A DNA stretch of 64,000 bases from Acidimicrobiia bacterium (lineage in GTDB: Bacteria; Actinomycetota; Acidimicrobiia; IMCC26256; JACDBD01), in contig JBOGFI010000072.1 in the NCBI GenBank assembly GCA_050743365.1, positions 25,667 through 89,666 on the forward strand, written 5' to 3'. The position numbers were made by a program, and so were the translations under genes. Under the pieces are notes generated by a model. It saw only the letters and a list, made by a program, of their open reading frames with translations. It made no database searches and had not been told where the DNA came from. Each line of letters starts with the position of its first letter. Within the stretch, counting starts at the first letter, position 1. Positions 1 through 64,000 of this stretch are shown piece after piece.

Positions 1-1011
1 CACCCAGAGGTCCTCGAAGGGCGTCTCCGCTACGATCCGCCCGTTCACGACACAGTTGAGCGCGACGCCTCCGGCGAGCACGAGCCTCGGGCTCGGACAG
101 CGCGCGTGCAGGTTGCGGAGCCACTCCAGCTCGATCTCCTCGAGGCGCGCCTGCACGGACGCGGCAAGGTCGCGGTCGCGGTCGGTCACCTCGGATCGTG
201 GGACTCGTGCCGGCCCGAAGCGCTCGGCCACGTGGTCGGACCACAGTTGCCCGATCAGCGGCGTTCCTCCGGTCCAGGTCATGTCCACGCCGCGGTCGTG
301 ATGAACGAAGTAGTCGAGGTCGAGGCAGATCCGCATCCCGTCGAGGCCGACGACGTCGCGGAGCTCGTCGAGATACGAGGGCCCGCCGTACGCGGCGAGC
401 CCCATGAGCTTGTACTCGTCGCCGTACGACGGGAGGCCGAGGAACTGCGTGAACGCCGTGTAGAAGACGCCCAAGGAGTCCGGGAACCCGACGTTGCCAC
501 GCACGCCGATCGACGAGCCCTGGCCGACGCCCCACATCGCGGACACGTAGTCGCCCATGCCGTCGAGGGTCGCGGTCGTGGCGTCCTCGAACGGCGAGCA
601 TAGGAACGCGCTCGCCATGTGCGAGCGGTGGTGCTCGACTCGATGGAACTTCGCCCGCAGGTCCTTCGGATCGACGTCAAGCGTCGCCGCGAGCCCGTCA
701 CGCGCGGAGAGGATCTGGCGATTGTTGGAGAGCCGCTGACGAACGGAACGGATCGACCGTCGGTCGCGCAGTGTGCGCAACACCTTGCGCCCGATGTGAG
801 CGAGCGGGTCGCGCGAGATCCCGACATGGTCGATGTCACGCGCGCTCGCACCAGCTTGGCCCAGACACCAGCGCACAGCCTCCGACGGGAAGCCGGCCTG
901 GTGCTTCTCGCGCGTGAACCGCTCTTCCTCGACCGCCGCGACGACCTCCCCGTTGACGAGCACGCACGCCGAGGTGTCCCCGTGGTAGGCGTTGACGCCG
1001 AGGACGATCAC
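1..1011 (-). CDS. Carbamoyltransferase (NodU/CmcH family), N-terminal 337 codons; C-terminus lies beyond the window edge
   Basis: Absent from the ORF track because it runs off the edge. Own minus-strand translation from GTG at 1011-1009 gives VIVLGVNAYHGDTSACVLVNGEVVAAVEEERFTREKHQAGFPSEAV...HHRSHMASAF...YGDEYKLMGLAAYG, the typical N-terminal pattern of NodU/CmcH carbamoyltransferases. GC3 is high. It begins 7 nt after the stop of the upstream minus-strand gene. Confidence 0.8.
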   Translation of the reverse strand, partial: MIVLGVNAYHGDTSACVLVNGEVVAAVEEERFTREKHQAGFPSEAVRWCLGQAGASARDIDHVGISRDPLAHIGRKVLRTLRDRRSIRSVRQRLSNNRQILSARDGLAATLDVDPKDLRAKFHRVEHHRSHMASAFLCSPFEDATTATLDGMGDYVSAMWGVGQGSSIGVRGNVGFPDSLGVFYTAFTQFLGLPSYGDEYKLMGLAAYGGPSYLDELRDVVGLDGMRICLDLDYFVHHDRGVDMTWTGGTPLIGQLWSDHVAERFGPARVPRSEVTDRDRDLAASVQARLEEIELEWLRNLHARCPSPRLVLAGGVALNCVVNGRIVAETPFEDLWV

Positions 1012-1018
1012 CGCGCCG

Positions 1019-2056
1019 TCAAGAGGCGGCTGACGCGCTCACGGGCCGCTCCGTGAGCAGGTGCCCCAGGGATGCCCTGACCGCCTCAGGGTCCTTCGTC
1101 GCGGTGTACCAGTCCACGGTGCGACGGAGCCCATCGGCGAACGTCACCTGGGGCTCCCATCCGAGGAGCTTGCGCGCGAGGTGGTTGTCGGCGACTCGGT
1201 TCACTGGGCCGATGGGCATGTGCGGTTGCGTCTCGATCGGCGCCCGGTGCCCCGTGTAGTCGAAGACCAGCTCGACCGCGTCGAGGACGCGCACGCGTTC
1301 CATCGTGCCGAGGTTGACCGCGGTGCCGTCGTCGATGTGCTCGGCTGCCGCGACAGTGCCGAAGACGATGTCGTCCACGTAGGTCCAGTTGCGGATCTGC
1401 TCGCCGGTACCCCACACCGCGAACGGGCTCTCACCGATGAACGCACGGGCGATCATCGCCATAACAGCGTGGTTCTCGACGCCGCGGGGACCGTAGACGG
1501 TGAAGTACCGGCACGACGCCGTGCTCATGCCGTCCTCGCTGTGCAACGCGCGCAGCGTCAGCTCGCCCGCGAGTTTCGCCAACCCGTACATGCCATCCGG
1601 GTCGTATGGCGGCCCAACCATGTCCTCGCTGAGGTACAGCTCGTCAACGGGCTCCGTCTGGAGGTGCATCGGGTAGACGCATCCCGAGGACGCGAACGCG
1701 ATCTTGCCGACACCGGCGGCGCGACACGCGTCGAACAGCGTCTGGTCGAGACCGAGGTTTGTCGCGCATGCAACTTGGTGGAGGTCGACGTAACCGCGAC
1801 CGCCGTGGTCGGCCGCGAGATGGAACACGACCTCCCGATCCGCGCACACGCGGTGCGCGACGTCGGGATCGCCGAGGTCGCCCACTTGGAGGTCGACGTC
1901 GTCGGCGACCGCGGCCAGGTTGTCGCGACGGCCGCTCGAAAGGTCGTCGATCACGCGGACGTGCGCGCCCCGCGTGACCAGCACTTCGACGAGATGCGAT
2001 CCGATGAACGAGGCGCCACCCGTGACGAGCACCGCGCGGCCGGTCCAGAACGACAT
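1019..2056 (-). CDS. NAD-dependent epimerase/dehydratase (extended SDR)
   Basis: The track ORF 1019..2422 is over-extended. The real start is ATG at 2056 (MSFWTGRAVLVTGGASFIGSHLV), preceded by GAGGAAGGA. It has a GxxGxxG Rossmann motif and YGLAKLAGE (YxxxK). Confidence 0.85.
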   Translation of the reverse strand: MSFWTGRAVLVTGGASFIGSHLVEVLVTRGAHVRVIDDLSSGRRDNLAAVADDVDLQVGDLGDPDVAHRVCADREVVFHLAADHGGRGYVDLHQVACATNLGLDQTLFDACRAAGVGKIAFASSGCVYPMHLQTEPVDELYLSEDMVGPPYDPDGMYGLAKLAGELTLRALHSEDGMSTASCRYFTVYGPRGVENHAVMAMIARAFIGESPFAVWGTGEQIRNWTYVDDIVFGTVAAAEHIDDGTAVNLGTMERVRVLDAVELVFDYTGHRAPIETQPHMPIGPVNRVADNHLARKLLGWEPQVTFADGLRRTVDWYTATKDPEAVRASLGHLLTERPVSASAAS

Positions 2057-2066
2057 GGGTCCTTCC

Positions 2067-3275
2067 TCATCCTGTGGGGCCTGCGACCTGCCCCGACGGC
2101 CGGGCCGCGGCTTCGACCAGCTCGACGAACCGTAGCAGTAGGCGTTCGCGCGCGAACGCTTTTCCCGCCGCGGCCGCCCGGTCGGCCATCGTCGCCCGGC
2201 GGCCCGGGTCGCGGCGGAGCTCGGCGAGGTGTGCTGCGATGTTGCCCGGGTCCTCGGGATCGGCGACGACCCCGCAGCCCCATTCGGCCACGAGGTGCGC
2301 GGCCTCGCTCTCGGCCGGGACGACGGCCAGGACGGGACGGCCATACGCGAGCGCTGTGAACAGCTTGCTGGGTACGACGAAGCCAGCGAGCCCCGGACGG
2401 AGCGCGACGACCTGCACGTCACCCGCGGCCATCACGGACGCGAGCTCCGCGCGTGGTCGGAACGGGACGACTCGCAACCCACGATCGCGCAAGACCTCGG
2501 CGCGCACGCCATCGCCGACGAAGAGGAAGGCATCGTGACCGACACGGTCCGCGGTCTGCGCGAGCTGCTCCCAGGGACCTGCCGCGCCGAGATTGCCGGC
2601 GTGGACGGCGAGGAAGTCGGTGCCCGCGCGCAGCTCGGCGACGACGACAGGATCCGGCGCCCCGGCGGGTGCAGCCGCGCCGTCTGGCACCACGACGACG
2701 CCCTCGGCAGGAACGCCGCGCTCGCGCACACGCGTCGCCATCGTCTCACCGAGACAGATCACGAGCCGGCAGCGGCGCATTGCGGCTGTGTGCACCCACG
2801 ACCAGGCGCGCGTGGACGGGCCGGAACGCACCATGCCGGTCTCGAGCGCGGTGTCGGGATGGAGGTCGCGCAGGCTGTAGACGACAGGACGTCCGCGCGC
2901 GATCAGGAGCGCGGACAGCACCGCAAGCGGAGGATCCGAGCCCGCGATCACGACGTCAGGACGACGACGAATCACGCCGAGGATGACCGCGAGGCAGAGG
3001 TACGAGACGTAGTTCGCGGCACGACCGGCTGCGTTTCGACGATCAAAGCCCGTCGATCCCACGCGCACGATCTCGACGCCGTTACGTCGCTTCCGCTGCC
3101 GCGGCTGCCAGCGCGTCCGTTCCATCGGGTCGTACGACGGATGTCCGCAGAGCACCGTGACGTCGTTGCCAGCACGGACGAGCGCGTCGGCGATCTCGGC
3201 GAAGACGGCCGCGGTCGCGGAGGTATCCGGCGGGAAGTACTGGTTGACGAGGAGAATGGTCATGGAACCGACCAA
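2067..3275 (-). CDS. Glycosyltransferase family 4 (WcaI-like)
   Basis: The N-terminus MTILLVNQYFPPDTSATAAVF is typical of WcaI-type GT4 enzymes. An alternative start is ATG at 3263. The gene is divergent from the + operon starting at 3318. Confidence 0.85.
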   Translation of the reverse strand: MVGSMTILLVNQYFPPDTSATAAVFAEIADALVRAGNDVTVLCGHPSYDPMERTRWQPRQRKRRNGVEIVRVGSTGFDRRNAAGRAANYVSYLCLAVILGVIRRRPDVVIAGSDPPLAVLSALLIARGRPVVYSLRDLHPDTALETGMVRSGPSTRAWSWVHTAAMRRCRLVICLGETMATRVRERGVPAEGVVVVPDGAAAPAGAPDPVVVAELRAGTDFLAVHAGNLGAAGPWEQLAQTADRVGHDAFLFVGDGVRAEVLRDRGLRVVPFRPRAELASVMAAGDVQVVALRPGLAGFVVPSKLFTALAYGRPVLAVVPAESEAAHLVAEWGCGVVADPEDPGNIAAHLAELRRDPGRRATMADRAAAAGKAFARERLLLRFVELVEAAARPSGQVAGPTG

Positions 3276-3317
3276 TGCATAGCAGTCTCGCCGCCAAACC
3301 GGGTCCCGGGAAGAGTG

Positions 3318-4508
3318 ATGGATAGGATCGCCGCGATGCCCACCGCGCCGCGCCTGCTCGTCCTCGCGACCGATCCGTGGGGCGTCGGAGGCATCCAGCG
3401 CATTACTCGTTCTGTGCTCGCGACACTCTCGGACGCGTACGGACCCGATCGCGCGGGACTCCTGGCGATCTGGGAAGGCGACGGCTTACTGCCACCCTGT
3501 GTGATCCTGCACCGTGGCCATCCTGCACGAGCAGGATCCACAGGACGAGTCCCGCTCGGTGCCCGCATCTCGTATGCCACGGCGGCCGTGCGCGCGGCAC
3601 GCCGGTGGCGTGCGGACCCACTGCTCGTCGTCGCATGCCATCCCCACCTCGCGCCTATCGCCTGGGTCGCGGCCCGCGCAGCCAAGAGCCCCTTCGTCGT
3701 CTGGTGCTACGGCATCGAGGTCTGGGGATCGTTGCGTCGCAGCGTCCGCGCCGCGCTCACTCGCGCCGACCGGCTGCTCGCGATCAGCGAGTTCACTGCC
3801 GACCGTCTCGACGAGGCGGTACCGGGTGCGCGGACCCGCACGACCGTCGTGTCGCCGGGTGCCACGGTGGTCGACATTCCCGACGATCCCGTCGCACGCG
3901 ATTCCATGCTCGTGCTCACCGTCTCGCGCCTGGATCCCGAACACGCGTACAAGGGCGTTGACACGCTCCTGTTGGCGTGGCCGCGTGTGCTCATGGAAGT
4001 ACCGAACGCACACCTCACGGTCGTGGGCGACGGAGGGGCACGAGCGCATCTCGAAGGATTGGCGCGTCGGCTCGACGTCGGTAAGAGCGTCTGCTTCCTC
4101 GGCCGCGTCAGCGATGACGAGCTGCGCTCGCTCTACGCGCGCACCGGTCTGTTCGCGCTCCCCGGGCGTGCGCGCCTGGGTGCGCGTCCCGAGGGCGAGG
4201 GCTTCGGCGTTGTGTTCCTCGAGGCCGGCGCAGCCGGGCTTCCTGTCGTCGCCGGCGATGCCGGTGGCGCGCGCGAGGCCGTCGTCGACGGCGAGACCGG
4301 TCTCCTCGTCGACCCCGAGGACCCGGACGACGTCGCCGAGGCGATCGTGTGGGTGCTCACCGATCCCGCAGTCGCCCGGCGGCTGGGCACCGCGGGACGA
4401 CGCCACGCCAACGGACCCGGGTCGGAAGCGGCCTTCCGCGCGCGCGTCCTCGAGGTGGTCGACGAGCTCGTCACCTCTCGATCGCCGGGCGACCCGGTGC
4501 AGGTGTAG
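3318..4508 (+). CDS. Glycosyltransferase family 4
   Basis: This is the C-terminal part of track ORF 2229..4508; the in-frame ATG at 3318 gives MDRIAAMPTAPRLLVLATDPWGVGGIQR. The GT-B signature EGFGVVFLEAGAAGLPVVAGDAGGAREAVVDGETGLLV is present. Alternative starts are at 3315 and 3336. Confidence 0.85.
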   Translation: MDRIAAMPTAPRLLVLATDPWGVGGIQRITRSVLATLSDAYGPDRAGLLAIWEGDGLLPPCVILHRGHPARAGSTGRVPLGARISYATAAVRAARRWRADPLLVVACHPHLAPIAWVAARAAKSPFVVWCYGIEVWGSLRRSVRAALTRADRLLAISEFTADRLDEAVPGARTRTTVVSPGATVVDIPDDPVARDSMLVLTVSRLDPEHAYKGVDTLLLAWPRVLMEVPNAHLTVVGDGGARAHLEGLARRLDVGKSVCFLGRVSDDELRSLYARTGLFALPGRARLGARPEGEGFGVVFLEAGAAGLPVVAGDAGGAREAVVDGETGLLVDPEDPDDVAEAIVWVLTDPAVARRLGTAGRRHANGPGSEAAFRARVLEVVDELVTSRSPGDPVQV

Positions 4509-4512
4509 AGCG

Positions 4513-6345
4513 ATGTGCGGCGTCGTCGGGGCGATCAGTACCACGCCCGACACGACCCGATCACGTATCGAGGCTGCTCTCGACGCGCTCCGCCACCGCG
4601 GGCCGGAGACGCACGGCCTGGAGACGCTCGCGCTCGCGTCGGTGCAATGCGTCCTCGGCCACACGCGTCTGCGCATCATCGACCTGTCACCAGACGCGAA
4701 CCAACCGCTCTCCAACGGGCGCGGCACGACGTGGGTCTCGTACAACGGAGAGATCTACAACCACAGCGAGCTGCGCTCCGAGCTCGAGGCCGCCGGGGCA
4801 GAGTTTCGCTCCAGGAGCGACACGGAGGTGCTCGTCCACCTCTACGACCGTTACGACGGTGACGTCGACGCGATGCTGGCACGCCTGCGGGGCATGTTCG
4901 CGTTCGCGCTCGTTGATACGAGTCGCCGCCGGGTCGTGCTCGCCCGCGACCGGCTCGGCATCAAGCCGCTGTACTGGACCCACCACGAGGGCCGCTTGGC
5001 ATTCGCATCCGAATGCCGCGCCCTTGTACGGAGCGGATTGGCGCCCACGACGGCCGACGTGGACACACTGAACAGCTACCTCTTCTGGGGCGTCGTGCCG
5101 GGCCCGCGCACCGTGTACTCGGAGATCCACGAGCTCATGCCGGGCTCGTATCTTGAATGGGACGAGGGCGCCGAGCGTCATGTTCGCTGGTGGTGTCCGA
5201 GTACCGATATCGACGACCAGCTCGGCGCCGACGCAGAGCGCGTCGTGCGCGCAGCGCTCCACGACTCCGTCGCGCGTCACCTGGTGGCGGACCGAACGAT
5301 CGGCGTCTTCCTGTCGAGCGGCGTTGACTCTCTTGCGGTCGCCACGACCGCAGCAGCGCTCGCCGGAAGCGATCTGCGCTCCCTGACCGTCACGTTCCCG
5401 GACGAGCCCTTCGACGAGGGAACGGTGGAGACGACCGCGCACCGACTCGGTTCTCGTCACGATCGCGTGCCCGTGACGGGCACCGAAGTCGCGGCCGCCA
5501 TGCCCGAGATCGTCTCGGCCATGGACCAGCCAACGCTCGACGGCGTGAACACCTGGCTCGTCTGTCGGGCGGCAGCGCAGGCCGGGCTTGTCGTCGCCCT
5601 CTCGGGCCTCGGCGGCGACGAGCTCTTCGGTGGCTATCCGACGTTCCGTCGCGTCCCCCAGCTCGCTCGCATTTCGGCGCTCACCCGGGTTGTGCCCATC
5701 GCGTTACGCGACCGTCTCGCGCTCGTGCGGGCACGACGACGCCCGGGAAGCTCGCAAGCGCGCGGCCTCGCCGGCGCTCCAGGGGTCATCGGCGGCTACG
5801 CGGCCACCCGCGGCTTGTTCGCGCCAACGGAGCTTCCCGATCACGGGCGCCGTGCGCTCGACACACTGGCACAGACATGCGGGCTCGACGGCGTTCGCGA
5901 CCCGCGGCTCGCCGTCGGCTGCCTCGAGCTCGCGCACTATCTCCCCAACCAGCTCCTTCGAGACACGGACGTGATGTCGATGGCGCACTCGCTCGAGGTA
6001 CGTGTGCCGCTGATCGACGACGTGCTCGTGAATGTCGTCACGGCGCTACCACCCGCCATCCGGTTCGAACCGGACAAGCAACTCCTGACCCGGGCTGCGG
6101 CTCTGCGCGAGAGCCTCCGCAAGCAGCCGTTCGCGCTCCCGTTCGCATCCTGGCTGCGCGGACCGCTTCGCGACGACGTCCGTCGGGGCCTGCTCTCGGC
6201 GGACCTCCCGCTCGGCGACGTGATCCCGGTGCCGTTGCGCGACCGGGTCTGGCACGCGTTGGAGGCCGGGCGCGTCCATTGGTCACGGCCGTGGGCCCTC
6301 GCCGTCGTTCGCCTGTGGGCCGAGGCGAACGGAGTCGACACGTGA
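4513..6345 (+). CDS. Asparagine synthase (glutamine-hydrolysing) family amidotransferase
   Basis: In-frame ATG at 4513 gives MCGVVG, with the N-terminal Cys nucleophile. The motifs RGPE and YNGEIYN are present, as is the PP-loop FLSSGVDS. The gene sits 5 nt after the previous stop. Confidence 0.9.
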   Translation: MCGVVGAISTTPDTTRSRIEAALDALRHRGPETHGLETLALASVQCVLGHTRLRIIDLSPDANQPLSNGRGTTWVSYNGEIYNHSELRSELEAAGAEFRSRSDTEVLVHLYDRYDGDVDAMLARLRGMFAFALVDTSRRRVVLARDRLGIKPLYWTHHEGRLAFASECRALVRSGLAPTTADVDTLNSYLFWGVVPGPRTVYSEIHELMPGSYLEWDEGAERHVRWWCPSTDIDDQLGADAERVVRAALHDSVARHLVADRTIGVFLSSGVDSLAVATTAAALAGSDLRSLTVTFPDEPFDEGTVETTAHRLGSRHDRVPVTGTEVAAAMPEIVSAMDQPTLDGVNTWLVCRAAAQAGLVVALSGLGGDELFGGYPTFRRVPQLARISALTRVVPIALRDRLALVRARRRPGSSQARGLAGAPGVIGGYAATRGLFAPTELPDHGRRALDTLAQTCGLDGVRDPRLAVGCLELAHYLPNQLLRDTDVMSMAHSLEVRVPLIDDVLVNVVTALPPAIRFEPDKQLLTRAAALRESLRKQPFALPFASWLRGPLRDDVRRGLLSADLPLGDVIPVPLRDRVWHALEAGRVHWSRPWALAVVRLWAEANGVDT

Positions 6346-7475
6346 GCGACGTCGCCAATACGAGGCCACGCGTCGTCCTCACCGTGCCATCGCTCGCCCG
6401 CGAGTTCGGAGGGCCGATCGACAAGGCTCGGCGACTGGCCGGCGCGTTGCGTCAGCTCGGTCACGAGGTGACGCTCGTCGGACCGGGGCGCGACGCGAAC
6501 GGACGCGCGGTAGCGCTCGGCCAACGAGGCCGGTTCCGGAGCACTCCAGTACCTCGCCATCTCGGCCCACTCCGCGCTGCGATCTCCGAGAGCGAGGTCG
6601 TCCACGTGCTCGGCTACCGGGATCCTGTAGGCACACTCGCCACGTTCGCAGCCCGACGCCGACGGGTCCCGTACGTGCTCGAGCCATGCGGCATGCACCG
6701 TCGCCGGATCCGCAGTCACGCCCTCAAGGCGGGCTTCGACGCGACCGCGGGGCGGCTCGTGATCTCAGGTGCGAGCCGCATCGTCGCGACATCGCGCGTC
6801 GAGCATGACGAGCTCGTCGCGGACGGCATCGTCCGCGAGCGGATCGTCGTACGCGCGAACGGGGTCGACGTCGACACCACCCTGGATGCAGCCGCTGGCC
6901 GAGCGCTTCGCGAGCGGTTCGGGATTCCCCGAGATGTCCCGCTCGTGATCTCGATCGGACGGCTCACGGCGAAGAAGGGACTGACGTCGCTCGTGCGGGC
7001 CGTCGCGGGACTCCCGACGCCATGGTTGCTGATCGCCGGCCCGGACGCTGGAGATGGCACGATCGCGCGATTGCGCGCGCTGCGCGACGACCTCCGGGCC
7101 ACCGACAGGATCGTGATCGTCATCGATGGGCTCTGGGGCGACGACAAGACGGCCGCGTTGGCAGCCGCCGACGTGTTCTGCCTGCCGTCGGTCAGCGAGA
7201 ACTTCGGCACGGCAGCCGCCGAAGCGGCCGTCGTAGGCGTGCCGGTGGTCGTGTCCGATCAGTGCGGCGTCGGGGAGTGGCTCGATCCCTCGGCGACGCG
7301 AACCGTGCCGCACGCAGACGTCGAGGCACTTCGCACGGCGGTGGGCGAGATGATCTCGGATCCGGGCGTCCCCGCTGCCGCGAGAGGCGCGGCGTCTGCG
7401 GTGCGCGAGCGACTCGACTGGCGCTCGCTCGCGGCCCAACAAGCCGACATCTACCGCGAGCTCAAGGCGCGCTGA
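6342..7475 (+). CDS. Glycosyltransferase family 4
   Basis: Its GTG start overlaps the asnB-like stop (GTGA at 6342-6345). The C-terminal region LPSVSENFGTAAAEAAVVGVPVVVSDQCGVGEW is a GT-B signature. Confidence 0.8.
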   Translation: MSDVANTRPRVVLTVPSLAREFGGPIDKARRLAGALRQLGHEVTLVGPGRDANGRAVALGQRGRFRSTPVPRHLGPLRAAISESEVVHVLGYRDPVGTLATFAARRRRVPYVLEPCGMHRRRIRSHALKAGFDATAGRLVISGASRIVATSRVEHDELVADGIVRERIVVRANGVDVDTTLDAAAGRALRERFGIPRDVPLVISIGRLTAKKGLTSLVRAVAGLPTPWLLIAGPDAGDGTIARLRALRDDLRATDRIVIVIDGLWGDDKTAALAAADVFCLPSVSENFGTAAAEAAVVGVPVVVSDQCGVGEWLDPSATRTVPHADVEALRTAVGEMISDPGVPAAARGAASAVRERLDWRSLAAQQADIYRELKAR

Positions 7476-7498
7476 TCTCCGCCGCCCACGAGGGAGGC

Positions 7499-8272
7499 AT
7501 GCTGCACAGGACCGAACGCCGTCTGACGCTCGGCTGCGGCGATACCGTGTCCGCGGTGACGAGTCGGGGTACCGACGTGGAGATCAACCGACGCGTGTGG
7601 GAGAAGGCCGCCGGCGTCAGCGATCTCCGGGAATCACGGCTGCGGCGCGTGGCCGAGGTCGTCGCGGCCTTGCCGCCGGGGAAGCTACTCGACGTCGGCT
7701 GCGGTCGTGGTGCCTTCGGGTCGTTCGTGCGGAAGCAGCTCGGGTGGGAGGTGCACGGCGTCGAGCTGATCGACGACTTCGTTGCGGAAGCCGCCAAACG
7801 ACTCCATTCCGCGCAGGCCGTCGCGATCAGCGAGGCGCCGCTTCCGTTCCCCTCCGACTCCTTCGACCTGGTGTTCGCAGGCGAGATCATCGAGCACCTC
7901 GTCGACACCGACGCCTTCCTCGCCGAGATCGCACGTGTCACGCAACCGGGCGGCACGGTGATCGTGACCACGCCGAATCTGGCGAGCTTCGAGAACCGGC
8001 TGCGGATCCTGCTCGGCCTTTATCCGATCTGGGTCGATTACCGCGCCGGCGGCGAGGGCCACGTGCGTGCGTACACACCGCGGGTCCTCAAGCGCCAGCT
8101 CCGCGCACACGGCCTCGAGCCCCTCCGCCACCTCGGCAACTGGGTACCGTTCCTCCCGCAGCGATTCGCCGACGATCTACGGCACCCGTGGCTGAGCGTC
8201 ACGGGAAAGTGGCTTCCTTCCCTCGCGATGGACATCATCATCGTCGCGCGCAAGCGAGGGGTCGCGCGCTGA
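7499..8272 (+). CDS. Class I SAM-dependent methyltransferase
   Basis: ATG at 7499 is preceded by GAGGGAGG. Motif I is LLDVGCGRGAFG, followed by DLVFAGEIIEHL. Confidence 0.85.
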   Translation: MLHRTERRLTLGCGDTVSAVTSRGTDVEINRRVWEKAAGVSDLRESRLRRVAEVVAALPPGKLLDVGCGRGAFGSFVRKQLGWEVHGVELIDDFVAEAAKRLHSAQAVAISEAPLPFPSDSFDLVFAGEIIEHLVDTDAFLAEIARVTQPGGTVIVTTPNLASFENRLRILLGLYPIWVDYRAGGEGHVRAYTPRVLKRQLRAHGLEPLRHLGNWVPFLPQRFADDLRHPWLSVTGKWLPSLAMDIIIVARKRGVAR

Positions 8273-8292
8273 GTCCAGGAGCCTGATGACAC

Positions 8293-9435
8293 GTGCCGGT
8301 GGTCATCTACTACTGCACGGTCCACAGCTGGTTCGACCGTCCACACTTCTATCAGGGCTTAGCGCGAGCGCTCGCGCGAAACCACAGCGTGCTCTATGTC
8401 TGTCCCCCGCGAGGGCGCCGGGCACTCCGTCCGCACCGTGACGACGCGCGCCCGATCCGTGGGGGGCTCCTTTCTCAACTGGCGCCGCGCCTCGTCGTGC
8501 TCGAGCCGCTCATCGCACCCGGCGCGCGCTTCTACCGTCGTGTCGACGTGTTCAGACGGCGGTGCGATGACCTAGTGGCGCGCACGACGCTCGCGGCTAT
8601 GCAGGAACTCGAGCTTGACCGGCCCGAGTTCATCCTCGCCTTCGCTCCCGACGCGACAGCGCTCCTCGCTCGGTTCGGGGACGCTCGCTCCGCGTACTGG
8701 ACGGGTGACGAGGTCACGATGCCACGCGAGGACGAGCTGGTGCAGCGCGTGGACGTCGTGTTCGCCGTGTCCGGACCCGCGTACCAGCGCAACATCGCTC
8801 GAGCTGCGAGACGCGTGCATCGCATGCCAATGGCGATCGATCCCGAACCGTTCGTCACCGCAGCCGAGCTGGGCGCTACTCCTCCGGATCTCGTAGGCCT
8901 CCCGCGACCGTTCATCGGGTACGGGGGCGGAATGAGTCGCCGCATGAACTGGGAGCTGATTGCCGAGGTCGCGCGACACGCTACGGGTACCGTCGTCCTT
9001 GTGGGTCCGGTCCTCGACGGCGTCGCCCGGGTGGCGATCGCCGGGCTGATCAAACGCGACAACGTCCGCTGGCTCGGTCACCGCGACGCCGAGGCGGTAC
9101 CTCATTACCTCGCTACCCTCGACGTCGGATTGATCCCATACGTTCGCAACGCGTTCAACGACGGCTCGAATCCGGTGAAGGCCTACGAGTACCTCGCCGC
9201 GGGGATCCCCGTGGTAGGGACGTGCATCCCGTCGTTGGTCGAGCTCGGCGAGCTCATCGACTGCGAGGACGATCCCGAGCGCTTCGTCGCCGCGGTCGCA
9301 GCTGCCGCGAGGCCCGAGCGACGCGCCCCCGAGCTCGTCGCCAGGCGCCGACTGGCAGCCCGGGCCCACGACTACACCGCGCTCGTCCGGCGCATCCACG
9401 ATGTCCTGGGCGGACGTGATGCCAACGGGACCTGA
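8293..9435 (+). CDS. Glycosyltransferase (GT-B fold, group 1-like)
   Basis: The C-terminal region LDVGLIPYVRNAFNDGSNPVKAYEYLAAGIPVVGT resembles GT1-family nucleotide-sugar binding regions. The start is GTG. Confidence 0.7.
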   Translation: MPVVIYYCTVHSWFDRPHFYQGLARALARNHSVLYVCPPRGRRALRPHRDDARPIRGGLLSQLAPRLVVLEPLIAPGARFYRRVDVFRRRCDDLVARTTLAAMQELELDRPEFILAFAPDATALLARFGDARSAYWTGDEVTMPREDELVQRVDVVFAVSGPAYQRNIARAARRVHRMPMAIDPEPFVTAAELGATPPDLVGLPRPFIGYGGGMSRRMNWELIAEVARHATGTVVLVGPVLDGVARVAIAGLIKRDNVRWLGHRDAEAVPHYLATLDVGLIPYVRNAFNDGSNPVKAYEYLAAGIPVVGTCIPSLVELGELIDCEDDPERFVAAVAAAARPERRAPELVARRRLAARAHDYTALVRRIHDVLGGRDANGT

Positions 9436-9438
9436 TCC

Positions 9439-10155
9439 GTGGGAGCACGCATCGAGCGGCTCGACTGGGACAGTGCCTTCTTCGGCGTACCGATCGTGCG
9501 GGTGCGGTCCGACGCGTCTGACGACCTCGATGCCGTCGCCCGCGAGGCGGATGCCGACGACGTGGCTTGCACGTACTTGATGACGGAGCCACCCTCGATC
9601 GGCGGCGCGGGCGCGCCCGAGCAGGCAGGGTTCTTCCTCGTCGACGTGCAACTCGAGCTTGTCCGCTCACTTCAGGACGCGATTGCCCACGACCACGCCC
9701 CGGTTCGGGCCGGGAGGCCCGCGGACGCCGCCGGACTCGACCCGGTACTCGACGAGCTGGCGCCCTGGAGTCGATTCGCCGTCGATCCCGGTTTCGGTCT
9801 CGCGGCCGCGCGCCGCTTGTACGGGGCGTGGCTCGAGCGCGCCCTTCGTCACGAGGACGAGCTCGTGCTCGTCGCCGAACACCACGAGCAGCCCATCGGG
9901 TTTGTTACGTGCGCATTCGACCCGGAGCCCACCATCGGTCTCATCGGCACGACCGAATCCGGGCGCGGGACCGGGAAGGCGCTGTTCGCCGGCGTCGTGG
10001 CTAGGGCGCGCGAACACCGCGAAACCCGCTCGCTGCACGTCCGTACCCAGGCGCGGAACGTCCGCGCGCTCAGCTACTACGCGCGAGTCGGGTTCGCTGT
10101 CACCGCCGCGCAGTACGTGTACCACCGTTGGCACGACGAAGGCCCTCGACCTTGA
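9439..10155 (+). CDS. GNAT N-acetyltransferase, WecD (dTDP-fucosamine acetyltransferase)-like
   Basis: The N-terminal LDWDSAFFGVPIVRV matches, from memory, the WecD LxWxxxFFG pattern. The C-terminal GNAT core is GRGTGKALF. Confidence 0.7.
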   Translation: MGARIERLDWDSAFFGVPIVRVRSDASDDLDAVAREADADDVACTYLMTEPPSIGGAGAPEQAGFFLVDVQLELVRSLQDAIAHDHAPVRAGRPADAAGLDPVLDELAPWSRFAVDPGFGLAAARRLYGAWLERALRHEDELVLVAEHHEQPIGFVTCAFDPEPTIGLIGTTESGRGTGKALFAGVVARAREHRETRSLHVRTQARNVRALSYYARVGFAVTAAQYVYHRWHDEGPRP

Positions 10156-11354
10156 GCGCGTTGGCGATCGACGGGGGCGCGCCGGTCCGCAACGAGTTCA
10201 TGCCGTTCGGTGTGCCGTCGATCACCGACGACGAGATCAACGAGGTCGTGGACACACTCAAGTCCGGCTGGATCGGCACCGGGCACAAGGCGCAGCGCTT
10301 CGAACACGAATTCGCCAGGTACACGGGCGCAGATCATGCCGTTGCGGTGAGCTCGTGCACCGCCGCGCTGCACCTCGCGCTCCTTGCCCTGGACTGCGGG
10401 CCTGGCGACGAGGTAGTGACCAGCGACCTGACATTCGTTGCGACTACCAACGCGATCTTGCACTCGGGCGCGACGCCTGTCGTGGCCGACGTCGACGCGA
10501 CAACGTGGAACGTGACCGCGGAGACTCTCGCGGCAGCCTGTTCTCCGCGTACGAAGGCACTCCTACCGGTCCACTTCGGGGGGCTGGCGTGCGAGCTCGA
10601 CGCGATTTACGACTTCGCTGACGAGCACGGGATCGCGGTCGTCGAGGATTGTGCGCACGCGGTCGGCACCGAGCGACGTGGCCGGCGCCTTGGGAGCACG
10701 CCCGGCGTGTCGTGCTTCAGCTTCTACGCCAACAAGAACCTCACGACGTCCGAGGGCGGGATGCTCACCACCCCCGCCGAAGACCTGGCGGCGCGCATCG
10801 TGACGTGGAGGCTCCACGGACTCGACCAGGACGCGTGGCATCGCTTCCAGACGACGGAGCTGCTGCGTTCGTGGTGCACGTACCCAGGCTTCAAGTACAA
10901 CCTCACTGATCTCGCCGCGTCCCTCGGCATCCACCAGCTCGCGCGCCTCGACACGATGCTGGAACAGCGCGAGAGCCTCGCAACGCAGCTCGACCCGGTC
11001 GTCGACAGCCTCCCCGGTGCGAGCCGCCAACCGCGGCCCACCGACCGTTCCGAGGGTCGCCACGGCTTGCACCTTTACGCGATCACGATCGATCCTTCCG
11101 CGTTCACCGTCGACCGCGACCACGTCGTGCAGGCACTCCGCGCCGAGAATATCGGGGCAGCAATCCATTACGAGCCCGTGCATCGACACCCGTACTACGA
11201 GCAACTCCTCGGGGTCGGGGACGCCGACCGTCCCGTCGCGTCGGCGGTCGGTAGCACGATCCTGTCGCTACCGCTGACTCCTGCGATGAGCCCCGCCGAT
11301 CTCGACGACGTGGCGAACGCGCTCGAGCGCGTCCTCGTGCACTACCGGCGATGA
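10152..11354 (+). CDS. DegT/DnrJ/EryC1/StrS family sugar aminotransferase
   Basis: The N-terminal region is AIDGGAPVRNEFMPFGVPSITDDEINEVVDTLKSGWIGTG, and the PLP-lysine region is FSFYANKNLTTSEGG. The TTG start overlaps the upstream stop (TTGA at 10152-10155). An alternative TTG start is at 10128. Confidence 0.9.
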   Translation: MSALAIDGGAPVRNEFMPFGVPSITDDEINEVVDTLKSGWIGTGHKAQRFEHEFARYTGADHAVAVSSCTAALHLALLALDCGPGDEVVTSDLTFVATTNAILHSGATPVVADVDATTWNVTAETLAAACSPRTKALLPVHFGGLACELDAIYDFADEHGIAVVEDCAHAVGTERRGRRLGSTPGVSCFSFYANKNLTTSEGGMLTTPAEDLAARIVTWRLHGLDQDAWHRFQTTELLRSWCTYPGFKYNLTDLAASLGIHQLARLDTMLEQRESLATQLDPVVDSLPGASRQPRPTDRSEGRHGLHLYAITIDPSAFTVDRDHVVQALRAENIGAAIHYEPVHRHPYYEQLLGVGDADRPVASAVGSTILSLPLTPAMSPADLDDVANALERVLVHYRR

Positions 11355-12823
11355 CCGACGCCGGCGTGGATCCCAACCCGGAGGTCGTTTCGTCGAGCCT
11401 GCGTTGGAGCGGCGCGACGGTCGTTGTGGCGCGCTTCCTGATCCTCGCGCGAGGCCTCCTGCTCGCGCGCCTCGTCGGCCCGCAGGCGTTCGGCATCGTC
11501 GCGGGCGTCGTTGCGTTCACGACGATCTGCACGACCGTGGCCGAGGTCGGACTCGGGAGCTACCTCACCCATCGAGGGCACAAGGCTCGGACCGACGCGC
11601 CGCGCGTCACGCGACTCGGGATCGTTACCGGCGTTCTTGGCACCGTGACGCTCGCGGCCCTCGCGGTGCCGATCGGGCGCCTCTACGACGGCGACAGCTC
11701 ATCCGTCGTCGCGCTCGCGCTCGCACCGACGGTCTTGGCCGGCGTCGTCGTCCTCGTCGTTAGCGGGCTCCTGCGCGCCGAGTTCCGGTTCCGAGTCCTC
11801 GCGGTCGCCGAGATCGGAGCGGCCGCCACCGGCCTCGTCGTCGGGGTCGGGCTCGCGGTCACAGGGGCCGACACGTGGGCCCTCGTCGCCGCCGTGCTCG
11901 CGAGCCAGGTCATCCAGCTCGGCGTCGTGGTGGGTGCGGCCGAGCTCGCATTGCACCGGCGCCCAGCAGCCGGCGTCGAGCTCCGCCCGGCAGTGCGATT
12001 CGGCTGGAAGGTGGCGGCCGGCGGAGCTGTCTGGACGGTGGCTCTTCAGGCGGACAACGCGATCGTCGGTGGCGTGCTCGGTGCCTCCGCGCTCGGCCTC
12101 TACGCGTTTGCGTACACGTATGGCACGCTCCCCGGCTTGCTCGTGGGATCGTCGGTCGGCCAGGTCGCTTTCCCTGTGTTCGCGCACCGCCGCGACCAGG
12201 GCACGACGCCGGATCGCGACTTTCGCGAGTTCGTTCGGCTTACCGCGACGCTGATCCTTCCGCTCACCGCGATTGGTGTCGCCCTCACCCGTCCCGCCGT
12301 GGAGCTCGTGCTTGGAGACGCGTGGCGTGGCGCGATCGAACCACTGCGGTGGCTCCTCGTGGTCGGCGCGCTCCGCGGCCTGTTCCCGACCGACGAGCTC
12401 CTCCGATCCGTCGGACGCACCGACGTCGAACTACGCATCGGCCTCGTCGCCGCTCCGGCGGTCGTCGTCGCCGCCCTCGTCGGCACGATCTGGAGCATCG
12501 AGGCGGTCGCGCTCGGCATCCTCGTCGTGCTCGCGGGCTGCGGCACTGCCAACGTGCTCGTGGCGACACGGCTGAGCGGGGTGCACTCAACTCCCGTGCT
12601 CCTCGACACCTTGCGGCCGGCGCTCCTGGCCGCGCTCGCCGGAGCAGCAGCGGCGGCAACTGCCCACGCGATCGGCGGCCCGGATGCCATCGTGCTCGTC
12701 GCGGCTGGCACCGTCGGTATCCTCATCTACCTCGTCGCGGTCCGTGTGTTCGCTCGGCCCTCCTGGGAGGCTCTGATGACTCTCGTCACGCACCGCCACC
12801 TCACGACGGCGGAGCCTGCGTGA
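11351..12823 (+). CDS. Polysaccharide flippase (MOP/Wzx-like), polytopic membrane protein
   Basis: It is a 490-aa hydrophobic protein with many predicted TM segments. It has an ATGA overlap with the aminotransferase gene and lies between sugar-modification and GT genes. Confidence 0.8.
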   Translation: MTDAGVDPNPEVVSSSLRWSGATVVVARFLILARGLLLARLVGPQAFGIVAGVVAFTTICTTVAEVGLGSYLTHRGHKARTDAPRVTRLGIVTGVLGTVTLAALAVPIGRLYDGDSSSVVALALAPTVLAGVVVLVVSGLLRAEFRFRVLAVAEIGAAATGLVVGVGLAVTGADTWALVAAVLASQVIQLGVVVGAAELALHRRPAAGVELRPAVRFGWKVAAGGAVWTVALQADNAIVGGVLGASALGLYAFAYTYGTLPGLLVGSSVGQVAFPVFAHRRDQGTTPDRDFREFVRLTATLILPLTAIGVALTRPAVELVLGDAWRGAIEPLRWLLVVGALRGLFPTDELLRSVGRTDVELRIGLVAAPAVVVAALVGTIWSIEAVALGILVVLAGCGTANVLVATRLSGVHSTPVLLDTLRPALLAALAGAAAAATAHAIGGPDAIVLVAAGTVGILIYLVAVRVFARPSWEALMTLVTHRHLTTAEPA

Positions 12824-13764
12824 GCGAGCGCGTCAGCATCGTCATCGTCAACTGGAACGGGGCCGAGGACCTCGAGGTGGCGCTCCCGTCATTGAGAGCG
12901 CAGTCGTATCCCGATCTCGAGATCGTCGTCGCGGACAACGGAAGCATCGACGATTCCGAGCAGGTCGCCCGCGCGCACGAGGTCGTTTGGCATCCGTTGG
13001 GGGAGAACCGCGGCCTCGCTCCCGCGCTCAACGAGGGCGCCCGCCGCGCGCGCGGTGACGTGTTGCTGTTCCTCAACAACGACATGCGCTTCGCGCCAGA
13101 CTACGTCGAGCGCGCCGTGGAGGTCCTCCTCTCGGATCGGGACATTGCGGCGGTCGGCACCTGCCAGCTCGACTGGGACGGCAACGTCGGCGTCCACGAG
13201 CGCACTCGGCTCCGACCCGCGCGTTGGCCGCGTGGTGACGTTCCCGGTTGGGAGTTCGCCCAGGAACCGGCGTCAGCGCCCTGCGACTGCCTCTTCGCGT
13301 CCGCCGCCGACCTTCTCATCCGCCGAGTCGACTTCGAAGCGCTCGGAGGCTGGGACGATGCCTTCACGCTGAGCTGGGAGGACGTGGACCTCTGCTGGCG
13401 GATCTGGGCAGCTGGACACCGCGTCGTCCACATCCCGGATGCCATTTGCTGGCACCGCGTTGCCGCTGCCAGCACCGCGACCGACGATGGCTCTGACGCG
13501 CGCCTGCACGGGACGCTCTACGGCCGCTTGCGATTCGCCTGGAAGCACTTGCCTGCGGCGTCCCTGGTCGTGCTGCACCTGCTGCTCATCGCGGGGATCG
13601 TCACTGACATGGTGCGTAGCCGATCCGTGGAGCGTCGCGCTCGGACACACGTGCTGGGTCGAGTCATGCGCGAGCTTCCCAAGCTTGTGCGCGTCCGCCG
13701 CGAGCACGCCCGACCAGCTGGCCGGAGCCGCCGCGCCTTCCTGCGTCGGCTCGGGGCCATCTGA
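12820..13764 (+). CDS. Glycosyltransferase family 2
   Basis: GTGA overlap at 12820-12823. The N-terminus is VSIVIVNWNGAEDLEVALPSLRAQSYPDLEIVVADNGSIDDS, and a DxD-like LNNDM motif is present. Confidence 0.85.
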   Translation: MSERVSIVIVNWNGAEDLEVALPSLRAQSYPDLEIVVADNGSIDDSEQVARAHEVVWHPLGENRGLAPALNEGARRARGDVLLFLNNDMRFAPDYVERAVEVLLSDRDIAAVGTCQLDWDGNVGVHERTRLRPARWPRGDVPGWEFAQEPASAPCDCLFASAADLLIRRVDFEALGGWDDAFTLSWEDVDLCWRIWAAGHRVVHIPDAICWHRVAAASTATDDGSDARLHGTLYGRLRFAWKHLPAASLVVLHLLLIAGIVTDMVRSRSVERRARTHVLGRVMRELPKLVRVRREHARPAGRSRRAFLRRLGAI

Positions 13765-13775
13765 CAACCGACGCG

Positions 13776-14885
13776 ATGCGCGTCCTCGTCAACGCCACGA
13801 GATCGGAGGCTGACCGCATCGGCGGCGACTTCACGTTCGTGCGGACGGTGCTCGACCTCGACGCCGCCGGGCTCGACATCGTCCCGGTGCCCGAGTCCAC
13901 CGAGCGCTCGGTCAGCGAGCGCGTCGCGCGGCTCGCGTGGCGCGCCTCGACGAGCTGTCTCCCACGCGCGCTACGCCGATCAGCGTTTCGCGCGGCGCGA
14001 CGGCTCCCGATCTCACGTGCCGCGCTCGACGTGACCGCGCCCGACGTGGTGTTCTCCCACCTCTCCTTCCCACGATTGCCGCGTGACGCGAACGTGCCGA
14101 TCGTCTGGAGCTCACAGGGGATCTCGCCGGCGCGCTACTACCGGATCACCAGCGGCGGTCGTTTGCGCCTCGCCGACGTAGTCCAGCTCTACCGCACGCT
14201 TGGACCGCGTGCATCCGCGCTGCTCGTCTGGACCGAGACCGAGGCGCGCTTGTTGTGCGAGCTCGTGCCGACGCTCGCAAACCGAGTCACCGTCGTGCAC
14301 CCGCCGGTCGACATCGCCGACGAGCCGATCGACAAGCCTTCCCGCCAGAACGGCACGGTCAGACTCCTCTTCGTCGGTACGCGTGCAATCGCCAAGGGAC
14401 TCCCCGAGGCTGTCGAGGCGTTCCAGCTCCTTCGTGGTCGTCATGCTCGCGTCGAGATGGACGTCGTCACGCGTGCGCCCGGTTGGCTCTCCCCCACGCT
14501 TCACGAGACCACCGGTCTGACGACGAACGAGATCGCCCCCGGCCTCGCGGTGCAGCTCATGCGAAACGCCGACGTGCTCGTCTTCCCGAGCTATGACGAC
14601 ACCTACGGGCTCGTCGCGGCCGAGGCCATGGCCAATGGCTGCGCAGTCGTCGCATTCGACGCCGAGCCCCTGCCAGAGGTCGTTCCCGATGGCGAAGCGG
14701 GCCTGATCGTACGAACCGGCGGGACCGATGCACTTGCCGACGCGCTCGACCGACTCGTCTCCGACGAGGCGCTGCTCCGGCGACTTCAAGCAGGCGCGTG
14801 GCGGCGATGCCGGCAACGTAACCATCCCCGCGCGTTCGGCGAGCAGTTCACGGCGATCCTCGAGCAAGCGGTGGCGCAGCAGTGA
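13776..14885 (+). CDS. Glycosyltransferase family 4
   Basis: The C-terminal region FPSYDDTYGLVAAEAMANGCAVVAFDAEPLPEVVPDGEAGLIV is a GT-B signature. Confidence 0.75.
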   Translation: MRVLVNATRSEADRIGGDFTFVRTVLDLDAAGLDIVPVPESTERSVSERVARLAWRASTSCLPRALRRSAFRAARRLPISRAALDVTAPDVVFSHLSFPRLPRDANVPIVWSSQGISPARYYRITSGGRLRLADVVQLYRTLGPRASALLVWTETEARLLCELVPTLANRVTVVHPPVDIADEPIDKPSRQNGTVRLLFVGTRAIAKGLPEAVEAFQLLRGRHARVEMDVVTRAPGWLSPTLHETTGLTTNEIAPGLAVQLMRNADVLVFPSYDDTYGLVAAEAMANGCAVVAFDAEPLPEVVPDGEAGLIVRTGGTDALADALDRLVSDEALLRRLQAGAWRRCRQRNHPRAFGEQFTAILEQAVAQQ

Positions 14886-17074
14886 GCTCCCAGGCGCCCG
14901 GTACGCTTCGCCGGGTGAGCGTCGAGGCCGTCACCGCTGCGCCGGCGCAGCCACGGATCTCGGTCGTGATCCCCACCTGGAAACGGGCGGCATGGTTGGA
15001 TCGGTGCATCCGGGCGGTCGCGGAGCAGGATCCTCCACCCGCCGAGATCATCGTGGTCGGCCGGGCGGAGGACATGCAGGCGCGCGAGGTCGCTGGTCGT
15101 CTCGACGTCGAGTTCACGGTCCCGGTTTGCTGGATCGAGGTCGACAGACCCGGTCACGTCGCCCCGGTCGAGCGCGGCGTCGAGGTCGCGCGTTTCGAGC
15201 TCGTTGCGTTGATCGACGACGATGCCGTGCCCCAGCCGGGCTGGCTGCGAGCGATCGTCGCTCCCTTCGACGATCCGAGCGTCGGATGCGTCGGCGGTCG
15301 CGTCGTCGTGCCCGACGGCATTCGACCCGCCGACGAGCGTCTGGTCGTGCGCGAAGACGCCGGGACGCTGCGTTGGTACGGCAAGCTCGTCGGCAATCTC
15401 GGCGAGCTCGACCACGCCGGGGTCAGCGAGCGAGACACGGTCGTCGAGTGCAACTGGGTGTGGCGACGAAGCCTGCTCGCGGCCCTCGAGGTCGATCCCA
15501 TCGTGGACCACGACGAAGCGGCCTTCTACGGACTCGACCTCACGCTCCAGGCTCGTGCCCTCGGGTTCCGTACCCTGTACGAACCGCGTGCGCGCGTCGA
15601 CCACTACCTCGCACCGCGTGACGAGCAGCTGGTCCGTGAGGACCGTCGAGCGCGAGCACGCGCGGCGTCGCGCAACTTCACGTATCTCGCGCTCAAGCAT
15701 TTCGGTGCACTGCGCAAGGCGGCCTTCCTCTGCTGGTCGTTCCTGATTGGAGCACGCCGCCAGCCGGGGCTCGCGGCAAGCGCACTCGTGCTCGCGGAGC
15801 GTCCGGGTGCCTGGCGCGAGATCCGCGCCGCTTGGCAGGGGAAGCTGGAGGGCCTCACGGCGGCGCTCTCGACTCGACGACCGGATCTGCTGGTGTCGAG
15901 GGGGTCGACGACGAAACCGCGGATCGTCGTGTTCGACGCGTTCCCGACCCAGTTCTTCGGGCCTTACTACCGCTGGCTCACGGCATCCGAGCGCGTCGAC
16001 CTGACCGTCGTGTACTGGGAGACGGCGGAAACGGAGCACGTGATCGACCCGGAGCTCGGCCGAGCGCCGGTATTCGACATCCCAATCACCGGTGGATACC
16101 GCGACTACGTCATGCGTCGCGGGCCACGCGGCGTGCTCGACTGTTGGCGATGGACACGTCAGGCACGTGACGCCGACGCCGTGCTGCTCTCGGGCTGGGC
16201 GCGACCACGCGAGCTCACCCTCCTCGCGTTCGGCCACCTGCGTGGCCTCCCGATGCTCGTCACCAGCGACGTGACGCCGCTCTACGACGACTCCGCACGA
16301 CGACCGTCGCTCCGGCGGCGGGCACTCCGACGTCTCGTCCGCACCATCCCCGGGTTCATGGCCACCGGATCGCTGGCGCGCGAGCACTTGACGAGCCTCG
16401 GCGTTCCCGAGGACCGCATCTTCTTTCGCCCGTATGCGCCTGACAACGCCGCCTTCGCGGCCGCGACGGCGGCAGAACGCGCTGCGCGGGCCGCGCGGCG
16501 CGCCGCACTCCGCATCGCGTCCGATGCCCGGGTCGTGTTGGCGATCGCCAAGCTGGTCGAGCGAGAGGGTGTCGACGAGCTCATCGACGCGCTTGCGGCC
16601 GTTCGAACGCCTGGTCTCGTCTGCGTCGTCGTCGGCGACGGTCCGATGCAAGAGCGGCTCGAGCGCACCGTCGAACGCGACGGCACGAAGGTGCTGTTCG
16701 TCGGCTACCAGCCGTACTCGGTACTGCCGCGCTTCTACGCGCTCGCCGATCTGTTTGTCCACCCAGCCCGGCGTGAGTCGTGGGGCGTCTCGGTGAACGA
16801 GGCGATGGCGAGCGGCGTTCCGGTCGTCGTCTCGAACATGGTCGGCTCCGGCTACGACCTCGTGCGCGAAGGGGTCACCGGCTCGACCTACCCGTCAGGC
16901 GATTCGAAGGCACTGGGAGCCGCGATCGACGACTTCTTCGGCAAGTCCGACACGGAACGTGCGGCGATGGCGGCTGCTGCGCAAGAGTGGGTCGACGGGT
17001 GGAGCTTCGCTCGCGCTGCCGACGAGCTCGATCGCGCGGTCGACTTCCTCTACTCCGCGCGATCGACACGATGA
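14882..17074 (+). CDS. Two-domain glycosyltransferase (N-terminal GT2 fused to C-terminal GT4)
   Basis: GTGA overlap at 14882. The N-terminal part has ISVVIPTWKRAAWLDRCIRAV...LIDDDAVP (GT2). The C-terminal part has VVVGDGPMQERL...FVHPARRESWGVSVNEAMASGVPVVVSNMVGSGYDLVREGVTG (GT4). Confidence 0.75.
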   Translation: MSSQAPGTLRRVSVEAVTAAPAQPRISVVIPTWKRAAWLDRCIRAVAEQDPPPAEIIVVGRAEDMQAREVAGRLDVEFTVPVCWIEVDRPGHVAPVERGVEVARFELVALIDDDAVPQPGWLRAIVAPFDDPSVGCVGGRVVVPDGIRPADERLVVREDAGTLRWYGKLVGNLGELDHAGVSERDTVVECNWVWRRSLLAALEVDPIVDHDEAAFYGLDLTLQARALGFRTLYEPRARVDHYLAPRDEQLVREDRRARARAASRNFTYLALKHFGALRKAAFLCWSFLIGARRQPGLAASALVLAERPGAWREIRAAWQGKLEGLTAALSTRRPDLLVSRGSTTKPRIVVFDAFPTQFFGPYYRWLTASERVDLTVVYWETAETEHVIDPELGRAPVFDIPITGGYRDYVMRRGPRGVLDCWRWTRQARDADAVLLSGWARPRELTLLAFGHLRGLPMLVTSDVTPLYDDSARRPSLRRRALRRLVRTIPGFMATGSLAREHLTSLGVPEDRIFFRPYAPDNAAFAAATAAERAARAARRAALRIASDARVVLAIAKLVEREGVDELIDALAAVRTPGLVCVVVGDGPMQERLERTVERDGTKVLFVGYQPYSVLPRFYALADLFVHPARRESWGVSVNEAMASGVPVVVSNMVGSGYDLVREGVTGSTYPSGDSKALGAAIDDFFGKSDTERAAMAAAAQEWVDGWSFARAADELDRAVDFLYSARSTR

Positions 17075-18642
17075 CCACAGTAACGCATGCAGCACGCCGA
17101 GCTCGCACGGTTCTGGGGCCGTCCGCGATACTCGTGGCGCTCTGCGGCGCCGTGATCGGCGCCGCCGTGTCGAACTCGGCGCTCGATGCGCGATTGCGTG
17201 TGATCGTTCAGCTGCTCGCCGGCGCCATAGTGCTCGCGCTCGTCGTCCCGCTCATCCTCGGACGCTGGCGCGTGCTGCTCGGCTCCCTCTTCGCATGGCT
17301 CGTCGTCGAGGATCTCCTCCGAAAGCTCGCCGGCAACGACCTTCGCCTCTACTTCGTCAAGGACGTGATCTACCTGCTCGTGTTGATCGGGCTCGCGACC
17401 GATCCCGGCGTGCGCAGCACGTGGACGAGGGCGACCGGCCGTACCCGCTGGGCCCTGTACGCGCTGATCGGTTGGGGCCTCGCGCTCTCGGTCGCGTCGT
17501 TCTTCGAGAACCCGGTCCTGCCCGCAGTCGGCATGCGCCTCCACTTCTTGTACGTCCCGCTTGTTGTCGCCGGATTCCTCATGGCACGTGACTCGGCGCG
17601 CGTACGACGCTGGCTCGTCGGGCTCGCGACGCTCGCCGCCGCCGCGTCGATCGTCGGAATCATCCAGGCGGTCGTCGGCCCCGACTTCCTGTCACCGGGC
17701 CAGCCGACCGACCTTCAGCACCTCGAGCTCACCCGGCGGACGCTCAGTGGTCGCGAGCTCTTCCAGCCTTCGGGTCCATTCGCGGATCCCGGTCGCCTCA
17801 TCGCCGCGTCCGTGGTCGGCGTCACGGTCGCGTTCGCTGCCTTCGTCGGCTGGCGCAAGCAAGCCCGCGGTCCGATCTTGCTCGGCATCGTCTGCGCCGC
17901 GGGGACGTGGGCAGCGAGCGGGAAGGCAGGCGTGATCCTGGTCGGCACGCTCGCGCTCGCGACGATCGTGAGCCTCCGTTTCGGGTCTCGTGAGCGTCGC
18001 GTCAGGTGGGCCATGGGCACCGCAACCGTGTTGATCGTGGCGCTCGTCGCTCTGGCCGCCGCGTTCCCCGGTCTCTTCCGTGATCGCGTCGAGTACTTCG
18101 CGCAGACGCTCAGCCCGACCTCCCCCGTGAACGAATGGAGCGACCGATTCGACGCGTGGGAGTCCGACATCGCTCGGGGTATTGCGATCGGCGGGCTCCT
18201 CGGCACGGGCACCGGCCAGGAGTCGCTTGGACGCCAGTACATCTTCGGTGACGAGACCGATGAGCGCCGCCTTTCGCAAGTCGAAGGCGGTTACGCGTCG
18301 CTAGCGGTCGAATGGGGCCTTATCGGCATCGGGCTCTGGCTCGTTTGGAGCATCTCCTGGACACGTCGCCTGTGGCGATCGGGCAAGCGACTCCGGGGCA
18401 GCTCCCTCGCGTCGGCCACTTTCGTGCTTTTCGCCTGGGCGGTCATGGTGCTCTTCGTACGGTTCATGACAGGGCTGAGCTCGTGGCAGGACTACCTCCC
18501 GAACGCCTACTTCTGGTTCCTGTCGGGCGTGGTGTTCGGGCTCGCGAGCTGGTCGGGGACGCAGGCCGATGCGCAGATGGCCCGCGCGGAGCCGTCCGCT
18601 CGGATCGGCACCGCGTACCATCCGGATCCTGTCGTGAGGTAG
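17071..18642 (+). CDS. O-antigen polymerase/ligase-like (Wzy-type) polytopic membrane protein
   Basis: ATGA overlap at 17071-17074; the track ORF 16780.. is over-extended. It encodes about 523 aa with many TM segments and one larger loop. It is the last gene of the + operon. Confidence 0.7.
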   Translation: MTTVTHAARRARTVLGPSAILVALCGAVIGAAVSNSALDARLRVIVQLLAGAIVLALVVPLILGRWRVLLGSLFAWLVVEDLLRKLAGNDLRLYFVKDVIYLLVLIGLATDPGVRSTWTRATGRTRWALYALIGWGLALSVASFFENPVLPAVGMRLHFLYVPLVVAGFLMARDSARVRRWLVGLATLAAAASIVGIIQAVVGPDFLSPGQPTDLQHLELTRRTLSGRELFQPSGPFADPGRLIAASVVGVTVAFAAFVGWRKQARGPILLGIVCAAGTWAASGKAGVILVGTLALATIVSLRFGSRERRVRWAMGTATVLIVALVALAAAFPGLFRDRVEYFAQTLSPTSPVNEWSDRFDAWESDIARGIAIGGLLGTGTGQESLGRQYIFGDETDERRLSQVEGGYASLAVEWGLIGIGLWLVWSISWTRRLWRSGKRLRGSSLASATFVLFAWAVMVLFVRFMTGLSSWQDYLPNAYFWFLSGVVFGLASWSGTQADAQMARAEPSARIGTAYHPDPVVR

Positions 18643-18708
18643 GTGAGGTCGCAGACGTGATCGCCGGACCAGACCGAAACTGCACCGACGACCTCAGGGC
18701 GCGGTTCG

Positions 18709-18870
18709 TCATCGAAGGCCCGCCTCGGCGTTGGTCGCCTCGATCCGCGTGGGGTCGAGGGCCTTGCTCTGGATCACCTGAACGAAGCCGGCTTCGTTCG
18801 ACGGCTCCACCTGCACGTCGACGTCAGTGCTGTCGACGAAGCTGACCGGGCCGTCGAGGTACTTTTCCAT
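18709..18870 (-). CDS. Small acidic hypothetical protein (53 aa), below the track length cutoff
   Basis: Own translation: MEKYLDGPVSFVDSTDVDVQVEPSNEAGFVQVIQSKALDPTRIEATNAEAGLR. 47 of 53 codons end in G or C, which looks like coding sequence for this genome. The ATG lies 18 nt after the stop of the Wzc-like gene on the same strand. Confidence 0.35.
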   Translation of the reverse strand: MEKYLDGPVSFVDSTDVDVQVEPSNEAGFVQVIQSKALDPTRIEATNAEAGLR

Positions 18871-18888
18871 CACTGACCACCACGCGCC

Positions 18889-20514
18889 CTACCGGCGAGC
18901 GGCCTCCTTCTCGGCCCGCTTCGCCTCCCGCTTGCGGGTCCGGGCACTCCGCGAGCCGCGCCGCCCGTAGTAATAGCGGTAGCCATAGCCGTAGTCGACC
19001 TCGCGTGCGGTCCGGTTGAAGACCGCGCCGACGAGCCGGGCGTCGACCTGCCCGAGCTTCGCCACCGCCCGCTGGAGCCGCTTGCGCGTCGTAAAGCCCG
19101 CCATCACGACGAGCAGCGTCGCGTCCGCCCACGTGGAGACCACCGCGGCGTCGGTCACCGGGAGCACCGGCGGCGAGTCAATGATGACGGTGTCGGCCTG
19201 GGCCGCGAGCTCCTCGAGGAGGCCCTTCGTGAGCGGTGACCCCAAGAGCTCCGAGGGGTTCGGGGGAAAGGGGCCGGAGGCGAGCAAGGAGAGGTGCTCC
19301 TCGCCCGGGACCCGCTGGAGGGCGGTCGCGAGCGGCTGACGGCCCAGCAGCACGGAAGTGAAGCCCACGTCGTTGGGGAGGTCGAAGTACTCGTGGACTC
19401 GCGACCGGCGCAGGTCGAGATCCACGATCACCACGCGCTGCCCCGCCCGGGCGAGCATGGCCGCAAGGTTGGCGACCGTCGTGGTCTTGCCCTCGGCGGC
19501 GATGGGGCTCGTGACCTGGAGCGTGCGCAGCTGACGGTCGAGGCTCAGGAACTGCACCGCGGTCCGCAGCGATCGGTAGGCCTCGGCCGGTGGTGAGTTG
19601 GGGGCCGTGAGCGCGACCACCCCGGGCGACCTGGTCTTCCACTCCACCGAGGGCACGTGCCCGAGGACGGGCAACCACGTGCCGGTCGATCGGTCGAGGT
19701 CCTCCGCTGTCTTGATGGAGTCGTCGAGGTAGTCGACGACGAAGGCGAGCCCGATGCCGAGCACGAGCCCGATCCCGGCGGCCACGAGACCGTTGCGCAC
19801 GGGGTTGGGCCGCACCGGGTTCTCCGGGGCGACGGCGCGCTTCACCACCCGCGGACCGCCGCTCGCGAGCCCCGCCTCCAGGTCGAGCTCGTCGAGCTTC
19901 TGGCGGAACAGCAGCCGTTGCTCGATCAGCGCGTCGCGCTCGGCCTGGAGGCTCGCGGCGACGGCGCCGCGCTCGTCGTCGGGAGTGAACGCCACCTGGG
20001 CATCGATCTCGCCGATCCGCCGGTCGACTTCGCTGATCCGGCCCTGGATCTTCCGCGCCGCCTCCAAAACGGCCTCGGACTCCCGCTGCCGGCCGACCTC
20101 GATGTAGGCCTCGGTGTAGGCGTTGACCGCCTCTGCCGCGCCCGCGGGATCGGTGCTCTCGACGCTGATCTCGATGATGTCGGTCTCGCCGACCTGCTCG
20201 GCCGACACGTCGGGCGCGACGCCGAGCTTCTCGGCGACCGCCTCGCCGATGTCGGAGCTCTCGAAGATCCGGATCTCGGTCTCGGCGGCGTTGGGGTCGA
20301 CGGGGGCCACCTGGTCCGACAGCGGGTTGTCGCGCCGCGAGTTGAGCAGCACCTCGCCCTCGGCCCGGTAGACCTTCTCCTGCTGGAGGGTGAGCGCGAC
20401 GGCCGTGCCCACGACGGCCAGGACGACGAGTGCGACGACCCAGGCGCGGCGGCGGGCGATCCGCAGGTAGTCGAGGAGGCTCAGCTCCCGCGTCTCGCCG
20501 TTCGGGTCCGGCAT
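18889..20514 (-). CDS. Polysaccharide co-polymerase / BY-type tyrosine autokinase (Wzc-like)
   Basis: The real start is ATG at 20514 (MPDPNGETRELSLLDYLRIARRRAWVV). It has an N-terminal Wzz-like domain with a TM segment and coiled region. Walker A is SPIAAEGKTTTVANLA. The C-terminal tyrosine cluster is DYGYGYRYYYG, followed by a basic tail. Confidence 0.9.
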   Translation of the reverse strand: MPDPNGETRELSLLDYLRIARRRAWVVALVVLAVVGTAVALTLQQEKVYRAEGEVLLNSRRDNPLSDQVAPVDPNAAETEIRIFESSDIGEAVAEKLGVAPDVSAEQVGETDIIEISVESTDPAGAAEAVNAYTEAYIEVGRQRESEAVLEAARKIQGRISEVDRRIGEIDAQVAFTPDDERGAVAASLQAERDALIEQRLLFRQKLDELDLEAGLASGGPRVVKRAVAPENPVRPNPVRNGLVAAGIGLVLGIGLAFVVDYLDDSIKTAEDLDRSTGTWLPVLGHVPSVEWKTRSPGVVALTAPNSPPAEAYRSLRTAVQFLSLDRQLRTLQVTSPIAAEGKTTTVANLAAMLARAGQRVVIVDLDLRRSRVHEYFDLPNDVGFTSVLLGRQPLATALQRVPGEEHLSLLASGPFPPNPSELLGSPLTKGLLEELAAQADTVIIDSPPVLPVTDAAVVSTWADATLLVVMAGFTTRKRLQRAVAKLGQVDARLVGAVFNRTAREVDYGYGYRYYYGRRGSRSARTRKREAKRAEKEAARR

Positions 20515-20521
20515 CGACGAG

Positions 20522-20527
20522 ATCGTA
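20522..20527 (-). promoter_or_regulatory. Candidate -10 hexamer (TACGAT) 7 nt upstream of the Wzc-like ATG; possible leaderless transcript
   Basis: The minus strand reads gggTACGATctcgtcgATG. It fits TANNNT at the spacing expected for actinobacterial leaderless mRNAs. No SD is visible. Confidence 0.25.
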
Positions 20528-20576
20528 CCCGCCGCGCGAAGGCTCTCCCTGGACCGCGCCGGCCTGGGCCCCGACG

Positions 20577-20737
20577 CTAGGCCCGCACGAGCAGGAGGAT
20601 CAGCGTGTAGTGGCAGGCGCCCGCCGTGACGACCATCGCATGCCAGACCTCGTGGTAGCCGAAGACGGCCGGTCGCAGCGCGGGCCGTCCGGCAGCCAGC
20701 ATCACGGCACCGACGGTGTACATGAGGCCGCCGGCGA
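20577..20737 (-). pseudogene. 3' fragment (last 53 codons plus stop) of a hemolysin-III family gene; direct-repeat copy A
   Basis: 161 nt match 23238-23398 with 7 mismatches by my alignment. The fragment translates to ...AGGLMYTVGAVMLAAGRPALRPAVFGYHEVWHAMVVTAGACHYTLILLLVRA*. No upstream coding continuation exists. Confidence 0.8.
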
Positions 20738-20843
20738 TGCAACGCCCGCGAGTTTGATCACGTGAGACCCTTCGGTCCCAGTCGCCTCGCAGTCGGGCCT
20801 TTCACTCAGGCGGATCCCCTTAGTAACCGCCGGGAGGCACCGC

Positions 20844-21860
20844 TTACCTAGCCCTGAGTCCACCCTCGGCCACGCGTCCATCGGTCTCGGCGACCTCGAT
20901 GCGGTCACGTCCGTTCGCCTTCGCTTCGTAGAGCGCACCGTCGGCGCGCTGAAGCGTTGTCCTCGGGCTCTCGCCCTCCCGGTGCACGGCAATGCCGGCT
21001 GAAAACGTGGTGACGGCCTCATTCCACTCGTCGCGGAGGCGGCGCAGCACGTCCTGAGATCCGCTGACCCCTCCGCGCGCGAGGACCATCGCGAACTCTT
21101 CGCCGCCGTACCGCGCCACGCTGTCGCTGTCGCGAGTCACGGACCGCATGGCGTCCGCGAACTGCTGCAGTGTGTCGTCGCCCACTTGATGGCCATGGAC
21201 GTCGTTGACTCTCTTGAAGCAATCGAGGTCGACGACGACCACCGCGTCACCTGGCTGCATGGACGTCAGCGCTCGCTCGTAGCACCTGCGATTGCCGAGT
21301 GCGGTGAGAGGATCGGTCTCTGCGATGCGCTCGAGGTGATGCGTGCGTTGGCTCAAGGCGCGAGCGAGTAGCTCGCCGATCAAGCACCACATCGGGGCGG
21401 CGATCGCGAGGGCTGTGAGCCCGGAGCGCATTGCGTGACCGCTACCGATGACGTAGGACAGGACTGCGATCGGCACCATCCGCAGGGGTACACCGGGCCG
21501 GCCAACGAGGCCGATGTAGACGAAAGTAAAGCTGTACAGGGAGATGTACAGGGTAAGGACGCCCGGGGTGAGAACGCCGGCGACGGCCAGCAGCACATAC
21601 CCCATGATGGGGAGGGCGACGAGGGGCCGAGCACCCCACCGTGACCACGGCAAACGCGGAATGACGAGTCCAACCGCCAGCGCCACCAGACCCATCGTGC
21701 CGATCGTGAGTCGCGGGACGTTCGGTGGAGTCAGGGGCAAGGTGATCCAGACGATCGTCGCCGCCCCGACGAAGAGCACCGCGCCGATCCGAGCTCCTCG
21801 GACGGATTCACTTTCACCGGCACGGCCGAGCAGGAGTGCATCCAAGTACGACTGGCTCAT
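20844..21860 (-). CDS. Membrane-bound diguanylate cyclase (GGDEF)
   Basis: ATG at 21860 gives MSQSYLDALLLG and overlaps the EAL gene stop (ATGA). There are about 6 N-terminal TM segments. The motif RDSDSVARYGGEEF carries an intact GGEEF and an RxxD I-site 5 residues upstream. Confidence 0.9.
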   Translation of the reverse strand: MSQSYLDALLLGRAGESESVRGARIGAVLFVGAATIVWITLPLTPPNVPRLTIGTMGLVALAVGLVIPRLPWSRWGARPLVALPIMGYVLLAVAGVLTPGVLTLYISLYSFTFVYIGLVGRPGVPLRMVPIAVLSYVIGSGHAMRSGLTALAIAAPMWCLIGELLARALSQRTHHLERIAETDPLTALGNRRCYERALTSMQPGDAVVVVDLDCFKRVNDVHGHQVGDDTLQQFADAMRSVTRDSDSVARYGGEEFAMVLARGGVSGSQDVLRRLRDEWNEAVTTFSAGIAVHREGESPRTTLQRADGALYEAKANGRDRIEVAETDGRVAEGGLRAR

Positions 21861-23095
21861 GGGAGGCCGGGGATCCACTGATCGGTGGAGCGGCTGCGTC
21901 CCCGCCGCTGATCCTTCTGCGCTTCCAGCGCGTCGGTGAGCTCGCGAGGTGTTGAGGGCACCCCCAGGTGGAACCCTTGGCCGTAGTCGCAACGCATCGC
22001 CTTCAACAGCTCCAGCTGCGCTGCCGTCTCGATCCCTTCCGCGATCGCCGTGAGGTCGAGCGTGTGGGCGAGCAGGATGATCGTGCCGACGAAGGCCTGT
22101 CCCTGTTCGCTCTCGGTGATCCGTGCCGTGAAGGAGCGATCAAGCTTGACCGTGTGGACCGGGAAGAGGTGAACGTACGAGAGCGAGGACTGGCCGGTGC
22201 CGAAGTCGTCGATCGCCAGCCGCACCCCGAGCTCGCGAAGAGCTGTGAGCTGACGGAGGCAGAGCTCCATGTCTTCCATCACGGCGGTCTCGGTGACCTC
22301 GAAGGTCAGGTGCCCCGGATCGATGCCATGGCTGTCGATCGCTGTCCCGACGCGGGCCAGGAGCTCGGGATCGGCCAGTTCACGAGCCGACAGGTTCATC
22401 GAGACGGTGAAGCGCGGCTCATCGGTCAGCCCGCTCCACTGCACGATGTGTCGGCACACGTCGTGGAGCACGAACTCGCCGAGCTCGACGACGAGGCCCG
22501 TTGCCTCAGCCGCGGGAATGAAGTCAGCTGGAGGGACCAAGCCGCGGCTCGGGTGGCGCCAGCGGATGAGCGCCTCGGCTCCGACCACGCGGCGGCGCCG
22601 ACCCACGACGTCGAAGATCGGCTGGTAGTGCACCTCGAGCTCATGGTGCGCGAGTGCCCGGCGCAATGACCGGTCGGTGCGGGCGAACCGGAGGGCTGTG
22701 AGCCGTAGGGCACGCGGCTGATTGATGAGGAGTGCGAGCACCTGGCCGATACCGAGGAAGAACCCTGTGCGCATACCCCAGTCACTGAACACCTGCGACG
22801 TGCCGTCGGTAACGTCGAGGGGCAGCAGCGGCCCCGCGAGGAGGCCCGACACGATCGACGTGATGAACGTGCCCGCCCATCCGAAGCGCAGCGCCGCGAA
22901 GATGATCGGGATGTAGAACCAGTGCGGCGGCACAGGCCCGGCCCCGCCCAAGGCGAAGGCGATGGCCCACGAGGCTGCGAGCAGCCCGACAATTGCGCAG
23001 ACGGCGAGGCCTGCCGGCAGCTCTGCTGACACGCCTGCGACCTGCGCGGCCGTGCGCTGGCGCCAATGGAACCCGGGCGACGCTGGAGCAGCCAT
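21857..23095 (-). CDS. Membrane-bound c-di-GMP phosphodiesterase (EAL)
   Basis: ATG at 23095 is preceded by GAGGAG. N-terminal TM segments are present. The EAL-domain motifs EALIRW, MNLSAREL, FEVTE, DDFGTGQSSLSYV, KLDRSF, AEGIET and YGQGF are all present. Confidence 0.9.
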   Translation of the reverse strand: MAAPASPGFHWRQRTAAQVAGVSAELPAGLAVCAIVGLLAASWAIAFALGGAGPVPPHWFYIPIIFAALRFGWAGTFITSIVSGLLAGPLLPLDVTDGTSQVFSDWGMRTGFFLGIGQVLALLINQPRALRLTALRFARTDRSLRRALAHHELEVHYQPIFDVVGRRRRVVGAEALIRWRHPSRGLVPPADFIPAAEATGLVVELGEFVLHDVCRHIVQWSGLTDEPRFTVSMNLSARELADPELLARVGTAIDSHGIDPGHLTFEVTETAVMEDMELCLRQLTALRELGVRLAIDDFGTGQSSLSYVHLFPVHTVKLDRSFTARITESEQGQAFVGTIILLAHTLDLTAIAEGIETAAQLELLKAMRCDYGQGFHLGVPSTPRELTDALEAQKDQRRGRSRSTDQWIPGLP

Positions 23096-23237
23096 CGTGG
23101 CACTCCTCAACCTCAACGACCGCGACAGGCTCACTGCGGGATATCGTCGGATGTCGCCGGGTCTTGAGGGCGTTTTGTCGACTACGGGCCAGCCGATCGC
23201 CCCAGTGGGTACGCGATGGGCGCCCTTCCCAGCGCGT

Positions 23238-23398
23238 CTAGGCCCGCACGAGCAGGAGGATCAGCGCGTAGTGGCACGCGCCCGCCGTGACGACCATCGC
23301 ATGCCAAACCTCGTGGTAGCCGAAGACGGCCGGTCGCAGCGCGGGCCGGCCGGCAGCGAGCATCACGGCGCCGACGGTGTACATGACGCCGCCGGCGA
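23238..23398 (-). repeat. Direct-repeat copy B (intact gene 3' end) of the 161-bp hemolysin-III segment
   Basis: It matches 20577-20737. The two copies are 2661 bp apart and bracket the GGDEF and EAL genes. Confidence 0.9.
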
Positions 23399-23894
23399 GC
23401 AGCAGCCCCAGCTCGACCGGACCCAACCTGCGCAAGAGCTCGGGGGCAGCGACCACCCCGAGCCAGCCGAGGGCGAGGTACAGCGCCATGCCCACCCGGT
23501 GGAGCCGGTCGAGGCAGATGACGGTGAGGACCACGCCGGCGAGGCATCCGACCCAGGCGACCGACAGCAGCGCGATGCCCCAGGCCGGTCGCAGCACGAG
23601 CAGCGTGATGGGCGTGTACGTGCCCGCGATCAGCACGAAGATCATCGAGTGGTCGAGATGCTTCATGATGCGCTCGGCCCGGGGCGACCAGGCCCGTCGG
23701 TGGTACGCGGCGCTGGTGGCGTACACGGCTGCGAGGCTCACCGCGAAGATCGCCGCCCCCGTACGGGCCTCGGCGCCGCGGCCGGCAGCCACCAGCCCGA
23801 GGCCGGCGGGGACCGACGCCACGAACGCGAGCTGGTGCAGCCGGCCCCGCCAACGAGGCTTCGGCTTGGCGACGGCGGTCTCGACCGCGGGCAC
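23238..23894 (-). CDS. Hemolysin III / PAQR family membrane protein
   Basis: This is the C-terminal part of the artefactual 681-aa track ORF. An in-frame GTG at 23894 gives MPAVETAVAKPKPRWRGRLHQLAF, followed by 7 TM-like segments and ...FGYHEVWHAMVV. Confidence 0.85.
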   Translation of the reverse strand: MPAVETAVAKPKPRWRGRLHQLAFVASVPAGLGLVAAGRGAEARTGAAIFAVSLAAVYATSAAYHRRAWSPRAERIMKHLDHSMIFVLIAGTYTPITLLVLRPAWGIALLSVAWVGCLAGVVLTVICLDRLHRVGMALYLALGWLGVVAAPELLRRLGPVELGLLLAGGVMYTVGAVMLAAGRPALRPAVFGYHEVWHAMVVTAGACHYALILLLVRA

Positions 23895-23965
23895 GGAGAC
23901 ATCTTGGCCGGTCGCCGAGCTGGATGGGCGGCACCCCCGCGACGGCCCACCGGGGGTGGCGATGG

Positions 23966-25390
23966 TCAGGCCTGGATGATGACGAGCCGCTCCTCGGTCA
24001 TCTCGCGCACCGCCCAGTGCGGGCCCTCGCGGGTGTTGCCGGAATCGCGCCGGCCGCCGTAGGGCATCTGGTCGGCCCGGAACGTCGGCACCTCGTTCAC
24101 GAGCACGCCGCCGTAGTCGAGGGTGCGGGCGGCGCGCAGGGCCGTCGGCAGGTGCGACGTGAAGATGGCGGCCTGGAGCCCGTAGCGCGAGTCGTTGGCG
24201 AGCCGCAGCGCCTCGCCCACGTCGCTGTAGGCCTGCACGGCCACCACCGGGCCGAAGACCTCGAGCGCGCACACCTTCATGTCGGGCTTCACGTTGGCGA
24301 GCACCGACGGTCGGACGAACGGGCCGTCGACCCCACCCCCGGTGAGGACGTCGGCGCCCGCGGCCGCGGCCTCGTCGACCCACGAGACGACCCGGTCGCG
24401 TTCCGCGGTCGAGATCAGCGACGACACGTCGGTGTCCTCGGCCAGCGGGTCGCCCAGCTTCAGGGCCTCGACTTTGGGGACCAGGGCGTCGAGGAACGGC
24501 TCGACGATCGACTCGTGGGCGTAGACGCGCTGGGTGGAGATGCACGACTGGCCGGCGTGGCTGTACCCGGCCACGGAGATCTTCCCGGCGGCCGTCGCGT
24601 AGTCGGCGTCGGGCTCGAGGATCACGGGGGCGTTGTTGCCCAGCTCGAGGCCGACCTTCTTGCGGGGGGCGCGTGCCTTGATGCCCCAGCCCACGTCGGG
24701 CGAGCCGGTGAACGTGATCATGGCGACGTCGGGATGGTCGACGAGGGCGTTGCCGACGGTGCCGCCGCCGCCGGTGACCACGTTGAGCCAACCGGACCGC
24801 AGTCCGCACTCGTCGAGCAGGAGATCGGCGAGCGCAAGGGCTGACAGCGGCGTCTGCGACGCCGGCTTGAGCACCACCGGGCAACCGGCCGCGATCGCGG
24901 GCGCGACCTTGTGCGCCACCAGGTTGAGCGGGAAGTTGAACGGGCTGATGGCGCCGACGACGCCGATGGGTACCCGCAGGGTGAACGCGAGCTTGCCCGC
25001 CCCGGCGTCGCTGCCCTCCATGGGGACGAGGTCGCCGGCCAGCGTGCGCGCCTCGATCGCCGCGAACGTGAAGGTGGAGACGGCCCGCTGGGCCTCGACG
25101 CGTGCCGTCTTGATCGGCTTGGCGGCCTCGGCGGCGATGATCCGGGCGAAGTCCTCGGTACGCTCTGCGAGCAGCCCGGCGGCGCGCTCGAGCACCTCGG
25201 CCCGCTCCCACGCCGCCGGCGCGCCGGCGGCGAGCACGTCGCGGGCCGCCTCGACCGCCCGGTCGACCTCGGCCGACCCGCACGCCGGCACCCGGCCCAG
25301 CTCGGCGCCGTCGTAGGGCGACTCGACCGCGATGGTGCCCCCGGTGGTGACCCGCTCGCCGCCGATGGGGAGGGTGCGAGGCTCGATCAT
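23966..25390 (-). CDS. NAD(P)-dependent aldehyde dehydrogenase
   Basis: ATG at 25390 gives MIEPRTLPIGGERV and is preceded by GGGAG. The motifs are FTGSPDVG, LELGNNAP and the catalytic-Cys region HAGQSCISTQR. Confidence 0.9.
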   Translation of the reverse strand: MIEPRTLPIGGERVTTGGTIAVESPYDGAELGRVPACGSAEVDRAVEAARDVLAAGAPAAWERAEVLERAAGLLAERTEDFARIIAAEAAKPIKTARVEAQRAVSTFTFAAIEARTLAGDLVPMEGSDAGAGKLAFTLRVPIGVVGAISPFNFPLNLVAHKVAPAIAAGCPVVLKPASQTPLSALALADLLLDECGLRSGWLNVVTGGGGTVGNALVDHPDVAMITFTGSPDVGWGIKARAPRKKVGLELGNNAPVILEPDADYATAAGKISVAGYSHAGQSCISTQRVYAHESIVEPFLDALVPKVEALKLGDPLAEDTDVSSLISTAERDRVVSWVDEAAAAGADVLTGGGVDGPFVRPSVLANVKPDMKVCALEVFGPVVAVQAYSDVGEALRLANDSRYGLQAAIFTSHLPTALRAARTLDYGGVLVNEVPTFRADQMPYGGRRDSGNTREGPHWAVREMTEERLVIIQA

Positions 25391-25463
25391 CGCGGCTCCC
25401 TGGCTCGTTCGCACGACGTCGTCAGCCTTCCACACCGCCGGTCGGGCTATTCCGGGAGCAGCG

Positions 25464-26631
25464 CTAGGCAACCACCTTCAGTAGCAGCTCCTCGACCCGT
25501 TGTGCCGACGAGTTCCAGTTCAGGCGGGATTCGAACTCGTCGAACGACGAGAGGGCCAACCGCTCGTACGCGTCACGGTCCAGGAACACGCGGGCGACGT
25601 ACTCGCAGTAGTCGGTCGCGGGCGCGTCCTTCGGGAAGCGCTGGCCGTTTCGCCCGTTGGCGACCAACGACGAGACGCCGCCGACATCGGTCACGATCGA
25701 CGGCACTCCGAACGAGCTGGCTTCGGCGCACACCGTAGGTGTCGCATCTGCCGTCGTGGGGAGCACGAGGAAGTGCGCCTCCTGCATCAGGCGATCGAAT
25801 CGTTCCGCTCCTTCGGCGGTCGACTTCGCGATATTGCCGTGCAGGGTCACGCAGTCGGGGAGCGGCCGGTGGCGCGATCTCGGACTGGCTCCGATGACTG
25901 CCAGCTCGGTGCGCAGTCCCTGTTGGTTGAGCAGCCATCTCGACCGCGGTGTCGCCGCCCTTTCTCTCCCAGTCGCTGCTGATGAAGATCAGACGGCAAG
26001 TCGTTCGAGACCTCAGCGCGACGAGACGCTCAACGTCACGGGCAGTCCGCTGGCAATCGATGTTGGCGCCGAAGGGCACTACCGCCACTCGTGTCGGATC
26101 GATCGCGTAATGGTCGACCGCACCCTTAGCCGCCCATTCCGAGGAATAGATCGCCAGGGTGCACCGGCTGAGCGCCGCCGTGTCGTTGGCGAGGCCGTCG
26201 CGGATGGTGGCGTCCGCGAGCTTGGCCTTCGAGTCGGAATAGACCTCGATCGTGCTGGCAAACGTCGCGTCGGTCCAGATCACGATGGGCTGATCGCAGT
26301 CGAGATAGGCGACGGGCTGCGACCCCTGGCTCATGGGGCTCAGTACGACCTCGGCGTCCGTCCGGCGTAGCTGGCTCGAGATCTGGCGAGCGAAATCCCT
26401 GACGAGGAACCGATCGCGCTTGGCGTCGTAGCGCAGGCGCGAGGAAGCAAGGTGCTCGTGGTAGAGCTTCCTCGCGAGCACCAGGGACATGACAGGCCTT
26501 CGGCGGCTGAGCGACAAGAACTCGAGCGGGAGGCGCCGATGCTGCAGCGCTCGCATCATGTAGTGGAGTCGCCCACCGAACGCGTCGGGATCCGTGAGGT
26601 CGTGCTGACTCACGCACGCGACCTTGAGCAC
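25464..26631 (-). pseudogene. Glycosyltransferase family 4, disrupted by a +1 frameshift near 25925-25945
   Basis: The N-terminal frame (track ORF 25573..26631) is convincing up to ...RLIFISSDWERKGGDTAVEMAAQ and then turns to junk. The continuation LNQQGLRTELAVIGASPRSRHRPLPDCVTLHGNIAKSTAEGAERFDRLMQEAHFLVLPT...FGVPSIVTDVGGVSSLV lies in the +1 frame and ends at 25464. Confidence 0.75.
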
Positions 26632-26777
26632 CGCGCCCTCTCACCCTCCCTGTTGCCGCAACTTGGCACCACGTCCGGCGGATTGCCTCGAGGCCCGGTC
26701 ACGCCCGGCCGCACTCTATGGCGATTGTGCCCCCACGCGTGGACGGCCGTTCTCCGAGTCGCTCCTGGGTCCCCGAC

Positions 26778-26809
26778 TCAGCGCCCCCGGCAGTCAGCGC
26801 CCCCGGCAG
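26778..26809 (-). repeat. Perfect 2 x 16-nt tandem direct repeat (plus strand tcagcgcccccggcag) covering the last 12 nt of tRNA-Arg plus 4 nt of trailer
   Basis: Read directly: 26778-26793 is identical to 26794-26809. The second copy is part of the tRNA 3' end. Confidence 0.9.
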
Positions 26810-26869
26810 GATTCGAACCTGCGCACACGGCTCCGGAGGCCGATGCTCTATCCCCTGAGCTACGGGGGC
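26798..26869 (-). tRNA. tRNA-Arg (anticodon CCG)
   Basis: The minus strand reads GCCCCCG TA GCTC AGGGGATA GAGC A TCGGC CTCCGGA GCCGT GTGC GCAGG TTCGAAT CCTGC CGGGGGC G. This folds as a cloverleaf with a 7-bp acceptor stem, a GTTCGAAT T-loop and anticodon loop CU-CCG-GA. There is one U-U mismatch at the top of the anticodon stem, and CCA is not encoded. Confidence 0.85.
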
Positions 26870-26910
26870 GGAGACACGAGGGTACCGCTGCCGTGCCACA
26901 ATCTCGGCCC

Positions 26911-28185
26911 ATGAATCCAGAAGCGGGGCGACAGAGAGTCCTCGTGGTCGGGCAGGGCTATGTGGGCCTACCGGTCGCGATGCGTTCCGTAGCGGTCGGC
27001 CACGCGGTCATGGGCTTCGACTCCGACGAGGAGCGGGTGAAGCTGCTGGCGGCGGGCGAGTCTCAGGTCGAGGACGTCCCTGCGCCGACCCTGATGGCGG
27101 CGCTGGCAACGGGCCGGTACCGACCCTCGAGCCGACCCGACGACTGCGCCGGCTTCGACGTGGCGGTGATCGCGGTCCCTACGCCGCTCGCCGAGGGCGT
27201 CCCTGACCTCTCCCACATCGAGGCAGCCGGTGCGATGCTCGCGCACCACGTCCGCCGGGGAGCGACCGTCGTCCTCGAGTCGACGACGTACCCCGGTACC
27301 ACCGAGGAGCTCCTGGTACCGATCATCGAGAACGGCAGCGGCCTGGCGGCCGGGCTCGATTTCCACGTCGGGTACAGCCCCGAGCGCATCGACCCGGGGA
27401 ACCCCATCTGGACCCTTGCCAACACTCCCAAGGTCGTCTCGGGGATCGACGAGGCGTCGCTCGAGGCGGTCCGGTCGTTCTACGAGACGATCGTCGAGCG
27501 GACGGTCGTGGTCGCCGGGCCCAAGGAGGCCGAGCTCACCAAGCTGCTCGAGAACACGTTCCGCCACGTGAACATCGCTCTCGTGAACGAGCTGGCGATG
27601 TTCGCGCACGATCTCGGGATCAACGTGCGCGAGGCGATCGATGCGGCCACCACCAAGCCCTTCGGGTTCATGCAGTTCGAGCCCGGACCCGGCGTGGGCG
27701 GCCACTGCCTTCCTATCGACCCGAGCTACCTCTCCTGGCGGGTACGCCGCCGGCTGGGCCAACCGTTCCGCTTCGTCGAGCTCGCCAACGACGTCAACGA
27801 TCACATGCCGGAGTACGTGGTCCGGCGTCTCCTGGTTGCGCTCAACCGGCAGCGGATGGCGGTGAACGGCAGCCGGGTTCTCCTGCTCGGCCTGTCGTAC
27901 AAGCGCAACACCGGCGACGCCCGCGAATCGCCGGCCATCCGCGTCGCTCGCGAGCTCCTGACGCTCGGCGCCGAGGTGCGCGCCGCCGACCCGTACGTCG
28001 CCGACAGGTGGGTCGACCCACGGGTGGTTCGGGTCGATCCCACGGTCGACGAGCTCTCGTCGGCGGACGCGGTGGTGGTCCTCACCGACCACGACGCCTT
28101 CGACTTCGACGCCGTGACCGAGTATGGCCGCTACGTGCTCGACACCCGGAACCGCGTCCACGGGGACCGGGTCGAGAGTCTGTGA
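26911..28185 (+). CDS. Nucleotide-sugar 6-dehydrogenase (UDP-glucose/GDP-mannose dehydrogenase family)
   Basis: ATG at 26911 gives MNPEAGRQRVLVVGQGYVGLPVA (NAD fold). The catalytic-Cys region is GPGVGGHCLPIDP. The track ORF 26452.. is over-extended across the tRNA. Confidence 0.9.
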   Translation: MNPEAGRQRVLVVGQGYVGLPVAMRSVAVGHAVMGFDSDEERVKLLAAGESQVEDVPAPTLMAALATGRYRPSSRPDDCAGFDVAVIAVPTPLAEGVPDLSHIEAAGAMLAHHVRRGATVVLESTTYPGTTEELLVPIIENGSGLAAGLDFHVGYSPERIDPGNPIWTLANTPKVVSGIDEASLEAVRSFYETIVERTVVVAGPKEAELTKLLENTFRHVNIALVNELAMFAHDLGINVREAIDAATTKPFGFMQFEPGPGVGGHCLPIDPSYLSWRVRRRLGQPFRFVELANDVNDHMPEYVVRRLLVALNRQRMAVNGSRVLLLGLSYKRNTGDARESPAIRVARELLTLGAEVRAADPYVADRWVDPRVVRVDPTVDELSSADAVVVLTDHDAFDFDAVTEYGRYVLDTRNRVHGDRVESL

Positions 28186-28742
28186 GTGGCGCCGGCCCGC
28201 AGATCCTCCTCGTATGCACGGCCAACATCTGCCGGTCGCCCATGGCGGAGGCGTTGCTCCGGCACCGACTCGATCAGCGCGGCCTCTCGATCGAGATCGT
28301 CTCGGCCGGGCTCCTCGAGGACGGCCTCCCGGTGAGCGATGGCACGCTGCGGGCGCTCGAGAGCCGGGGAATCGACGTCAGCGCGCACCAGAGTCGCCGG
28401 CTCGACGCCGACCTCGTCGCTTCGGCGGCGCTGGTCATCGGGATGGAGCGCCGCCACGTGCAGGAGGCCGTGCTCCTGGCGCGCGATGCCTGGCCCCGGT
28501 CGTTCACGCTCAAGGAGCTCGTGCGGCGAGGCGAGTCCATCGGGCCGCGCGGCGACGAGCCGTTCGAGTCGTGGCTGGCGCGGGTGCACGAGGGGCGCTC
28601 CACGGCCGACCTCCTCGGAACCGCGGAGGAGGACGACGTGGCCGACCCGTACGGCCTGGCCGACCGGGTTCATCGCCGCACGGCCAAGGAGCTCGACGAT
28701 CTCGTGACCCGGCTGGCCTCTCTGCTCTGGGGTGATCCTTGA
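28182..28742 (+). CDS. Low-molecular-weight protein-tyrosine phosphatase (Wzb-like)
   Basis: GTGA overlap at 28182-28185. The P-loop LLVCTANICRSPMAEAL matches CX5R(S/T), and a C-terminal DP motif (VADPYG) is present. Confidence 0.9.
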   Translation: MSGAGPQILLVCTANICRSPMAEALLRHRLDQRGLSIEIVSAGLLEDGLPVSDGTLRALESRGIDVSAHQSRRLDADLVASAALVIGMERRHVQEAVLLARDAWPRSFTLKELVRRGESIGPRGDEPFESWLARVHEGRSTADLLGTAEEDDVADPYGLADRVHRRTAKELDDLVTRLASLLWGDP

Positions 28743-29665
28743 ACGCCCTCGTGACCGGCGGCGCCGGGTTCATCGGCTCGCACCTCGTCGACGCGTTGGC
28801 CGAGGACGGGCATTCGGTGCGCGTGCTCGACGACCTCTTCTCGGGTTTCGAGGAGAACGTCCATCCCCGAGCCGAGCTCGCCATCGCCACCGTGGCCGAC
28901 GCCGACGCGGTGCGCGCCGCCGTGGAGGGTGTGGAGGTGGTGTTCCACCAGGCCGCGCACCGGGCCGTGCTGCGATCGGTGGAGGACCCGCTCACGACCG
29001 ACACGGCGAACGTCCACGGCACGCTCACCGTCCTGAAGGCGGCGGCGGACGCGGGGGTACGGCGCGTGGTATACGCGTCGTCCAGCAGCGTCTACGGCGG
29101 CGCCGAGCGGCTCCCCACGCCCGAGTCGGTTCCCACCGTGCCGCGGTCGCCCTACGCGGTGAGCAAGCTCACCGGTGAGCACTACTGCCGGGTACTCAGC
29201 GAGCTCCACGGGCTGGAGACGATCTCTCTGCGCTACTTCAACGTGTACGGCCCGCGCCAACGCCCCGACTCGGCCTACGCGGCGGTGATCCCGCTCTTCA
29301 TCGACGCGCTGCGCCGGGGTGAGCCGCCGACTGTCCACGGCGACGGCCGGCAGAGCCGCGACTTCACCTACGTGAGCGATGTCGTCGCCGCCAACCTGGC
29401 GGCGGCGGGCGCGCCCGGCGAGGCGAGCCGTGGTGGCGCCTACAACATCGCGGGAGGCACCGCCCACTCGCTGCTCGACCTGCTCGAGGTGCTCGGCCGG
29501 ATCCTCGGGGTGGAGCCGGCCCCGGTGCACACCGACCCCCGGCCCGGCGACGTACGCCACACGCGCGCCGACTCCTCGGCCGCGCGGCGGGACTTCGGCT
29601 TCGAATGTCAGGTCGACTTCGAGGACGGGCTCCGCCGGACCGCGGAGTGGTTCGCGTCCCGCTGA
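28739..29665 (+). CDS. NAD-dependent nucleotide-sugar 4-epimerase (WbpP/TviC-like SDR)
   Basis: TTGA overlap at 28739-28742. Motifs are VTGGAGFIGSHLV, ASSSSVYG and YAVSKLTGE. Confidence 0.9.
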   Translation: MNALVTGGAGFIGSHLVDALAEDGHSVRVLDDLFSGFEENVHPRAELAIATVADADAVRAAVEGVEVVFHQAAHRAVLRSVEDPLTTDTANVHGTLTVLKAAADAGVRRVVYASSSSVYGGAERLPTPESVPTVPRSPYAVSKLTGEHYCRVLSELHGLETISLRYFNVYGPRQRPDSAYAAVIPLFIDALRRGEPPTVHGDGRQSRDFTYVSDVVAANLAAAGAPGEASRGGAYNIAGGTAHSLLDLLEVLGRILGVEPAPVHTDPRPGDVRHTRADSSAARRDFGFECQVDFEDGLRRTAEWFASR

Positions 29666-29692
29666 GGCCTCTCGGTCAGCCAGCTGCCGGGC

Positions 29693-30361
29693 TCAGCGTA
29701 GGGCCCGCTCGGGGGACGGCTCCTCGGCGTCGAACGACGCCTGCCGAACCCCGCGAAGAGCACGGATGAGCGTGCTGCCGACCCAGGCGACGACCGCCGC
29801 CACCAGAAGCGTGCCGATGTCGGCCAGCGCAGCCGCGTAGCGGAAGATGTCGGCGTCCCCAGCGAACTCGGAGCTGACGTATCGGACCGCCCCGATGGCG
29901 GCGAGAACGAAGGCGAGGAAGAGCACGACCGCGGCGCGCTGCAAGACGTGGGCCATGACCTCCGACCTCATTCTCGCCTCGTGGCGCAGCTCGCGCAGTG
30001 AGGGCGGCAGTGGCCCGTCGCCGTAGCCATCGGCGACGGGGACGACCCCCGACTTCGCCCACTCGTCGAAGTCGAGGCGCACGAGCCGTTCCTCGTCGGG
30101 GGGGGAGTCGTCGGCCCCCTCATCGACTCCGGCGGACGGGGACGTCGCCGCGGGCTGCTGGCGTACGAGCTCGACGGCCACCGGCCGCTCCGAGTGACGA
30201 GCGGCGATGCGAGTGACCTGGAGCGCGAGGCCGGGGCCCACGGCGGCGAGCGGCTCCTCGACGTGCACCTGCACGAAGAGCAGGTCGTCGCGCTCGGTGA
30301 ACCCGGTCGAACGGACTCCGGGCAGCTTCCGCAGCTCCAGCTCGAGCTGGTCCAGGTTCAC
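29693..30361 (-). CDS. Hypothetical membrane protein (soluble N-terminal domain, acidic linker, 2 C-terminal TM segments)
   Basis: In-frame GTG at 30361 (VNLDQLELELRKLPGVRSTGF) is preceded by GGAAGGGGGG and lies 22 nt after the stop of the upstream GGDEF gene. No family was recognised. Confidence 0.5.
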   Translation of the reverse strand: MNLDQLELELRKLPGVRSTGFTERDDLLFVQVHVEEPLAAVGPGLALQVTRIAARHSERPVAVELVRQQPAATSPSAGVDEGADDSPPDEERLVRLDFDEWAKSGVVPVADGYGDGPLPPSLRELRHEARMRSEVMAHVLQRAAVVLFLAFVLAAIGAVRYVSSEFAGDADIFRYAAALADIGTLLVAAVVAWVGSTLIRALRGVRQASFDAEEPSPERALR

Positions 30362-30383
30362 GGTCAGGCCCCCCTTCCGAGGC

Positions 30384-31166
30384 TCAGCACCCGTCACTAC
30401 GATCCGTTCGACGGCCCTTCGCCTCGTACAACCGCTGATCCGCCAGGCGGAACAGTGCTCCCAGCTCGTCGGCTTCCCGCGGACACAAAGCGTGACCATA
30501 CGAGAATGCGAGGCCCGTGTCACGCTCGGGAGCTCCGGCTTCCCGGACCCGGGCCAGGATCCCGGGCACGTTGGTGGCGCTCGTGTCCGGCAGGATCAGC
30601 CCGAACTCGTCGCCGCCGATGCGGGCGGCATCATCGCCGTAGCGGAGCACGTGCCCGAGACGGTCCGCCAGCGCCCGCAGCGCGGCGTCGCCGGCGGCGT
30701 GCCCGTCGCGGTCGTTGAGCGCCTTGAGCCCGTCGACGTCGAGGATCACGAGCGTGAACTGCCACCCATACCGGCAGCTGCGCGCGATGGCGTTCTCGAG
30801 CAGGCGGTCGAAGCTGCGCCGGTCGTAGAGCCCGGTCAGCGGGTCGTGCCCGGCCTCGTAGCGGAGGAGATCGAGGCGGAGCGCCAGCACGGCGAGGTTC
30901 GTGATCAGATGCCCGTCGAAAGAGCTCGAATCCAGCGGCGGATCGGTGTAGAAGCCGGTACCCGCCAGCCTGAGGCGGCCCTCGTCGTCCCTCGGATGGC
31001 GTCCGGCGCGAAACACCTGCCGGCCGAGCCCGGCCTCGTCGACGACCACGGCCGCGTCCCTGAGCCCGAAGTGCCTCACGACGGCGTCGAGCGCGCGGTA
31101 GATGAGCCCGATGCCAGACTCACTCGTCGCGAGCTTGGCGACGAGGTCGGATCCGAAGTCAGCCAT
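30384..31166 (-). CDS. Cytoplasmic diguanylate cyclase (GGDEF) with a short N-terminal sensor-like region
   Basis: The real start is ATG at 31166 (MADFGSDLVAKL); the rest of the 797-aa track ORF is antisense to argS. Motifs are DPLTGLYDRRSF and LRYGDDAARIGGDEF, giving an intact GGDEF with RxxD 5 residues upstream. Confidence 0.85.
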   Translation of the reverse strand: MADFGSDLVAKLATSESGIGLIYRALDAVVRHFGLRDAAVVVDEAGLGRQVFRAGRHPRDDEGRLRLAGTGFYTDPPLDSSSFDGHLITNLAVLALRLDLLRYEAGHDPLTGLYDRRSFDRLLENAIARSCRYGWQFTLVILDVDGLKALNDRDGHAAGDAALRALADRLGHVLRYGDDAARIGGDEFGLILPDTSATNVPGILARVREAGAPERDTGLAFSYGHALCPREADELGALFRLADQRLYEAKGRRTDRSDGC

Positions 31167-31295
31167 GACCGTGATGGCCCCTGTGTAGCGCCCGCTCCCC
31201 GGCCCGCAGGCTAGCGGAAGCACCGCTCGAATCGGCCCCGCGCCGAGCGGACTCGGCGGTACGATGCCGCGCGCGCCGGCGGCGCGCCCACGCCC

Positions 31296-32948
31296 GTGAT
31301 CCGCGACGAGATCCTTCACTCCGTGCGCGCCGCGCTCGCGGCAGCCGGTTTCCCCGAGCCGGCCGGCGGCATCGCGCTCGAAGCACCCAATGAGCGCGAG
31401 CACGGCGATTGGTCCACAAACGTCGCCCTGCAACTCGCGAAGTCCGTTCGGCAGCCACCGCGCGCGGTCGCGGACACGCTTTCCGCGGTGATCGAGGCCG
31501 ACCCTCCTGCCCATCTGGCGCGCCTCGAGATCGCGGGCCCGGGGTTCCTCAACTTCCATCTCGCCCCGACCTGGTTGCACGGCGTGCTGCGCGACGTCGC
31601 CGCCGCCGGCGAGGGCTACGGGCGGGCCAAGCCGCTCGACGGAGCCCGCATCAACCTCGAGTTCGTGTCGGCGAATCCCACCGGGCCGCTCCACGCGGGA
31701 GGCGGGCGGTGGGTCGCGGTGGGCGACGCCATCGCCAACCTGCTCGCGGCCCAGGGCGCCACCGTGCACCGCGAGTACTACCTCAACGACGCCGGCAACC
31801 AGCTCGAGAGCTTCGGCCGCTCGCTGTACGCGCGGTACCTCGGCAAGGAGCCGCCCGACGACGGGTACCGGGGGGAGTACCTGGTCGAGATGGCGGGCCG
31901 GCTGCGTGCCGAGCGCGGCGATGGCGCGACCGAGGACGAGGCGCGCGAATGGGGGTACCGGGACGCGGTCCGCCAGCTCGAGGAGGACCTGGGCCGCATC
32001 GGGGTGCGCTTCGACACCTGGTTCTCGGAGCGGGCCCTCCACGAGCGCGGCGAGGTCGCCGACGTCCTGAGGCTCCTCGGCGAGCGGGGGCACACGTACG
32101 AGCGCGACGGCGCCACCTGGCTCCGTAGCACGGAGTTCGGCGACCAGCGCGACCGGGTGCTCGTCAAGGGTGACGGCGCCACGACGTACCTGGCCAACGA
32201 TCTCGCCTACCACCGCGACAAGTTCGTGCGGGGGTGGGACCACCTCATCGACATCTGGGGCGCCGATCACCACGGGCAGGTCAAGTCGCTCCAAGCGGGC
32301 ATGGAGGCGCTCGGCTTCCCGCCGGGCGAGCCCGAGATCGTCCTCGGCCAGCTGGTCAAGCTCGAGCGGGGTGGCGTACCGGTGCGGCTGTCCAAGCGCG
32401 CCGGCGACGTCGTCACCCTCGCCGACATCCTCGACGAGGTCGACCCCGATGCGTGCCGGCTCACCTTCCTGCTCCAGAGCATCGATACTGCCCAGACCTT
32501 CGATCTCGACGTCGTGACCGCGCAGTCGATGGAGAATCCCGTCTACTACGTGCAGTACGCCCACGCCCGCATCGCGTCGATCGGGCGCAAGGCGTACGAG
32601 CGGGGCGTCGAGCGCCGCCCGCTCGACGAGGTGGACCTGGCGCCGCTGGCCGGTGAACGCGAGCTCGACCTGCTGCGGGCGTTGGCCGTGTACCCCGACG
32701 AAGTGGCGGAGGCGGCCCGGCGCCGCGCCCCGCACCGTGTCACCACCTGGGTACGCGACTTCGCCGGCCGCTTCCACGGCTTCTACCGCGACTGCCGGGT
32801 GCTCACCGACGACATCGCGCTGACCCAGGCCCGCCTGTGGCTGATCGAGGCGTGCCGCATCGGCCTGGCCGACGCCCTCGGGCTGCTGGGCGTGCGCGCC
32901 CCCGACGAGATGGCCCGCCTGGACGACGAGGAGCCGGGACAGCCGTGA
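31296..32948 (+). CDS. argS: Arginine--tRNA ligase
   Basis: 550 aa. The N-terminal region is MIRDEILHSVRAAL, and the HIGH-type region is SANPTGPLHAGGGR. The DALR anticodon-binding tail is ...YYVQYAHARIASI. Confidence 0.95.
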   Translation: MIRDEILHSVRAALAAAGFPEPAGGIALEAPNEREHGDWSTNVALQLAKSVRQPPRAVADTLSAVIEADPPAHLARLEIAGPGFLNFHLAPTWLHGVLRDVAAAGEGYGRAKPLDGARINLEFVSANPTGPLHAGGGRWVAVGDAIANLLAAQGATVHREYYLNDAGNQLESFGRSLYARYLGKEPPDDGYRGEYLVEMAGRLRAERGDGATEDEAREWGYRDAVRQLEEDLGRIGVRFDTWFSERALHERGEVADVLRLLGERGHTYERDGATWLRSTEFGDQRDRVLVKGDGATTYLANDLAYHRDKFVRGWDHLIDIWGADHHGQVKSLQAGMEALGFPPGEPEIVLGQLVKLERGGVPVRLSKRAGDVVTLADILDEVDPDACRLTFLLQSIDTAQTFDLDVVTAQSMENPVYYVQYAHARIASIGRKAYERGVERRPLDEVDLAPLAGERELDLLRALAVYPDEVAEAARRRAPHRVTTWVRDFAGRFHGFYRDCRVLTDDIALTQARLWLIEACRIGLADALGLLGVRAPDEMARLDDEEPGQP

Positions 32949-34225
32949 GCGAGCCGTTCGACCGCGCGCTCGTGCCGCCCGGCGTGCTCGAGCTCGACCT
33001 CGAGGCGTTGACGCGGGAGTTCGGCACGCCGCTGTTCGTCTACGACGAGGACGACCTACGCCGGCGGTGCCGGGAGTACCTGGAGCACTTCGGCGACGAC
33101 AACGTCGCGTATGCCGGCAAGGCGTTCCTCTGCACGGCCATGGCGCGCCTCGTCGGCGAAGAGGGTCTGCACCTCGACGTGGCGACCGGTGGTGAGCTGC
33201 ACGTCGCCCTGGGCGCCGGCTTCCCTGCCGAGCGGGTGGTGTTCCACGGCAACAATAAGTCGGTCGGGGAGCTCGAGTCGGCCCTCGCCGGCGGGGTGGG
33301 CCGTATCGTCGTCGACTCCTTCGACGAGCTCGACCGGCTCGAGCGGATCGTCACCGCCCGGGACGTGTCGCCGCGGGTGCTGGTGCGGGTGACGCCGGGC
33401 GTCGAGGCGCACACGCATGTCTTCATCGAGACGGGCACGGAGGAGTCGAAGTTCGGGTTCACCGTCACCGACGGTGTCGCCCGCGTCGCGGCGACCCGGG
33501 TGGCCGAGAGCCCGAGGCTGCGGTTCGCGGGCCTGCATTGCCACATCGGCTCGCAGATCTTCGTCCTCGAGTCGTACCGCCGCGCCACCGAGATCCTGGC
33601 CGGCCTCGCCCGGGAGCTGGAGGCCGGCGGGCATCTCGTCGAGGAGCTCAATCTCGGTGGCGGCCTCGGGGTGCGCTACCTGCTCGACGACCCCGTCCGC
33701 GAGGTCGCCGACTACGCCAAGACGCTGCGGACCGCCTTCGACGAGGCGTGCTCGGGCGCGCGGCTGACGGCGGCGCCCCGCCTGATGGTCGAGCCCGGCC
33801 GCTCGATCGCGGCGCCCGCCGCGATCACGCTGTACCGGGTCGGGACCGTGAAGGAGATCCCCGGCGGGCGGACCTACGTCGCGGTCGACGGCGGCATGAG
33901 CGACAACCCGCGCCCGGTGCTGTACGGCGCCGGCTATGAGGCGTACCTGCCCGCCCGCATCGACGAGCCCCGCCCGGTGGTGGCGTCGATCGCAGGGAAG
34001 CACTGCGAGCAGGGCGATCTGCTCGTGACGGATGCCCACCTCCCGGCCGGCGTCGAGGTGGGGGACCTCCTCGCCGTGCCCGTGACCGGCGCGTACGGCT
34101 ACTCGATGGCGTCCAACTACAACAAGGTGCCTCGCCCGGCGGTGGTGTTCGTACGGGGTGGCGAGGCTCGCCTGGTGATCCGGCGCGAGACGCCCGACGA
34201 TCTCGTCCGCCTGGATGAGCCCTAG
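32945..34225 (+). CDS. lysA: Diaminopimelate decarboxylase
   Basis: GTGA overlap with argS. Motifs are GTPLFVYDEDDLR, the PLP-Lys region YAGKAF, HCHIGSQ and EPGRSI. Confidence 0.95.
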   Translation: MSEPFDRALVPPGVLELDLEALTREFGTPLFVYDEDDLRRRCREYLEHFGDDNVAYAGKAFLCTAMARLVGEEGLHLDVATGGELHVALGAGFPAERVVFHGNNKSVGELESALAGGVGRIVVDSFDELDRLERIVTARDVSPRVLVRVTPGVEAHTHVFIETGTEESKFGFTVTDGVARVAATRVAESPRLRFAGLHCHIGSQIFVLESYRRATEILAGLARELEAGGHLVEELNLGGGLGVRYLLDDPVREVADYAKTLRTAFDEACSGARLTAAPRLMVEPGRSIAAPAAITLYRVGTVKEIPGGRTYVAVDGGMSDNPRPVLYGAGYEAYLPARIDEPRPVVASIAGKHCEQGDLLVTDAHLPAGVEVGDLLAVPVTGAYGYSMASNYNKVPRPAVVFVRGGEARLVIRRETPDDLVRLDEP

Positions 34226-34242
34226 TTCGCGAGACTGACCCT

Positions 34243-35547
34243 GTGACCGACCGCCTGCGCGATGAAGCCGTGAAGGTGGGACTGCTCGGGTGCGGGCACG
34301 TGGGCTCGGCGCTGGTGCGCCTGATCGACGAGCATGCCGACGTCATCGAGAGCCGCGCCGGCGTGCGGGTCGAGGTCACGCGGGTGGCGGTGCGCAACCT
34401 CGCGCTCGAGCGCGATGTCCCGCTGCCGGCGAGCATCTTCACCCACTCCGCCTCCGACGTCGTCGGCGACCCCGAGATCGACGTCGTGGTGGAGGTGATC
34501 GGCGGGATCGAGCCCGCCCGCTCGCTGGTCACGGAGGCGTTGAAGTCGGGCAAGCCGGTGGTGACCGCCAACAAGGAGCTCCTCGCCAACGTGGCCAAGG
34601 AGCTGTTCGAGACGGCCGAGACCGCGGGCGTCGACCTCCTGTTCGAGGCGTCGGTAGGCGGCGGGATCCCCCTCATCCGGCCGTTGCGCGAGTCGCTCGC
34701 CGGGGATCGGATCCGGCGGGTGATGGGCATCGTGAACGGGACGACCAACTACATCCTCACCCGCATGACCGAGGAGGGCTCGTCGTTCCAGGAAGCGCTG
34801 GCCGAGGCGCAGACGCTGGGCTACGCCGAGCGTGACCCGACGGCCGACGTCGAGGGGTTCGACGCTGCCGCGAAGGCCGCGATCATGGCGTCGATCGCCT
34901 TCGGCGCCCGGGTCGTGGCCGGCGACGTGTACCGCGAAGGCATCACCGCGGTCACCGACGACGACATCGCGTCCGCGCACGAGCTCGGGTACGTCGTGAA
35001 GCTGCTGGCGGTCGTCGAGGAAGCCGACGGCGAGATCGCGGCGCGGGTGCACCCGGCCATGGTGCCGGTGCACCACCCGCTGGCCTCCGTGCGCGAGTCG
35101 TTCAACGCCCTGTTCATCGAGGGCGACGCCGTCGGCGAGCTGATGCTCTACGGCCGTGGCGCCGGCGGCAGCCCGACGGCGTCGGCGGTGCTCGGCGACC
35201 TGATCGACGCGTCCAAGAACCTGGTCTCGGCCGGCCGGGGCGCCACGATCGGCCCGCTCGCCCGCCGCCCGATCCGGCCCATCGACGCGGTCGAGTCGCA
35301 GTTCTACCTGCTCATGGAGGTGGCGGACCGTCCCGGGGTGCTCGCCGCCATCGCGTCCGAGTTCGGGCGCCACGGCGTCTCGATCAAGTCGATGCAGCAG
35401 AAGGGCATCGGCGATGACGCCCGCCTCATCTTCGTTACGCACAAAGCGCGCGAAGCGGCGCTGCGCGCCACGGTGCACGCCCTGCGCGACGTCGAGCCGG
35501 TGCACCGGGTGGGGTCGGTCGTGAGGGTCATAGGCGACGAGCCGTGA
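34243..35547 (+). CDS. hom: Homoserine dehydrogenase
   Basis: Motifs are [20 protein letters not shown] and [10 protein letters not shown]-terminal ACT-like domain is present. Confidence 0.95.
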
Positions 35548-36593
35548 CCTGGGCGGGAGTGATCGAGGAGTACCGCGAGCTGCTGCCGGTCACCGACGCC
35601 ACCCCGATCGTGACGCTGCTCGAGGGCGGGACCCCGCTGGTCGAGGCGCCGCGCTTGTCGGAGCGCACCGGTGTTCGGGTGCTGTTGAAGGTCGAGGGCG
35701 CCAACCCGACGGGCTCGTTCAAGGACCGGGGCATGACGGTGGCGATCTCGAAGGCGCTCGAGGAACGGTTCAAGGCCGTGATCTGCGCGTCCACGGGCAA
35801 CACCTCGGCGTCGGCGGCCGCGTACGCGGCCCGGGCCGGGCTCTCCTGCGGGGTGGTCATCCCCGAGGGACAGATCGCGCTGGGCAAGCTCGCCCAGGCG
35901 CTGATCCACGGCGCGCGCGTCGTACCCGTGCGAGGCAACTTCGACGCCGCCCTGGGTGTGGTCCGAGCGCTGGGCGCCACGGGCGAGGTCTCGGTCGTCA
36001 ACTCGATCAACCCGCACCGCATCGAGGGGCAGAAGACGGCCGCCTTCGAGATCGTCGACGTGCTCGGCGATTCGCCCGACGCGCACTGCGTCCCGGTCGG
36101 CAACGCCGGCAACATCACCGCCTACTGGAGTGGGTACCGCGAATACGCCGCGCTCGGACGAGCCCGCTCGACGCCACGCATGCTCGGGTGGCAGGCGGCC
36201 GGGGCTGCCCCGCTGGTGTTGGGCGAGCCAGTGCCGTATCCCGAGACGGTCGCGACCGCGATCCAGATCGGGAACCCGGCGTCGTGGGAGGGGGCGGTCG
36301 CGGCCCGCGACGAGTCCGGCGGCCACATCGGGGCGGTGACCGACACCGAGATCCTCGACGCCTACCGCCTCCTGGCCACCCTCGAGGGCTACTTCGTCGA
36401 GCCGGCCTCGGCCGCCTCGGTTGCGGGTCTCCTGCGGGCGGTCGAACGCGGGCTGATCGAGCCGCTCGAGACAGTGGTGTGCCTGCTGACCGGCCACGGG
36501 CTCAAGGATCCCGAGCGCGCGATCGCCGAGGTCGAATTGGGGGCGACGGTCGAGCCGACCGCCGAGGCGGTGGCTGCGGAGCTGGGGCTGTAA
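35544..36593 (+). CDS. thrC: Threonine synthase
   Basis: GTGA overlap with hom. The motif [10 protein letters not shown] carries the PLP lysine, and STGNTSAS is present. Confidence 0.95.
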
Positions 36594-36624
36594 AGCCTCT
36601 CTCAGACGCGGTCCGCGGCCTAGT

Positions 36625-37551
36625 TCACCACTCGACGTCGGGGTAGAAGTGGCGGGCGAGTTCCGTCGTGCCTTCCTGCACTCGGCCGACCTCGTCGTCG
36701 GTGAGGCGTGACCGCCAGGCCTCGATGTTCCCCGCCGAGTCACGCTGAATTTGGTAGGGGTCGCCTTCGGGAGCCTCCGTGGGGTTGTCGGCGCTGCTGT
36801 GCTTCCGGATGACTGCTTCGGCCGCCGGCGTCATCTCCACATCAAGTGCCCGATACATGGCGCGAAAGCCCTCGATGGGGGCGGCGGACAGGTCTTCGTG
36901 CCGGATGAACTGCCAGTCGGGCCGACGTTGCTGGGTGACTCGGATCACCTCGTGGGTGACGACCCACGCCAGGACAGCGCCGTCGAAGGGGTCGTGCGGG
37001 CCGCGTAGCGCCTCGAGTCGCTCGCGATGCTGCTGCAGGTACACCTTCACGAGCTCCGGCTGGTCGAGGAACTTACCGAAGTCGTGAGTCCAGCCCACTC
37101 GCATGATGCTGGAGACGAAGGCCGCAGGGTGGCGAATCATGATCACGACCTGCATTCCGAACGTGTCAGCAAGCCATTCCGCCGAGAACAGCGCGATGGG
37201 ATCCTTCATCAGCGGGCGCAGGCCCGCGCGCCGTGCCTGCGACGCGCGACGGCCGGCAGCGACCACTTGCCGGACCTGTTTTCGGGTCCGGCAGGTCCGC
37301 AACTCCTTGTCGATCCGGTAGCGCAACTGGAGGGTGCGCTCAATCGGTGTCTTGAAGCTCGCCTCATTCGCCGGGTGGACGAACGTGAACCCACGGAAGG
37401 GAGCATCACAGAATCCCGGCCGGGGGATCTCTGGGTTGAAGGGCTCGTGGAGATAGGCGAACGATCCCGAAGCCTCGAGCATCCGACCCACCCAGGTCGT
37501 ACCGGACCGGTGCGACCCGGACACGAGCACAGGACTCGCCACCGTAGCCAT
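36625..37551 (-). CDS. Sulfotransferase family protein
   Basis: The N-terminal PAPS 5'-phosphosulfate loop is VLVSGSHRSGTTWVG. The 3'-phosphate region is IMIRHPAAFVSS. The gene is convergent with thrC. Confidence 0.8.
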   Translation of the reverse strand: MATVASPVLVSGSHRSGTTWVGRMLEASGSFAYLHEPFNPEIPRPGFCDAPFRGFTFVHPANEASFKTPIERTLQLRYRIDKELRTCRTRKQVRQVVAAGRRASQARRAGLRPLMKDPIALFSAEWLADTFGMQVVIMIRHPAAFVSSIMRVGWTHDFGKFLDQPELVKVYLQQHRERLEALRGPHDPFDGAVLAWVVTHEVIRVTQQRRPDWQFIRHEDLSAAPIEGFRAMYRALDVEMTPAAEAVIRKHSSADNPTEAPEGDPYQIQRDSAGNIEAWRSRLTDDEVGRVQEGTTELARHFYPDVEW

Positions 37552-37671
37552 CGTGCTCCCCCCGACTCACCGTTACCCTAGTGACAAGGCCGCGGCCCGC
37601 CGGAGCGCCATCGACGACGTCATCGAGAGCGGTTCGCGGTAGCGATGCCACGCAGCGCGCGCGCGCCCGCT

Positions 37672-37700
37672 TTGTGGATTACGGCGGCGAGTGTTAGTTT
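37672..37700 (+). promoter_or_regulatory. Candidate sigma-70-type promoter (TTGTGG - 17 nt - TAGTTT) for the rfbF operon
   Basis: Read directly from the sequence. It is the only AT-richer patch in the 315-bp intergenic region upstream of rfbF. Confidence 0.35.
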
Positions 37701-37741
37701 GCCTGGCCTTCGCGGGTAAGGGACGACGCCGGGGAGACGTG

Positions 37742-37870
37742 ATGGCCCAACGACTAGCCTTCGCGCGCAGCGTGGTCGTGGAAGGCGTCGCCGCCCACGA
37801 CGATCCCCGTCGGCGCGCGTGTCGCGAGGAGTTCATCGCATCGACAGCTGACGTCCGTGGAGGCGCGTGA
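37742..37870 (+). CDS. Possible upstream small ORF (42 aa) translationally coupled to rfbF
   Basis: ATG at 37742 lies 5 nt after GGGGAG. Own translation: MAQRLAFARSVVVEGVAAHDDPRRRACREEFIASTADVRGGA. Its stop overlaps the rfbF start (TGATG). GC3 is only moderate (about 30 of 42 codons end in G or C), so coding status is uncertain. Confidence 0.25.
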   Translation: MAQRLAFARSVVVEGVAAHDDPRRRACREEFIASTADVRGGA

Positions 37871-38640
37871 TGAAGGTCGGCATCCTGGCGGGCGGGCTGG
37901 GCACGCGCCTGGCCGAAGAGACCGAAGCCCTTCCCAAGCCGATGATCGAGATCGGCGGGAAGCCGATGCTGTGGCACATCATGAAGCACTACGCACACCA
38001 CGGCTTCTCCGACTTCGTCATCGCGCTCGGCTACAAGGGCGAGGTCATCAAGCGCTACATGGTCGAGTACTGCTCGCTGACGAGCAACCTCACCGTCCAC
38101 CTCGGCGAGGGGAGGGTCGAGCTGCACGAGGGGGAGCGCGAGAACTGGACCGCCGAGCTGATCGAGACCGGCTTCTACACCGCCACCGCAGGCCGCATCA
38201 AGCGACTCGCTCCTTACCTCGACGACGGCACGTTCCTGCTCACGTGGGGTGACGGCGTCTCCGACCTCGACCTCGAGGACCTCCTCGCCTTCCACCGCTC
38301 GCACGGCCGGCTGGCGACGCTGACCGCCGTCCGGCCCCCGGCTCGGTTCGGGCACATGGAGCTCGACGACGACGTCGTCACCGAGTTCTCGGAGAAGCCG
38401 CAGACCGGTGAGGGCTGGATCAACGGCGCGTTCTTCGTGCTCGAGCCGGGGGTGTTCGACTACGTCGAAGGCGACGACACGCAGTGGGAGCGCGAGCCGC
38501 TCGAGAACCTGGCCAAGGACGGCCAGCTCATGGCCTATCGCTACTCGGGCTTCTGGCAGTGCATGGACACCGTGCGCGACAAGAAGACCCTCGAGCGGCT
38601 CTGGGCGACGGGCGAGGCGCCCTGGAAGGTCTGGGACTGA
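37870..38640 (+). CDS. rfbF: Glucose-1-phosphate cytidylyltransferase
   Basis: The N-terminus [57 protein letters not shown] closely follows the RfbF N-terminus. GGAGG lies 6 nt upstream of ATG 37870. The track start is GTG at 37867. Confidence 0.9.
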
Positions 38641-38645
38641 TCGGC

Positions 38646-39707
38646 ATGCGAGTCCTGGTCACCGGCCATCAGGGGTACATCGGCGTCCGGCTCGCCCCGC
38701 TGTTCCGGTCGGCCGGCCACGACGTCGTGGGCCTCGACAGCGGGCTGTTCGACGACTGCACCCTCGGCCCGGCCGGCCCCGGCATCGACACGCTGGAGCG
38801 CGACGTCCGTGACGTGACCGCCCGCGACCTGCGCGGCTTCGACGCCGTGGTGCACCTCGCCGGGATCTCGAACGACCCGCTGGGCGACCTCGACCCCGAC
38901 TGCACGTACGACATCAACCATCGGGGGACCGTCCACCTCGCCGAGCAGGCGAAGGCGGCGGGGGTCGCGCGCTTCCTCTTCTCGTCGTCGTGCAGTCTCT
39001 ACGGCGCGGCCGGCGACGCGATGCTCGACGAGCAGGCGGAGTTCAACCCCGTGACGCCGTACGGGTGGTCGAAGGTGCTGGCCGAACGGGATCTCGGTGT
39101 CCTGGCCGACGACGGGTTCTGTCCCGTCTTCCTCAGGAACGCGACCGCCTACGGGGTGTCGGCCCGGCTGCGCGGCGACCTGGTCGTCAACAACCTGGTG
39201 GGCTACGCGGTGACAACGGGAGAGGTGTTCCTCAAGAGCGACGGGTCGCCGCTGCGGCCGCTGGTCCACATCGAGGACATCGCCCGCGCCTTCCTCGCCC
39301 TCCTCGAGGCGCCGCGCGAGCTCGTCCACGGCGAGGCGTTCAACGTGGGCGTCAGCAGCGAGAACTACCGAATCAGGGAGGTCGCCGCGCTCGTGGAGGA
39401 GCTGGTGCCGGGAAGCCGGGTCGTGTTCGCGCAGGACGCCGGCCCCGACCGGCGGAACTACCGGGTGAGCTGCGACAAGCTCGCGGCCACCATGCCGGCG
39501 TTTCGGCCGCAGTGGACCGTCCGGGCCGGCATCGAGGAGCTGGTCGCCGCCTTCGGCGCCGCCCGGCTCACGCTCGACGACCTCACCGGCTCCCGGCTCC
39601 AGCGGATCCAGCACGTCAAGCGGCTGCTGGACGAGCACAGGCTCGGTCCCGACCTGAGATGGCGCGAGGCCCGGGCAGGTGCCAGGGCGACGGCGGCGCA
39701 TGGCTGA
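38646..39707 (+). CDS. NAD-dependent epimerase/dehydratase (SDR)
   Basis: ATG at 38646 gives [16 protein letters not shown]. Motifs are SSSCSLYG and YGWSKVLAE (YxxxK). Confidence 0.85.
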
Positions 39708-40953
39708 GGGACCGCTGCCGCGCGCAGCGGCCTCGTGCCGGTCGTGTGGCGCGGACCGGCTCCGGCCGTTCCTCGATCTCGGCGAGACGCCGCTCGCCGA
39801 CGCCCTGGTGCGGCCGGGGGACCTCGCCAAGCCCGAACCGAGGTTCCCGCTGGTGGTGGCGTTCTGCCCCGAGTGCACGCTCGTGCAGATCCTCGAGGAG
39901 GTGCCGCCCGAGAAGCTCTTTGTCGAGAACTACCTCTACTTCTCGTCGTTCTCCGACGATCTGCTCGACCACGCCCGGCGCCATGCGCTCGACCTCGTCG
40001 ATCGCCAGGGGCTCGGTGCGAGCAGCCTCGCGGTCGAGCTCGCGAGCAACGACGGCTACCTCCTGCGCAACTTCGTCGACCGGGGCGTGCCGGTGCTCGG
40101 GATCGACCCCGCGCCCGACCAGGCCGAGGCGGCGGAGGCCGCCGGGGTGCCGACGATCCGCGAGTTCTTCGGCGTCGAGCTGGCGAAGCGGCTCGTCTCC
40201 GAGGGGCGGCGCGCCGACGTGATCGTGGCGAACAACGTGATGGCACACGTGCCCGATCTCAACGGGTTCGTCGAGGGAATGGAGATCCTGCTCGCCGACG
40301 ACGGGGTCGCCACGATCGAGAACCCGTACGTCCGGGACCTCGTCGAGCACGTCGAGTTCGACACCATCTACCACGAGCACTTCTGCTACTTCTCCTGCAC
40401 CGCCGTCGACGCCCTGATGCGGCGTCATGGCATGTTCCTCAACGACGTCGAGTACTTCCCGGGTCTCCACGGGGGGACCTTGCGGTGGTGGGTCGGGAAG
40501 CGGGAGCAGCCGTCCGAGACCGTCCGGCGCTACCTCGACGAGGAGCGCGCCACCGGCGTGACCGACTTCTCCTATTACCGCGATTTCGCCGAGCGCGTGG
40601 TTGCGATCAAGCGCGATCTGCTCGAGTTGCTCCGCGAGCTGAAGAGCGACGGCGCCCGGATCGCCGCTTACGGCGCCGCCGCCAAGGGCAGCACCCTCGT
40701 CAACTACGTCGGCATCGGCCCCGAGGTCGTCGACTTCGTCGTCGACCGCAACCTCCACAAGCAGGGCCTGTGCATGCCGGGAGTGCATCTCCCCATCCGC
40801 GACCCGGCTGCACTGCTCGATGAGCGACCCGAGTATGTGTTGCTCCTCGCCTGGAACTTCAAGGACGAGATCATGCGCCAGCAGGCCGAGTACCGGGAGC
40901 GGGGCGGTCGGTTCGTGGTGCCCGTGCCCGCCCCCACGGTGGTCTCGGCGTGA
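39700..40953 (+). CDS. TylCIII-type nucleotide-sugar methyltransferase (Zn-ribbon, SAM MTase and C-terminal Rossmann-like domain); module M0
   Basis: ATG at 39700 overlaps the SDR stop (ATGGCTGA). Motifs are CRSCG...[31 protein letters not shown] and DRNLHKQG. Confidence 0.85.
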
Positions 40954-42143
40954 GCGGCAGGGCCGCGACCGATGCTGCCTGCCCGGCGTGCGACGCGATC
41001 GGGATGGACGTTTTCCACGAGCAGGACGGCGTTCCCGCCCACAGCGTGCTCCTGCTGCCGAGCCGTGACGAGGCTCTCGGCTATCCGACCGGCGACCTCA
41101 GGCTCGGCTTCTGCCGCTCTTGTGGGTTCATCTCGAACCTGGCCTTCGACGTCGCGCTCAACGAGTACTCCCAGCGCTGCGAGGAGACGCAGGGGTTCTC
41201 GCCGCATTTCCGGGCCTGGCTGCGGGGACTGGCCGAGGGGTTCGTCGACCGCTACGACCTGCGGGGCAGGGACGTGCTCGAGATCGGGTGCGGGAAGGGC
41301 GAGTTCCTCGCCCTCGTCTGTGAGCTCGGCGCCGGCCGCGGCACCGGGATCGATCCTGCCTACGTGCCTGATCGACTCGAGAGCGAGGCCGCCGATCGCC
41401 TGACGTTCATCACGGAGCTCTACTCGGAGGCGTACGGGCACCTGGTCGGCGACGCCGTCGCGTGCCGCCACACGCTCGAGCACATCGCTCCCGTCGCAGA
41501 GTTCGTCCGCACGGTGCGGCGCTCGCTCGCCGACCGCGACGACGTGATCGTCTTCTTCGAGCTGCCCGAGACCCTCAGGGTGCTGCGCGAGATTGCGTTC
41601 TGGGACATCTACTACGAGCACTGCTCGTACTTCACCCCCGGCTCCCTCACCCGCCTCTTCCGGCGCGAGGGCTTCGACCCGATCGACCTCCGCCTCGACT
41701 ACGCCGACCAGTACGTCCTCCTCGACACCCGGCCGGGGACAGGCCGGGGGCCGCAACTTCCGCTGGAGGACGACCTCGCCGAGACTGCTCGCCTCGTCGA
41801 CCACTTCCGGCGGGTGTTCCCCGAACGGGTGGAGGAGCTCGCAGCGACGATTCGCGCCGTGCACGCCGGCGACGGCCATACCGTGATCTGGGGAGCGGGC
41901 TCGAAGGGCGTGGCGTTCCTCACGACGCTGGGGGTCTCGGAGGACGAGATCGAGTACGCCGTGGATATCGACCCGTACAAGCAGGGCATGTTCATGGCCG
42001 GGACGGGCCAGGAGATCGTCGCCCCCGCCTTCCTCGCCGACTACCGGCCCGATCTCGTGCTGGTCATGAATCCCGTGTACACGGACGAGATCGGGCGGGA
42101 GCTCGAGTCGATGGGTCTCGCTCCCAAGGTCGTGGCGGTGTGA
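40950..42143 (+). CDS. Zn-ribbon SAM-dependent methyltransferase, same architecture as M0; module M1
   Basis: GTGA overlap at 40950. Motifs are CPACD...CRSCG, LEIGCGKGEFL, HTLEH, WDIYYEH, WGAGSKG and DPYKQG. Confidence 0.8.
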   Translation: MSGRAATDAACPACDAIGMDVFHEQDGVPAHSVLLLPSRDEALGYPTGDLRLGFCRSCGFISNLAFDVALNEYSQRCEETQGFSPHFRAWLRGLAEGFVDRYDLRGRDVLEIGCGKGEFLALVCELGAGRGTGIDPAYVPDRLESEAADRLTFITELYSEAYGHLVGDAVACRHTLEHIAPVAEFVRTVRRSLADRDDVIVFFELPETLRVLREIAFWDIYYEHCSYFTPGSLTRLFRREGFDPIDLRLDYADQYVLLDTRPGTGRGPQLPLEDDLAETARLVDHFRRVFPERVEELAATIRAVHAGDGHTVIWGAGSKGVAFLTTLGVSEDEIEYAVDIDPYKQGMFMAGTGQEIVAPAFLADYRPDLVLVMNPVYTDEIGRELESMGLAPKVVAV

Positions 42144-44713
42144 GCGAGCTCTCCGGCCGCTCGGAGTGCGTGACGTGCGGGAGTGAGGCGCGGACGCGCG
42201 TCCTCTCGCTGGAGTCGATGCCGGCGCTGATCAACCAGCGTTTCCCCGACGCCGCCTCGGCGCGGTCGGCTCCGCGGGGCGACGTGGAGCTCTTCCTCTG
42301 CGATGAATGCGGGATGATCGCCAACGCCGCCTTCGACCCCAAGCTGGTGGAGTACAGCCCCGCCTACGAGAACTCGCTGCACTTCTCGCCCACCTTCGAG
42401 CGCTACGCCGAGGGCCTGGCCAAGCGCCTGGTCGAGACGTACGACCTCCACTACAAGGTCGTCGTGGAGGTGGGGTGCGGCAAGGGCGAGTTCCTGTCTC
42501 TGCTCTGTCAGGCCGGGAACAACCGCGGCGTCGGCTTCGACCCGAGCTACGGCGGTGAGCTCGACGACTTCAGCGCCGCCCGGCACATGCGATTCGTGCC
42601 CCAGCTCTTCCCGGAGCCCACGCACACGAGCTTTGTGGACCTCGTCTGTGCCCGCCACGTGCTGGAGCACACTGCCGATCCGAACCTGTTCCTGCACCGC
42701 ATCGCTCGCGCAGTCGGCAATCAACAGGCCGTCGTCTACCTCGAGGTCCCCAACGCGACGTACATGCTTCGTAGCCTCGCCGTGTGGGACGTGATCTACG
42801 AGCACGTGCTGTACCTCTCGCCGGTGTCGCTCGCGCGGCTCGTACACGAGCAGGGCTTCGACATCCGTGCCCTCGGTACGGCGTTCGACGCCCAGTACCT
42901 CTTCGTCGAAGCCCAGCCGTCCACAGGGCACGCCTCGGGTCGCCGCGACGACAGTGCCATCGCCGAGCTCCGAGAGCTGGCGGCGCGCTTCGAAGCCCAC
43001 CTCCGGACCACCGTCGACACCTGGCGCTCCCGTCTCGAGGAGCTCGAAGGTCGCGGCCGCCGGATCGCGCTCTGGGGCGCCGGTTCCAAGGGCGGCACGT
43101 TCCTCAACGTCGTCCCCGGCGCTGACCTTATCGAGTGGGTGGTCGACGTCAATCCTCGCAAGCAGGGGACCTTCATCACGGGGACGGGGCATCGCATCGT
43201 GGCGCCCGAACAGCTCGCGGGCGTTTCGCCTGACGTGGTCATCGTGCTCAACCCCATCTACGTGCCCGAGGTCTCTGGCCGGCTCCGAGAGCTGGCGATC
43301 GACGCCGAGGTGATCGGGCCCGGGGCCGAGCCGGTCTCCGATGCCGGATCAGGCGAGGTCGAGATCGACCTACGAGACGACACCGCGCGACCGGGGAGTG
43401 ACGTCCGAACCCGCGTCGGGGCGTCGGCAAGCTCGGGCTGCGTGACCTGCAGGGGCGAGACGCTGACGCCCGTCCTCCGGATCGAGTCGGTCCCCGCGCT
43501 CGTCAACCGGCGCTGGCACGACGCCGAGTCCGCGCGAGCAGCCCCGCGGGGCGCCATCGAGCTCGTCCTGTGCGAGGAATGCGGGATGATTTACAATGCC
43601 GCCTTCGATCCGAGCCTCGTCGAGCACACCGCTGCGCACGAGAGCTCGCTCCACTTCTCGCCGACCTTGGCGCGACACGAGCAGTCGGTGGCCGAACGGC
43701 TCATCAAGACGTACGACGTTCGTGGAAAGGAAGTGCTCGAGATCGGCTACGGGAAGGGCGAGTTCCTCGAGCTCATCTGCGCCGCGGGCGGCAACCGCGG
43801 CGTCGGCTACGACCCCAGCTACGACGGGGAGCTCGACGACGTCGCGGCGGCACGGAACATCCGGTTCGTGCGCGAGCTCCTCCCGGAGGCCGGCCACGCC
43901 AGAGCGGCCGACCTGGTCTGCTCCCGGCACGTGCTCGAGTACGACCCCGAGCCCAGGGCGTTCCTCGGCCGGTTGGGGCGGGCCATCGGCGACGCCTCGA
44001 CGATCCTCGACTTCGAGGTCCCCGATGCGCTGTACATGCTGCGCGAGCTCGCGATCTGGGGCGTCAGCTACGAGCAGCCGCTGTACTTCTGCGCCCCCTC
44101 CCTCTCGCGGTTGGTCCGCGAGATGGGGTTCGAGGTCGTCGAGACGGGGCCCACCTTCGGCGGGCAGTACCTCTATCTGCAAGCTTCGCGACCGGGCGGT
44201 CCGGGCTCCGTCGCGCCGGCCGCCGAGGTCACGGCCGAGCTGTGGGAGCTGGGCAGGTCGTTCGGTCGCGGCTTCGAGGCCGTTGTGCAGATCTGGCGTG
44301 AGCGCCTCGAGGAGCTCGAACGTGAAGGTCGCCGGGTGGCGCTCTGGGGCGCCGGGTCCGAGGGCGTGACCTTCCTCAACGTCGTGCCCGGCGCCGACCG
44401 TCTCGAGTGGGTCGTCGATATCAACCGCCGGAAGCAGGGGGCGTTCGTCGCCGGCACCGGGCAGCGCATCATGGCGCCCGAACAGCTCGCGAGCGCGTCA
44501 CCGGACGTGGTGATCGTCCTCAACCCGCTCTACGCCTCCGAGGTCCGTGCCTGGTTGCGAGAGCTGGCCATCGACGCCGAGGTGATCGGGCCTGGGGGCG
44601 CGCCGGTCTCCGATAACGGATCAGGCAGGGTCGAGATCGATCTACGCGACGACACCGCGCCCGGCGTCGGACGCGGGCACCGGAGGGACGAAAGTGCTCA
44701 CGACTCGCGATAG
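42140..44713 (+). CDS. Two-module methyltransferase fusion (M2-M3), 857 aa
   Basis: GTGA overlap at 42140; the first part of track ORF 41462.. is an artefact. M2 carries CVTCG...CDECG, VEVGCGKGEFL, HVLEH, WDVIYEH and WGAGSKG. The linker is GPGAEPVSDAGSGEVEIDLRDDTARPGSDVRTRVGASASSG. M3 carries CVTCRG...CEECG, LEIGYGKGEFL, HVLEY, WGVSYEQ and WGAGSEG. Confidence 0.75.
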   Translation: MSELSGRSECVTCGSEARTRVLSLESMPALINQRFPDAASARSAPRGDVELFLCDECGMIANAAFDPKLVEYSPAYENSLHFSPTFERYAEGLAKRLVETYDLHYKVVVEVGCGKGEFLSLLCQAGNNRGVGFDPSYGGELDDFSAARHMRFVPQLFPEPTHTSFVDLVCARHVLEHTADPNLFLHRIARAVGNQQAVVYLEVPNATYMLRSLAVWDVIYEHVLYLSPVSLARLVHEQGFDIRALGTAFDAQYLFVEAQPSTGHASGRRDDSAIAELRELAARFEAHLRTTVDTWRSRLEELEGRGRRIALWGAGSKGGTFLNVVPGADLIEWVVDVNPRKQGTFITGTGHRIVAPEQLAGVSPDVVIVLNPIYVPEVSGRLRELAIDAEVIGPGAEPVSDAGSGEVEIDLRDDTARPGSDVRTRVGASASSGCVTCRGETLTPVLRIESVPALVNRRWHDAESARAAPRGAIELVLCEECGMIYNAAFDPSLVEHTAAHESSLHFSPTLARHEQSVAERLIKTYDVRGKEVLEIGYGKGEFLELICAAGGNRGVGYDPSYDGELDDVAAARNIRFVRELLPEAGHARAADLVCSRHVLEYDPEPRAFLGRLGRAIGDASTILDFEVPDALYMLRELAIWGVSYEQPLYFCAPSLSRLVREMGFEVVETGPTFGGQYLYLQASRPGGPGSVAPAAEVTAELWELGRSFGRGFEAVVQIWRERLEELEREGRRVALWGAGSEGVTFLNVVPGADRLEWVVDINRRKQGAFVAGTGQRIMAPEQLASASPDVVIVLNPLYASEVRAWLRELAIDAEVIGPGGAPVSDNGSGRVEIDLRDDTAPGVGRGHRRDESAHDSR

Positions 44714-44758
44714 GGGCGCGATGCCCAAGAGCCCGCGTGCACCCGACACCGGCCCGGC

Positions 44759-45985
44759 ATGACCCGGGTCGGCGCGTCGGGAGGCTCTGCGTGCGTGACG
44801 TGCAGGGGGGAGGCGCTGACGCGCGTCCTCCGGGTCGAGTCGGTCCCGGCGCTCGTCAACCGGCGCTGGCCCGACGCGGAATCCGCGCGAGCAGCCCCGC
44901 GGGGCGACATCGAGCTGGTCCTGTGCGAGGAATGCGGGACGATACACAATGCCGCCTTCGATCCGAGCCTCGTCGTGTACACCCCTGCATACGAGAACTC
45001 GCTCCACTTCTCGCCGACCTTCGAGCGGCACGCGCACTCCGTTGCCGAACGGCTCGTCAAGACGTACGACGTTCGTGGAAAGGAAGTGCTCGACATCGGC
45101 TGCGGGAAGGGCGAGTTCCTCGAGCTCATCTGCGCCGCCGGCGGCAACCGCGGCGTCGGCTACGACCCCACCTACGACGGGGAGCTCGACGACGTCGCCG
45201 GCGCGCGGAACCTCCGGTTCGTGCGCGAGCTCTTCCCGGAGATGGGGCACGCGAGGGGGGCCGACCTGGTCTGCTCCCGGCACGTGCTCGAGCACGATCC
45301 CGAGCCCAGGGCGTTCCTCGGCCGGCTGGCCCGGGCCATAGGCGACGCTCCGACCATCCTCGACCTCGAGGTCCCCGATGCCCTCCACATGCTGCGCGAG
45401 CTCGCGATCTGGGACGTCATCTACGAGCACCCGTTGTACTTTTGTGCCATCTCCCTCTCGCGGCTGGTCCGCGAGATGGGGTTCGAGGTCCTCGAGACGG
45501 GACCCACCTTCGGCGGGCAGTACCTTTATCTGCAAGCGGCGCGATCGGGCACTCCGGACTCCGTCGGGCCGGCTGCTGACGTCACCGCCGAGCTGCGGGA
45601 GCTGGGCAGGTCGTTCGGTCGCGGCTTCGACGCGGTTGTGCAGATCTGGCGTGAGCGCCTCGAGGAGCTCGAACGTGAAGGTCGCCGGGTGGCGCTCTGG
45701 GGCGCCGGGTCGAAGGGCGTGACCTTCCTCAACGTCGTGCCCGGCGCCGACCGTCTCGAGTGGGTCGTCGATATCAACCGCCGGAAGCAGGGGGCGTTCG
45801 TCGCCGGCACCGGCCAGCGCATCGTGGCGCCCGAACAGCTCGCGAGCGCGTCACCGGACGTGGTGATCGTCCTCAACCCGCTCTACGCCTCCGAGATCCG
45901 TGCCTGGTTGCGAGAGCTCGCCATCGACGCCGAGGTGATCGGGCCGGAGGACGCGACTCGAGCCCGCCACCGTCTGGCGCGATGA
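44759..45985 (+). CDS. Zn-ribbon SAM-dependent methyltransferase; module M4
   Basis: 408 aa. Motifs are CVTCRG...CEECG, LDIGCGKGEFL, HVLEH, WDVIYEH, WGAGSKG and NRRKQG, all in canonical form. Confidence 0.85.
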   Translation: MTRVGASGGSACVTCRGEALTRVLRVESVPALVNRRWPDAESARAAPRGDIELVLCEECGTIHNAAFDPSLVVYTPAYENSLHFSPTFERHAHSVAERLVKTYDVRGKEVLDIGCGKGEFLELICAAGGNRGVGYDPTYDGELDDVAGARNLRFVRELFPEMGHARGADLVCSRHVLEHDPEPRAFLGRLARAIGDAPTILDLEVPDALHMLRELAIWDVIYEHPLYFCAISLSRLVREMGFEVLETGPTFGGQYLYLQAARSGTPDSVGPAADVTAELRELGRSFGRGFDAVVQIWRERLEELEREGRRVALWGAGSKGVTFLNVVPGADRLEWVVDINRRKQGAFVAGTGQRIVAPEQLASASPDVVIVLNPLYASEIRAWLRELAIDAEVIGPEDATRARHRLAR

Positions 45986-47892
45986 TCGTCGGCTCGACCT
46001 GGGTGCCCATGCCTCTGTCACGACGACACTTCATCGCCGCCGGCTTCGGGTTGGTGGCAGGCGGCGTCGCCGCTGCCTGCCAGTCCGGGGGGCCGAGCCG
46101 ACGGTCACGAAATCCCGTGCCGGCGGGCCGGTGGAGCAACCCCGCAACCTGGGGTGGTGCCGTCCCCCGTCGCGGCGCGCACGTGGTGGTGGACCGGGCG
46201 GTGCTCGTCGACGTCGACGCCGAGGTGGCCAGCCTCACCATCAGCCCGGTAGGGACGCTGGTCTTCGACCCTGAGGGCGGACGCACCCTCGAGAGCGAGG
46301 GCAACGTCGTCGTCCACGGACGCCTCGCCATGCGCCCGGCGACGGCGTCGGCCGAGCACCGGCTCGTGTTCAGGGGCGTCGACGAGCGGCGCTTCGCCGG
46401 TGGTGGCATGGACCCGTTGGACTCCGACGTGGGCCTGTGGGTCATGGGCGCGGGGGTGCTCGACGCCGCCGGCACCCCGAAGCGGGCATGGTCGCGTCTC
46501 GCCGAGCCTGCCCGCTTCGGGACGAGCAGCATCACCGTGGCCGACCCCTCGGGCTGGCAGGCGGGCGACGAGATCGTCGTCACCCCGACCGAGGCCCCGT
46601 CCCTTCCCGAGCATCACCTGCGCCACGATCGCCGCCGCATCGCCTCGATCTCGGGGACCGAGATCGAGCTCGACACTCCTCTCGACTTCCCACACCCCGC
46701 CGTCGAGGTCGCGCCCGGGCACACGATGAGGGCCGAGGTCCTGAACCTGACCCGGAACGTCCGGATCGAAGGCACCCCCGACGGGCGTGCCCACGTGTTC
46801 ATTCGAGCCGGCCGCCAGACGATCTCCCACGTCGAGCTCGCCCACGTCGGTCCTCGCCAGCCGACGCCCGACCCGCAGGCGGACAGCCAGAAGGTGCTCG
46901 GTCGCTACGGCCTTCACTTCCACCATTGCGGCGACGGCTCGAGTGGCTCGACGGTCGAGGGCTGCGTCATCCGCGACGCCGGCAACCACGCCTTCGTGCC
47001 CCACACCTCCCACGGAATCACGTTCCGCGACTGCATCTCCCACGACACCATCGAGAAGCCGTACTGGTGGGACGAGTCCGAGCTCACCGACGACACGCTC
47101 TTCGAGCGCTGCGTCGCCAGTCGCTCGCGCCACGATCCCGACTCGCGCGGCTACGGCCACGAGGCATTCCTGTTCGGAGCCGGGGAGGGAAACCGGGCCC
47201 GGGACTGCGTGGCTTCGGGCATCTCGGGCGGCTTCGGTGGCTTCGGCTGGGACGCGCTCCACCCCCAGTCCGTATGGCCCGAGGCATCCGGCCTCGTCGC
47301 CCACAACATCAATGGCCCGGGCATCAAGGTGTGGCAGAACAATTTCGAGTGCCACCACATCCGCGGCTTCGTCAGCTACCACAACTCTGGCGCAGGCATC
47401 GAGCACGGCGCCTACGGCAACAACTACCTCTACGAGGACGGCATCTGCTACGGCAACGGGGCTTCGCCCATCGATGTCCACGCGTCGTTTACCGCTCCGC
47501 GCTCCGATGACAACGGCAAGGTCTGCGACCAGCGACAGACCTACCGCCGTATCCATTGCGACGGCGGGGGTCGGGCTGAGTACGGCATTCAGTTCGGCCC
47601 TACCCCCGCAGGCGCGTCTGACGACGGCCAGCCGGTGCTCATCGAGGAATGCACGTTCGCCGGTACCACCCGAGCGAACGTCGGCATGGTTGGTCCCGGC
47701 TCCGACACGCCGATCCTCGTCGACGCCTTGCGCAACACGTATGGCGGGAACGCCTTCTGGCTCAACTCGGATGTGCCGGCGGGTTCCCAGATCAAGGTCG
47801 ACGACCCGACGCACCGCCGGGTCACGCTGCGGGCGGCCGGCCAGCCGGGGACACCCAATGCGGAGTGGAACGCCTCCGTCGAGAGCCCCTGA
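45982..47892 (+). CDS. Secreted G8-domain / right-handed beta-helix protein, probable Tat-exported lipoprotein
   Basis: ATGA overlap with M4 at 45982-45985. The N-terminus is MIVGSTWVPMPLSRRHFIAAGFGLVAGGVAAAC, with a twin-arginine motif and lipobox-like AAAC. The G8-like start is WSNPATWGGAVPRRGAHVVVDRAVLVD. Repeated NHAF, GHEAF and GAGIEHG beta-helix-like segments follow. Confidence 0.8.
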   Translation: MIVGSTWVPMPLSRRHFIAAGFGLVAGGVAAACQSGGPSRRSRNPVPAGRWSNPATWGGAVPRRGAHVVVDRAVLVDVDAEVASLTISPVGTLVFDPEGGRTLESEGNVVVHGRLAMRPATASAEHRLVFRGVDERRFAGGGMDPLDSDVGLWVMGAGVLDAAGTPKRAWSRLAEPARFGTSSITVADPSGWQAGDEIVVTPTEAPSLPEHHLRHDRRRIASISGTEIELDTPLDFPHPAVEVAPGHTMRAEVLNLTRNVRIEGTPDGRAHVFIRAGRQTISHVELAHVGPRQPTPDPQADSQKVLGRYGLHFHHCGDGSSGSTVEGCVIRDAGNHAFVPHTSHGITFRDCISHDTIEKPYWWDESELTDDTLFERCVASRSRHDPDSRGYGHEAFLFGAGEGNRARDCVASGISGGFGGFGWDALHPQSVWPEASGLVAHNINGPGIKVWQNNFECHHIRGFVSYHNSGAGIEHGAYGNNYLYEDGICYGNGASPIDVHASFTAPRSDDNGKVCDQRQTYRRIHCDGGGRAEYGIQFGPTPAGASDDGQPVLIEECTFAGTTRANVGMVGPGSDTPILVDALRNTYGGNAFWLNSDVPAGSQIKVDDPTHRRVTLRAAGQPGTPNAEWNASVESP

Positions 47893-47909
47893 CACCCCTG
47901 AGCGCGCAC

Positions 47910-48764
47910 TTGACGCCGAAGCCCGCGACCAGGTCGTCCGATCTCGTGCTGGCCACCGTTCTGACCCATAACGATCCGGAGGCCCTCGCAGGCTGTCTCG
48001 CGGCGATCGCTCGTCAGACCCGGCGGCCCGACGCCGTCCTCGTCATCGACAATGGCAGCTCTCCGCTCGCCCGCGCCGCGGTCGACCGGCTCGCGGGCGA
48101 ATCGTGTGCCACCGTGCTGCGCTTGAGCGCCAATCTCGGGCCCGCCGGCGGGCATGCCGCCGGCCTGCGAGCGTTCCTGGCCGGCCCTTGCGATGTTGCG
48201 TGGGTCATGGACGACGACTGCGTGCCCGAGCCAGATTGCCTCCAGGCGATCCTGAGTGCCCGTGAGGCGCAAGACCGCGACGGCGTGTTGTTCCCGGCCC
48301 AGACCGATGAGGTTGGCGTGGAGCGCAACTGGCCGGGCTGGTTCGCAGTGCTCGTGCCGCGCGCGGTCGTCGATCGAGTCGGCGTGCCGAGGGAGGAGTT
48401 CTTCTGGTGGGCGGAGGACACCGAGTATCTCCAGTGGCGCATCCCCAGGGCCGGCTTCCCCCTGCAGTGGGTCGCGGGAGCACGAGTGCAGCACCGGAGG
48501 CGACAGGCCACGGGGCCCAAGCCGGCATGGAAGGTCTATTACGAGGCCAGGAACAGCGTGTACTACCGGCTGCGAGTCCAGCGACCCTTCCAGCGACCCC
48601 TCAGGATCCAAAAGGTCTCCCGGCTCACGAGGGCACTGTCGAGAACACTATGGTCCTTGATCACCGAGAGCCACGATCGTCGGAACCGCTTGCGTATGTT
48701 CGCCCGAGGCATCTTCGACGGGCTCCGGGGACGCCTCGGCCGAACCGTCGTGCCCGAAGCCTGA
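47910..48764 (+). CDS. Glycosyltransferase family 2
   Basis: Motifs are ATVLTHNDPEALAGCLAAIARQTRRPDAVLVIDNGSS and a DxD motif (MDDDCVP). The start is uncertain: TTG at 47910 or GTG at 47946. Confidence 0.75.
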   Translation: MTPKPATRSSDLVLATVLTHNDPEALAGCLAAIARQTRRPDAVLVIDNGSSPLARAAVDRLAGESCATVLRLSANLGPAGGHAAGLRAFLAGPCDVAWVMDDDCVPEPDCLQAILSAREAQDRDGVLFPAQTDEVGVERNWPGWFAVLVPRAVVDRVGVPREEFFWWAEDTEYLQWRIPRAGFPLQWVAGARVQHRRRQATGPKPAWKVYYEARNSVYYRLRVQRPFQRPLRIQKVSRLTRALSRTLWSLITESHDRRNRLRMFARGIFDGLRGRLGRTVVPEA

Positions 48765-48786
48765 GTCGCCGCATCAGGAGCTAACG

Positions 48787-49683
48787 ATGTCCGACGGTCG
48801 TCCCCGGGTAAGCGTCGGCCTTCCCGTGTACAACGGGCAGGCGTTCCTTGCCGAGGCAATCGAGTCGATCCTTGCCCAGGACTTCACCGACCTCGAGCTG
48901 GTCATCGGTGACAACGCGTCGACCGATGCGACTCCGGAGATCTGCCGCCGGTACCTCGGCGCCGATGGAAGGGTCTCGTACCTCCGTAGCGAGGTGAACC
49001 GGGGCGCGGCATGGAACTTCAGCCGGCTCGTGGACGCCGCCCGGGGCGAGTACTTCAAGTGGGCCGCCAGCGACGACGTTTGTGCGCCCACATACCTCTC
49101 TCGCTGCGTCGAGGTACTCGATCACCAGGCGGACGTCGTGCTCTGCTCGACGGGAACCGTCATGATCGACGAGCGGGGTCAACCGATCGGGCCGCTGGAG
49201 ATCACGAACCACGGGACCGCGGGCGAGCCGGCGGAACGATTTCGGGATCTTGTGCTCCGGCCGCACAAGGCCTTCTCGGTGTTCGGCGTGATCCGACGAG
49301 ACGCCCTCTGCGAAACGCCACGGCTGGGCGCCTACACGGCATCCGACCTGGTGACACTGGCCGAGCTCGCGCTCAGGGGGCGGTTCCACGAGGTGCCGGA
49401 ACCGCTGTTCTTCAACCGTGACCACGGCGGGCGCTCGATCCGCGCGAATCCCACCTACAAGGCGAGGCAACCCTGGTTCGATCCGAACCGGGCGGGCAGG
49501 ATCACGCTTCCTCGGTGGCGGCTTGGCATCGAATACGCGCGGGCAATCGGTCGCGCTCCGCTGTCCTCCGTTCAGCGGAGGCAGGCGTACGAAGCACTCG
49601 CGAGGTGGAGCTGGGCCAATGGGCTGTCACTCGGCAACGACATCGTTCGCGCGGCCCGCGACCTGGGCCGGTTCTCTCAGTAG
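48787..49683 (+). CDS. Glycosyltransferase family 2
   Basis: The N-terminus is MSDGRPRVSVGLPVYNGQAFLAEAIESILAQDFTDLELVIGDNASTDAT. It is a paralogue of 52955..53893. Confidence 0.85.
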   Translation: MSDGRPRVSVGLPVYNGQAFLAEAIESILAQDFTDLELVIGDNASTDATPEICRRYLGADGRVSYLRSEVNRGAAWNFSRLVDAARGEYFKWAASDDVCAPTYLSRCVEVLDHQADVVLCSTGTVMIDERGQPIGPLEITNHGTAGEPAERFRDLVLRPHKAFSVFGVIRRDALCETPRLGAYTASDLVTLAELALRGRFHEVPEPLFFNRDHGGRSIRANPTYKARQPWFDPNRAGRITLPRWRLGIEYARAIGRAPLSSVQRRQAYEALARWSWANGLSLGNDIVRAARDLGRFSQ

Positions 49684-50531
49684 CCGCCCAACACGCCGAG
49701 TTTGCGGCCATACTCGAGTGACCGCCCGTACAGCCACAGGCCGAGCGGGTAGACGACGGCGATGAAGGTCGCGAGCATCAGGACTGCCTGGCCGGTGGAG
49801 GGACCGGAGATCGCCGAGCTGTCGGCCATCAGGAGCCGCCGCATCGCGCTGAGGGCGTAGGTCTGGGGAAGGCAGTAGGCGACGATCTTCAGCGGCAGCG
49901 GGAGCAGCGCCACCGGGAACACGACGCCGGCCAACACGGAGCTCGCGAGCGTGTAGAGGCTGAGCACGGGGTCAGACCGCTTGGACAGGACCTTCACGCT
50001 CGCGGCCACCACGCCGATCGCGTGGCCAGCTGCGATCCCGAGGGCCAGCACCACCAGGGCGGCCGGGACGCCCACCAGCCGGAGGTCGGCGCCGAGCGCG
50101 AGGGCCGTGCCCAGCCCGGCCAATCCGGCGCCGACGCTCACCAGCACGGGCCAGCCGGCGAGCCCGAACGGGATGAGCCGCCACCGGATCGGCTCGATGA
50201 GCAGCGTCTCGAACCGTCCCTGCTGCAACGCATAGTCCAGATGGTTCCCGAAGCCTCTGAGCCCCCCGTCCATCGCCAGGGCCGTGGTCAGGCCGATGAC
50301 CGCGAAGGTGTAGTAGCTGTCGCCCACCGACGGGCCGGAGTCGACGAGTCGAGCGACGAAGTAGTAGACGATCGGTGACGTCGTCGCGCTGACCAGCTGG
50401 ATGACGAGGAAGAGCGGGTACGCCATCGCTTCCGTGTACCCCATCCAGACGAAGGCCCCGGCGACCTGGGCGCCGCGTCGAGCCCTCGTCCACGGGACGC
50501 GTAGCCCAATCCTCTGCGACACGTGCGTCAC
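49677..50531 (-). CDS. ABC-2 type polysaccharide exporter permease (Wzm-like)
   Basis: It has six hydrophobic segments and a GTGA overlap with the ATPase gene at 50528-50531. It converges on the GT2 gene with a 7-bp overlap of the two 3' ends. Confidence 0.85.
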   Translation of the reverse strand: MTHVSQRIGLRVPWTRARRGAQVAGAFVWMGYTEAMAYPLFLVIQLVSATTSPIVYYFVARLVDSGPSVGDSYYTFAVIGLTTALAMDGGLRGFGNHLDYALQQGRFETLLIEPIRWRLIPFGLAGWPVLVSVGAGLAGLGTALALGADLRLVGVPAALVVLALGIAAGHAIGVVAASVKVLSKRSDPVLSLYTLASSVLAGVVFPVALLPLPLKIVAYCLPQTYALSAMRRLLMADSSAISGPSTGQAVLMLATFIAVVYPLGLWLYGRSLEYGRKLGVLGGY

Positions 50532-51583
50532 TCCGGCGGCTCCTCGACGAGCCTGGTGAGCAGCTCACGGAGCGGCATCCGCGCTTCCTCGATCGAGACC
50601 ACGTGAGCGAGATGGCCATCCAGGCTGACGAGCAGATCGCCCGTGCGTCCCGCCACCACGGCGGTGACCGAATCCGCCTCGACCTCCACCACCTCCACGC
50701 CCGGCGTGCTCACCAGCCCCCCGGCCGCAACTCTGGCGGTGTCGGCGTCGTCGAACCGGACCACCACTCGCGGATTTTCCCAGACGTCACGCAGCGAGTG
50801 GAGGTCTCCCCAGTGCACGAGCATGCCCCGATCGAGGAACGCGACATTGTCGTGGAGGGCGTCGATCTCCTCCAGACGGTGCGAGCTCAGGAGCACGGCG
50901 AGGCCCTGCTCCTTCGTCAGGCGCTCGATGAGGTTCAGGAGCGTGTGTGAGCCGACGGGGTCGACGTTGGCAGTGGGCTCGTCGAGGATGAGGACCCGCG
51001 GCCGGTGCAGCAGTGCCCGGGCGAGCTGGAGCCGGGCGCGCATCCCGCTCGAGAGCGCGAAGCCGGTGCGGGTGCGGGCATGGCCGAGCCCGACGATCTC
51101 GAGCGTCTCGCCCACGACTGCTTCGAGTCGCGACCCCGAGAGCCCCTGGAGCCGGCCGTGGAAGGCGAGATTCTGCTCGCACGTGTGCCGGAGGTAGAGG
51201 CTCCGATCGTCGGCGGGCATGAAGCCAACGAGCTTGCGTACTCGTCTCGGCTCGCGCTCGATGTCAGAGCCCATGATCGTCGCGCTGCCGTTCGTGGCGG
51301 TGGTGAGCCCGGTGAGGATGCGGAAGAGCGTCGACTTCCCCGCGCCGTTCGGGCCGACGACCGCGCACACCTCGCCCGGTCGCACCGACAGGGTGACGTC
51401 GTCGAGCGCGCGCACCGGCTGGTCGATGGCTGAGCGCAAGAGGAACCGCATCCACATCGGCGACGGCTCGTAGACCTTCGTGAGATGCTGGACCTCGACG
51501 ATCGGCTCTTGCGTTGCCCGAGGTTCGAGCTTGGTGGGGGCTGGGTGCACGGTGCCTTCGAGGTGGATCACGCCGGGCGTCAA
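50528..51583 (-). CDS. ABC transporter ATP-binding protein (Wzt-like) with a ~100-aa C-terminal extension
   Basis: Walker A is GPNGAGKST, the signature motif is LSSGMRARL and Walker B is VLILDEP. The start is uncertain: TTG at 51583, or GTG at 51571 or 51550. Confidence 0.9.
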   Translation of the reverse strand: MTPGVIHLEGTVHPAPTKLEPRATQEPIVEVQHLTKVYEPSPMWMRFLLRSAIDQPVRALDDVTLSVRPGEVCAVVGPNGAGKSTLFRILTGLTTATNGSATIMGSDIEREPRRVRKLVGFMPADDRSLYLRHTCEQNLAFHGRLQGLSGSRLEAVVGETLEIVGLGHARTRTGFALSSGMRARLQLARALLHRPRVLILDEPTANVDPVGSHTLLNLIERLTKEQGLAVLLSSHRLEEIDALHDNVAFLDRGMLVHWGDLHSLRDVWENPRVVVRFDDADTARVAAGGLVSTPGVEVVEVEADSVTAVVAGRTGDLLVSLDGHLAHVVSIEEARMPLRELLTRLVEEPPE

Positions 51584-51593
51584 TTGAAATTGA
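51580..51593. promoter_or_regulatory. AT-rich perfect palindrome TCAATT-GA-AATTGA in the divergent wzt / GT2 control region
   Basis: Read directly from the sequence. It is the most AT-rich 14-mer I noticed in the window. It overlaps the most upstream possible wzt start codon. Confidence 0.4.
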
Positions 51594-51966
51594 TGAGCGA
51601 ACTAGGCTACCCGCGTGAGTGCGGCAGGCAGAAATTCGGCGTGATCTCCGTGCCTGGATCGGGGTCCATCGGCGCGGGCAGGGCAGCATCGCTTCCATCA
51701 CCGACGAGACCACCCGCGTCCTCGCCGACCGGTCCGCGTTCTCGATCGTCGGCGGGCGCACCGGGCGGAGCCCCGCCCGCGAGGTGCCGGGCATCCAGCA
51801 TCCGGCGTTGGACGACCGGATGGACCGGCAGGTGCTCGACTCGCTCCCGGCGGTTCGCGACCGAGCGCGGCCGCGCGAGCGCTCAGCGCGCGAGACCTCG
51901 ACTCCGGCTCAGAAGGCGCTTGTCCGTCCCTCTATGCTCCCGGCCCAGGCTCCGAGGTGGCGCGAG

Positions 51967-52932
51967 ATGAGCATGAATAGATCTCGTGCCGGCGGTCAGC
52001 GGCACTCGCCGGCGTTCAGCGTCGTCGTGCCGACCTTCAATCGATCCGCGCTGGTCCCCCGGGCGATCCGGAGCGTGCTCCATCAGACGTTCACCGACTT
52101 CGACCTCATCGTCGTGGACGACGGTTCCACCGACGAAACGCCGGACGTGCTCGCGTCCATCCACGATCCACGGCTTCGCCTCGTGCGTCAGGAGAACCAG
52201 GGCTTGTCGGCAGCGCGCAACGCGGGTGCGGCGATCGCCGCCGGTGAATGGCTGACGTTCCTCGACGACGACGACGAGGCCCTCCCCGGATGGCTCGAGC
52301 TCTTCCGACGGCAGATCAACGGCTCCGCATGTGGCGTGGTGTGCTGCGGCGGCATCATCGTCGACGAACAGGGGCGCACGCTCCAGACCGTGAAGCCGGA
52401 GCAGCTCGGCCCCGCCTACGAGAACCAGGTGTGCTCTTTGCTCGCCGGCACGTACGGCGTACGCCGTGAGCTGTTCGACGCGGTGTGCGGGTATGTCCCC
52501 GGCCTGCGGGCTTCGCACGGGACGGAGCTCGTGTTTCGCCTGTTGCCGCACTGCGTCTCCCGGGGCTTGACCGTCCGCAGCACCTCCGAGCCCGGGGTGA
52601 GAATCGAGTCGCGGCCGGCCGCGCAACGAAATCGGGGGAAGCCCGACGTCCTCCTCGACGGGGTGACGTACATCCTGGAGCGTCACCGCGACCGCATCCG
52701 ACTGTCGCCGCAGACCTTTGCCGACTTCACGTCGATAGCCGGTGTCAACGCAGCTCGCCTGGGGAGATACCGTGAAGCTCGCCGGTTTCTCGCTCAGGCG
52801 ATCCGGGCCGAGCCGCTGGCGCCGAGGCGATGGGCACGACTCCTGCTGAGCCTCGTGCCGCCGCTGGGCGACCGGGTGTGGCGACGGTGGGATGCCGGGG
52901 CGTCGAACCCTCCGCCGAAGGTAGTTGCGTGA
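51967..52932 (+). CDS. Glycosyltransferase family 2
   Basis: ATG at 51967 gives MSMNRSRAGGQRHSPAFSVVVPTFNRSALVPRAIRSVLHQTFTDFDLIVVDDGSTDET, and a LDDDDE motif is present. The in-frame upstream region back to GTG at 51619 also has high GC3, so a longer N-terminus cannot be excluded. Confidence 0.85.
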   Translation: MSMNRSRAGGQRHSPAFSVVVPTFNRSALVPRAIRSVLHQTFTDFDLIVVDDGSTDETPDVLASIHDPRLRLVRQENQGLSAARNAGAAIAAGEWLTFLDDDDEALPGWLELFRRQINGSACGVVCCGGIIVDEQGRTLQTVKPEQLGPAYENQVCSLLAGTYGVRRELFDAVCGYVPGLRASHGTELVFRLLPHCVSRGLTVRSTSEPGVRIESRPAAQRNRGKPDVLLDGVTYILERHRDRIRLSPQTFADFTSIAGVNAARLGRYREARRFLAQAIRAEPLAPRRWARLLLSLVPPLGDRVWRRWDAGASNPPPKVVA

Positions 52933-52954
52933 TGAGGTTCTCCGAGGTCGGCTG

Positions 52955-53893
52955 ATGAGCGACAACGCACCTACGGTGACCGTGGGCCTGCCCGTGTACA
53001 ACGGTGGCCAACACGTCGCTCAGTGCTTGGATTCATGGCTCGCGCAGGAGTTCGAGGATTTCGAGGTGATCGTCTCCGACAACGCCTCGGAAGATGGGAC
53101 GGAAGCGATCTGTCGTGAGTACGCGTCCAGGGACCCGAGGATCAGGTACCACCGGAACGCCAGCAATCTCGGGGCGGCCGCCAACTCGAACCGCGTGTTC
53201 GGCCTGGCGTCCGGGAAGTACTTCAAGCTGAGCGGTCACGACGACTGGTTCTCGCCCAAGCTGTTGTCACACTGCGTCGAGGTGCTGGAGAATCGGCCGG
53301 ACGTCGTTCTTTGCTACTGGCTCGAGACGATCGTCGACAGCCGAGACGACGTCCTGCGTGCCTACGACGAGAGCCAGCGCTTCGCCGTGGATTCGCCCCG
53401 CGCCAGCGAGCGCTTCCATGAGTGGTTGTGGTCCTTCGTGTCCGGTGCTCGCGGCGATCCGATCTACGGGATGATTCGAACCGAGGTGACGAGGACGGTC
53501 AGGCCCCTGTATCCCGGATTCCAGTCGAACTTCGTCTACCTTGCCGAGCTCAGCCTGCAGGGACCCTGGCACACTGTGCCCGAGCATCTGGCGTTCCGGC
53601 GTGCCAATACCGCGCGAGTCACCGTGCCGGCGATGATGACCTGGCTGGAGCCCCAGAACTCGCGGCGCGTTCGATTCCCTCATTGGCGACGCTGGTGCGA
53701 GTACCTCAGGGTGTTGCTCACGAGTCAGCAGCTGACCGCGAGGGAGAAGGCATACCTCTCTCTGAACACGTCCTACTACTTCTTCTCGCGCGACCTAAAG
53801 GGTCTGGCGTGGGATCTTCCGTACGCAGCCCGCCAGCTGATCGCGTTGCAGAAGGAAAGGCGGGCTCGACCCGCAAACGCCCCGAGTGCGTGA
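52955..53893 (+). CDS. Glycosyltransferase family 2
   Basis: ATG at 52955 lies 7 nt after GAGG. The N-terminus is MSDNAPTVTVGLPVYNGGQHVAQCLDSWLAQEFEDFEVIVSDNASEDGT. Confidence 0.85.
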   Translation: MSDNAPTVTVGLPVYNGGQHVAQCLDSWLAQEFEDFEVIVSDNASEDGTEAICREYASRDPRIRYHRNASNLGAAANSNRVFGLASGKYFKLSGHDDWFSPKLLSHCVEVLENRPDVVLCYWLETIVDSRDDVLRAYDESQRFAVDSPRASERFHEWLWSFVSGARGDPIYGMIRTEVTRTVRPLYPGFQSNFVYLAELSLQGPWHTVPEHLAFRRANTARVTVPAMMTWLEPQNSRRVRFPHWRRWCEYLRVLLTSQQLTAREKAYLSLNTSYYFFSRDLKGLAWDLPYAARQLIALQKERRARPANAPSA

Positions 53894-53918
53894 TGCGTCT
53901 CACGCATCCAGCCAACGG

Positions 53919-54464
53919 TCAGCGCCGAGACCTCGCGGTGCGGGGCTCACCGTAGGCGTTCAGCTCCTCGGGCGTCCGACCGAGCACGGCGGCGAGGACC
54001 TCCACATCGGTGGCGCGGATCGTCACGAGCCGGCTGTAGCGCTCCTCGCGCCGCCGCTGGATCTCGGCGACGAAGCGCAGAAGAACGGCAGCGTCGGGAT
54101 CGTCGGTCTTCGCGAGCCGGTTGAGATCGACCATGTATCGCAGCTCCGCCTCGGTCTCGGCGGTCTCGGTGAGGTCGATCTCGACACCGACCTCACGCGG
54201 CAGGAGCTCCTCGACCGGGACCCGGTACAACCGGGCGAGCCGCAGCAGTCGCGGCAGCGAGATCACCCGCTCGCCTCGCTCGTAGGCGCCGAGCGCCGAC
54301 GCCTTGAACTCGAGCGCCGAGCGTGCCTGCACGTCGTGGAGCGACAGTCCCTTCTCGCGCCTGACCGTTCGCAGGCGGTCGCCCACCTCCGAGCTGATCC
54401 CGTGCAGGGGGCTCCCGGTCCCTCCCGACGGCGTTATGCGCACTACGCGCGTGCCCTCGCGCAC
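53919..54464 (-). CDS. BldD-like XRE-family transcriptional regulator
   Basis: The HTH region VGDRLRTVRREKGLSLHDVQARSALEFKASALGAYERGERVISLPRLLRLARLYRVPVEELLP aligns without gaps to the Streptomyces BldD N-terminal domain as I recall it. The C-terminal region LRFVAEIQRRREERYSRLVTIRATDVEVLAAV aligns to the BldD c-di-GMP-binding region. The start is uncertain (GTG at 54464 or downstream GTGs). Confidence 0.75.
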   Translation of the reverse strand: MREGTRVVRITPSGGTGSPLHGISSEVGDRLRTVRREKGLSLHDVQARSALEFKASALGAYERGERVISLPRLLRLARLYRVPVEELLPREVGVEIDLTETAETEAELRYMVDLNRLAKTDDPDAAVLLRFVAEIQRRREERYSRLVTIRATDVEVLAAVLGRTPEELNAYGEPRTARSRR

Positions 54465-54569
54465 TGCGTGGTAAGTTTAGGGGCACCGGCGTGACTTGTG
54501 GGGGATTTCGCGGAGTTTTGTGCACCTTCCCCTGGGTATCGTGGCGGTACCGTGAGGCTGGGGCACCCC

Positions 54570-55907
54570 ATGCATCGACGTCGATCCTCGCTCGTCCGCG
54601 GGCTCCTGTGCGTCGTCGCGGCCGCGGCGGCGTGCAGCAGCGGGGGCGACTCGGCATCGGATCCCCGCACCCGACGGCCCGCCCCGACAGCCGCTGACTC
54701 AGCCGGAGCCTGTGGGCGCGTGCCCGAGCCCCGCGAGGCGGAGGGGCCGTCCGCCGAGACGGTCCTGCTGCAGGGGCCCGACGACGGCGGTCCCGCGGTC
54801 GAGGCGGCGGTGTACCCCCGGCCCGACTACCGCGGCGATCCCTGGTCCCAATGGGGCCAGGGCGTGGTGTTGGCGGACGGGCGCTTCGTGTCCGCGATCG
54901 GCGATCACCTCGGGCCCGACGGCAACTCCTACCTGTTCGTGTACGAGCCGGAACGCGAGCGCATCACCCGATTCGCCGACGTGCTCTCGCACGCCGAGCA
55001 CGAAGCGGGCGACTGGGGGTACGGCAAGGTGCACGGGCAGATGGTGGCGGGCCCGTGCGGGGAGGTCTTCTTCGGCACGTACTACGGGGACCTCGACGGC
55101 CTCCAATACGGCGGTACGTACCGGGGCGACCTGCTCTTCCGCGTGGATCCGTCGACCCTGGAGATCGAGCAGCTCGGCGTGCCGGTGCCCGAGCGGGGCC
55201 TGCCGTCGCTCGCCGGTCCGACCCCCGACGGGATCCTCTACGGGGAGGCGGTCGACCCGCTCCCGGCCGATCCCGACGCCTATCCCGGGGGCGCGTTCTT
55301 CGCCTACGACCCCGCCCGCGACCGGACCCTCTTCCGCTCGGACGACGAGCGTCACGGCGGCTTCCGCAACATCCTCGTCGACGGTGAGGGAACCGCCTAT
55401 CTGGCTACCGACGACAGCCGCCTCCTCGTCTACGAGCCGGGTTCGAGCGAGCTGCGGGTCCACCCCGAGCGCCTGCCCGGCGGATGGCTCCGAGCGTCGA
55501 CTCTCCCCGCGCCCGACGGCACCGTGTACGGCGTCACGAACGAGCCGTTCAATCTCTTCGCGCTCCGGCCCGACGGAAGCATCCGCGACCTCGGCCCCGC
55601 CGGTGGCTACACCGCGTCGCTTGCCCTGCACCCGGATGGCCGTCGCTTCTTCTTCGTGCCCGGTGCGCACGGCGATTCGTGGCAGAAGGGGACCCCACTC
55701 GTCGCGGTCGATACCGACACCGGTGAGCAAGAGGTCGTCGTCGAGCTCAACCAGCTGGCGGAACAGGAGCTGAACCTCACCTTGGGCGGGACGTACAACG
55801 TCGCGGTCGACCCCTCAGGCGAGCGCGTCTACGTCGGGTTCAACGCCGGACCTGATCGCGACGACCCCTGGGGCCAAGTGGTGCTGGTGGTGGTCCACCT
55901 GCGATGA
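54570..55907 (+). CDS. Hypothetical secreted lipoprotein, beta-propeller-like
   Basis: ATG at 54570 gives MHRRRSSLVRGLLCVVAAAAACSSGG, a lipoprotein-type signal. The repeated YG/DG-rich strands suggest a propeller. No family was recognised. Confidence 0.6.
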   Translation: MHRRRSSLVRGLLCVVAAAAACSSGGDSASDPRTRRPAPTAADSAGACGRVPEPREAEGPSAETVLLQGPDDGGPAVEAAVYPRPDYRGDPWSQWGQGVVLADGRFVSAIGDHLGPDGNSYLFVYEPERERITRFADVLSHAEHEAGDWGYGKVHGQMVAGPCGEVFFGTYYGDLDGLQYGGTYRGDLLFRVDPSTLEIEQLGVPVPERGLPSLAGPTPDGILYGEAVDPLPADPDAYPGGAFFAYDPARDRTLFRSDDERHGGFRNILVDGEGTAYLATDDSRLLVYEPGSSELRVHPERLPGGWLRASTLPAPDGTVYGVTNEPFNLFALRPDGSIRDLGPAGGYTASLALHPDGRRFFFVPGAHGDSWQKGTPLVAVDTDTGEQEVVVELNQLAEQELNLTLGGTYNVAVDPSGERVYVGFNAGPDRDDPWGQVVLVVVHLR

Positions 55908-57616
55908 GGCGCGCCCGCGACGCAGCCGCAGCGCTGGTGCTCGCGGCGTGCACGGCAACCGCCTGCAGCGGCGAGGACACGCGTCGGCGCGACGCCGCTC
56001 CGGCCCCGGCTACGGAAGCCCGTCCCCCGGTCGACCAGGCTCCGGCGGCGACGGCGCCCTGCTACGAGGCGCCGAGGGCCGGCGGCGGGGGCACGGTCAC
56101 GTTCTCCGACGCCACCGAGGACCTCGGCCTGGTGGAGCCGCTGGCCGGGATGCGCGCCCACGCGACCGCGGTTGGCGACGTCGACGCCGATGGCTGGACC
56201 GACCTCTTCGTGGGCACGTTCGCCGACCGGCCACTCGAGGACTACCGGGTGCGCGGGGCCGACGGGCCCGCTCCCGACCGGCTCCTCCTGGGTGGTCCCA
56301 CCGGGTTCCGGCCCGACCCGTCGTTTCCCGGCGAGCTGGGCAGGACGAGCGGGGCCGCCTTCGCCGATCTCGACGGCGACGCCGACCTCGACCTCGTGCT
56401 CTCGCGGAACCACCGCGGTGAGGAGCGGGGGCGGGCGGCATCGGTGGTGCTACGCAACGACGCGGGCGGCTTCTCGATGGCGACCGAGCTCGATGCCCGA
56501 CGAGGAGGCCGCTCGATCGGAGTGCTCGACTACGACGGCGACGGCGCCCTCGACCTGGTGCTCGTCGAGGACCGTGTGAGCGGGGGCTCGACCGCCCTGT
56601 TCCACAATGATGGTGCCTTGCGCTTCTCGGAGGCGACGACGTCGGCGGGCCTGCCGGCCGACGTCCACGGTCTCGGAGTTGCCACCGCCGACCTCAACGG
56701 CGACAGCAGGCCGGACCTCTTCGTGGCCGGCTCGAACCGTCTCTTCGTGAACACCGGCGAGGGACGGTTCCGGGAGGGCGACTCCGAGGTGTTCGCCTGG
56801 AAGCGCTTCGGCGACGAGGACGACGCCGCCGGTGTCGCCGTGGGGGACGTGGACCGCGACGGCCGACCGGACCTCGTCGTCGGCCAGCACTACAACAGCA
56901 CCATCGACGACGGGCGGCGGGTCTCCGTTCGTCTCTACCTCAACCAAGGACCCGACGGGTCCGGCGAGCCGGTCTTCCGCGACGTGACGAAGGAGGCGGG
57001 GCTGATCGGGCTCCCCACGAAAGCGCCCCACGTCGAGATCGTCGACCTCGACGCCGACGGTTGGCCCGACATCCTCACGAGCGCCTCCGCCGCTGACGGC
57101 ACGCGCCCGGCGGTGTTCCGTCACCTCGGCCTCGCCGATGGCTCCCCGCGATTCGAGCCACCGGCGGGCATCGGGAAGCCCCAGTACTGGGTGGCCGGCG
57201 CCACGCTCGATGCCGACCGCGACGGGCGTCTCGACGTGTTCATCGCCGAGTTCGAACCGGAGCTCGGCTCCCGCTTGTTGCGCAACGACAGCGACACCGC
57301 CCACTGGCTGGCCGTCGCCGTGGGGCCGTCGGGAGCGGGCGGGATCGGCGCCACCGTCGACGTGTACCGGGGCGGACGGCTCGGCGAACGGGCGGATCTG
57401 CTCGGGACGAGCGAGATCGCGGCGTCGACCGGGTACGGGTCGGGATCTGCGCCACTGGCACGCTTTGGCCTCGGGGGCGAGTCCCGCGTCGACGTGGTCG
57501 TGCGCTTCCCGGACGGACGGCCGCCGCTGGACCTCCGGGCAGTGGCTGCCGACCGGCTGCTCGAGGTGGCCCCGGAGGCCGGCTGTGACGGGGGACCGTG
57601 CACGTCCTGTACGTGA
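55904..57616 (+). CDS. FG-GAP/VCBS-repeat lipoprotein with an ASPIC/UnbV-like C-terminus (CRTAC1-like)
   Basis: ATGA overlap at 55904. The signal is MRRARDAAAALVLAACTATAC, with lipobox LAAC. Repeated DVDADGWTDLFVG, DLDGDADLDLV, DYDGDGALDLV, DLNGDSRPDLFV, DVDRDGRPDLVV and DLDADGWPDIL motifs follow. Confidence 0.75.
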   Translation: MRRARDAAAALVLAACTATACSGEDTRRRDAAPAPATEARPPVDQAPAATAPCYEAPRAGGGGTVTFSDATEDLGLVEPLAGMRAHATAVGDVDADGWTDLFVGTFADRPLEDYRVRGADGPAPDRLLLGGPTGFRPDPSFPGELGRTSGAAFADLDGDADLDLVLSRNHRGEERGRAASVVLRNDAGGFSMATELDARRGGRSIGVLDYDGDGALDLVLVEDRVSGGSTALFHNDGALRFSEATTSAGLPADVHGLGVATADLNGDSRPDLFVAGSNRLFVNTGEGRFREGDSEVFAWKRFGDEDDAAGVAVGDVDRDGRPDLVVGQHYNSTIDDGRRVSVRLYLNQGPDGSGEPVFRDVTKEAGLIGLPTKAPHVEIVDLDADGWPDILTSASAADGTRPAVFRHLGLADGSPRFEPPAGIGKPQYWVAGATLDADRDGRLDVFIAEFEPELGSRLLRNDSDTAHWLAVAVGPSGAGGIGATVDVYRGGRLGERADLLGTSEIAASTGYGSGSAPLARFGLGGESRVDVVVRFPDGRPPLDLRAVAADRLLEVAPEAGCDGGPCTSCT

Positions 57617-58746
57617 TCGACAGCCTCGTTCCGGCGGGCGCCGAGCGGTCCCTGGAGGCGCTCGCTCCGCGTTACGCCGCCCGGGGCGTGCGCCTGGACG
57701 TCGCCTACCTCCACGAGCGCGCCGGGCTCCACCAGCAGCTCGAGGCAGCCGGCGCTCGCCTCTTCACGCTCGCGGGCCACGGCGGCCGCGCCGGGTGGGT
57801 CCGGCGAGCGGCGTCGCTGACCGCGCGGCTCCGTCCCGATCTCGTCCACACGACCCTCTTCGAGGCCGACGTCACCGGCCGAGTCGCGGCACGCCTCGCG
57901 CGCGTCCCCGTCGTCTCGAGCCTCGTGAACGAGGTCTACGGGGCCGCGCACGTGGGCGATCCCGAACTGCGCCGGTGGAAGGTGCGCGGCGCGCAGCTAC
58001 TCGACGCCGCGACCGCCCGCCTCGCAAGCCGGCTCCATGCCGTCTCCGGTCACGTGGCCGACACCATGGCGCGCCAGATTCGCTTCCCCCGGGAGCGCAT
58101 CGACGTCGTCCCGCGCGGCCGCGACCCGGCCCGGCTCGGTCGGCGGACGCCGGCGCGGCGGGCCGCGGCGCGGACGCGCCTCGGTGTGGGTGACCGGGCA
58201 CCGTTGCTGCTGGCCGTCGCTCGCCAGGAGCACCAGAAGGGTCTCGACGTGCTGCTTGATGCCGTCGCGCTCGTACGGAACGAGGTGCCGGAGGCTCGGC
58301 TCGTCGTCGCCGGGCGAGCGGGAAGCCAGACGCCGTTACTCCGCGACCGCGTGAGCCGACTGCGACTGGGTGACGCGGTCTCCTTCCTCGGGAGCAGGGA
58401 CGACGTGGCCGACCTGCTGTGCGCCGCCGACGTGTTCGTACTGCCCTCCCGCCGCGAGGGTCTGCCCGGCTCGGTGCTGGAAGCGATGGCACTGGAGGCG
58501 CCGATCGTGGCCAGCGACCTGGCCGAGGTACGTGAGGTGGTCGACGGCGACTGCGCCCGCCTGGTCGCCCCCGGCTCGCCCGAGGCACTGGCGGCCGCGA
58601 TCGCGGGCGTCATGAGCGACCCGGCACCTGCCGGTGCCCGCGCCCGCCGGGCGGCCGCCCGGTTCTACGAGCGCTTCACCATCGATAGGGTCGCCGATCA
58701 GATGCTGACCTTCTATGCACGCGCCCTCGATCGCCCGGCGCGGTGA
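57598..58746 (+). CDS. Glycosyltransferase family 4
   Basis: The N-terminus is VHVLYVIDSLVPAGAERSL. The C-terminal signature is LPSRREGLPGSVLEAMALEAPIVASDLAEVREVVDG. Confidence 0.85.
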   Translation: MHVLYVIDSLVPAGAERSLEALAPRYAARGVRLDVAYLHERAGLHQQLEAAGARLFTLAGHGGRAGWVRRAASLTARLRPDLVHTTLFEADVTGRVAARLARVPVVSSLVNEVYGAAHVGDPELRRWKVRGAQLLDAATARLASRLHAVSGHVADTMARQIRFPRERIDVVPRGRDPARLGRRTPARRAAARTRLGVGDRAPLLLAVARQEHQKGLDVLLDAVALVRNEVPEARLVVAGRAGSQTPLLRDRVSRLRLGDAVSFLGSRDDVADLLCAADVFVLPSRREGLPGSVLEAMALEAPIVASDLAEVREVVDGDCARLVAPGSPEALAAAIAGVMSDPAPAGARARRAAARFYERFTIDRVADQMLTFYARALDRPAR

Positions 58747-59896
58747 GCGAGGCGACCGCGACGTGGTGACCGTGCTGTACCGCGGGCCCTTCCAGGGCCG
58801 GCGGCTCGGCTTCCTCCTCGAGTCGATCTCCCGGGTGCACGGCGAGGTGGACCTGACCTGGCTGAACCCGCGCCTCGAGCCCGGTGCCACGACCGGGTGG
58901 TTCTTCGAGTGGGTCGACGAGTGGTGGCCGTTCGTCGCGCGCCGCTCGGAGGTCGACGGCAATCTGCGCTCGCTGCCGCGGGTCGTGCGGCACCTCCGGC
59001 GCCGGCTCGGCCGCCGACCTGACGTCGTCTATGCGATCGGGTCGCTGACGCTCCCGTACGCGCGGGCGATCGCCCCTCGAGCGTTCGCCTGGTGCATCAA
59101 CGGAATCCCGGAGGAACGGCTGCTCCACGACCGCGGGTGGCGGTCGCAAACGGCCGTTCGAGCGGAATGGCTCGTCACGCGCGCCGGTCGGCGACCCGAC
59201 GTCGTGGTGACGGTCTCCGGTCCTATGGGGAAGCTGATCGAGCGCCGGCTCCCCGGCACGAGGTGGATCAACGCGCCGACGTGCGTCGACCTCGAGACGT
59301 TCCGGCCGCCGCCGAACGTGACGCGTTCGCGCCTCACCTACGTCGGGTCCGGGGCTCCCTGGCAGTGCCTCGACCTGCTGGCGGCGGTGTGGAGTGAGCT
59401 GTACCGCCTCGATCCGTCGCTGCGCTTCCGGGTGATCTCACGCGACGAGCGGACGCGGGTTCTCGCCGCGGCCCTGCCCGCCTCGGTGGTGGAGCTGCGC
59501 GGGGCGGAGGTGCCGCAGGAGGTGGCGACCGCCCTCTGGGAGGCGGAGCTGGGGTTCCTGCTCCGCACGCCGGGAATCGTGAACGAGACGTCGTTCCCTA
59601 CGAAGTTCGGCGAGTACGTGGCGGCCGGCGTCCCGGTGGTGAGCACCGACGTCGGCTGGGACCTGGCTGCGATGGTGCGAGGCACCGGGTGCGGGGTGAT
59701 CGTCGATTGGCGGGCGGACCCGTCCGTGGTCGCGAGGGATGCGCTCGCTCTGCGTCACCGTGCAACCCGGAACGGCGGCGACATTCGTCGGGCATGCGAG
59801 GAAGCCGCGGCGATGCTTGCCCGGGAGCGGTGGGTCGAAGCGCTCGCCCTTGCTCTACGCGACGAGTTGGCCCACGCGCGGCGCCGGGCCGACTAG
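58715..59896 (+). CDS. Glycosyltransferase-like protein (GT-B fold suspected)
   Basis: The C-terminal region is FPTKFGEYVAAGVPVVSTDVGWDLAAMVRGTGCGVIVD. The start is uncertain: ATG at 58715 overlaps the upstream gene by 32 nt, whereas GTG at 58763 follows a GAGG. Confidence 0.6.
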   Translation: MHAPSIARRGERGDRDVVTVLYRGPFQGRRLGFLLESISRVHGEVDLTWLNPRLEPGATTGWFFEWVDEWWPFVARRSEVDGNLRSLPRVVRHLRRRLGRRPDVVYAIGSLTLPYARAIAPRAFAWCINGIPEERLLHDRGWRSQTAVRAEWLVTRAGRRPDVVVTVSGPMGKLIERRLPGTRWINAPTCVDLETFRPPPNVTRSRLTYVGSGAPWQCLDLLAAVWSELYRLDPSLRFRVISRDERTRVLAAALPASVVELRGAEVPQEVATALWEAELGFLLRTPGIVNETSFPTKFGEYVAAGVPVVSTDVGWDLAAMVRGTGCGVIVDWRADPSVVARDALALRHRATRNGGDIRRACEEAAAMLARERWVEALALALRDELAHARRRAD

Positions 59897-59900
59897 ACGG

Positions 59901-60830
59901 TCAGGGAGTGCTCTCGAGGAGCAGCACCGTTCCACGCGGCCGCCGCACGGCATGCACGAGCGCGCTCGCCACGGATCGAACCGGCTGCCATTGACTGAGA
60001 CGCTGACGCAGAGGTATCCGCGCCTCGCGGAGGCCGGCTGTGGTCGTCATCGTCACGAGCGAGCGATGGTCGAAGCAGTTCAGGTGCTCGAGTGGCGCAA
60101 CCGCGTTGAGCGAGTCGGGCGAGCCCTTCGGAGCGTCCCAATCGCCGCGGGCGAGCCGGTCCTTGATGTCGGAGCCGTTCGGGACGCTGATTCGAAGGAT
60201 GCCACCGGGCCGCAGCGCGCGCCGGAGCCGAGCCGCGGTCTCCAGCGGTGCCGTCAGGTGCTCGAACACCTGCTCCGTGTTGATGAAGTGGAACCTACTC
60301 TCGGGGAGGTCCGTCTCGTCGAGCACCTCGACGGCCTGCTCGGTCGCGCGGTCGCGCCGCTCGTCCGAGAACTCGACGCCACTGACAGTGCATCCCAACG
60401 CCGCGGCCATCTGGAGCCAGATACCCCAACCCATTCCGTAGTCGAGAACCTCGACTTCCGACGGATCGACGCGGAAGTACTCGATGAGGCTCATGATCTG
60501 GAACGCGTACGTGCGACGCTGGTGCAGGCCACGTGCTACAGCCTTGTCGTGGGACTCCTCGCGGAGGATCCATTCCCCGTAGAGTGTTCTGAGCAACTCC
60601 GCGTCCGGTACGTGCTGCTGGAACACCAGCGAGCACGCATCGCACTCGGCAAGGGTGTAATGCCAGGGCGACAACCGCGCCGGGTCACATCGGCCACCAT
60701 AGAAGGAGAGCAAGTAGTCGCTGATGGGTGGCCGGTCGAAGGGGCAGTCGTAGAGCACACCGTGACTGGTCGCCGAGCAACCCGGACACGACTCGCGCCG
60801 CAGCAGCTGTTGCCTCCTGTGTTGCCTCAT
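59901..60830 (-). CDS. Class I SAM-dependent methyltransferase with an N-terminal Cys-rich segment
   Basis: The Cys-rich segment is CPGCS...CDACS. Motif I is VLDYGMGWGIW. Further motifs are FINTEQVFEHL and LRPGGILRISVPNG. Confidence 0.8.
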   Translation of the reverse strand: MRQHRRQQLLRRESCPGCSATSHGVLYDCPFDRPPISDYLLSFYGGRCDPARLSPWHYTLAECDACSLVFQQHVPDAELLRTLYGEWILREESHDKAVARGLHQRRTYAFQIMSLIEYFRVDPSEVEVLDYGMGWGIWLQMAAALGCTVSGVEFSDERRDRATEQAVEVLDETDLPESRFHFINTEQVFEHLTAPLETAARLRRALRPGGILRISVPNGSDIKDRLARGDWDAPKGSPDSLNAVAPLEHLNCFDHRSLVTMTTTAGLREARIPLRQRLSQWQPVRSVASALVHAVRRPRGTVLLLESTP

Positions 60831-61941
60831 GTGGGGTAAGCCTAACTACGCTCGCCGCAAGCGCGAGACGGACGTCCTCCAGGTCATCACGTCGACCGAC
60901 CGGAGGGGCGCGGAGGTCTTCGCCGTCGACCTGGGGGAGGCGCTGACCCGACGAGGACGGCGCGTCCGGACGGTCGCGCTGACCCCGGGTGACGCACCCG
61001 GTGGGCTCGACGTACCGACGCTGGGCCAGCGACGGCTGGGAGCGGGGACGCTCGCGGCGCTGCGGGTCGAGGCGCGAGCCGCCCGGCTCGTCATCGCGCA
61101 CGGATCGACCACGTTGCCGGCGTGTGCACTCGCGACCCTCGGCACCGGTGTTCCGTTCGTGTACCGGAACATCGGGGATCCGGCCCACTGGTCCGGCACG
61201 CGCGGGCGCCGGCTGCGGTCGTCGCTCCTGCTCCGGCGGGCGCGCGCCGTCGTGGCGCTCAGCCCCGGCACTGCCGGGGAACTGGCGGACCGGTACCGCG
61301 TGCAGCCGAGCCGCATTCGGGTCATCCCGACCGGGAGCCCGGCTAGCCGGTTTCAACCTGCCGACGAGGGGGCCCGGCTTCGGGGGCGGGAGACCTTCGG
61401 CCTGACGCGAACGCAGAAGGTGGTGCTGTACCTGGGGGCATTGAGCAGCGAGAAGAAGGTCGGGCTGGCCATCGAGGCTGTTGCCCGGCTGGCGGGCGTA
61501 CACCTGCTCGTCGTCGGCGACGGCCCCGAACGACGAGCACTCGAGCTCCTGGCGCGGGAGGTGGCACCCGAGGAAGTCCGCTTCGCCGGAGCAACCGAGG
61601 ACCCGGCGCAAGCACTGGCTGCGGCCGACGTGCTCGTGCTCCCGAGCAGCACCGAAGGCCTTCCCGCGGTCCTCATCGAGGCGGGCCTCAGCCGGGTGCC
61701 GGTGGTCGCAACCGACGTCGGGCTCGTTCGCGACATCGTCGTCGACCACCGAACCGGCTTGCTGGTGCCGACGGGTGATGTCGAAGCGCTGGCCGCCGCC
61801 CTGGCGGCCGCGCTCAGCGACGCCGCCCGGCTCGCCGAAGCGGCGCGCGTGCACTGTCTCGAGCGCTTCGAGCTCGGTGTGGTCGCCGCCCTCTGGCACG
61901 ACCTCATCTGCGAGATCATCGGCTTTCGGCTCGACGGTTAG
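60829..61941 (+). CDS. Glycosyltransferase family 4
   Basis: Motifs are VLQVITSTDRRGAEVFAVDL and LPSSTEGLPAVLIEAGLSRVPVVATDVGLVRDIVVDHRTGLLV. ATG at 60829 is the only in-frame start before the conserved core. Confidence 0.8.
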   Translation: MWGKPNYARRKRETDVLQVITSTDRRGAEVFAVDLGEALTRRGRRVRTVALTPGDAPGGLDVPTLGQRRLGAGTLAALRVEARAARLVIAHGSTTLPACALATLGTGVPFVYRNIGDPAHWSGTRGRRLRSSLLLRRARAVVALSPGTAGELADRYRVQPSRIRVIPTGSPASRFQPADEGARLRGRETFGLTRTQKVVLYLGALSSEKKVGLAIEAVARLAGVHLLVVGDGPERRALELLAREVAPEEVRFAGATEDPAQALAAADVLVLPSSTEGLPAVLIEAGLSRVPVVATDVGLVRDIVVDHRTGLLVPTGDVEALAAALAAALSDAARLAEAARVHCLERFELGVVAALWHDLICEIIGFRLDG

Positions 61942-61951
61942 GGTCCTGGCC

Positions 61952-63073
61952 GTGCGGGTGATCTGCGTGGCGGGCGCGCGACCCAACTTCATGAAGGTCA
62001 AGCCGGTGCTGGAGGTGCTGGAGGCGCGGCGCGTCGAGGTCGTGCTCGTGCACACCGGGCAGCACTACGACACCTCGATGAGCGACGTGTTCTTCGAGGA
62101 TCTCGGCCTCCGAAAGCCCGACTGGCACCTCGGGGTAGGGCCCGGCAGCCATGCCGCCCAGACCGGCAAGGTGATGATGGAGTTCGAGCCGCTCGTCGAG
62201 CGACTGTCGCCCGACGTCGTGATCGTCGTCGGCGACGTCAACTCGACGCTCGCCTGCGCGCTCGTGGCTGCGAAGGCCGGCCCGCTCCTGGCTCACGTCG
62301 AGGCGGGTCTGCGGAGCCGAGACTGGACCATGCCCGAGGAGATCAACCGCGTCGTCACCGACCGGGTGAGCGACCTGCTGTTCGTCCCGTCCGCTGACGC
62401 GGTGACGAACCTCGAGGCCGAGGGGTGCAGGCCCGACCAGATCCATCTCGTGGGGAACGTGATGGTCGACACGCTCATGGCGAACCTCGAACGCGCCCGG
62501 CAGCGTCCGGCGCTCGCGAGGTTCGGGGTGGAGGCGGGCGGCTACGGCCTCGTCACGTTGCACCGGCCGGCCAACGTGGACGACCCGTCGGAGCTGCGGC
62601 CGCTTCTCGATGCCCTGGGGGAGATCGCGCGCGAAGTGCCGCTGATCTTCCCGGTCCACCCTCGGGCGGCTGTCCGGCTCGAGGCCCTCGGGGCGCCAAG
62701 GGGCGTGACGGTCACCCCGCCCTTGCGCTACCTCGACTTCCTCGCGCTCGAGGCCGGGGCGCGGCTGGTCCTCACCGACTCGGGCGGCGTCCAGGAGGAG
62801 ACGACGGTGCTCGGCGTCGCGTGCTTGACGATTCGTGACACCACCGAGCGCCCCATCACTGTCAGCGAGGGCACGAACACGGTGGTGGGCCGGGACCCGC
62901 AACGAATCGTCGCCAACGCTTGTCGCGTGCTGCGGGACGGCGTCGAGGCCCGGCGCCCGTCCTTGTGGGACGGGCGGGCGAGCGAGCGGATCGCCGACGC
63001 CCTCCTCGAGGTCCGCCCGGGCCGGCCCCGACCGAGCGACGAAGACCGTCGGGCCGCGAGCCCGACCACGTGA
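61952..63073 (+). CDS. wecB: UDP-N-acetylglucosamine 2-epimerase (non-hydrolysing)
   Basis: In-frame GTG at 61952 gives VRVICVAGARPNFMKVKPVLEVL. Motifs are HTGQHYD, VVGDVNSTLA, HVEAGLRS and TDSGGVQEE. Confidence 0.9.
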   Translation: MRVICVAGARPNFMKVKPVLEVLEARRVEVVLVHTGQHYDTSMSDVFFEDLGLRKPDWHLGVGPGSHAAQTGKVMMEFEPLVERLSPDVVIVVGDVNSTLACALVAAKAGPLLAHVEAGLRSRDWTMPEEINRVVTDRVSDLLFVPSADAVTNLEAEGCRPDQIHLVGNVMVDTLMANLERARQRPALARFGVEAGGYGLVTLHRPANVDDPSELRPLLDALGEIAREVPLIFPVHPRAAVRLEALGAPRGVTVTPPLRYLDFLALEAGARLVLTDSGGVQEETTVLGVACLTIRDTTERPITVSEGTNTVVGRDPQRIVANACRVLRDGVEARRPSLWDGRASERIADALLEVRPGRPRPSDEDRRAASPTT

Positions 63074-63095
63074 CTGACGATTACCCTGCGCGCGC

Positions 63096-64000
63096 GTGGC
63101 GGAGAACCCCGAGCGGCTGACGACGCGCGCGGCCGTCTCCACCGGCCCCCGGGTCGCCCTGGCGTCGCCCGGCCTGAACGTGATTACGGGCGCGCCCCGC
63201 CGGGCTCGTGTCATCGACGTCGTGGTCGGGTCGCTCGTCGCCCTGGTCGGCACGGTGCTGTTCGTGTTCGCGACCCGCGGAGGTCTCGGCTTCAGTCCCG
63301 ACTCGGTGGTGTACACAGACGCTGCCCGCAGCATCGCGAGCGGACACGGGTACACGAGGCTCGTCGGCGAGACCGGCCGGGAGGCAATCGGCGCGTTCCC
63401 GCCGCTGTATTCGGCCGCGCTCGCCCCGTTCGACGTCGTCGGACTCGACGTCGCGACGGGGGCACGAGTGCTGAACGGCCTCCTGTTCGTGGGGACTGGG
63501 ATCCTGCTGTACGTGCTCCTCCTGAGGCTCACCGGGGGCTCCCGGGTCGTCGCGACCCTCGGCGCGGGGGCGTTCGTGTTGGCCGAAGAGATCGTGGCCC
63601 TGCAGGGTGCCCTGGTCAGCGAGAGCTTGTTCCTCTTCCTCGTTGTCGTGTTCTTCCTGACCCTGGACGCGTACCTCCTCCGCGCCTCCCGTCCGCTGCT
63701 CGTCGCTCTGGGCCTCGTGGCCGCGCTGGCGGCGTTGACTCGATACGTCGGCATTGCCCTCGTCCTGTCGGGCGCCGCCACCTTGCTCCTGGTGGGAGCC
63801 GGTGACCGGGGCCGCCGGGCGAGAGCGGCGGCACTCTTCGGCGCGGTGGCCCTGACGCCGCAGGTCGCGTGGTTCGTGCGCAACCAGGTGTCGGACGCAC
63901 GTTCGCATCAGCGTTTCGACGTGCACCCGGTGCGGGCCGAGCAGGTGGAGAACGGGCTGGGCGTGGTCTCGGACTGGTTCTTCCCCGCGCCCATCCCCGC
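63096..64000 (+). CDS. Polytopic membrane protein, ArnT/GT39-like glycosyltransferase candidate; 3' end beyond the window
   Basis: Absent from the track because it runs off the edge. Own translation: ...VIDVVVGSLVALVGTVLFVFATRGGLGFSPDSVVYTDAARSIASGHGYTRL...FPPLYSAALAP... It has several TM segments and an N-terminal pattern reminiscent of ArnT/PMT_2 proteins. The start is GTG at 63096 or 63180. Confidence 0.45.
   Translation, partial: MAENPERLTTRAAVSTGPRVALASPGLNVITGAPRRARVIDVVVGSLVALVGTVLFVFATRGGLGFSPDSVVYTDAARSIASGHGYTRLVGETGREAIGAFPPLYSAALAPFDVVGLDVATGARVLNGLLFVGTGILLYVLLLRLTGGSRVVATLGAGAFVLAEEIVALQGALVSESLFLFLVVVFFLTLDAYLLRASRPLLVALGLVAALAALTRYVGIALVLSGAATLLLVGAGDRGRRARAAALFGAVALTPQVAWFVRNQVSDARSHQRFDVHPVRAEQVENGLGVVSDWFFPAPIP

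Follow-up and report, generated by a model that had tools for sequence, protein, structure and literature searches.

The 64,000-nt stretch of DNA from an uncultured Acidimicrobiia bacterium that was analyzed here (the window) carries at 53919..54464 on its minus strand a gene for a BldD-like paralogue, whose longest open reading frame encodes 181 aa from the first GTG (54464) and whose GC content by codon position (0.75/0.49/0.88) is typical of coding sequence in the window. The true start is likely the GTG at 54443, which gives a protein of 174 aa and follows a GAGGG located 10 nt upstream, while the NCBI annotation begins at the GTG at 54386 and gives 155 aa. No start codon is present between V8 and V27 of the paralogue, and helix 1 of the AF2 model begins at residue 19, which counts against a start at V27. 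P0282, which has the 174-aa form, and P0275 (NCBI MGH9013464.1), which has the 155-aa form, are both identical to the window protein; in exact-sequence look-ups the 174-aa form was matched, but the 181-aa and 155-aa forms were not. A terminator-like hairpin with a T-rich tail (53860..53874, minus strand; 1 site vs 0.3 expected), situated 45 nt past the stop codon and overlapping the 3' end of the convergent neighboring gene, suggests that the regulator is transcribed monocistronically.

Glycan genes flank the regulator on both sides. One flank (48787..53893) comprises a GT2 gene (48787-49683, plus strand), an ABC-2 permease (49677-50531, minus strand), an ABC ATPase (50528-51583, minus strand) and two further GT2 genes (51619-52932 and 52925-53893, both plus strand), the last of which is convergent with the regulator. 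On the other side, a divergent intergenic region (54465..54569) separates the regulator from an operon of lipoprotein, FG-GAP and GT4 genes. The product of the first divergent gene (54570..55907, plus strand) is a predicted lipoprotein (MHRRRSSLVRGLLCVVAAAAAC...) that matches no Pfam family, and the gene is also conserved next to the regulator in L046, L047, L048, L049 and L086; the remainder of this set (55904..63073, plus strand) contains an FG-GAP/ASPIC protein, GT4 glycosyltransferases and a UDP-GlcNAc 2-epimerase, together with a methyltransferase on the minus strand (59901-60830). The position between two glycan loci that had been read from the sequence at the outset is therefore borne out by the Pfam content of the flanks and by synteny, the arrangement around the regulator being conserved in relatives of 80-91% identity, of which L046, L047, L049 and L086 share the locus. 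Since this synteny is conserved among close relatives only, it could reflect shared ancestry rather than functional linkage.

Both domains of the encoded protein assign it to the BldD family in the broad sense (XRE HTH plus PF21179), and the earlier description of the HTH and C-terminal domains as BldD-like agrees with both sequence comparison and predicted fold. Pfam matched residues 26-87 (54204..54389, minus strand) to HTH_31 and HTH_3 (40.2 and 35.3 bits, respectively), the XRE-type DNA-binding domain, and residues 111-168 to BldD-like_C (PF21179; 42.6 bits vs a gathering score of 27) within a BldD-type C-terminal domain spanning residues 108-171 (53952..54143, minus strand). When PDB chains were searched with phmmer, residues 25-89 aligned to the BldD DNA-binding domain (2ewt; E=1.2e-14) and residues 108-168 to the BldD C-terminal domain with c-di-GMP (5khd, 4oay and 4oaz; E=5e-4 to 1e-3), in both cases gaplessly, while BLASTP to full-length BldD (35% identity over 153 aa) required a 7-residue gap in the linker. 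The gapless alignment given in the sequence-only reading thus holds within each domain, but not over the full length. Likewise, the best PDB matches of the AF2 model were the BldD DNA-binding domain (Foldseek, 2ewt; TM 0.90, rmsd 1.1 Å, 45% identity over the HTH domain) and the BldD C-terminal domain, for which 5tzf was the best structure (TM 0.73) and 2mc4 was also matched. The C-terminal domain is predicted to form two beta-alpha-alpha repeats plus a short helix (E109-113, H114-119, H123-138, E146-150, H151-161, H165-171). A closer match to ClgR or RamB, which had been named as grounds for refutation, was not found: the RamB model NF038139 scored 15 bits vs a cut-off of 700, and the ClgR structures 3f51/3f52 matched the HTH only (23-25% identity) and less strongly than the BldD structures, so that the protein is much nearer to BldD than to either.

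BldD is the textbook example of a transcription factor that is dimerised by a c-di-GMP tetramer. HMMER alignment to the BldD-(c-di-GMP) crystal chains confirmed the proposed register of REE-x8-RATD on RGD-x8-RQDD, with 'rreerysrlvtiratd' lying over 'qrgdyngkvlsirqdd' and residues R139, E141, R150 and D153 corresponding to R114, D116, R125 and D128 of BldD. The motif 1 equivalent is R139-E140-E141 (54042..54050, minus strand; codons CGC GAG GAG) in place of R114-G115-D116, so that the strict R-x-D is absent and Glu replaces Asp, whereas the motif 2 equivalent, R150-A151-T152-D153 (54006..54017, minus strand) in place of R125-Q126-D127-D128, preserves the RxxD with its Arg and last Asp; the x8 spacing between the motifs is that of BldD. 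Homologues of BldD have been reported to carry strictly Asp at position 116 (PMC4151990), and RxD-x8-RxxD has been described as perfectly conserved across all BldD proteins (PMC5499655). In our analysis, Asp occupies this position in 116 of 120 family matches with an invariant F-N-G after it that the window protein has lost, while all 25 sequences of the subclade to which the window protein belongs carry Glu; the Arg and Asp of motif 2 are invariant in both sets (120/120 and 25/25). Further contacts to c-di-GMP in the BldD structure are made by K84, I110, N118, S123 and R130 (PMC4151990). R, I, Y, T and E, respectively, occupy these positions in the window protein, and overall 6 of the 9 BldD contacts are kept or conservatively replaced; the other three are D116E, N118Y, which is non-conservative, and R130E, which reverses the charge. 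The R130 position is variable within the subclade (R or K in 11/25, E in 14/25 sequences), and invariant positions are R109, which is equivalent to K84 and represents a gain relative to the Gly of the canonical copy, R139, E141, T148, R150 and D153. However, this conservation of contact positions is not in significant excess over the other positions of the C-terminal domain in the subclade (6/9 vs 27/57; Fisher p=0.24). The term 'near-canonical' that had been applied to the signature conceals additional changes: the window protein lacks the contacts made by N118 and R130, and no part of the subclade proteins is less conserved than the motif segment.

The window gene is a divergent, fast-evolving second copy of bldD rather than the BldD orthologue of its genome. 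The Acidimicrobiia MAG GCA_975305365.1 carries both the window gene (P0282 on contig CDHZZV010000334.1, 2 kb of which is identical to the window) and a canonical copy, P0026 (RQD-x8-RRDD; contig CDHZZV010000103.1), which shares 59% identity with the window protein without gaps over 145 residues including the linker. Because the canonical copy retains a perfect RxD-x8-RxxD and lies in a conserved housekeeping locus of the same MAG, the window gene is to be regarded as its divergent paralogue. Canonical copies are found in the order hrcA-dnaJ-rsmE-[bldD]-(HIT)-phoH-ybeY in most loci, and the window gene has no neighbors in common with any of 44 canonical loci. The assignment of the two copies to one genome depends on MAG binning, and here two assemblies, one sequencing run and composition concur: the two contigs derive from the same Logan run (SRR27067773), have a GC content of 0.696 vs 0.698 and a tetranucleotide correlation of 0.977 (0.80-0.93 for other Acidimicrobiia loci), and in a second MAG the paralogue (MGH9013464.1) and the canonical copy (MGH9014434.1) bear NCBI accessions that are 970 apart. 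The subclade of the window gene comprises about 25 sequences, all with Glu at position 116 and in the same glycan locus. Its additional members came only from 90% cluster lists; the matches listed for GTDB genomes and for JGI metagenomes were all canonical or more distantly related copies. A full-text search of the papers covered here returned nothing relevant on BldD paralogues or on BldD in combination with Acidimicrobiia, and a BldD orthologue in Acidimicrobium was noted by Chandra and Chater (PMC4255298).

Selection acts very differently on the two domains of the paralogue. In the subclade, the N-terminal domain has an omega of 0.08-0.22 and the C-terminal domain one of 0.41-0.56, and in comparison with the canonical copies, in which the latter domain has an omega of about 0.01, its constraint is relaxed about 40-fold (about 0.5 vs about 0.01). 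The motif segment is the least conserved and fastest-evolving part of the subclade proteins, with 50-80% identity vs 94-97% for the N-terminal domain and an omega of 0.46-2.1 that is based on few sites. In canonical copies, by contrast, this segment ranks with the most conserved ones, equal to the HTH and clearly above the C-terminal domain overall. Helices 2 and 3 of the HTH each differ from those of P0026 by one residue.

A nearly invariant block of roughly 41 nt at the 5' end of the regulator (54441..54481, minus strand) contains a -10-like TAAACT, two AGTGCGC repeats at a distance of 21 nt and, at 54451-54464, the dyad GTGC-N6-GCAC. When the window was compared with L049, L046 and L048, every 15-nt segment starting at 54481-54446 had 13-15 invariant columns out of 15, a conservation far above the synonymous-site level of these genomes (coding dS 0.15-0.55), and the block is a candidate promoter with a putative autoregulatory operator. 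A simple scan of 53700-54800 returned no sigma-70 consensus promoter. The Streptomyces BldD box, TNAC-N5-GTNA, was rejected as an operator here, since it is rarer in the window than expected (3 matches vs 5.1) and absent from the intergenic regions 54465-54569, 51584-51966, 37552-37869 and 3276-3317; this is a weak test, since the box of the Acidimicrobiia copies may be a different one. Similarly, none of the candidate dyads taken from the conserved 5' region, GTCAC-N4-GTGNC (37 vs 32 expected), GTNAC-N4-GTNAC (19 vs 20.8 expected) and AGTGC-N6-GCAC (14 vs 21.6 expected), is enriched in the window, so that no regulon can be derived from them, and footprinting of canonical promoters (L001-type, P0026) against the paralogue promoter yielded no convincing common motif.

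The window also encodes enzymes of c-di-GMP turnover, and the count of two I-site cyclases and one EAL phosphodiesterase given in the sequence-only reading was correct. The two GGDEF genes (20844-21992 and 30384-31283, both minus strand) each specify an RxxD I-site five residues before GG[DE]EF, and the second of them is divergent from argS. The EAL gene (21857-23134, minus strand) forms with the first an EAL/GGDEF pair (20844..23134, minus strand) that directly adjoins the Wzz/tyrosine-kinase gene of a Wzx/Wzy polysaccharide cluster. The circuit from c-di-GMP through the BldD-like protein to the glycan genes that had been drawn from co-location only does not find support in this arrangement, as these genes lie 23-33 kb from the regulator and near a different polysaccharide cluster.

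Taken together, these observations lead us to favor, with somewhat better than even confidence, an interpretation in which the divergent paralogue serves as a local regulator of the glycan locus, probably as an autoregulated repressor whose C-terminal domain probably binds c-di-GMP. A paralogue of the Acidimicrobiia BldD that combines an HTH under strong purifying selection, with recognition helices almost as in the canonical copy, and a rapidly evolving C-terminal domain would most likely act locally on the glycan locus in which it is fixed, and probably represses its own promoter as well. Its site of action is likely to be the short divergent promoter region common to the regulator and the lipoprotein/FG-GAP/GT4 operon, with the lipoprotein gene (54570..55907) as the likely first target. 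Binding of c-di-GMP would probably occur via motif 2, a prediction made because motif 2 (R150 and D153) and R139 are intact, the phosphate-contacting K84 has a basic equivalent in R109, and Glu141 could read the guanine edge. D116E, N118Y and R130E render a BldD-style 2:4 protein:c-di-GMP complex uncertain, and a half-loaded complex with a c-di-GMP dimer, or an altered affinity, would be at least as likely. In Streptomyces BldD, the D116A variant still bound a c-di-GMP dimer at motif 2 with a Kd of 1.6 uM, while D128A showed no binding (PMC5499655). The window protein resembles this half-loaded D116A intermediate (5tzf/5tzg; PMC5499655) in having motif 2 and R114 intact and the motif-1 Asp altered. 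In contrast to D116A, however, it carries a Glu, a possible hydrogen-bond acceptor, instead of an Ala, and is a natural variant conserved in its subclade rather than a laboratory null mutant.

Two other explanations concern the identity of the gene and whether it functions at all. In favor of its being the BldD orthologue of its genome, a global developmental or stationary-phase regulator located beside glycan genes by chance, it is the sole BldD-like gene in the window and has the NCBIfam BldD equivalog NF050110 as its top-scoring model among all models. However, its NF050110 score (105.3 bits) is below the cut-off of 250 and far from that of Streptomyces BldD (308), and the canonical Acidimicrobiia copies score considerably higher (161 and 148); P0026, at the conserved hrcA-dnaJ-rsmE locus of the same MAG, exceeds the window protein in both NF050110 (161 vs 105 bits) and PF21179 (81 vs 43 bits), which contradicts an orthologue and leaves this explanation practically without probability. 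That the gene is a decaying duplicate without function is also very improbable. The fast evolution of the C-terminal domain and an omega of 0.6-1.3 over the N-terminal 25 codons would fit decay, but about 25 sequences belonging to several lineages retain an intact reading frame, gene position and 5' region are conserved, and omega values below 1 in both domains, 0.08-0.22 in the N-terminal one, indicate that neither is decaying.

The remaining alternatives concern the ligand. The protein might work exactly as Streptomyces BldD, two monomers being joined by a c-di-GMP tetramer (2:4) with Glu141 replacing Asp116 and the glycan genes being repressed at high c-di-GMP. Acid/base conservation of the four signature positions, their invariance in the subclade, the Arg at the K84 equivalent, the conserved predicted fold and the GGDEF and EAL genes in the window are in line with such a mechanism; nevertheless, we consider it unlikely in view of the Asp in 116 of 120 family members and the lost F-N-G, the altered N118 and R130 contacts, and a literature search on BldD that gave no D116E data. 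Conversely, c-di-GMP sensing might have been lost altogether, leaving a regulator that is ligand-independent, responds to another ligand or partner, or competes with canonical BldD at the same operators, the last of which would agree with the nearly identical recognition helices. The relaxed C-terminal constraint, the lack of significant excess conservation at contact residues and the charge reversal at a phosphate contact (R130E) point in this direction, as does the replacement of D116 by A, E, G, H, I, R, S, T or V in about 23 of 149 cluster representatives outside the subclade and likewise in the non-syntenic copies L033, L038, L040, L041 and L043. Yet the equivalents of R114, R125 and D128 persist in all D116 variants as well as in 25/25 subclade sequences, which would be difficult to account for if there were no guanine-nucleotide site, and C-terminal omega values below 1 together with the Arg gained at the K84 position relative to the canonical Gly also argue against loss, which we regard as rather unlikely. 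A more speculative extension, to which we give little credence at present, is that the protein belongs to an unrecognised radiation of 'motif-2-only' BldD paralogues that were duplicated from the ancient and highly constrained c-di-GMP-tetramer sensor and rewired to another stoichiometry (e.g. an intercalated dimer) or to c-di-GMP-bridged heterodimers with canonical BldD; as BldD dimerises by ligand alone and the recognition helices are nearly identical, such heterodimers might form. If this were true, local gene sets such as those for exopolysaccharide would respond to c-di-GMP at a threshold of their own in uncultured Actinomycetota that do not sporulate.

The window gene, for which we favor a local, probably c-di-GMP-responsive role, is a testable variant of a known regulator and not a new kind of system. 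It shares with Streptomyces BldD (SCO1489 and its S. venezuelae counterpart; 2ewt, 4oay, 4oaz, 5khd, 5tzd-g) the combination of XRE HTH and BldD C-terminal domain and retains R114, R125, D128 and I110, with K84 changed to R and S123 to T. It differs from Streptomyces BldD in its low overall identity (35%), in D116E, N118Y and R130E, in a linker that is 7 residues longer, in its position outside the orthologous locus, in the absence of a BldD box from its promoters and in a window without Streptomyces-type developmental genes of the host lineage. Relative to the canonical Acidimicrobiia copy of the same genome (P0026 = MGH9014434.1), the HTH helices are nearly identical, whereas RQD-FNGR-x-LTI-RRDD is replaced by REE-RYSR-LVTI-RATD, and the hrcA-dnaJ-rsmE-phoH-ybeY locus and C-terminal omega of about 0.01 contrast with the glycan locus and about 0.5 of the window gene. 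The canonical sensor is an ancient and extremely constrained core gene in Acidimicrobiia, and one genome can hold a second copy beside it; in this second copy the ligand-binding segment was released from constraint, yet the key Arg/acid/Arg/Asp positions persist. The locus therefore offers a natural experiment on whether Glu can stand in for Asp116 and whether motif 2 alone suffices for a useful c-di-GMP response, although its practical value will be modest until c-di-GMP binding is measured. A similar configuration is seen in other metagenomic 'motif-2-only' proteins, which retain R114, R125 and D128, have another residue in place of D116 and are encoded away from the housekeeping locus (e.g. 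P0130, P0132 and P0159 with RxE; L040 and L043 with RxG beside an EAL gene). Unlike the window protein, these as yet uncharacterised proteins belong to separate lineages, with 36-50% identity and other genomic contexts.

The minus-strand ORF at 53919-54464 is real, with a codon-position GC of 0.75/0.49/0.88 as is usual for genes of the 69.8% GC window, and encodes, within a glycan locus and with c-di-GMP enzymes encoded nearby, a regulator of the BldD family whose c-di-GMP signature is modified. Pfam places an XRE-type helix-turn-helix (HTH) at residues 26-87 of the protein and a BldD-like C-terminal domain (PF21179; 42.6 bits vs. a gathering score of 27) at residues 111-168. In a phmmer search against all PDB chains, residues 25-89 aligned without gaps with the BldD DNA-binding domain 2ewt (E=1.2e-14) and residues 108-168, again without gaps, with the BldD C-terminal-domain/c-di-GMP chains 5khd, 4oay and 4oaz (E ~5e-4 to 1e-3), with R139-E140-E141 falling on BldD R114-G115-D116 (motif 1) and R150-A-T-D153 on R125-Q-D-D128 (motif 2). 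The register REE-x8-RATD given in the sequence-only reading is therefore correct; the gapless alignment it described applies within each domain, but full-length BldD (35% identity) can be aligned only with a 7-residue linker gap. An AlphaFold2 model of the protein (mean pLDDT 75, with ~80-94 across the HTH and ~79-88 across the C-terminal domain) had as its top PDB matches the BldD DNA-binding domain (TM 0.90, rmsd 1.1 A) and the BldD C-terminal domain (5tzf, TM 0.73). Its C-terminal domain, with two beta-alpha-alpha repeats and a short helix, has the topology given for BldD (PMC4151990). ClgR and other XRE proteins matched the model in the HTH alone and more weakly than BldD, and the RamB model, with its cut-off of 700 bits, gave a score of 15, which speaks against a closer match to either of these families. 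Translation probably begins at GTG 54443 (174 aa) rather than at the first GTG (181 aa), because this start is used in other annotations of the identical protein, is preceded by GAGGG 10 nt upstream and is compatible with the first helix of the model, which begins at residue 19.

Although the description as a BldD-like regulator holds for the family and for both domains, the gene proved to be a fast-evolving paralogue that exists beside a canonical, syntenic BldD in the same genome. A large-database search yielded 1,122 relatives, with 160-166-aa proteins of Acidimicrobiia MAGs as top matches (~60% identity), which assigns the window to this class. Among the best 120 of these 1,122, the motif segment is nearly invariant (R-Q-D-F-N-G-R-x-L-T-I-R-R-D-D); R114, R125 and D128 are kept in 120/120 and D116 in 116/120, the sole exceptions being clusters P0001-P0004, which are nearest to the window protein (75-91% identity) and carry REE...RA[ST]D or RDE...RADD. 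Canonical genes of GTDB genomes, among the matches listed, mostly occupy a conserved housekeeping array, hrcA-dnaJ-rsmE-[bldD-like]-(HIT)-phoH-ybeY, which extends to CNNM and era in loci L001-L005, L050-L055 and L088-L097, and none of the neighbours in the canonical GTDB loci listed is common to the window gene. A 'convincing orthologue of bldD in Acidimicrobium' has been pointed out previously by Chandra and Chater (PMC4255298).

Two entries in the cluster listings, NCBI MGH9013464.1 (annotated as 155 aa, on a contig of 96 kb) and P0282 (annotated as 174 aa), are identical to the window protein. P0282 is encoded on contig CDHZZV010000334.1 of MAG GCA_975305365.1, and 2 kb of this contig match the window exactly. 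The canonical protein P0026 (RQD-x8-RRDD), 59% identical to the window protein without gaps over 145 residues, is encoded near one end of contig CDHZZV010000103.1 of the same MAG, followed by phoH-ybeY-CNNM-era-cox genes, and lies downstream of hrcA-dnaJ-rsmE in those loci that reach far enough upstream. Both P0282 and P0026 were also present in Logan run SRR27067773, and P0026 in addition in JGI sample 3300078279, the source of the P0002 contig as well. The GC contents of the two contigs are 0.696 and 0.698, their tetranucleotide composition correlates with that of the window at 0.977, where other Acidimicrobiia loci reach 0.80-0.93, and in a second MAG the accessions of the window-type and canonical proteins are just 970 apart. 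Since the two copies share MAG, run and composition and have near accessions, the window gene is a second, divergent copy and not the BldD orthologue of its lineage. In agreement with this, the NCBIfam BldD equivalog model (cut-off 250) scored 308 for Streptomyces BldD, 161 for P0026, 148 for the canonical P0014 and 105-106 for the window protein and P0002, and PF21179 gave 81 and 73 bits for canonical copies and 43 and 40 bits for the subclade of ~25 sequences that includes the window protein.

The two domains of this duplicate differ in their evolution. Canonical proteins average 90% pairwise identity in both the HTH domain and the motif segment and 76% over the C-terminal domain, while the reverse pattern is found between subclade members, with 94-97% in the HTH domain and 50-80% in the motif segment, the latter being only ~38% identical to that of canonical copies. 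Helices 2 and 3 of the window protein each differ from P0026 in one residue. At dS 0.15-0.55, Nei-Gojobori estimates for the subclade put omega at 0.08-0.22 in the HTH domain and at 0.41-0.56 in the C-terminal domain, compared to a C-terminal-domain omega of ~0.01 at dS 0.6-1.2 in canonical L001-type genes. The DNA-binding domain of the duplicate is thus held under purifying selection, while the ligand-binding domain is mostly freed from constraint, or adapting. A decaying pseudogene is very unlikely, since omega is <1 and the frame is intact in ~25 sequences.

Nine c-di-GMP contacts have been named in BldD, comprising the base-specifying R114, D116, R125 and D128, the phosphate contacts K84 and R130, the van der Waals contact I110 and the hydrogen-bonding N118 and S123 (PMC4151990). 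Counted over 25 subclade sequences, R at K84, R114, E at D116, T at S123, R125 and D128 are invariant and shared by the window protein, I110 is kept in the window protein and in 24/25 (M in 1/25), N118 is Y in the window protein and variable (Y, P, S, H), and R130 is E in the window protein and in 14/25, and R or K in 11/25. The K84 phosphate contact is reported to be always K or R; among canonical Acidimicrobiia copies, one large clade has Gly at the equivalent position and other clades have Lys. The signature earlier called near-canonical thus retains R114, R125 and D128 with a D116E replacement, but two accessory contacts would be lost through N118Y and R130E. Extra conservation of contacts relative to other C-terminal-domain positions was not significant in the subclade (6/9 vs. 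27/57, p=0.24). In BldD, D128A abolished binding, D116A still bound a c-di-GMP dimer at motif 2 (Kd 1.6 uM), and residues 115-120 are ordered solely upon second dimer binding (PMC5499655); no D116E mutant of BldD was found in the literature searched. Judged from its residues, the window protein would be somewhat more likely to bind c-di-GMP in a motif-2-dependent manner than not to bind it, and a full BldD-style tetramer complex appears doubtful because D116E is combined with N118Y and the charge reversal at R130. As a natural variant of the BldD signature, the window gene is both clean and testable.

A similar replacement occurs in other copies. When 1.84 billion cluster representatives were searched exhaustively with HMMER, 1,921 relatives were found, and in the best 149 of these (P0121-P0269) RxD...RxxD is present in 78, whereas ~23 keep R114, R125 and D128 with D116 replaced by A, E, G, H, I, R, S, T or V, most of them also without the canonical F-N-G after motif 1. 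Among the loci listed, GTDB copies outside the hrcA-dnaJ context are often D116-replaced (L033, L038, L040, L041, L043), and the BldD-like genes of L040 and L043 have an EAL gene directly upstream. The window gene thus belongs to a sizeable 'motif-2-only' set of BldD-like proteins with a degenerate motif 1; no description of BldD paralogues was found in the literature searched. Clusters P0130, P0132 and P0159 have RxE as in the window protein. In L040:1701-3104 and L043:2122-3517, from GTDB MAGs of an Actinomycetes bacterium and an Acidimicrobiaceae bacterium, the EAL gene is 38-39% identical to the window EAL, and the BldD-like protein has R-x-G as motif 1 with motif 2 intact.

As stated in the sequence-only reading, the regulator has glycan genes on both sides, and its position is the same in contigs encoding proteins 80-91% identical, with a lipoprotein operon transcribed divergently from it and GT2 genes converging on it. 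Given a terminator-like hairpin beyond its stop codon, the transcript is probably monocistronic. At its 5' end, a ~41-nt block (54441-54481) is nearly invariant across four contigs in which synonymous sites of the adjoining genes have diverged (dS 0.15-0.55), and contains, besides a -10-like TAAACT, a GTGC-N6-GCAC dyad and a pair of AGTGCGC repeats at a distance of 21 nt. We infer this block to be the best candidate for the promoter with a putative autoregulatory operator. Neither its candidate patterns nor the Streptomyces BldD box were enriched in the window or present in the other intergenic regions named by the sequence-only reading. The first two genes of the divergent operon (54570-57616) encode a 445-aa predicted lipoprotein of no Pfam family and an FG-GAP/ASPIC (CRTAC1-like) protein, and in all related contigs both are kept beside the regulator.

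The whole window is polysaccharide-related. A Wzx/Wzy-type polysaccharide cluster (1-20.7 kb) is closed by a Wzz/tyrosine-kinase gene (18889-20742, minus strand), directly beside which lies a GGDEF gene with an I-site (20844-21992, minus strand), adjoined by an EAL gene (21857-23134, minus strand); with the second I-site GGDEF gene at 30.4-31.3 kb, the two cyclases and one phosphodiesterase reported earlier are all present. From 37.9 kb, genes for sugar-nucleotide, multi-methyltransferase, G8/beta-helix, GT2 and ABC-2 transporter functions follow, and beyond the regulator those for the lipoprotein, FG-GAP/ASPIC protein, GT4 glycosyltransferases, a methyltransferase and UDP-GlcNAc 2-epimerase. 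The observation made in the sequence-only reading holds, and its interpretation is supported in part. The regulator offers a candidate local c-di-GMP/glycan link in uncultured Acidimicrobiia, but so far it does not depart from the known logic of the BldD family.

The EAL and GGDEF genes at 20844-23134 represent a tighter c-di-GMP/polysaccharide association than that of the BldD-like gene; as listed, the two ORFs overlap by ~135 nt, and one start codon is therefore probably miscalled. The second GGDEF gene is closely followed on its own strand by a 276-aa ORF (29693-30523, minus strand) that has strong coding composition (GC3 0.86) and no Pfam match. Sulfated and amidated sugars are suggested by a sulfotransferase gene (36625-37551), located shortly upstream of the second glycan locus, and by an asparagine-synthase-like amidotransferase of 943 aa (3514-6345) within the first. 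Four to five consecutive C-methyltransferase genes (Methyltransf_13/14/23) at 39679-45985 make the second locus unusually methylation-rich; they include a 1,083-aa ORF (41462-44713) with two methyltransferase modules, the 5' part of which overlaps the preceding 397-aa ORF, and the run is followed by a G8/CEMIP beta-helix protein at 45760-47892.
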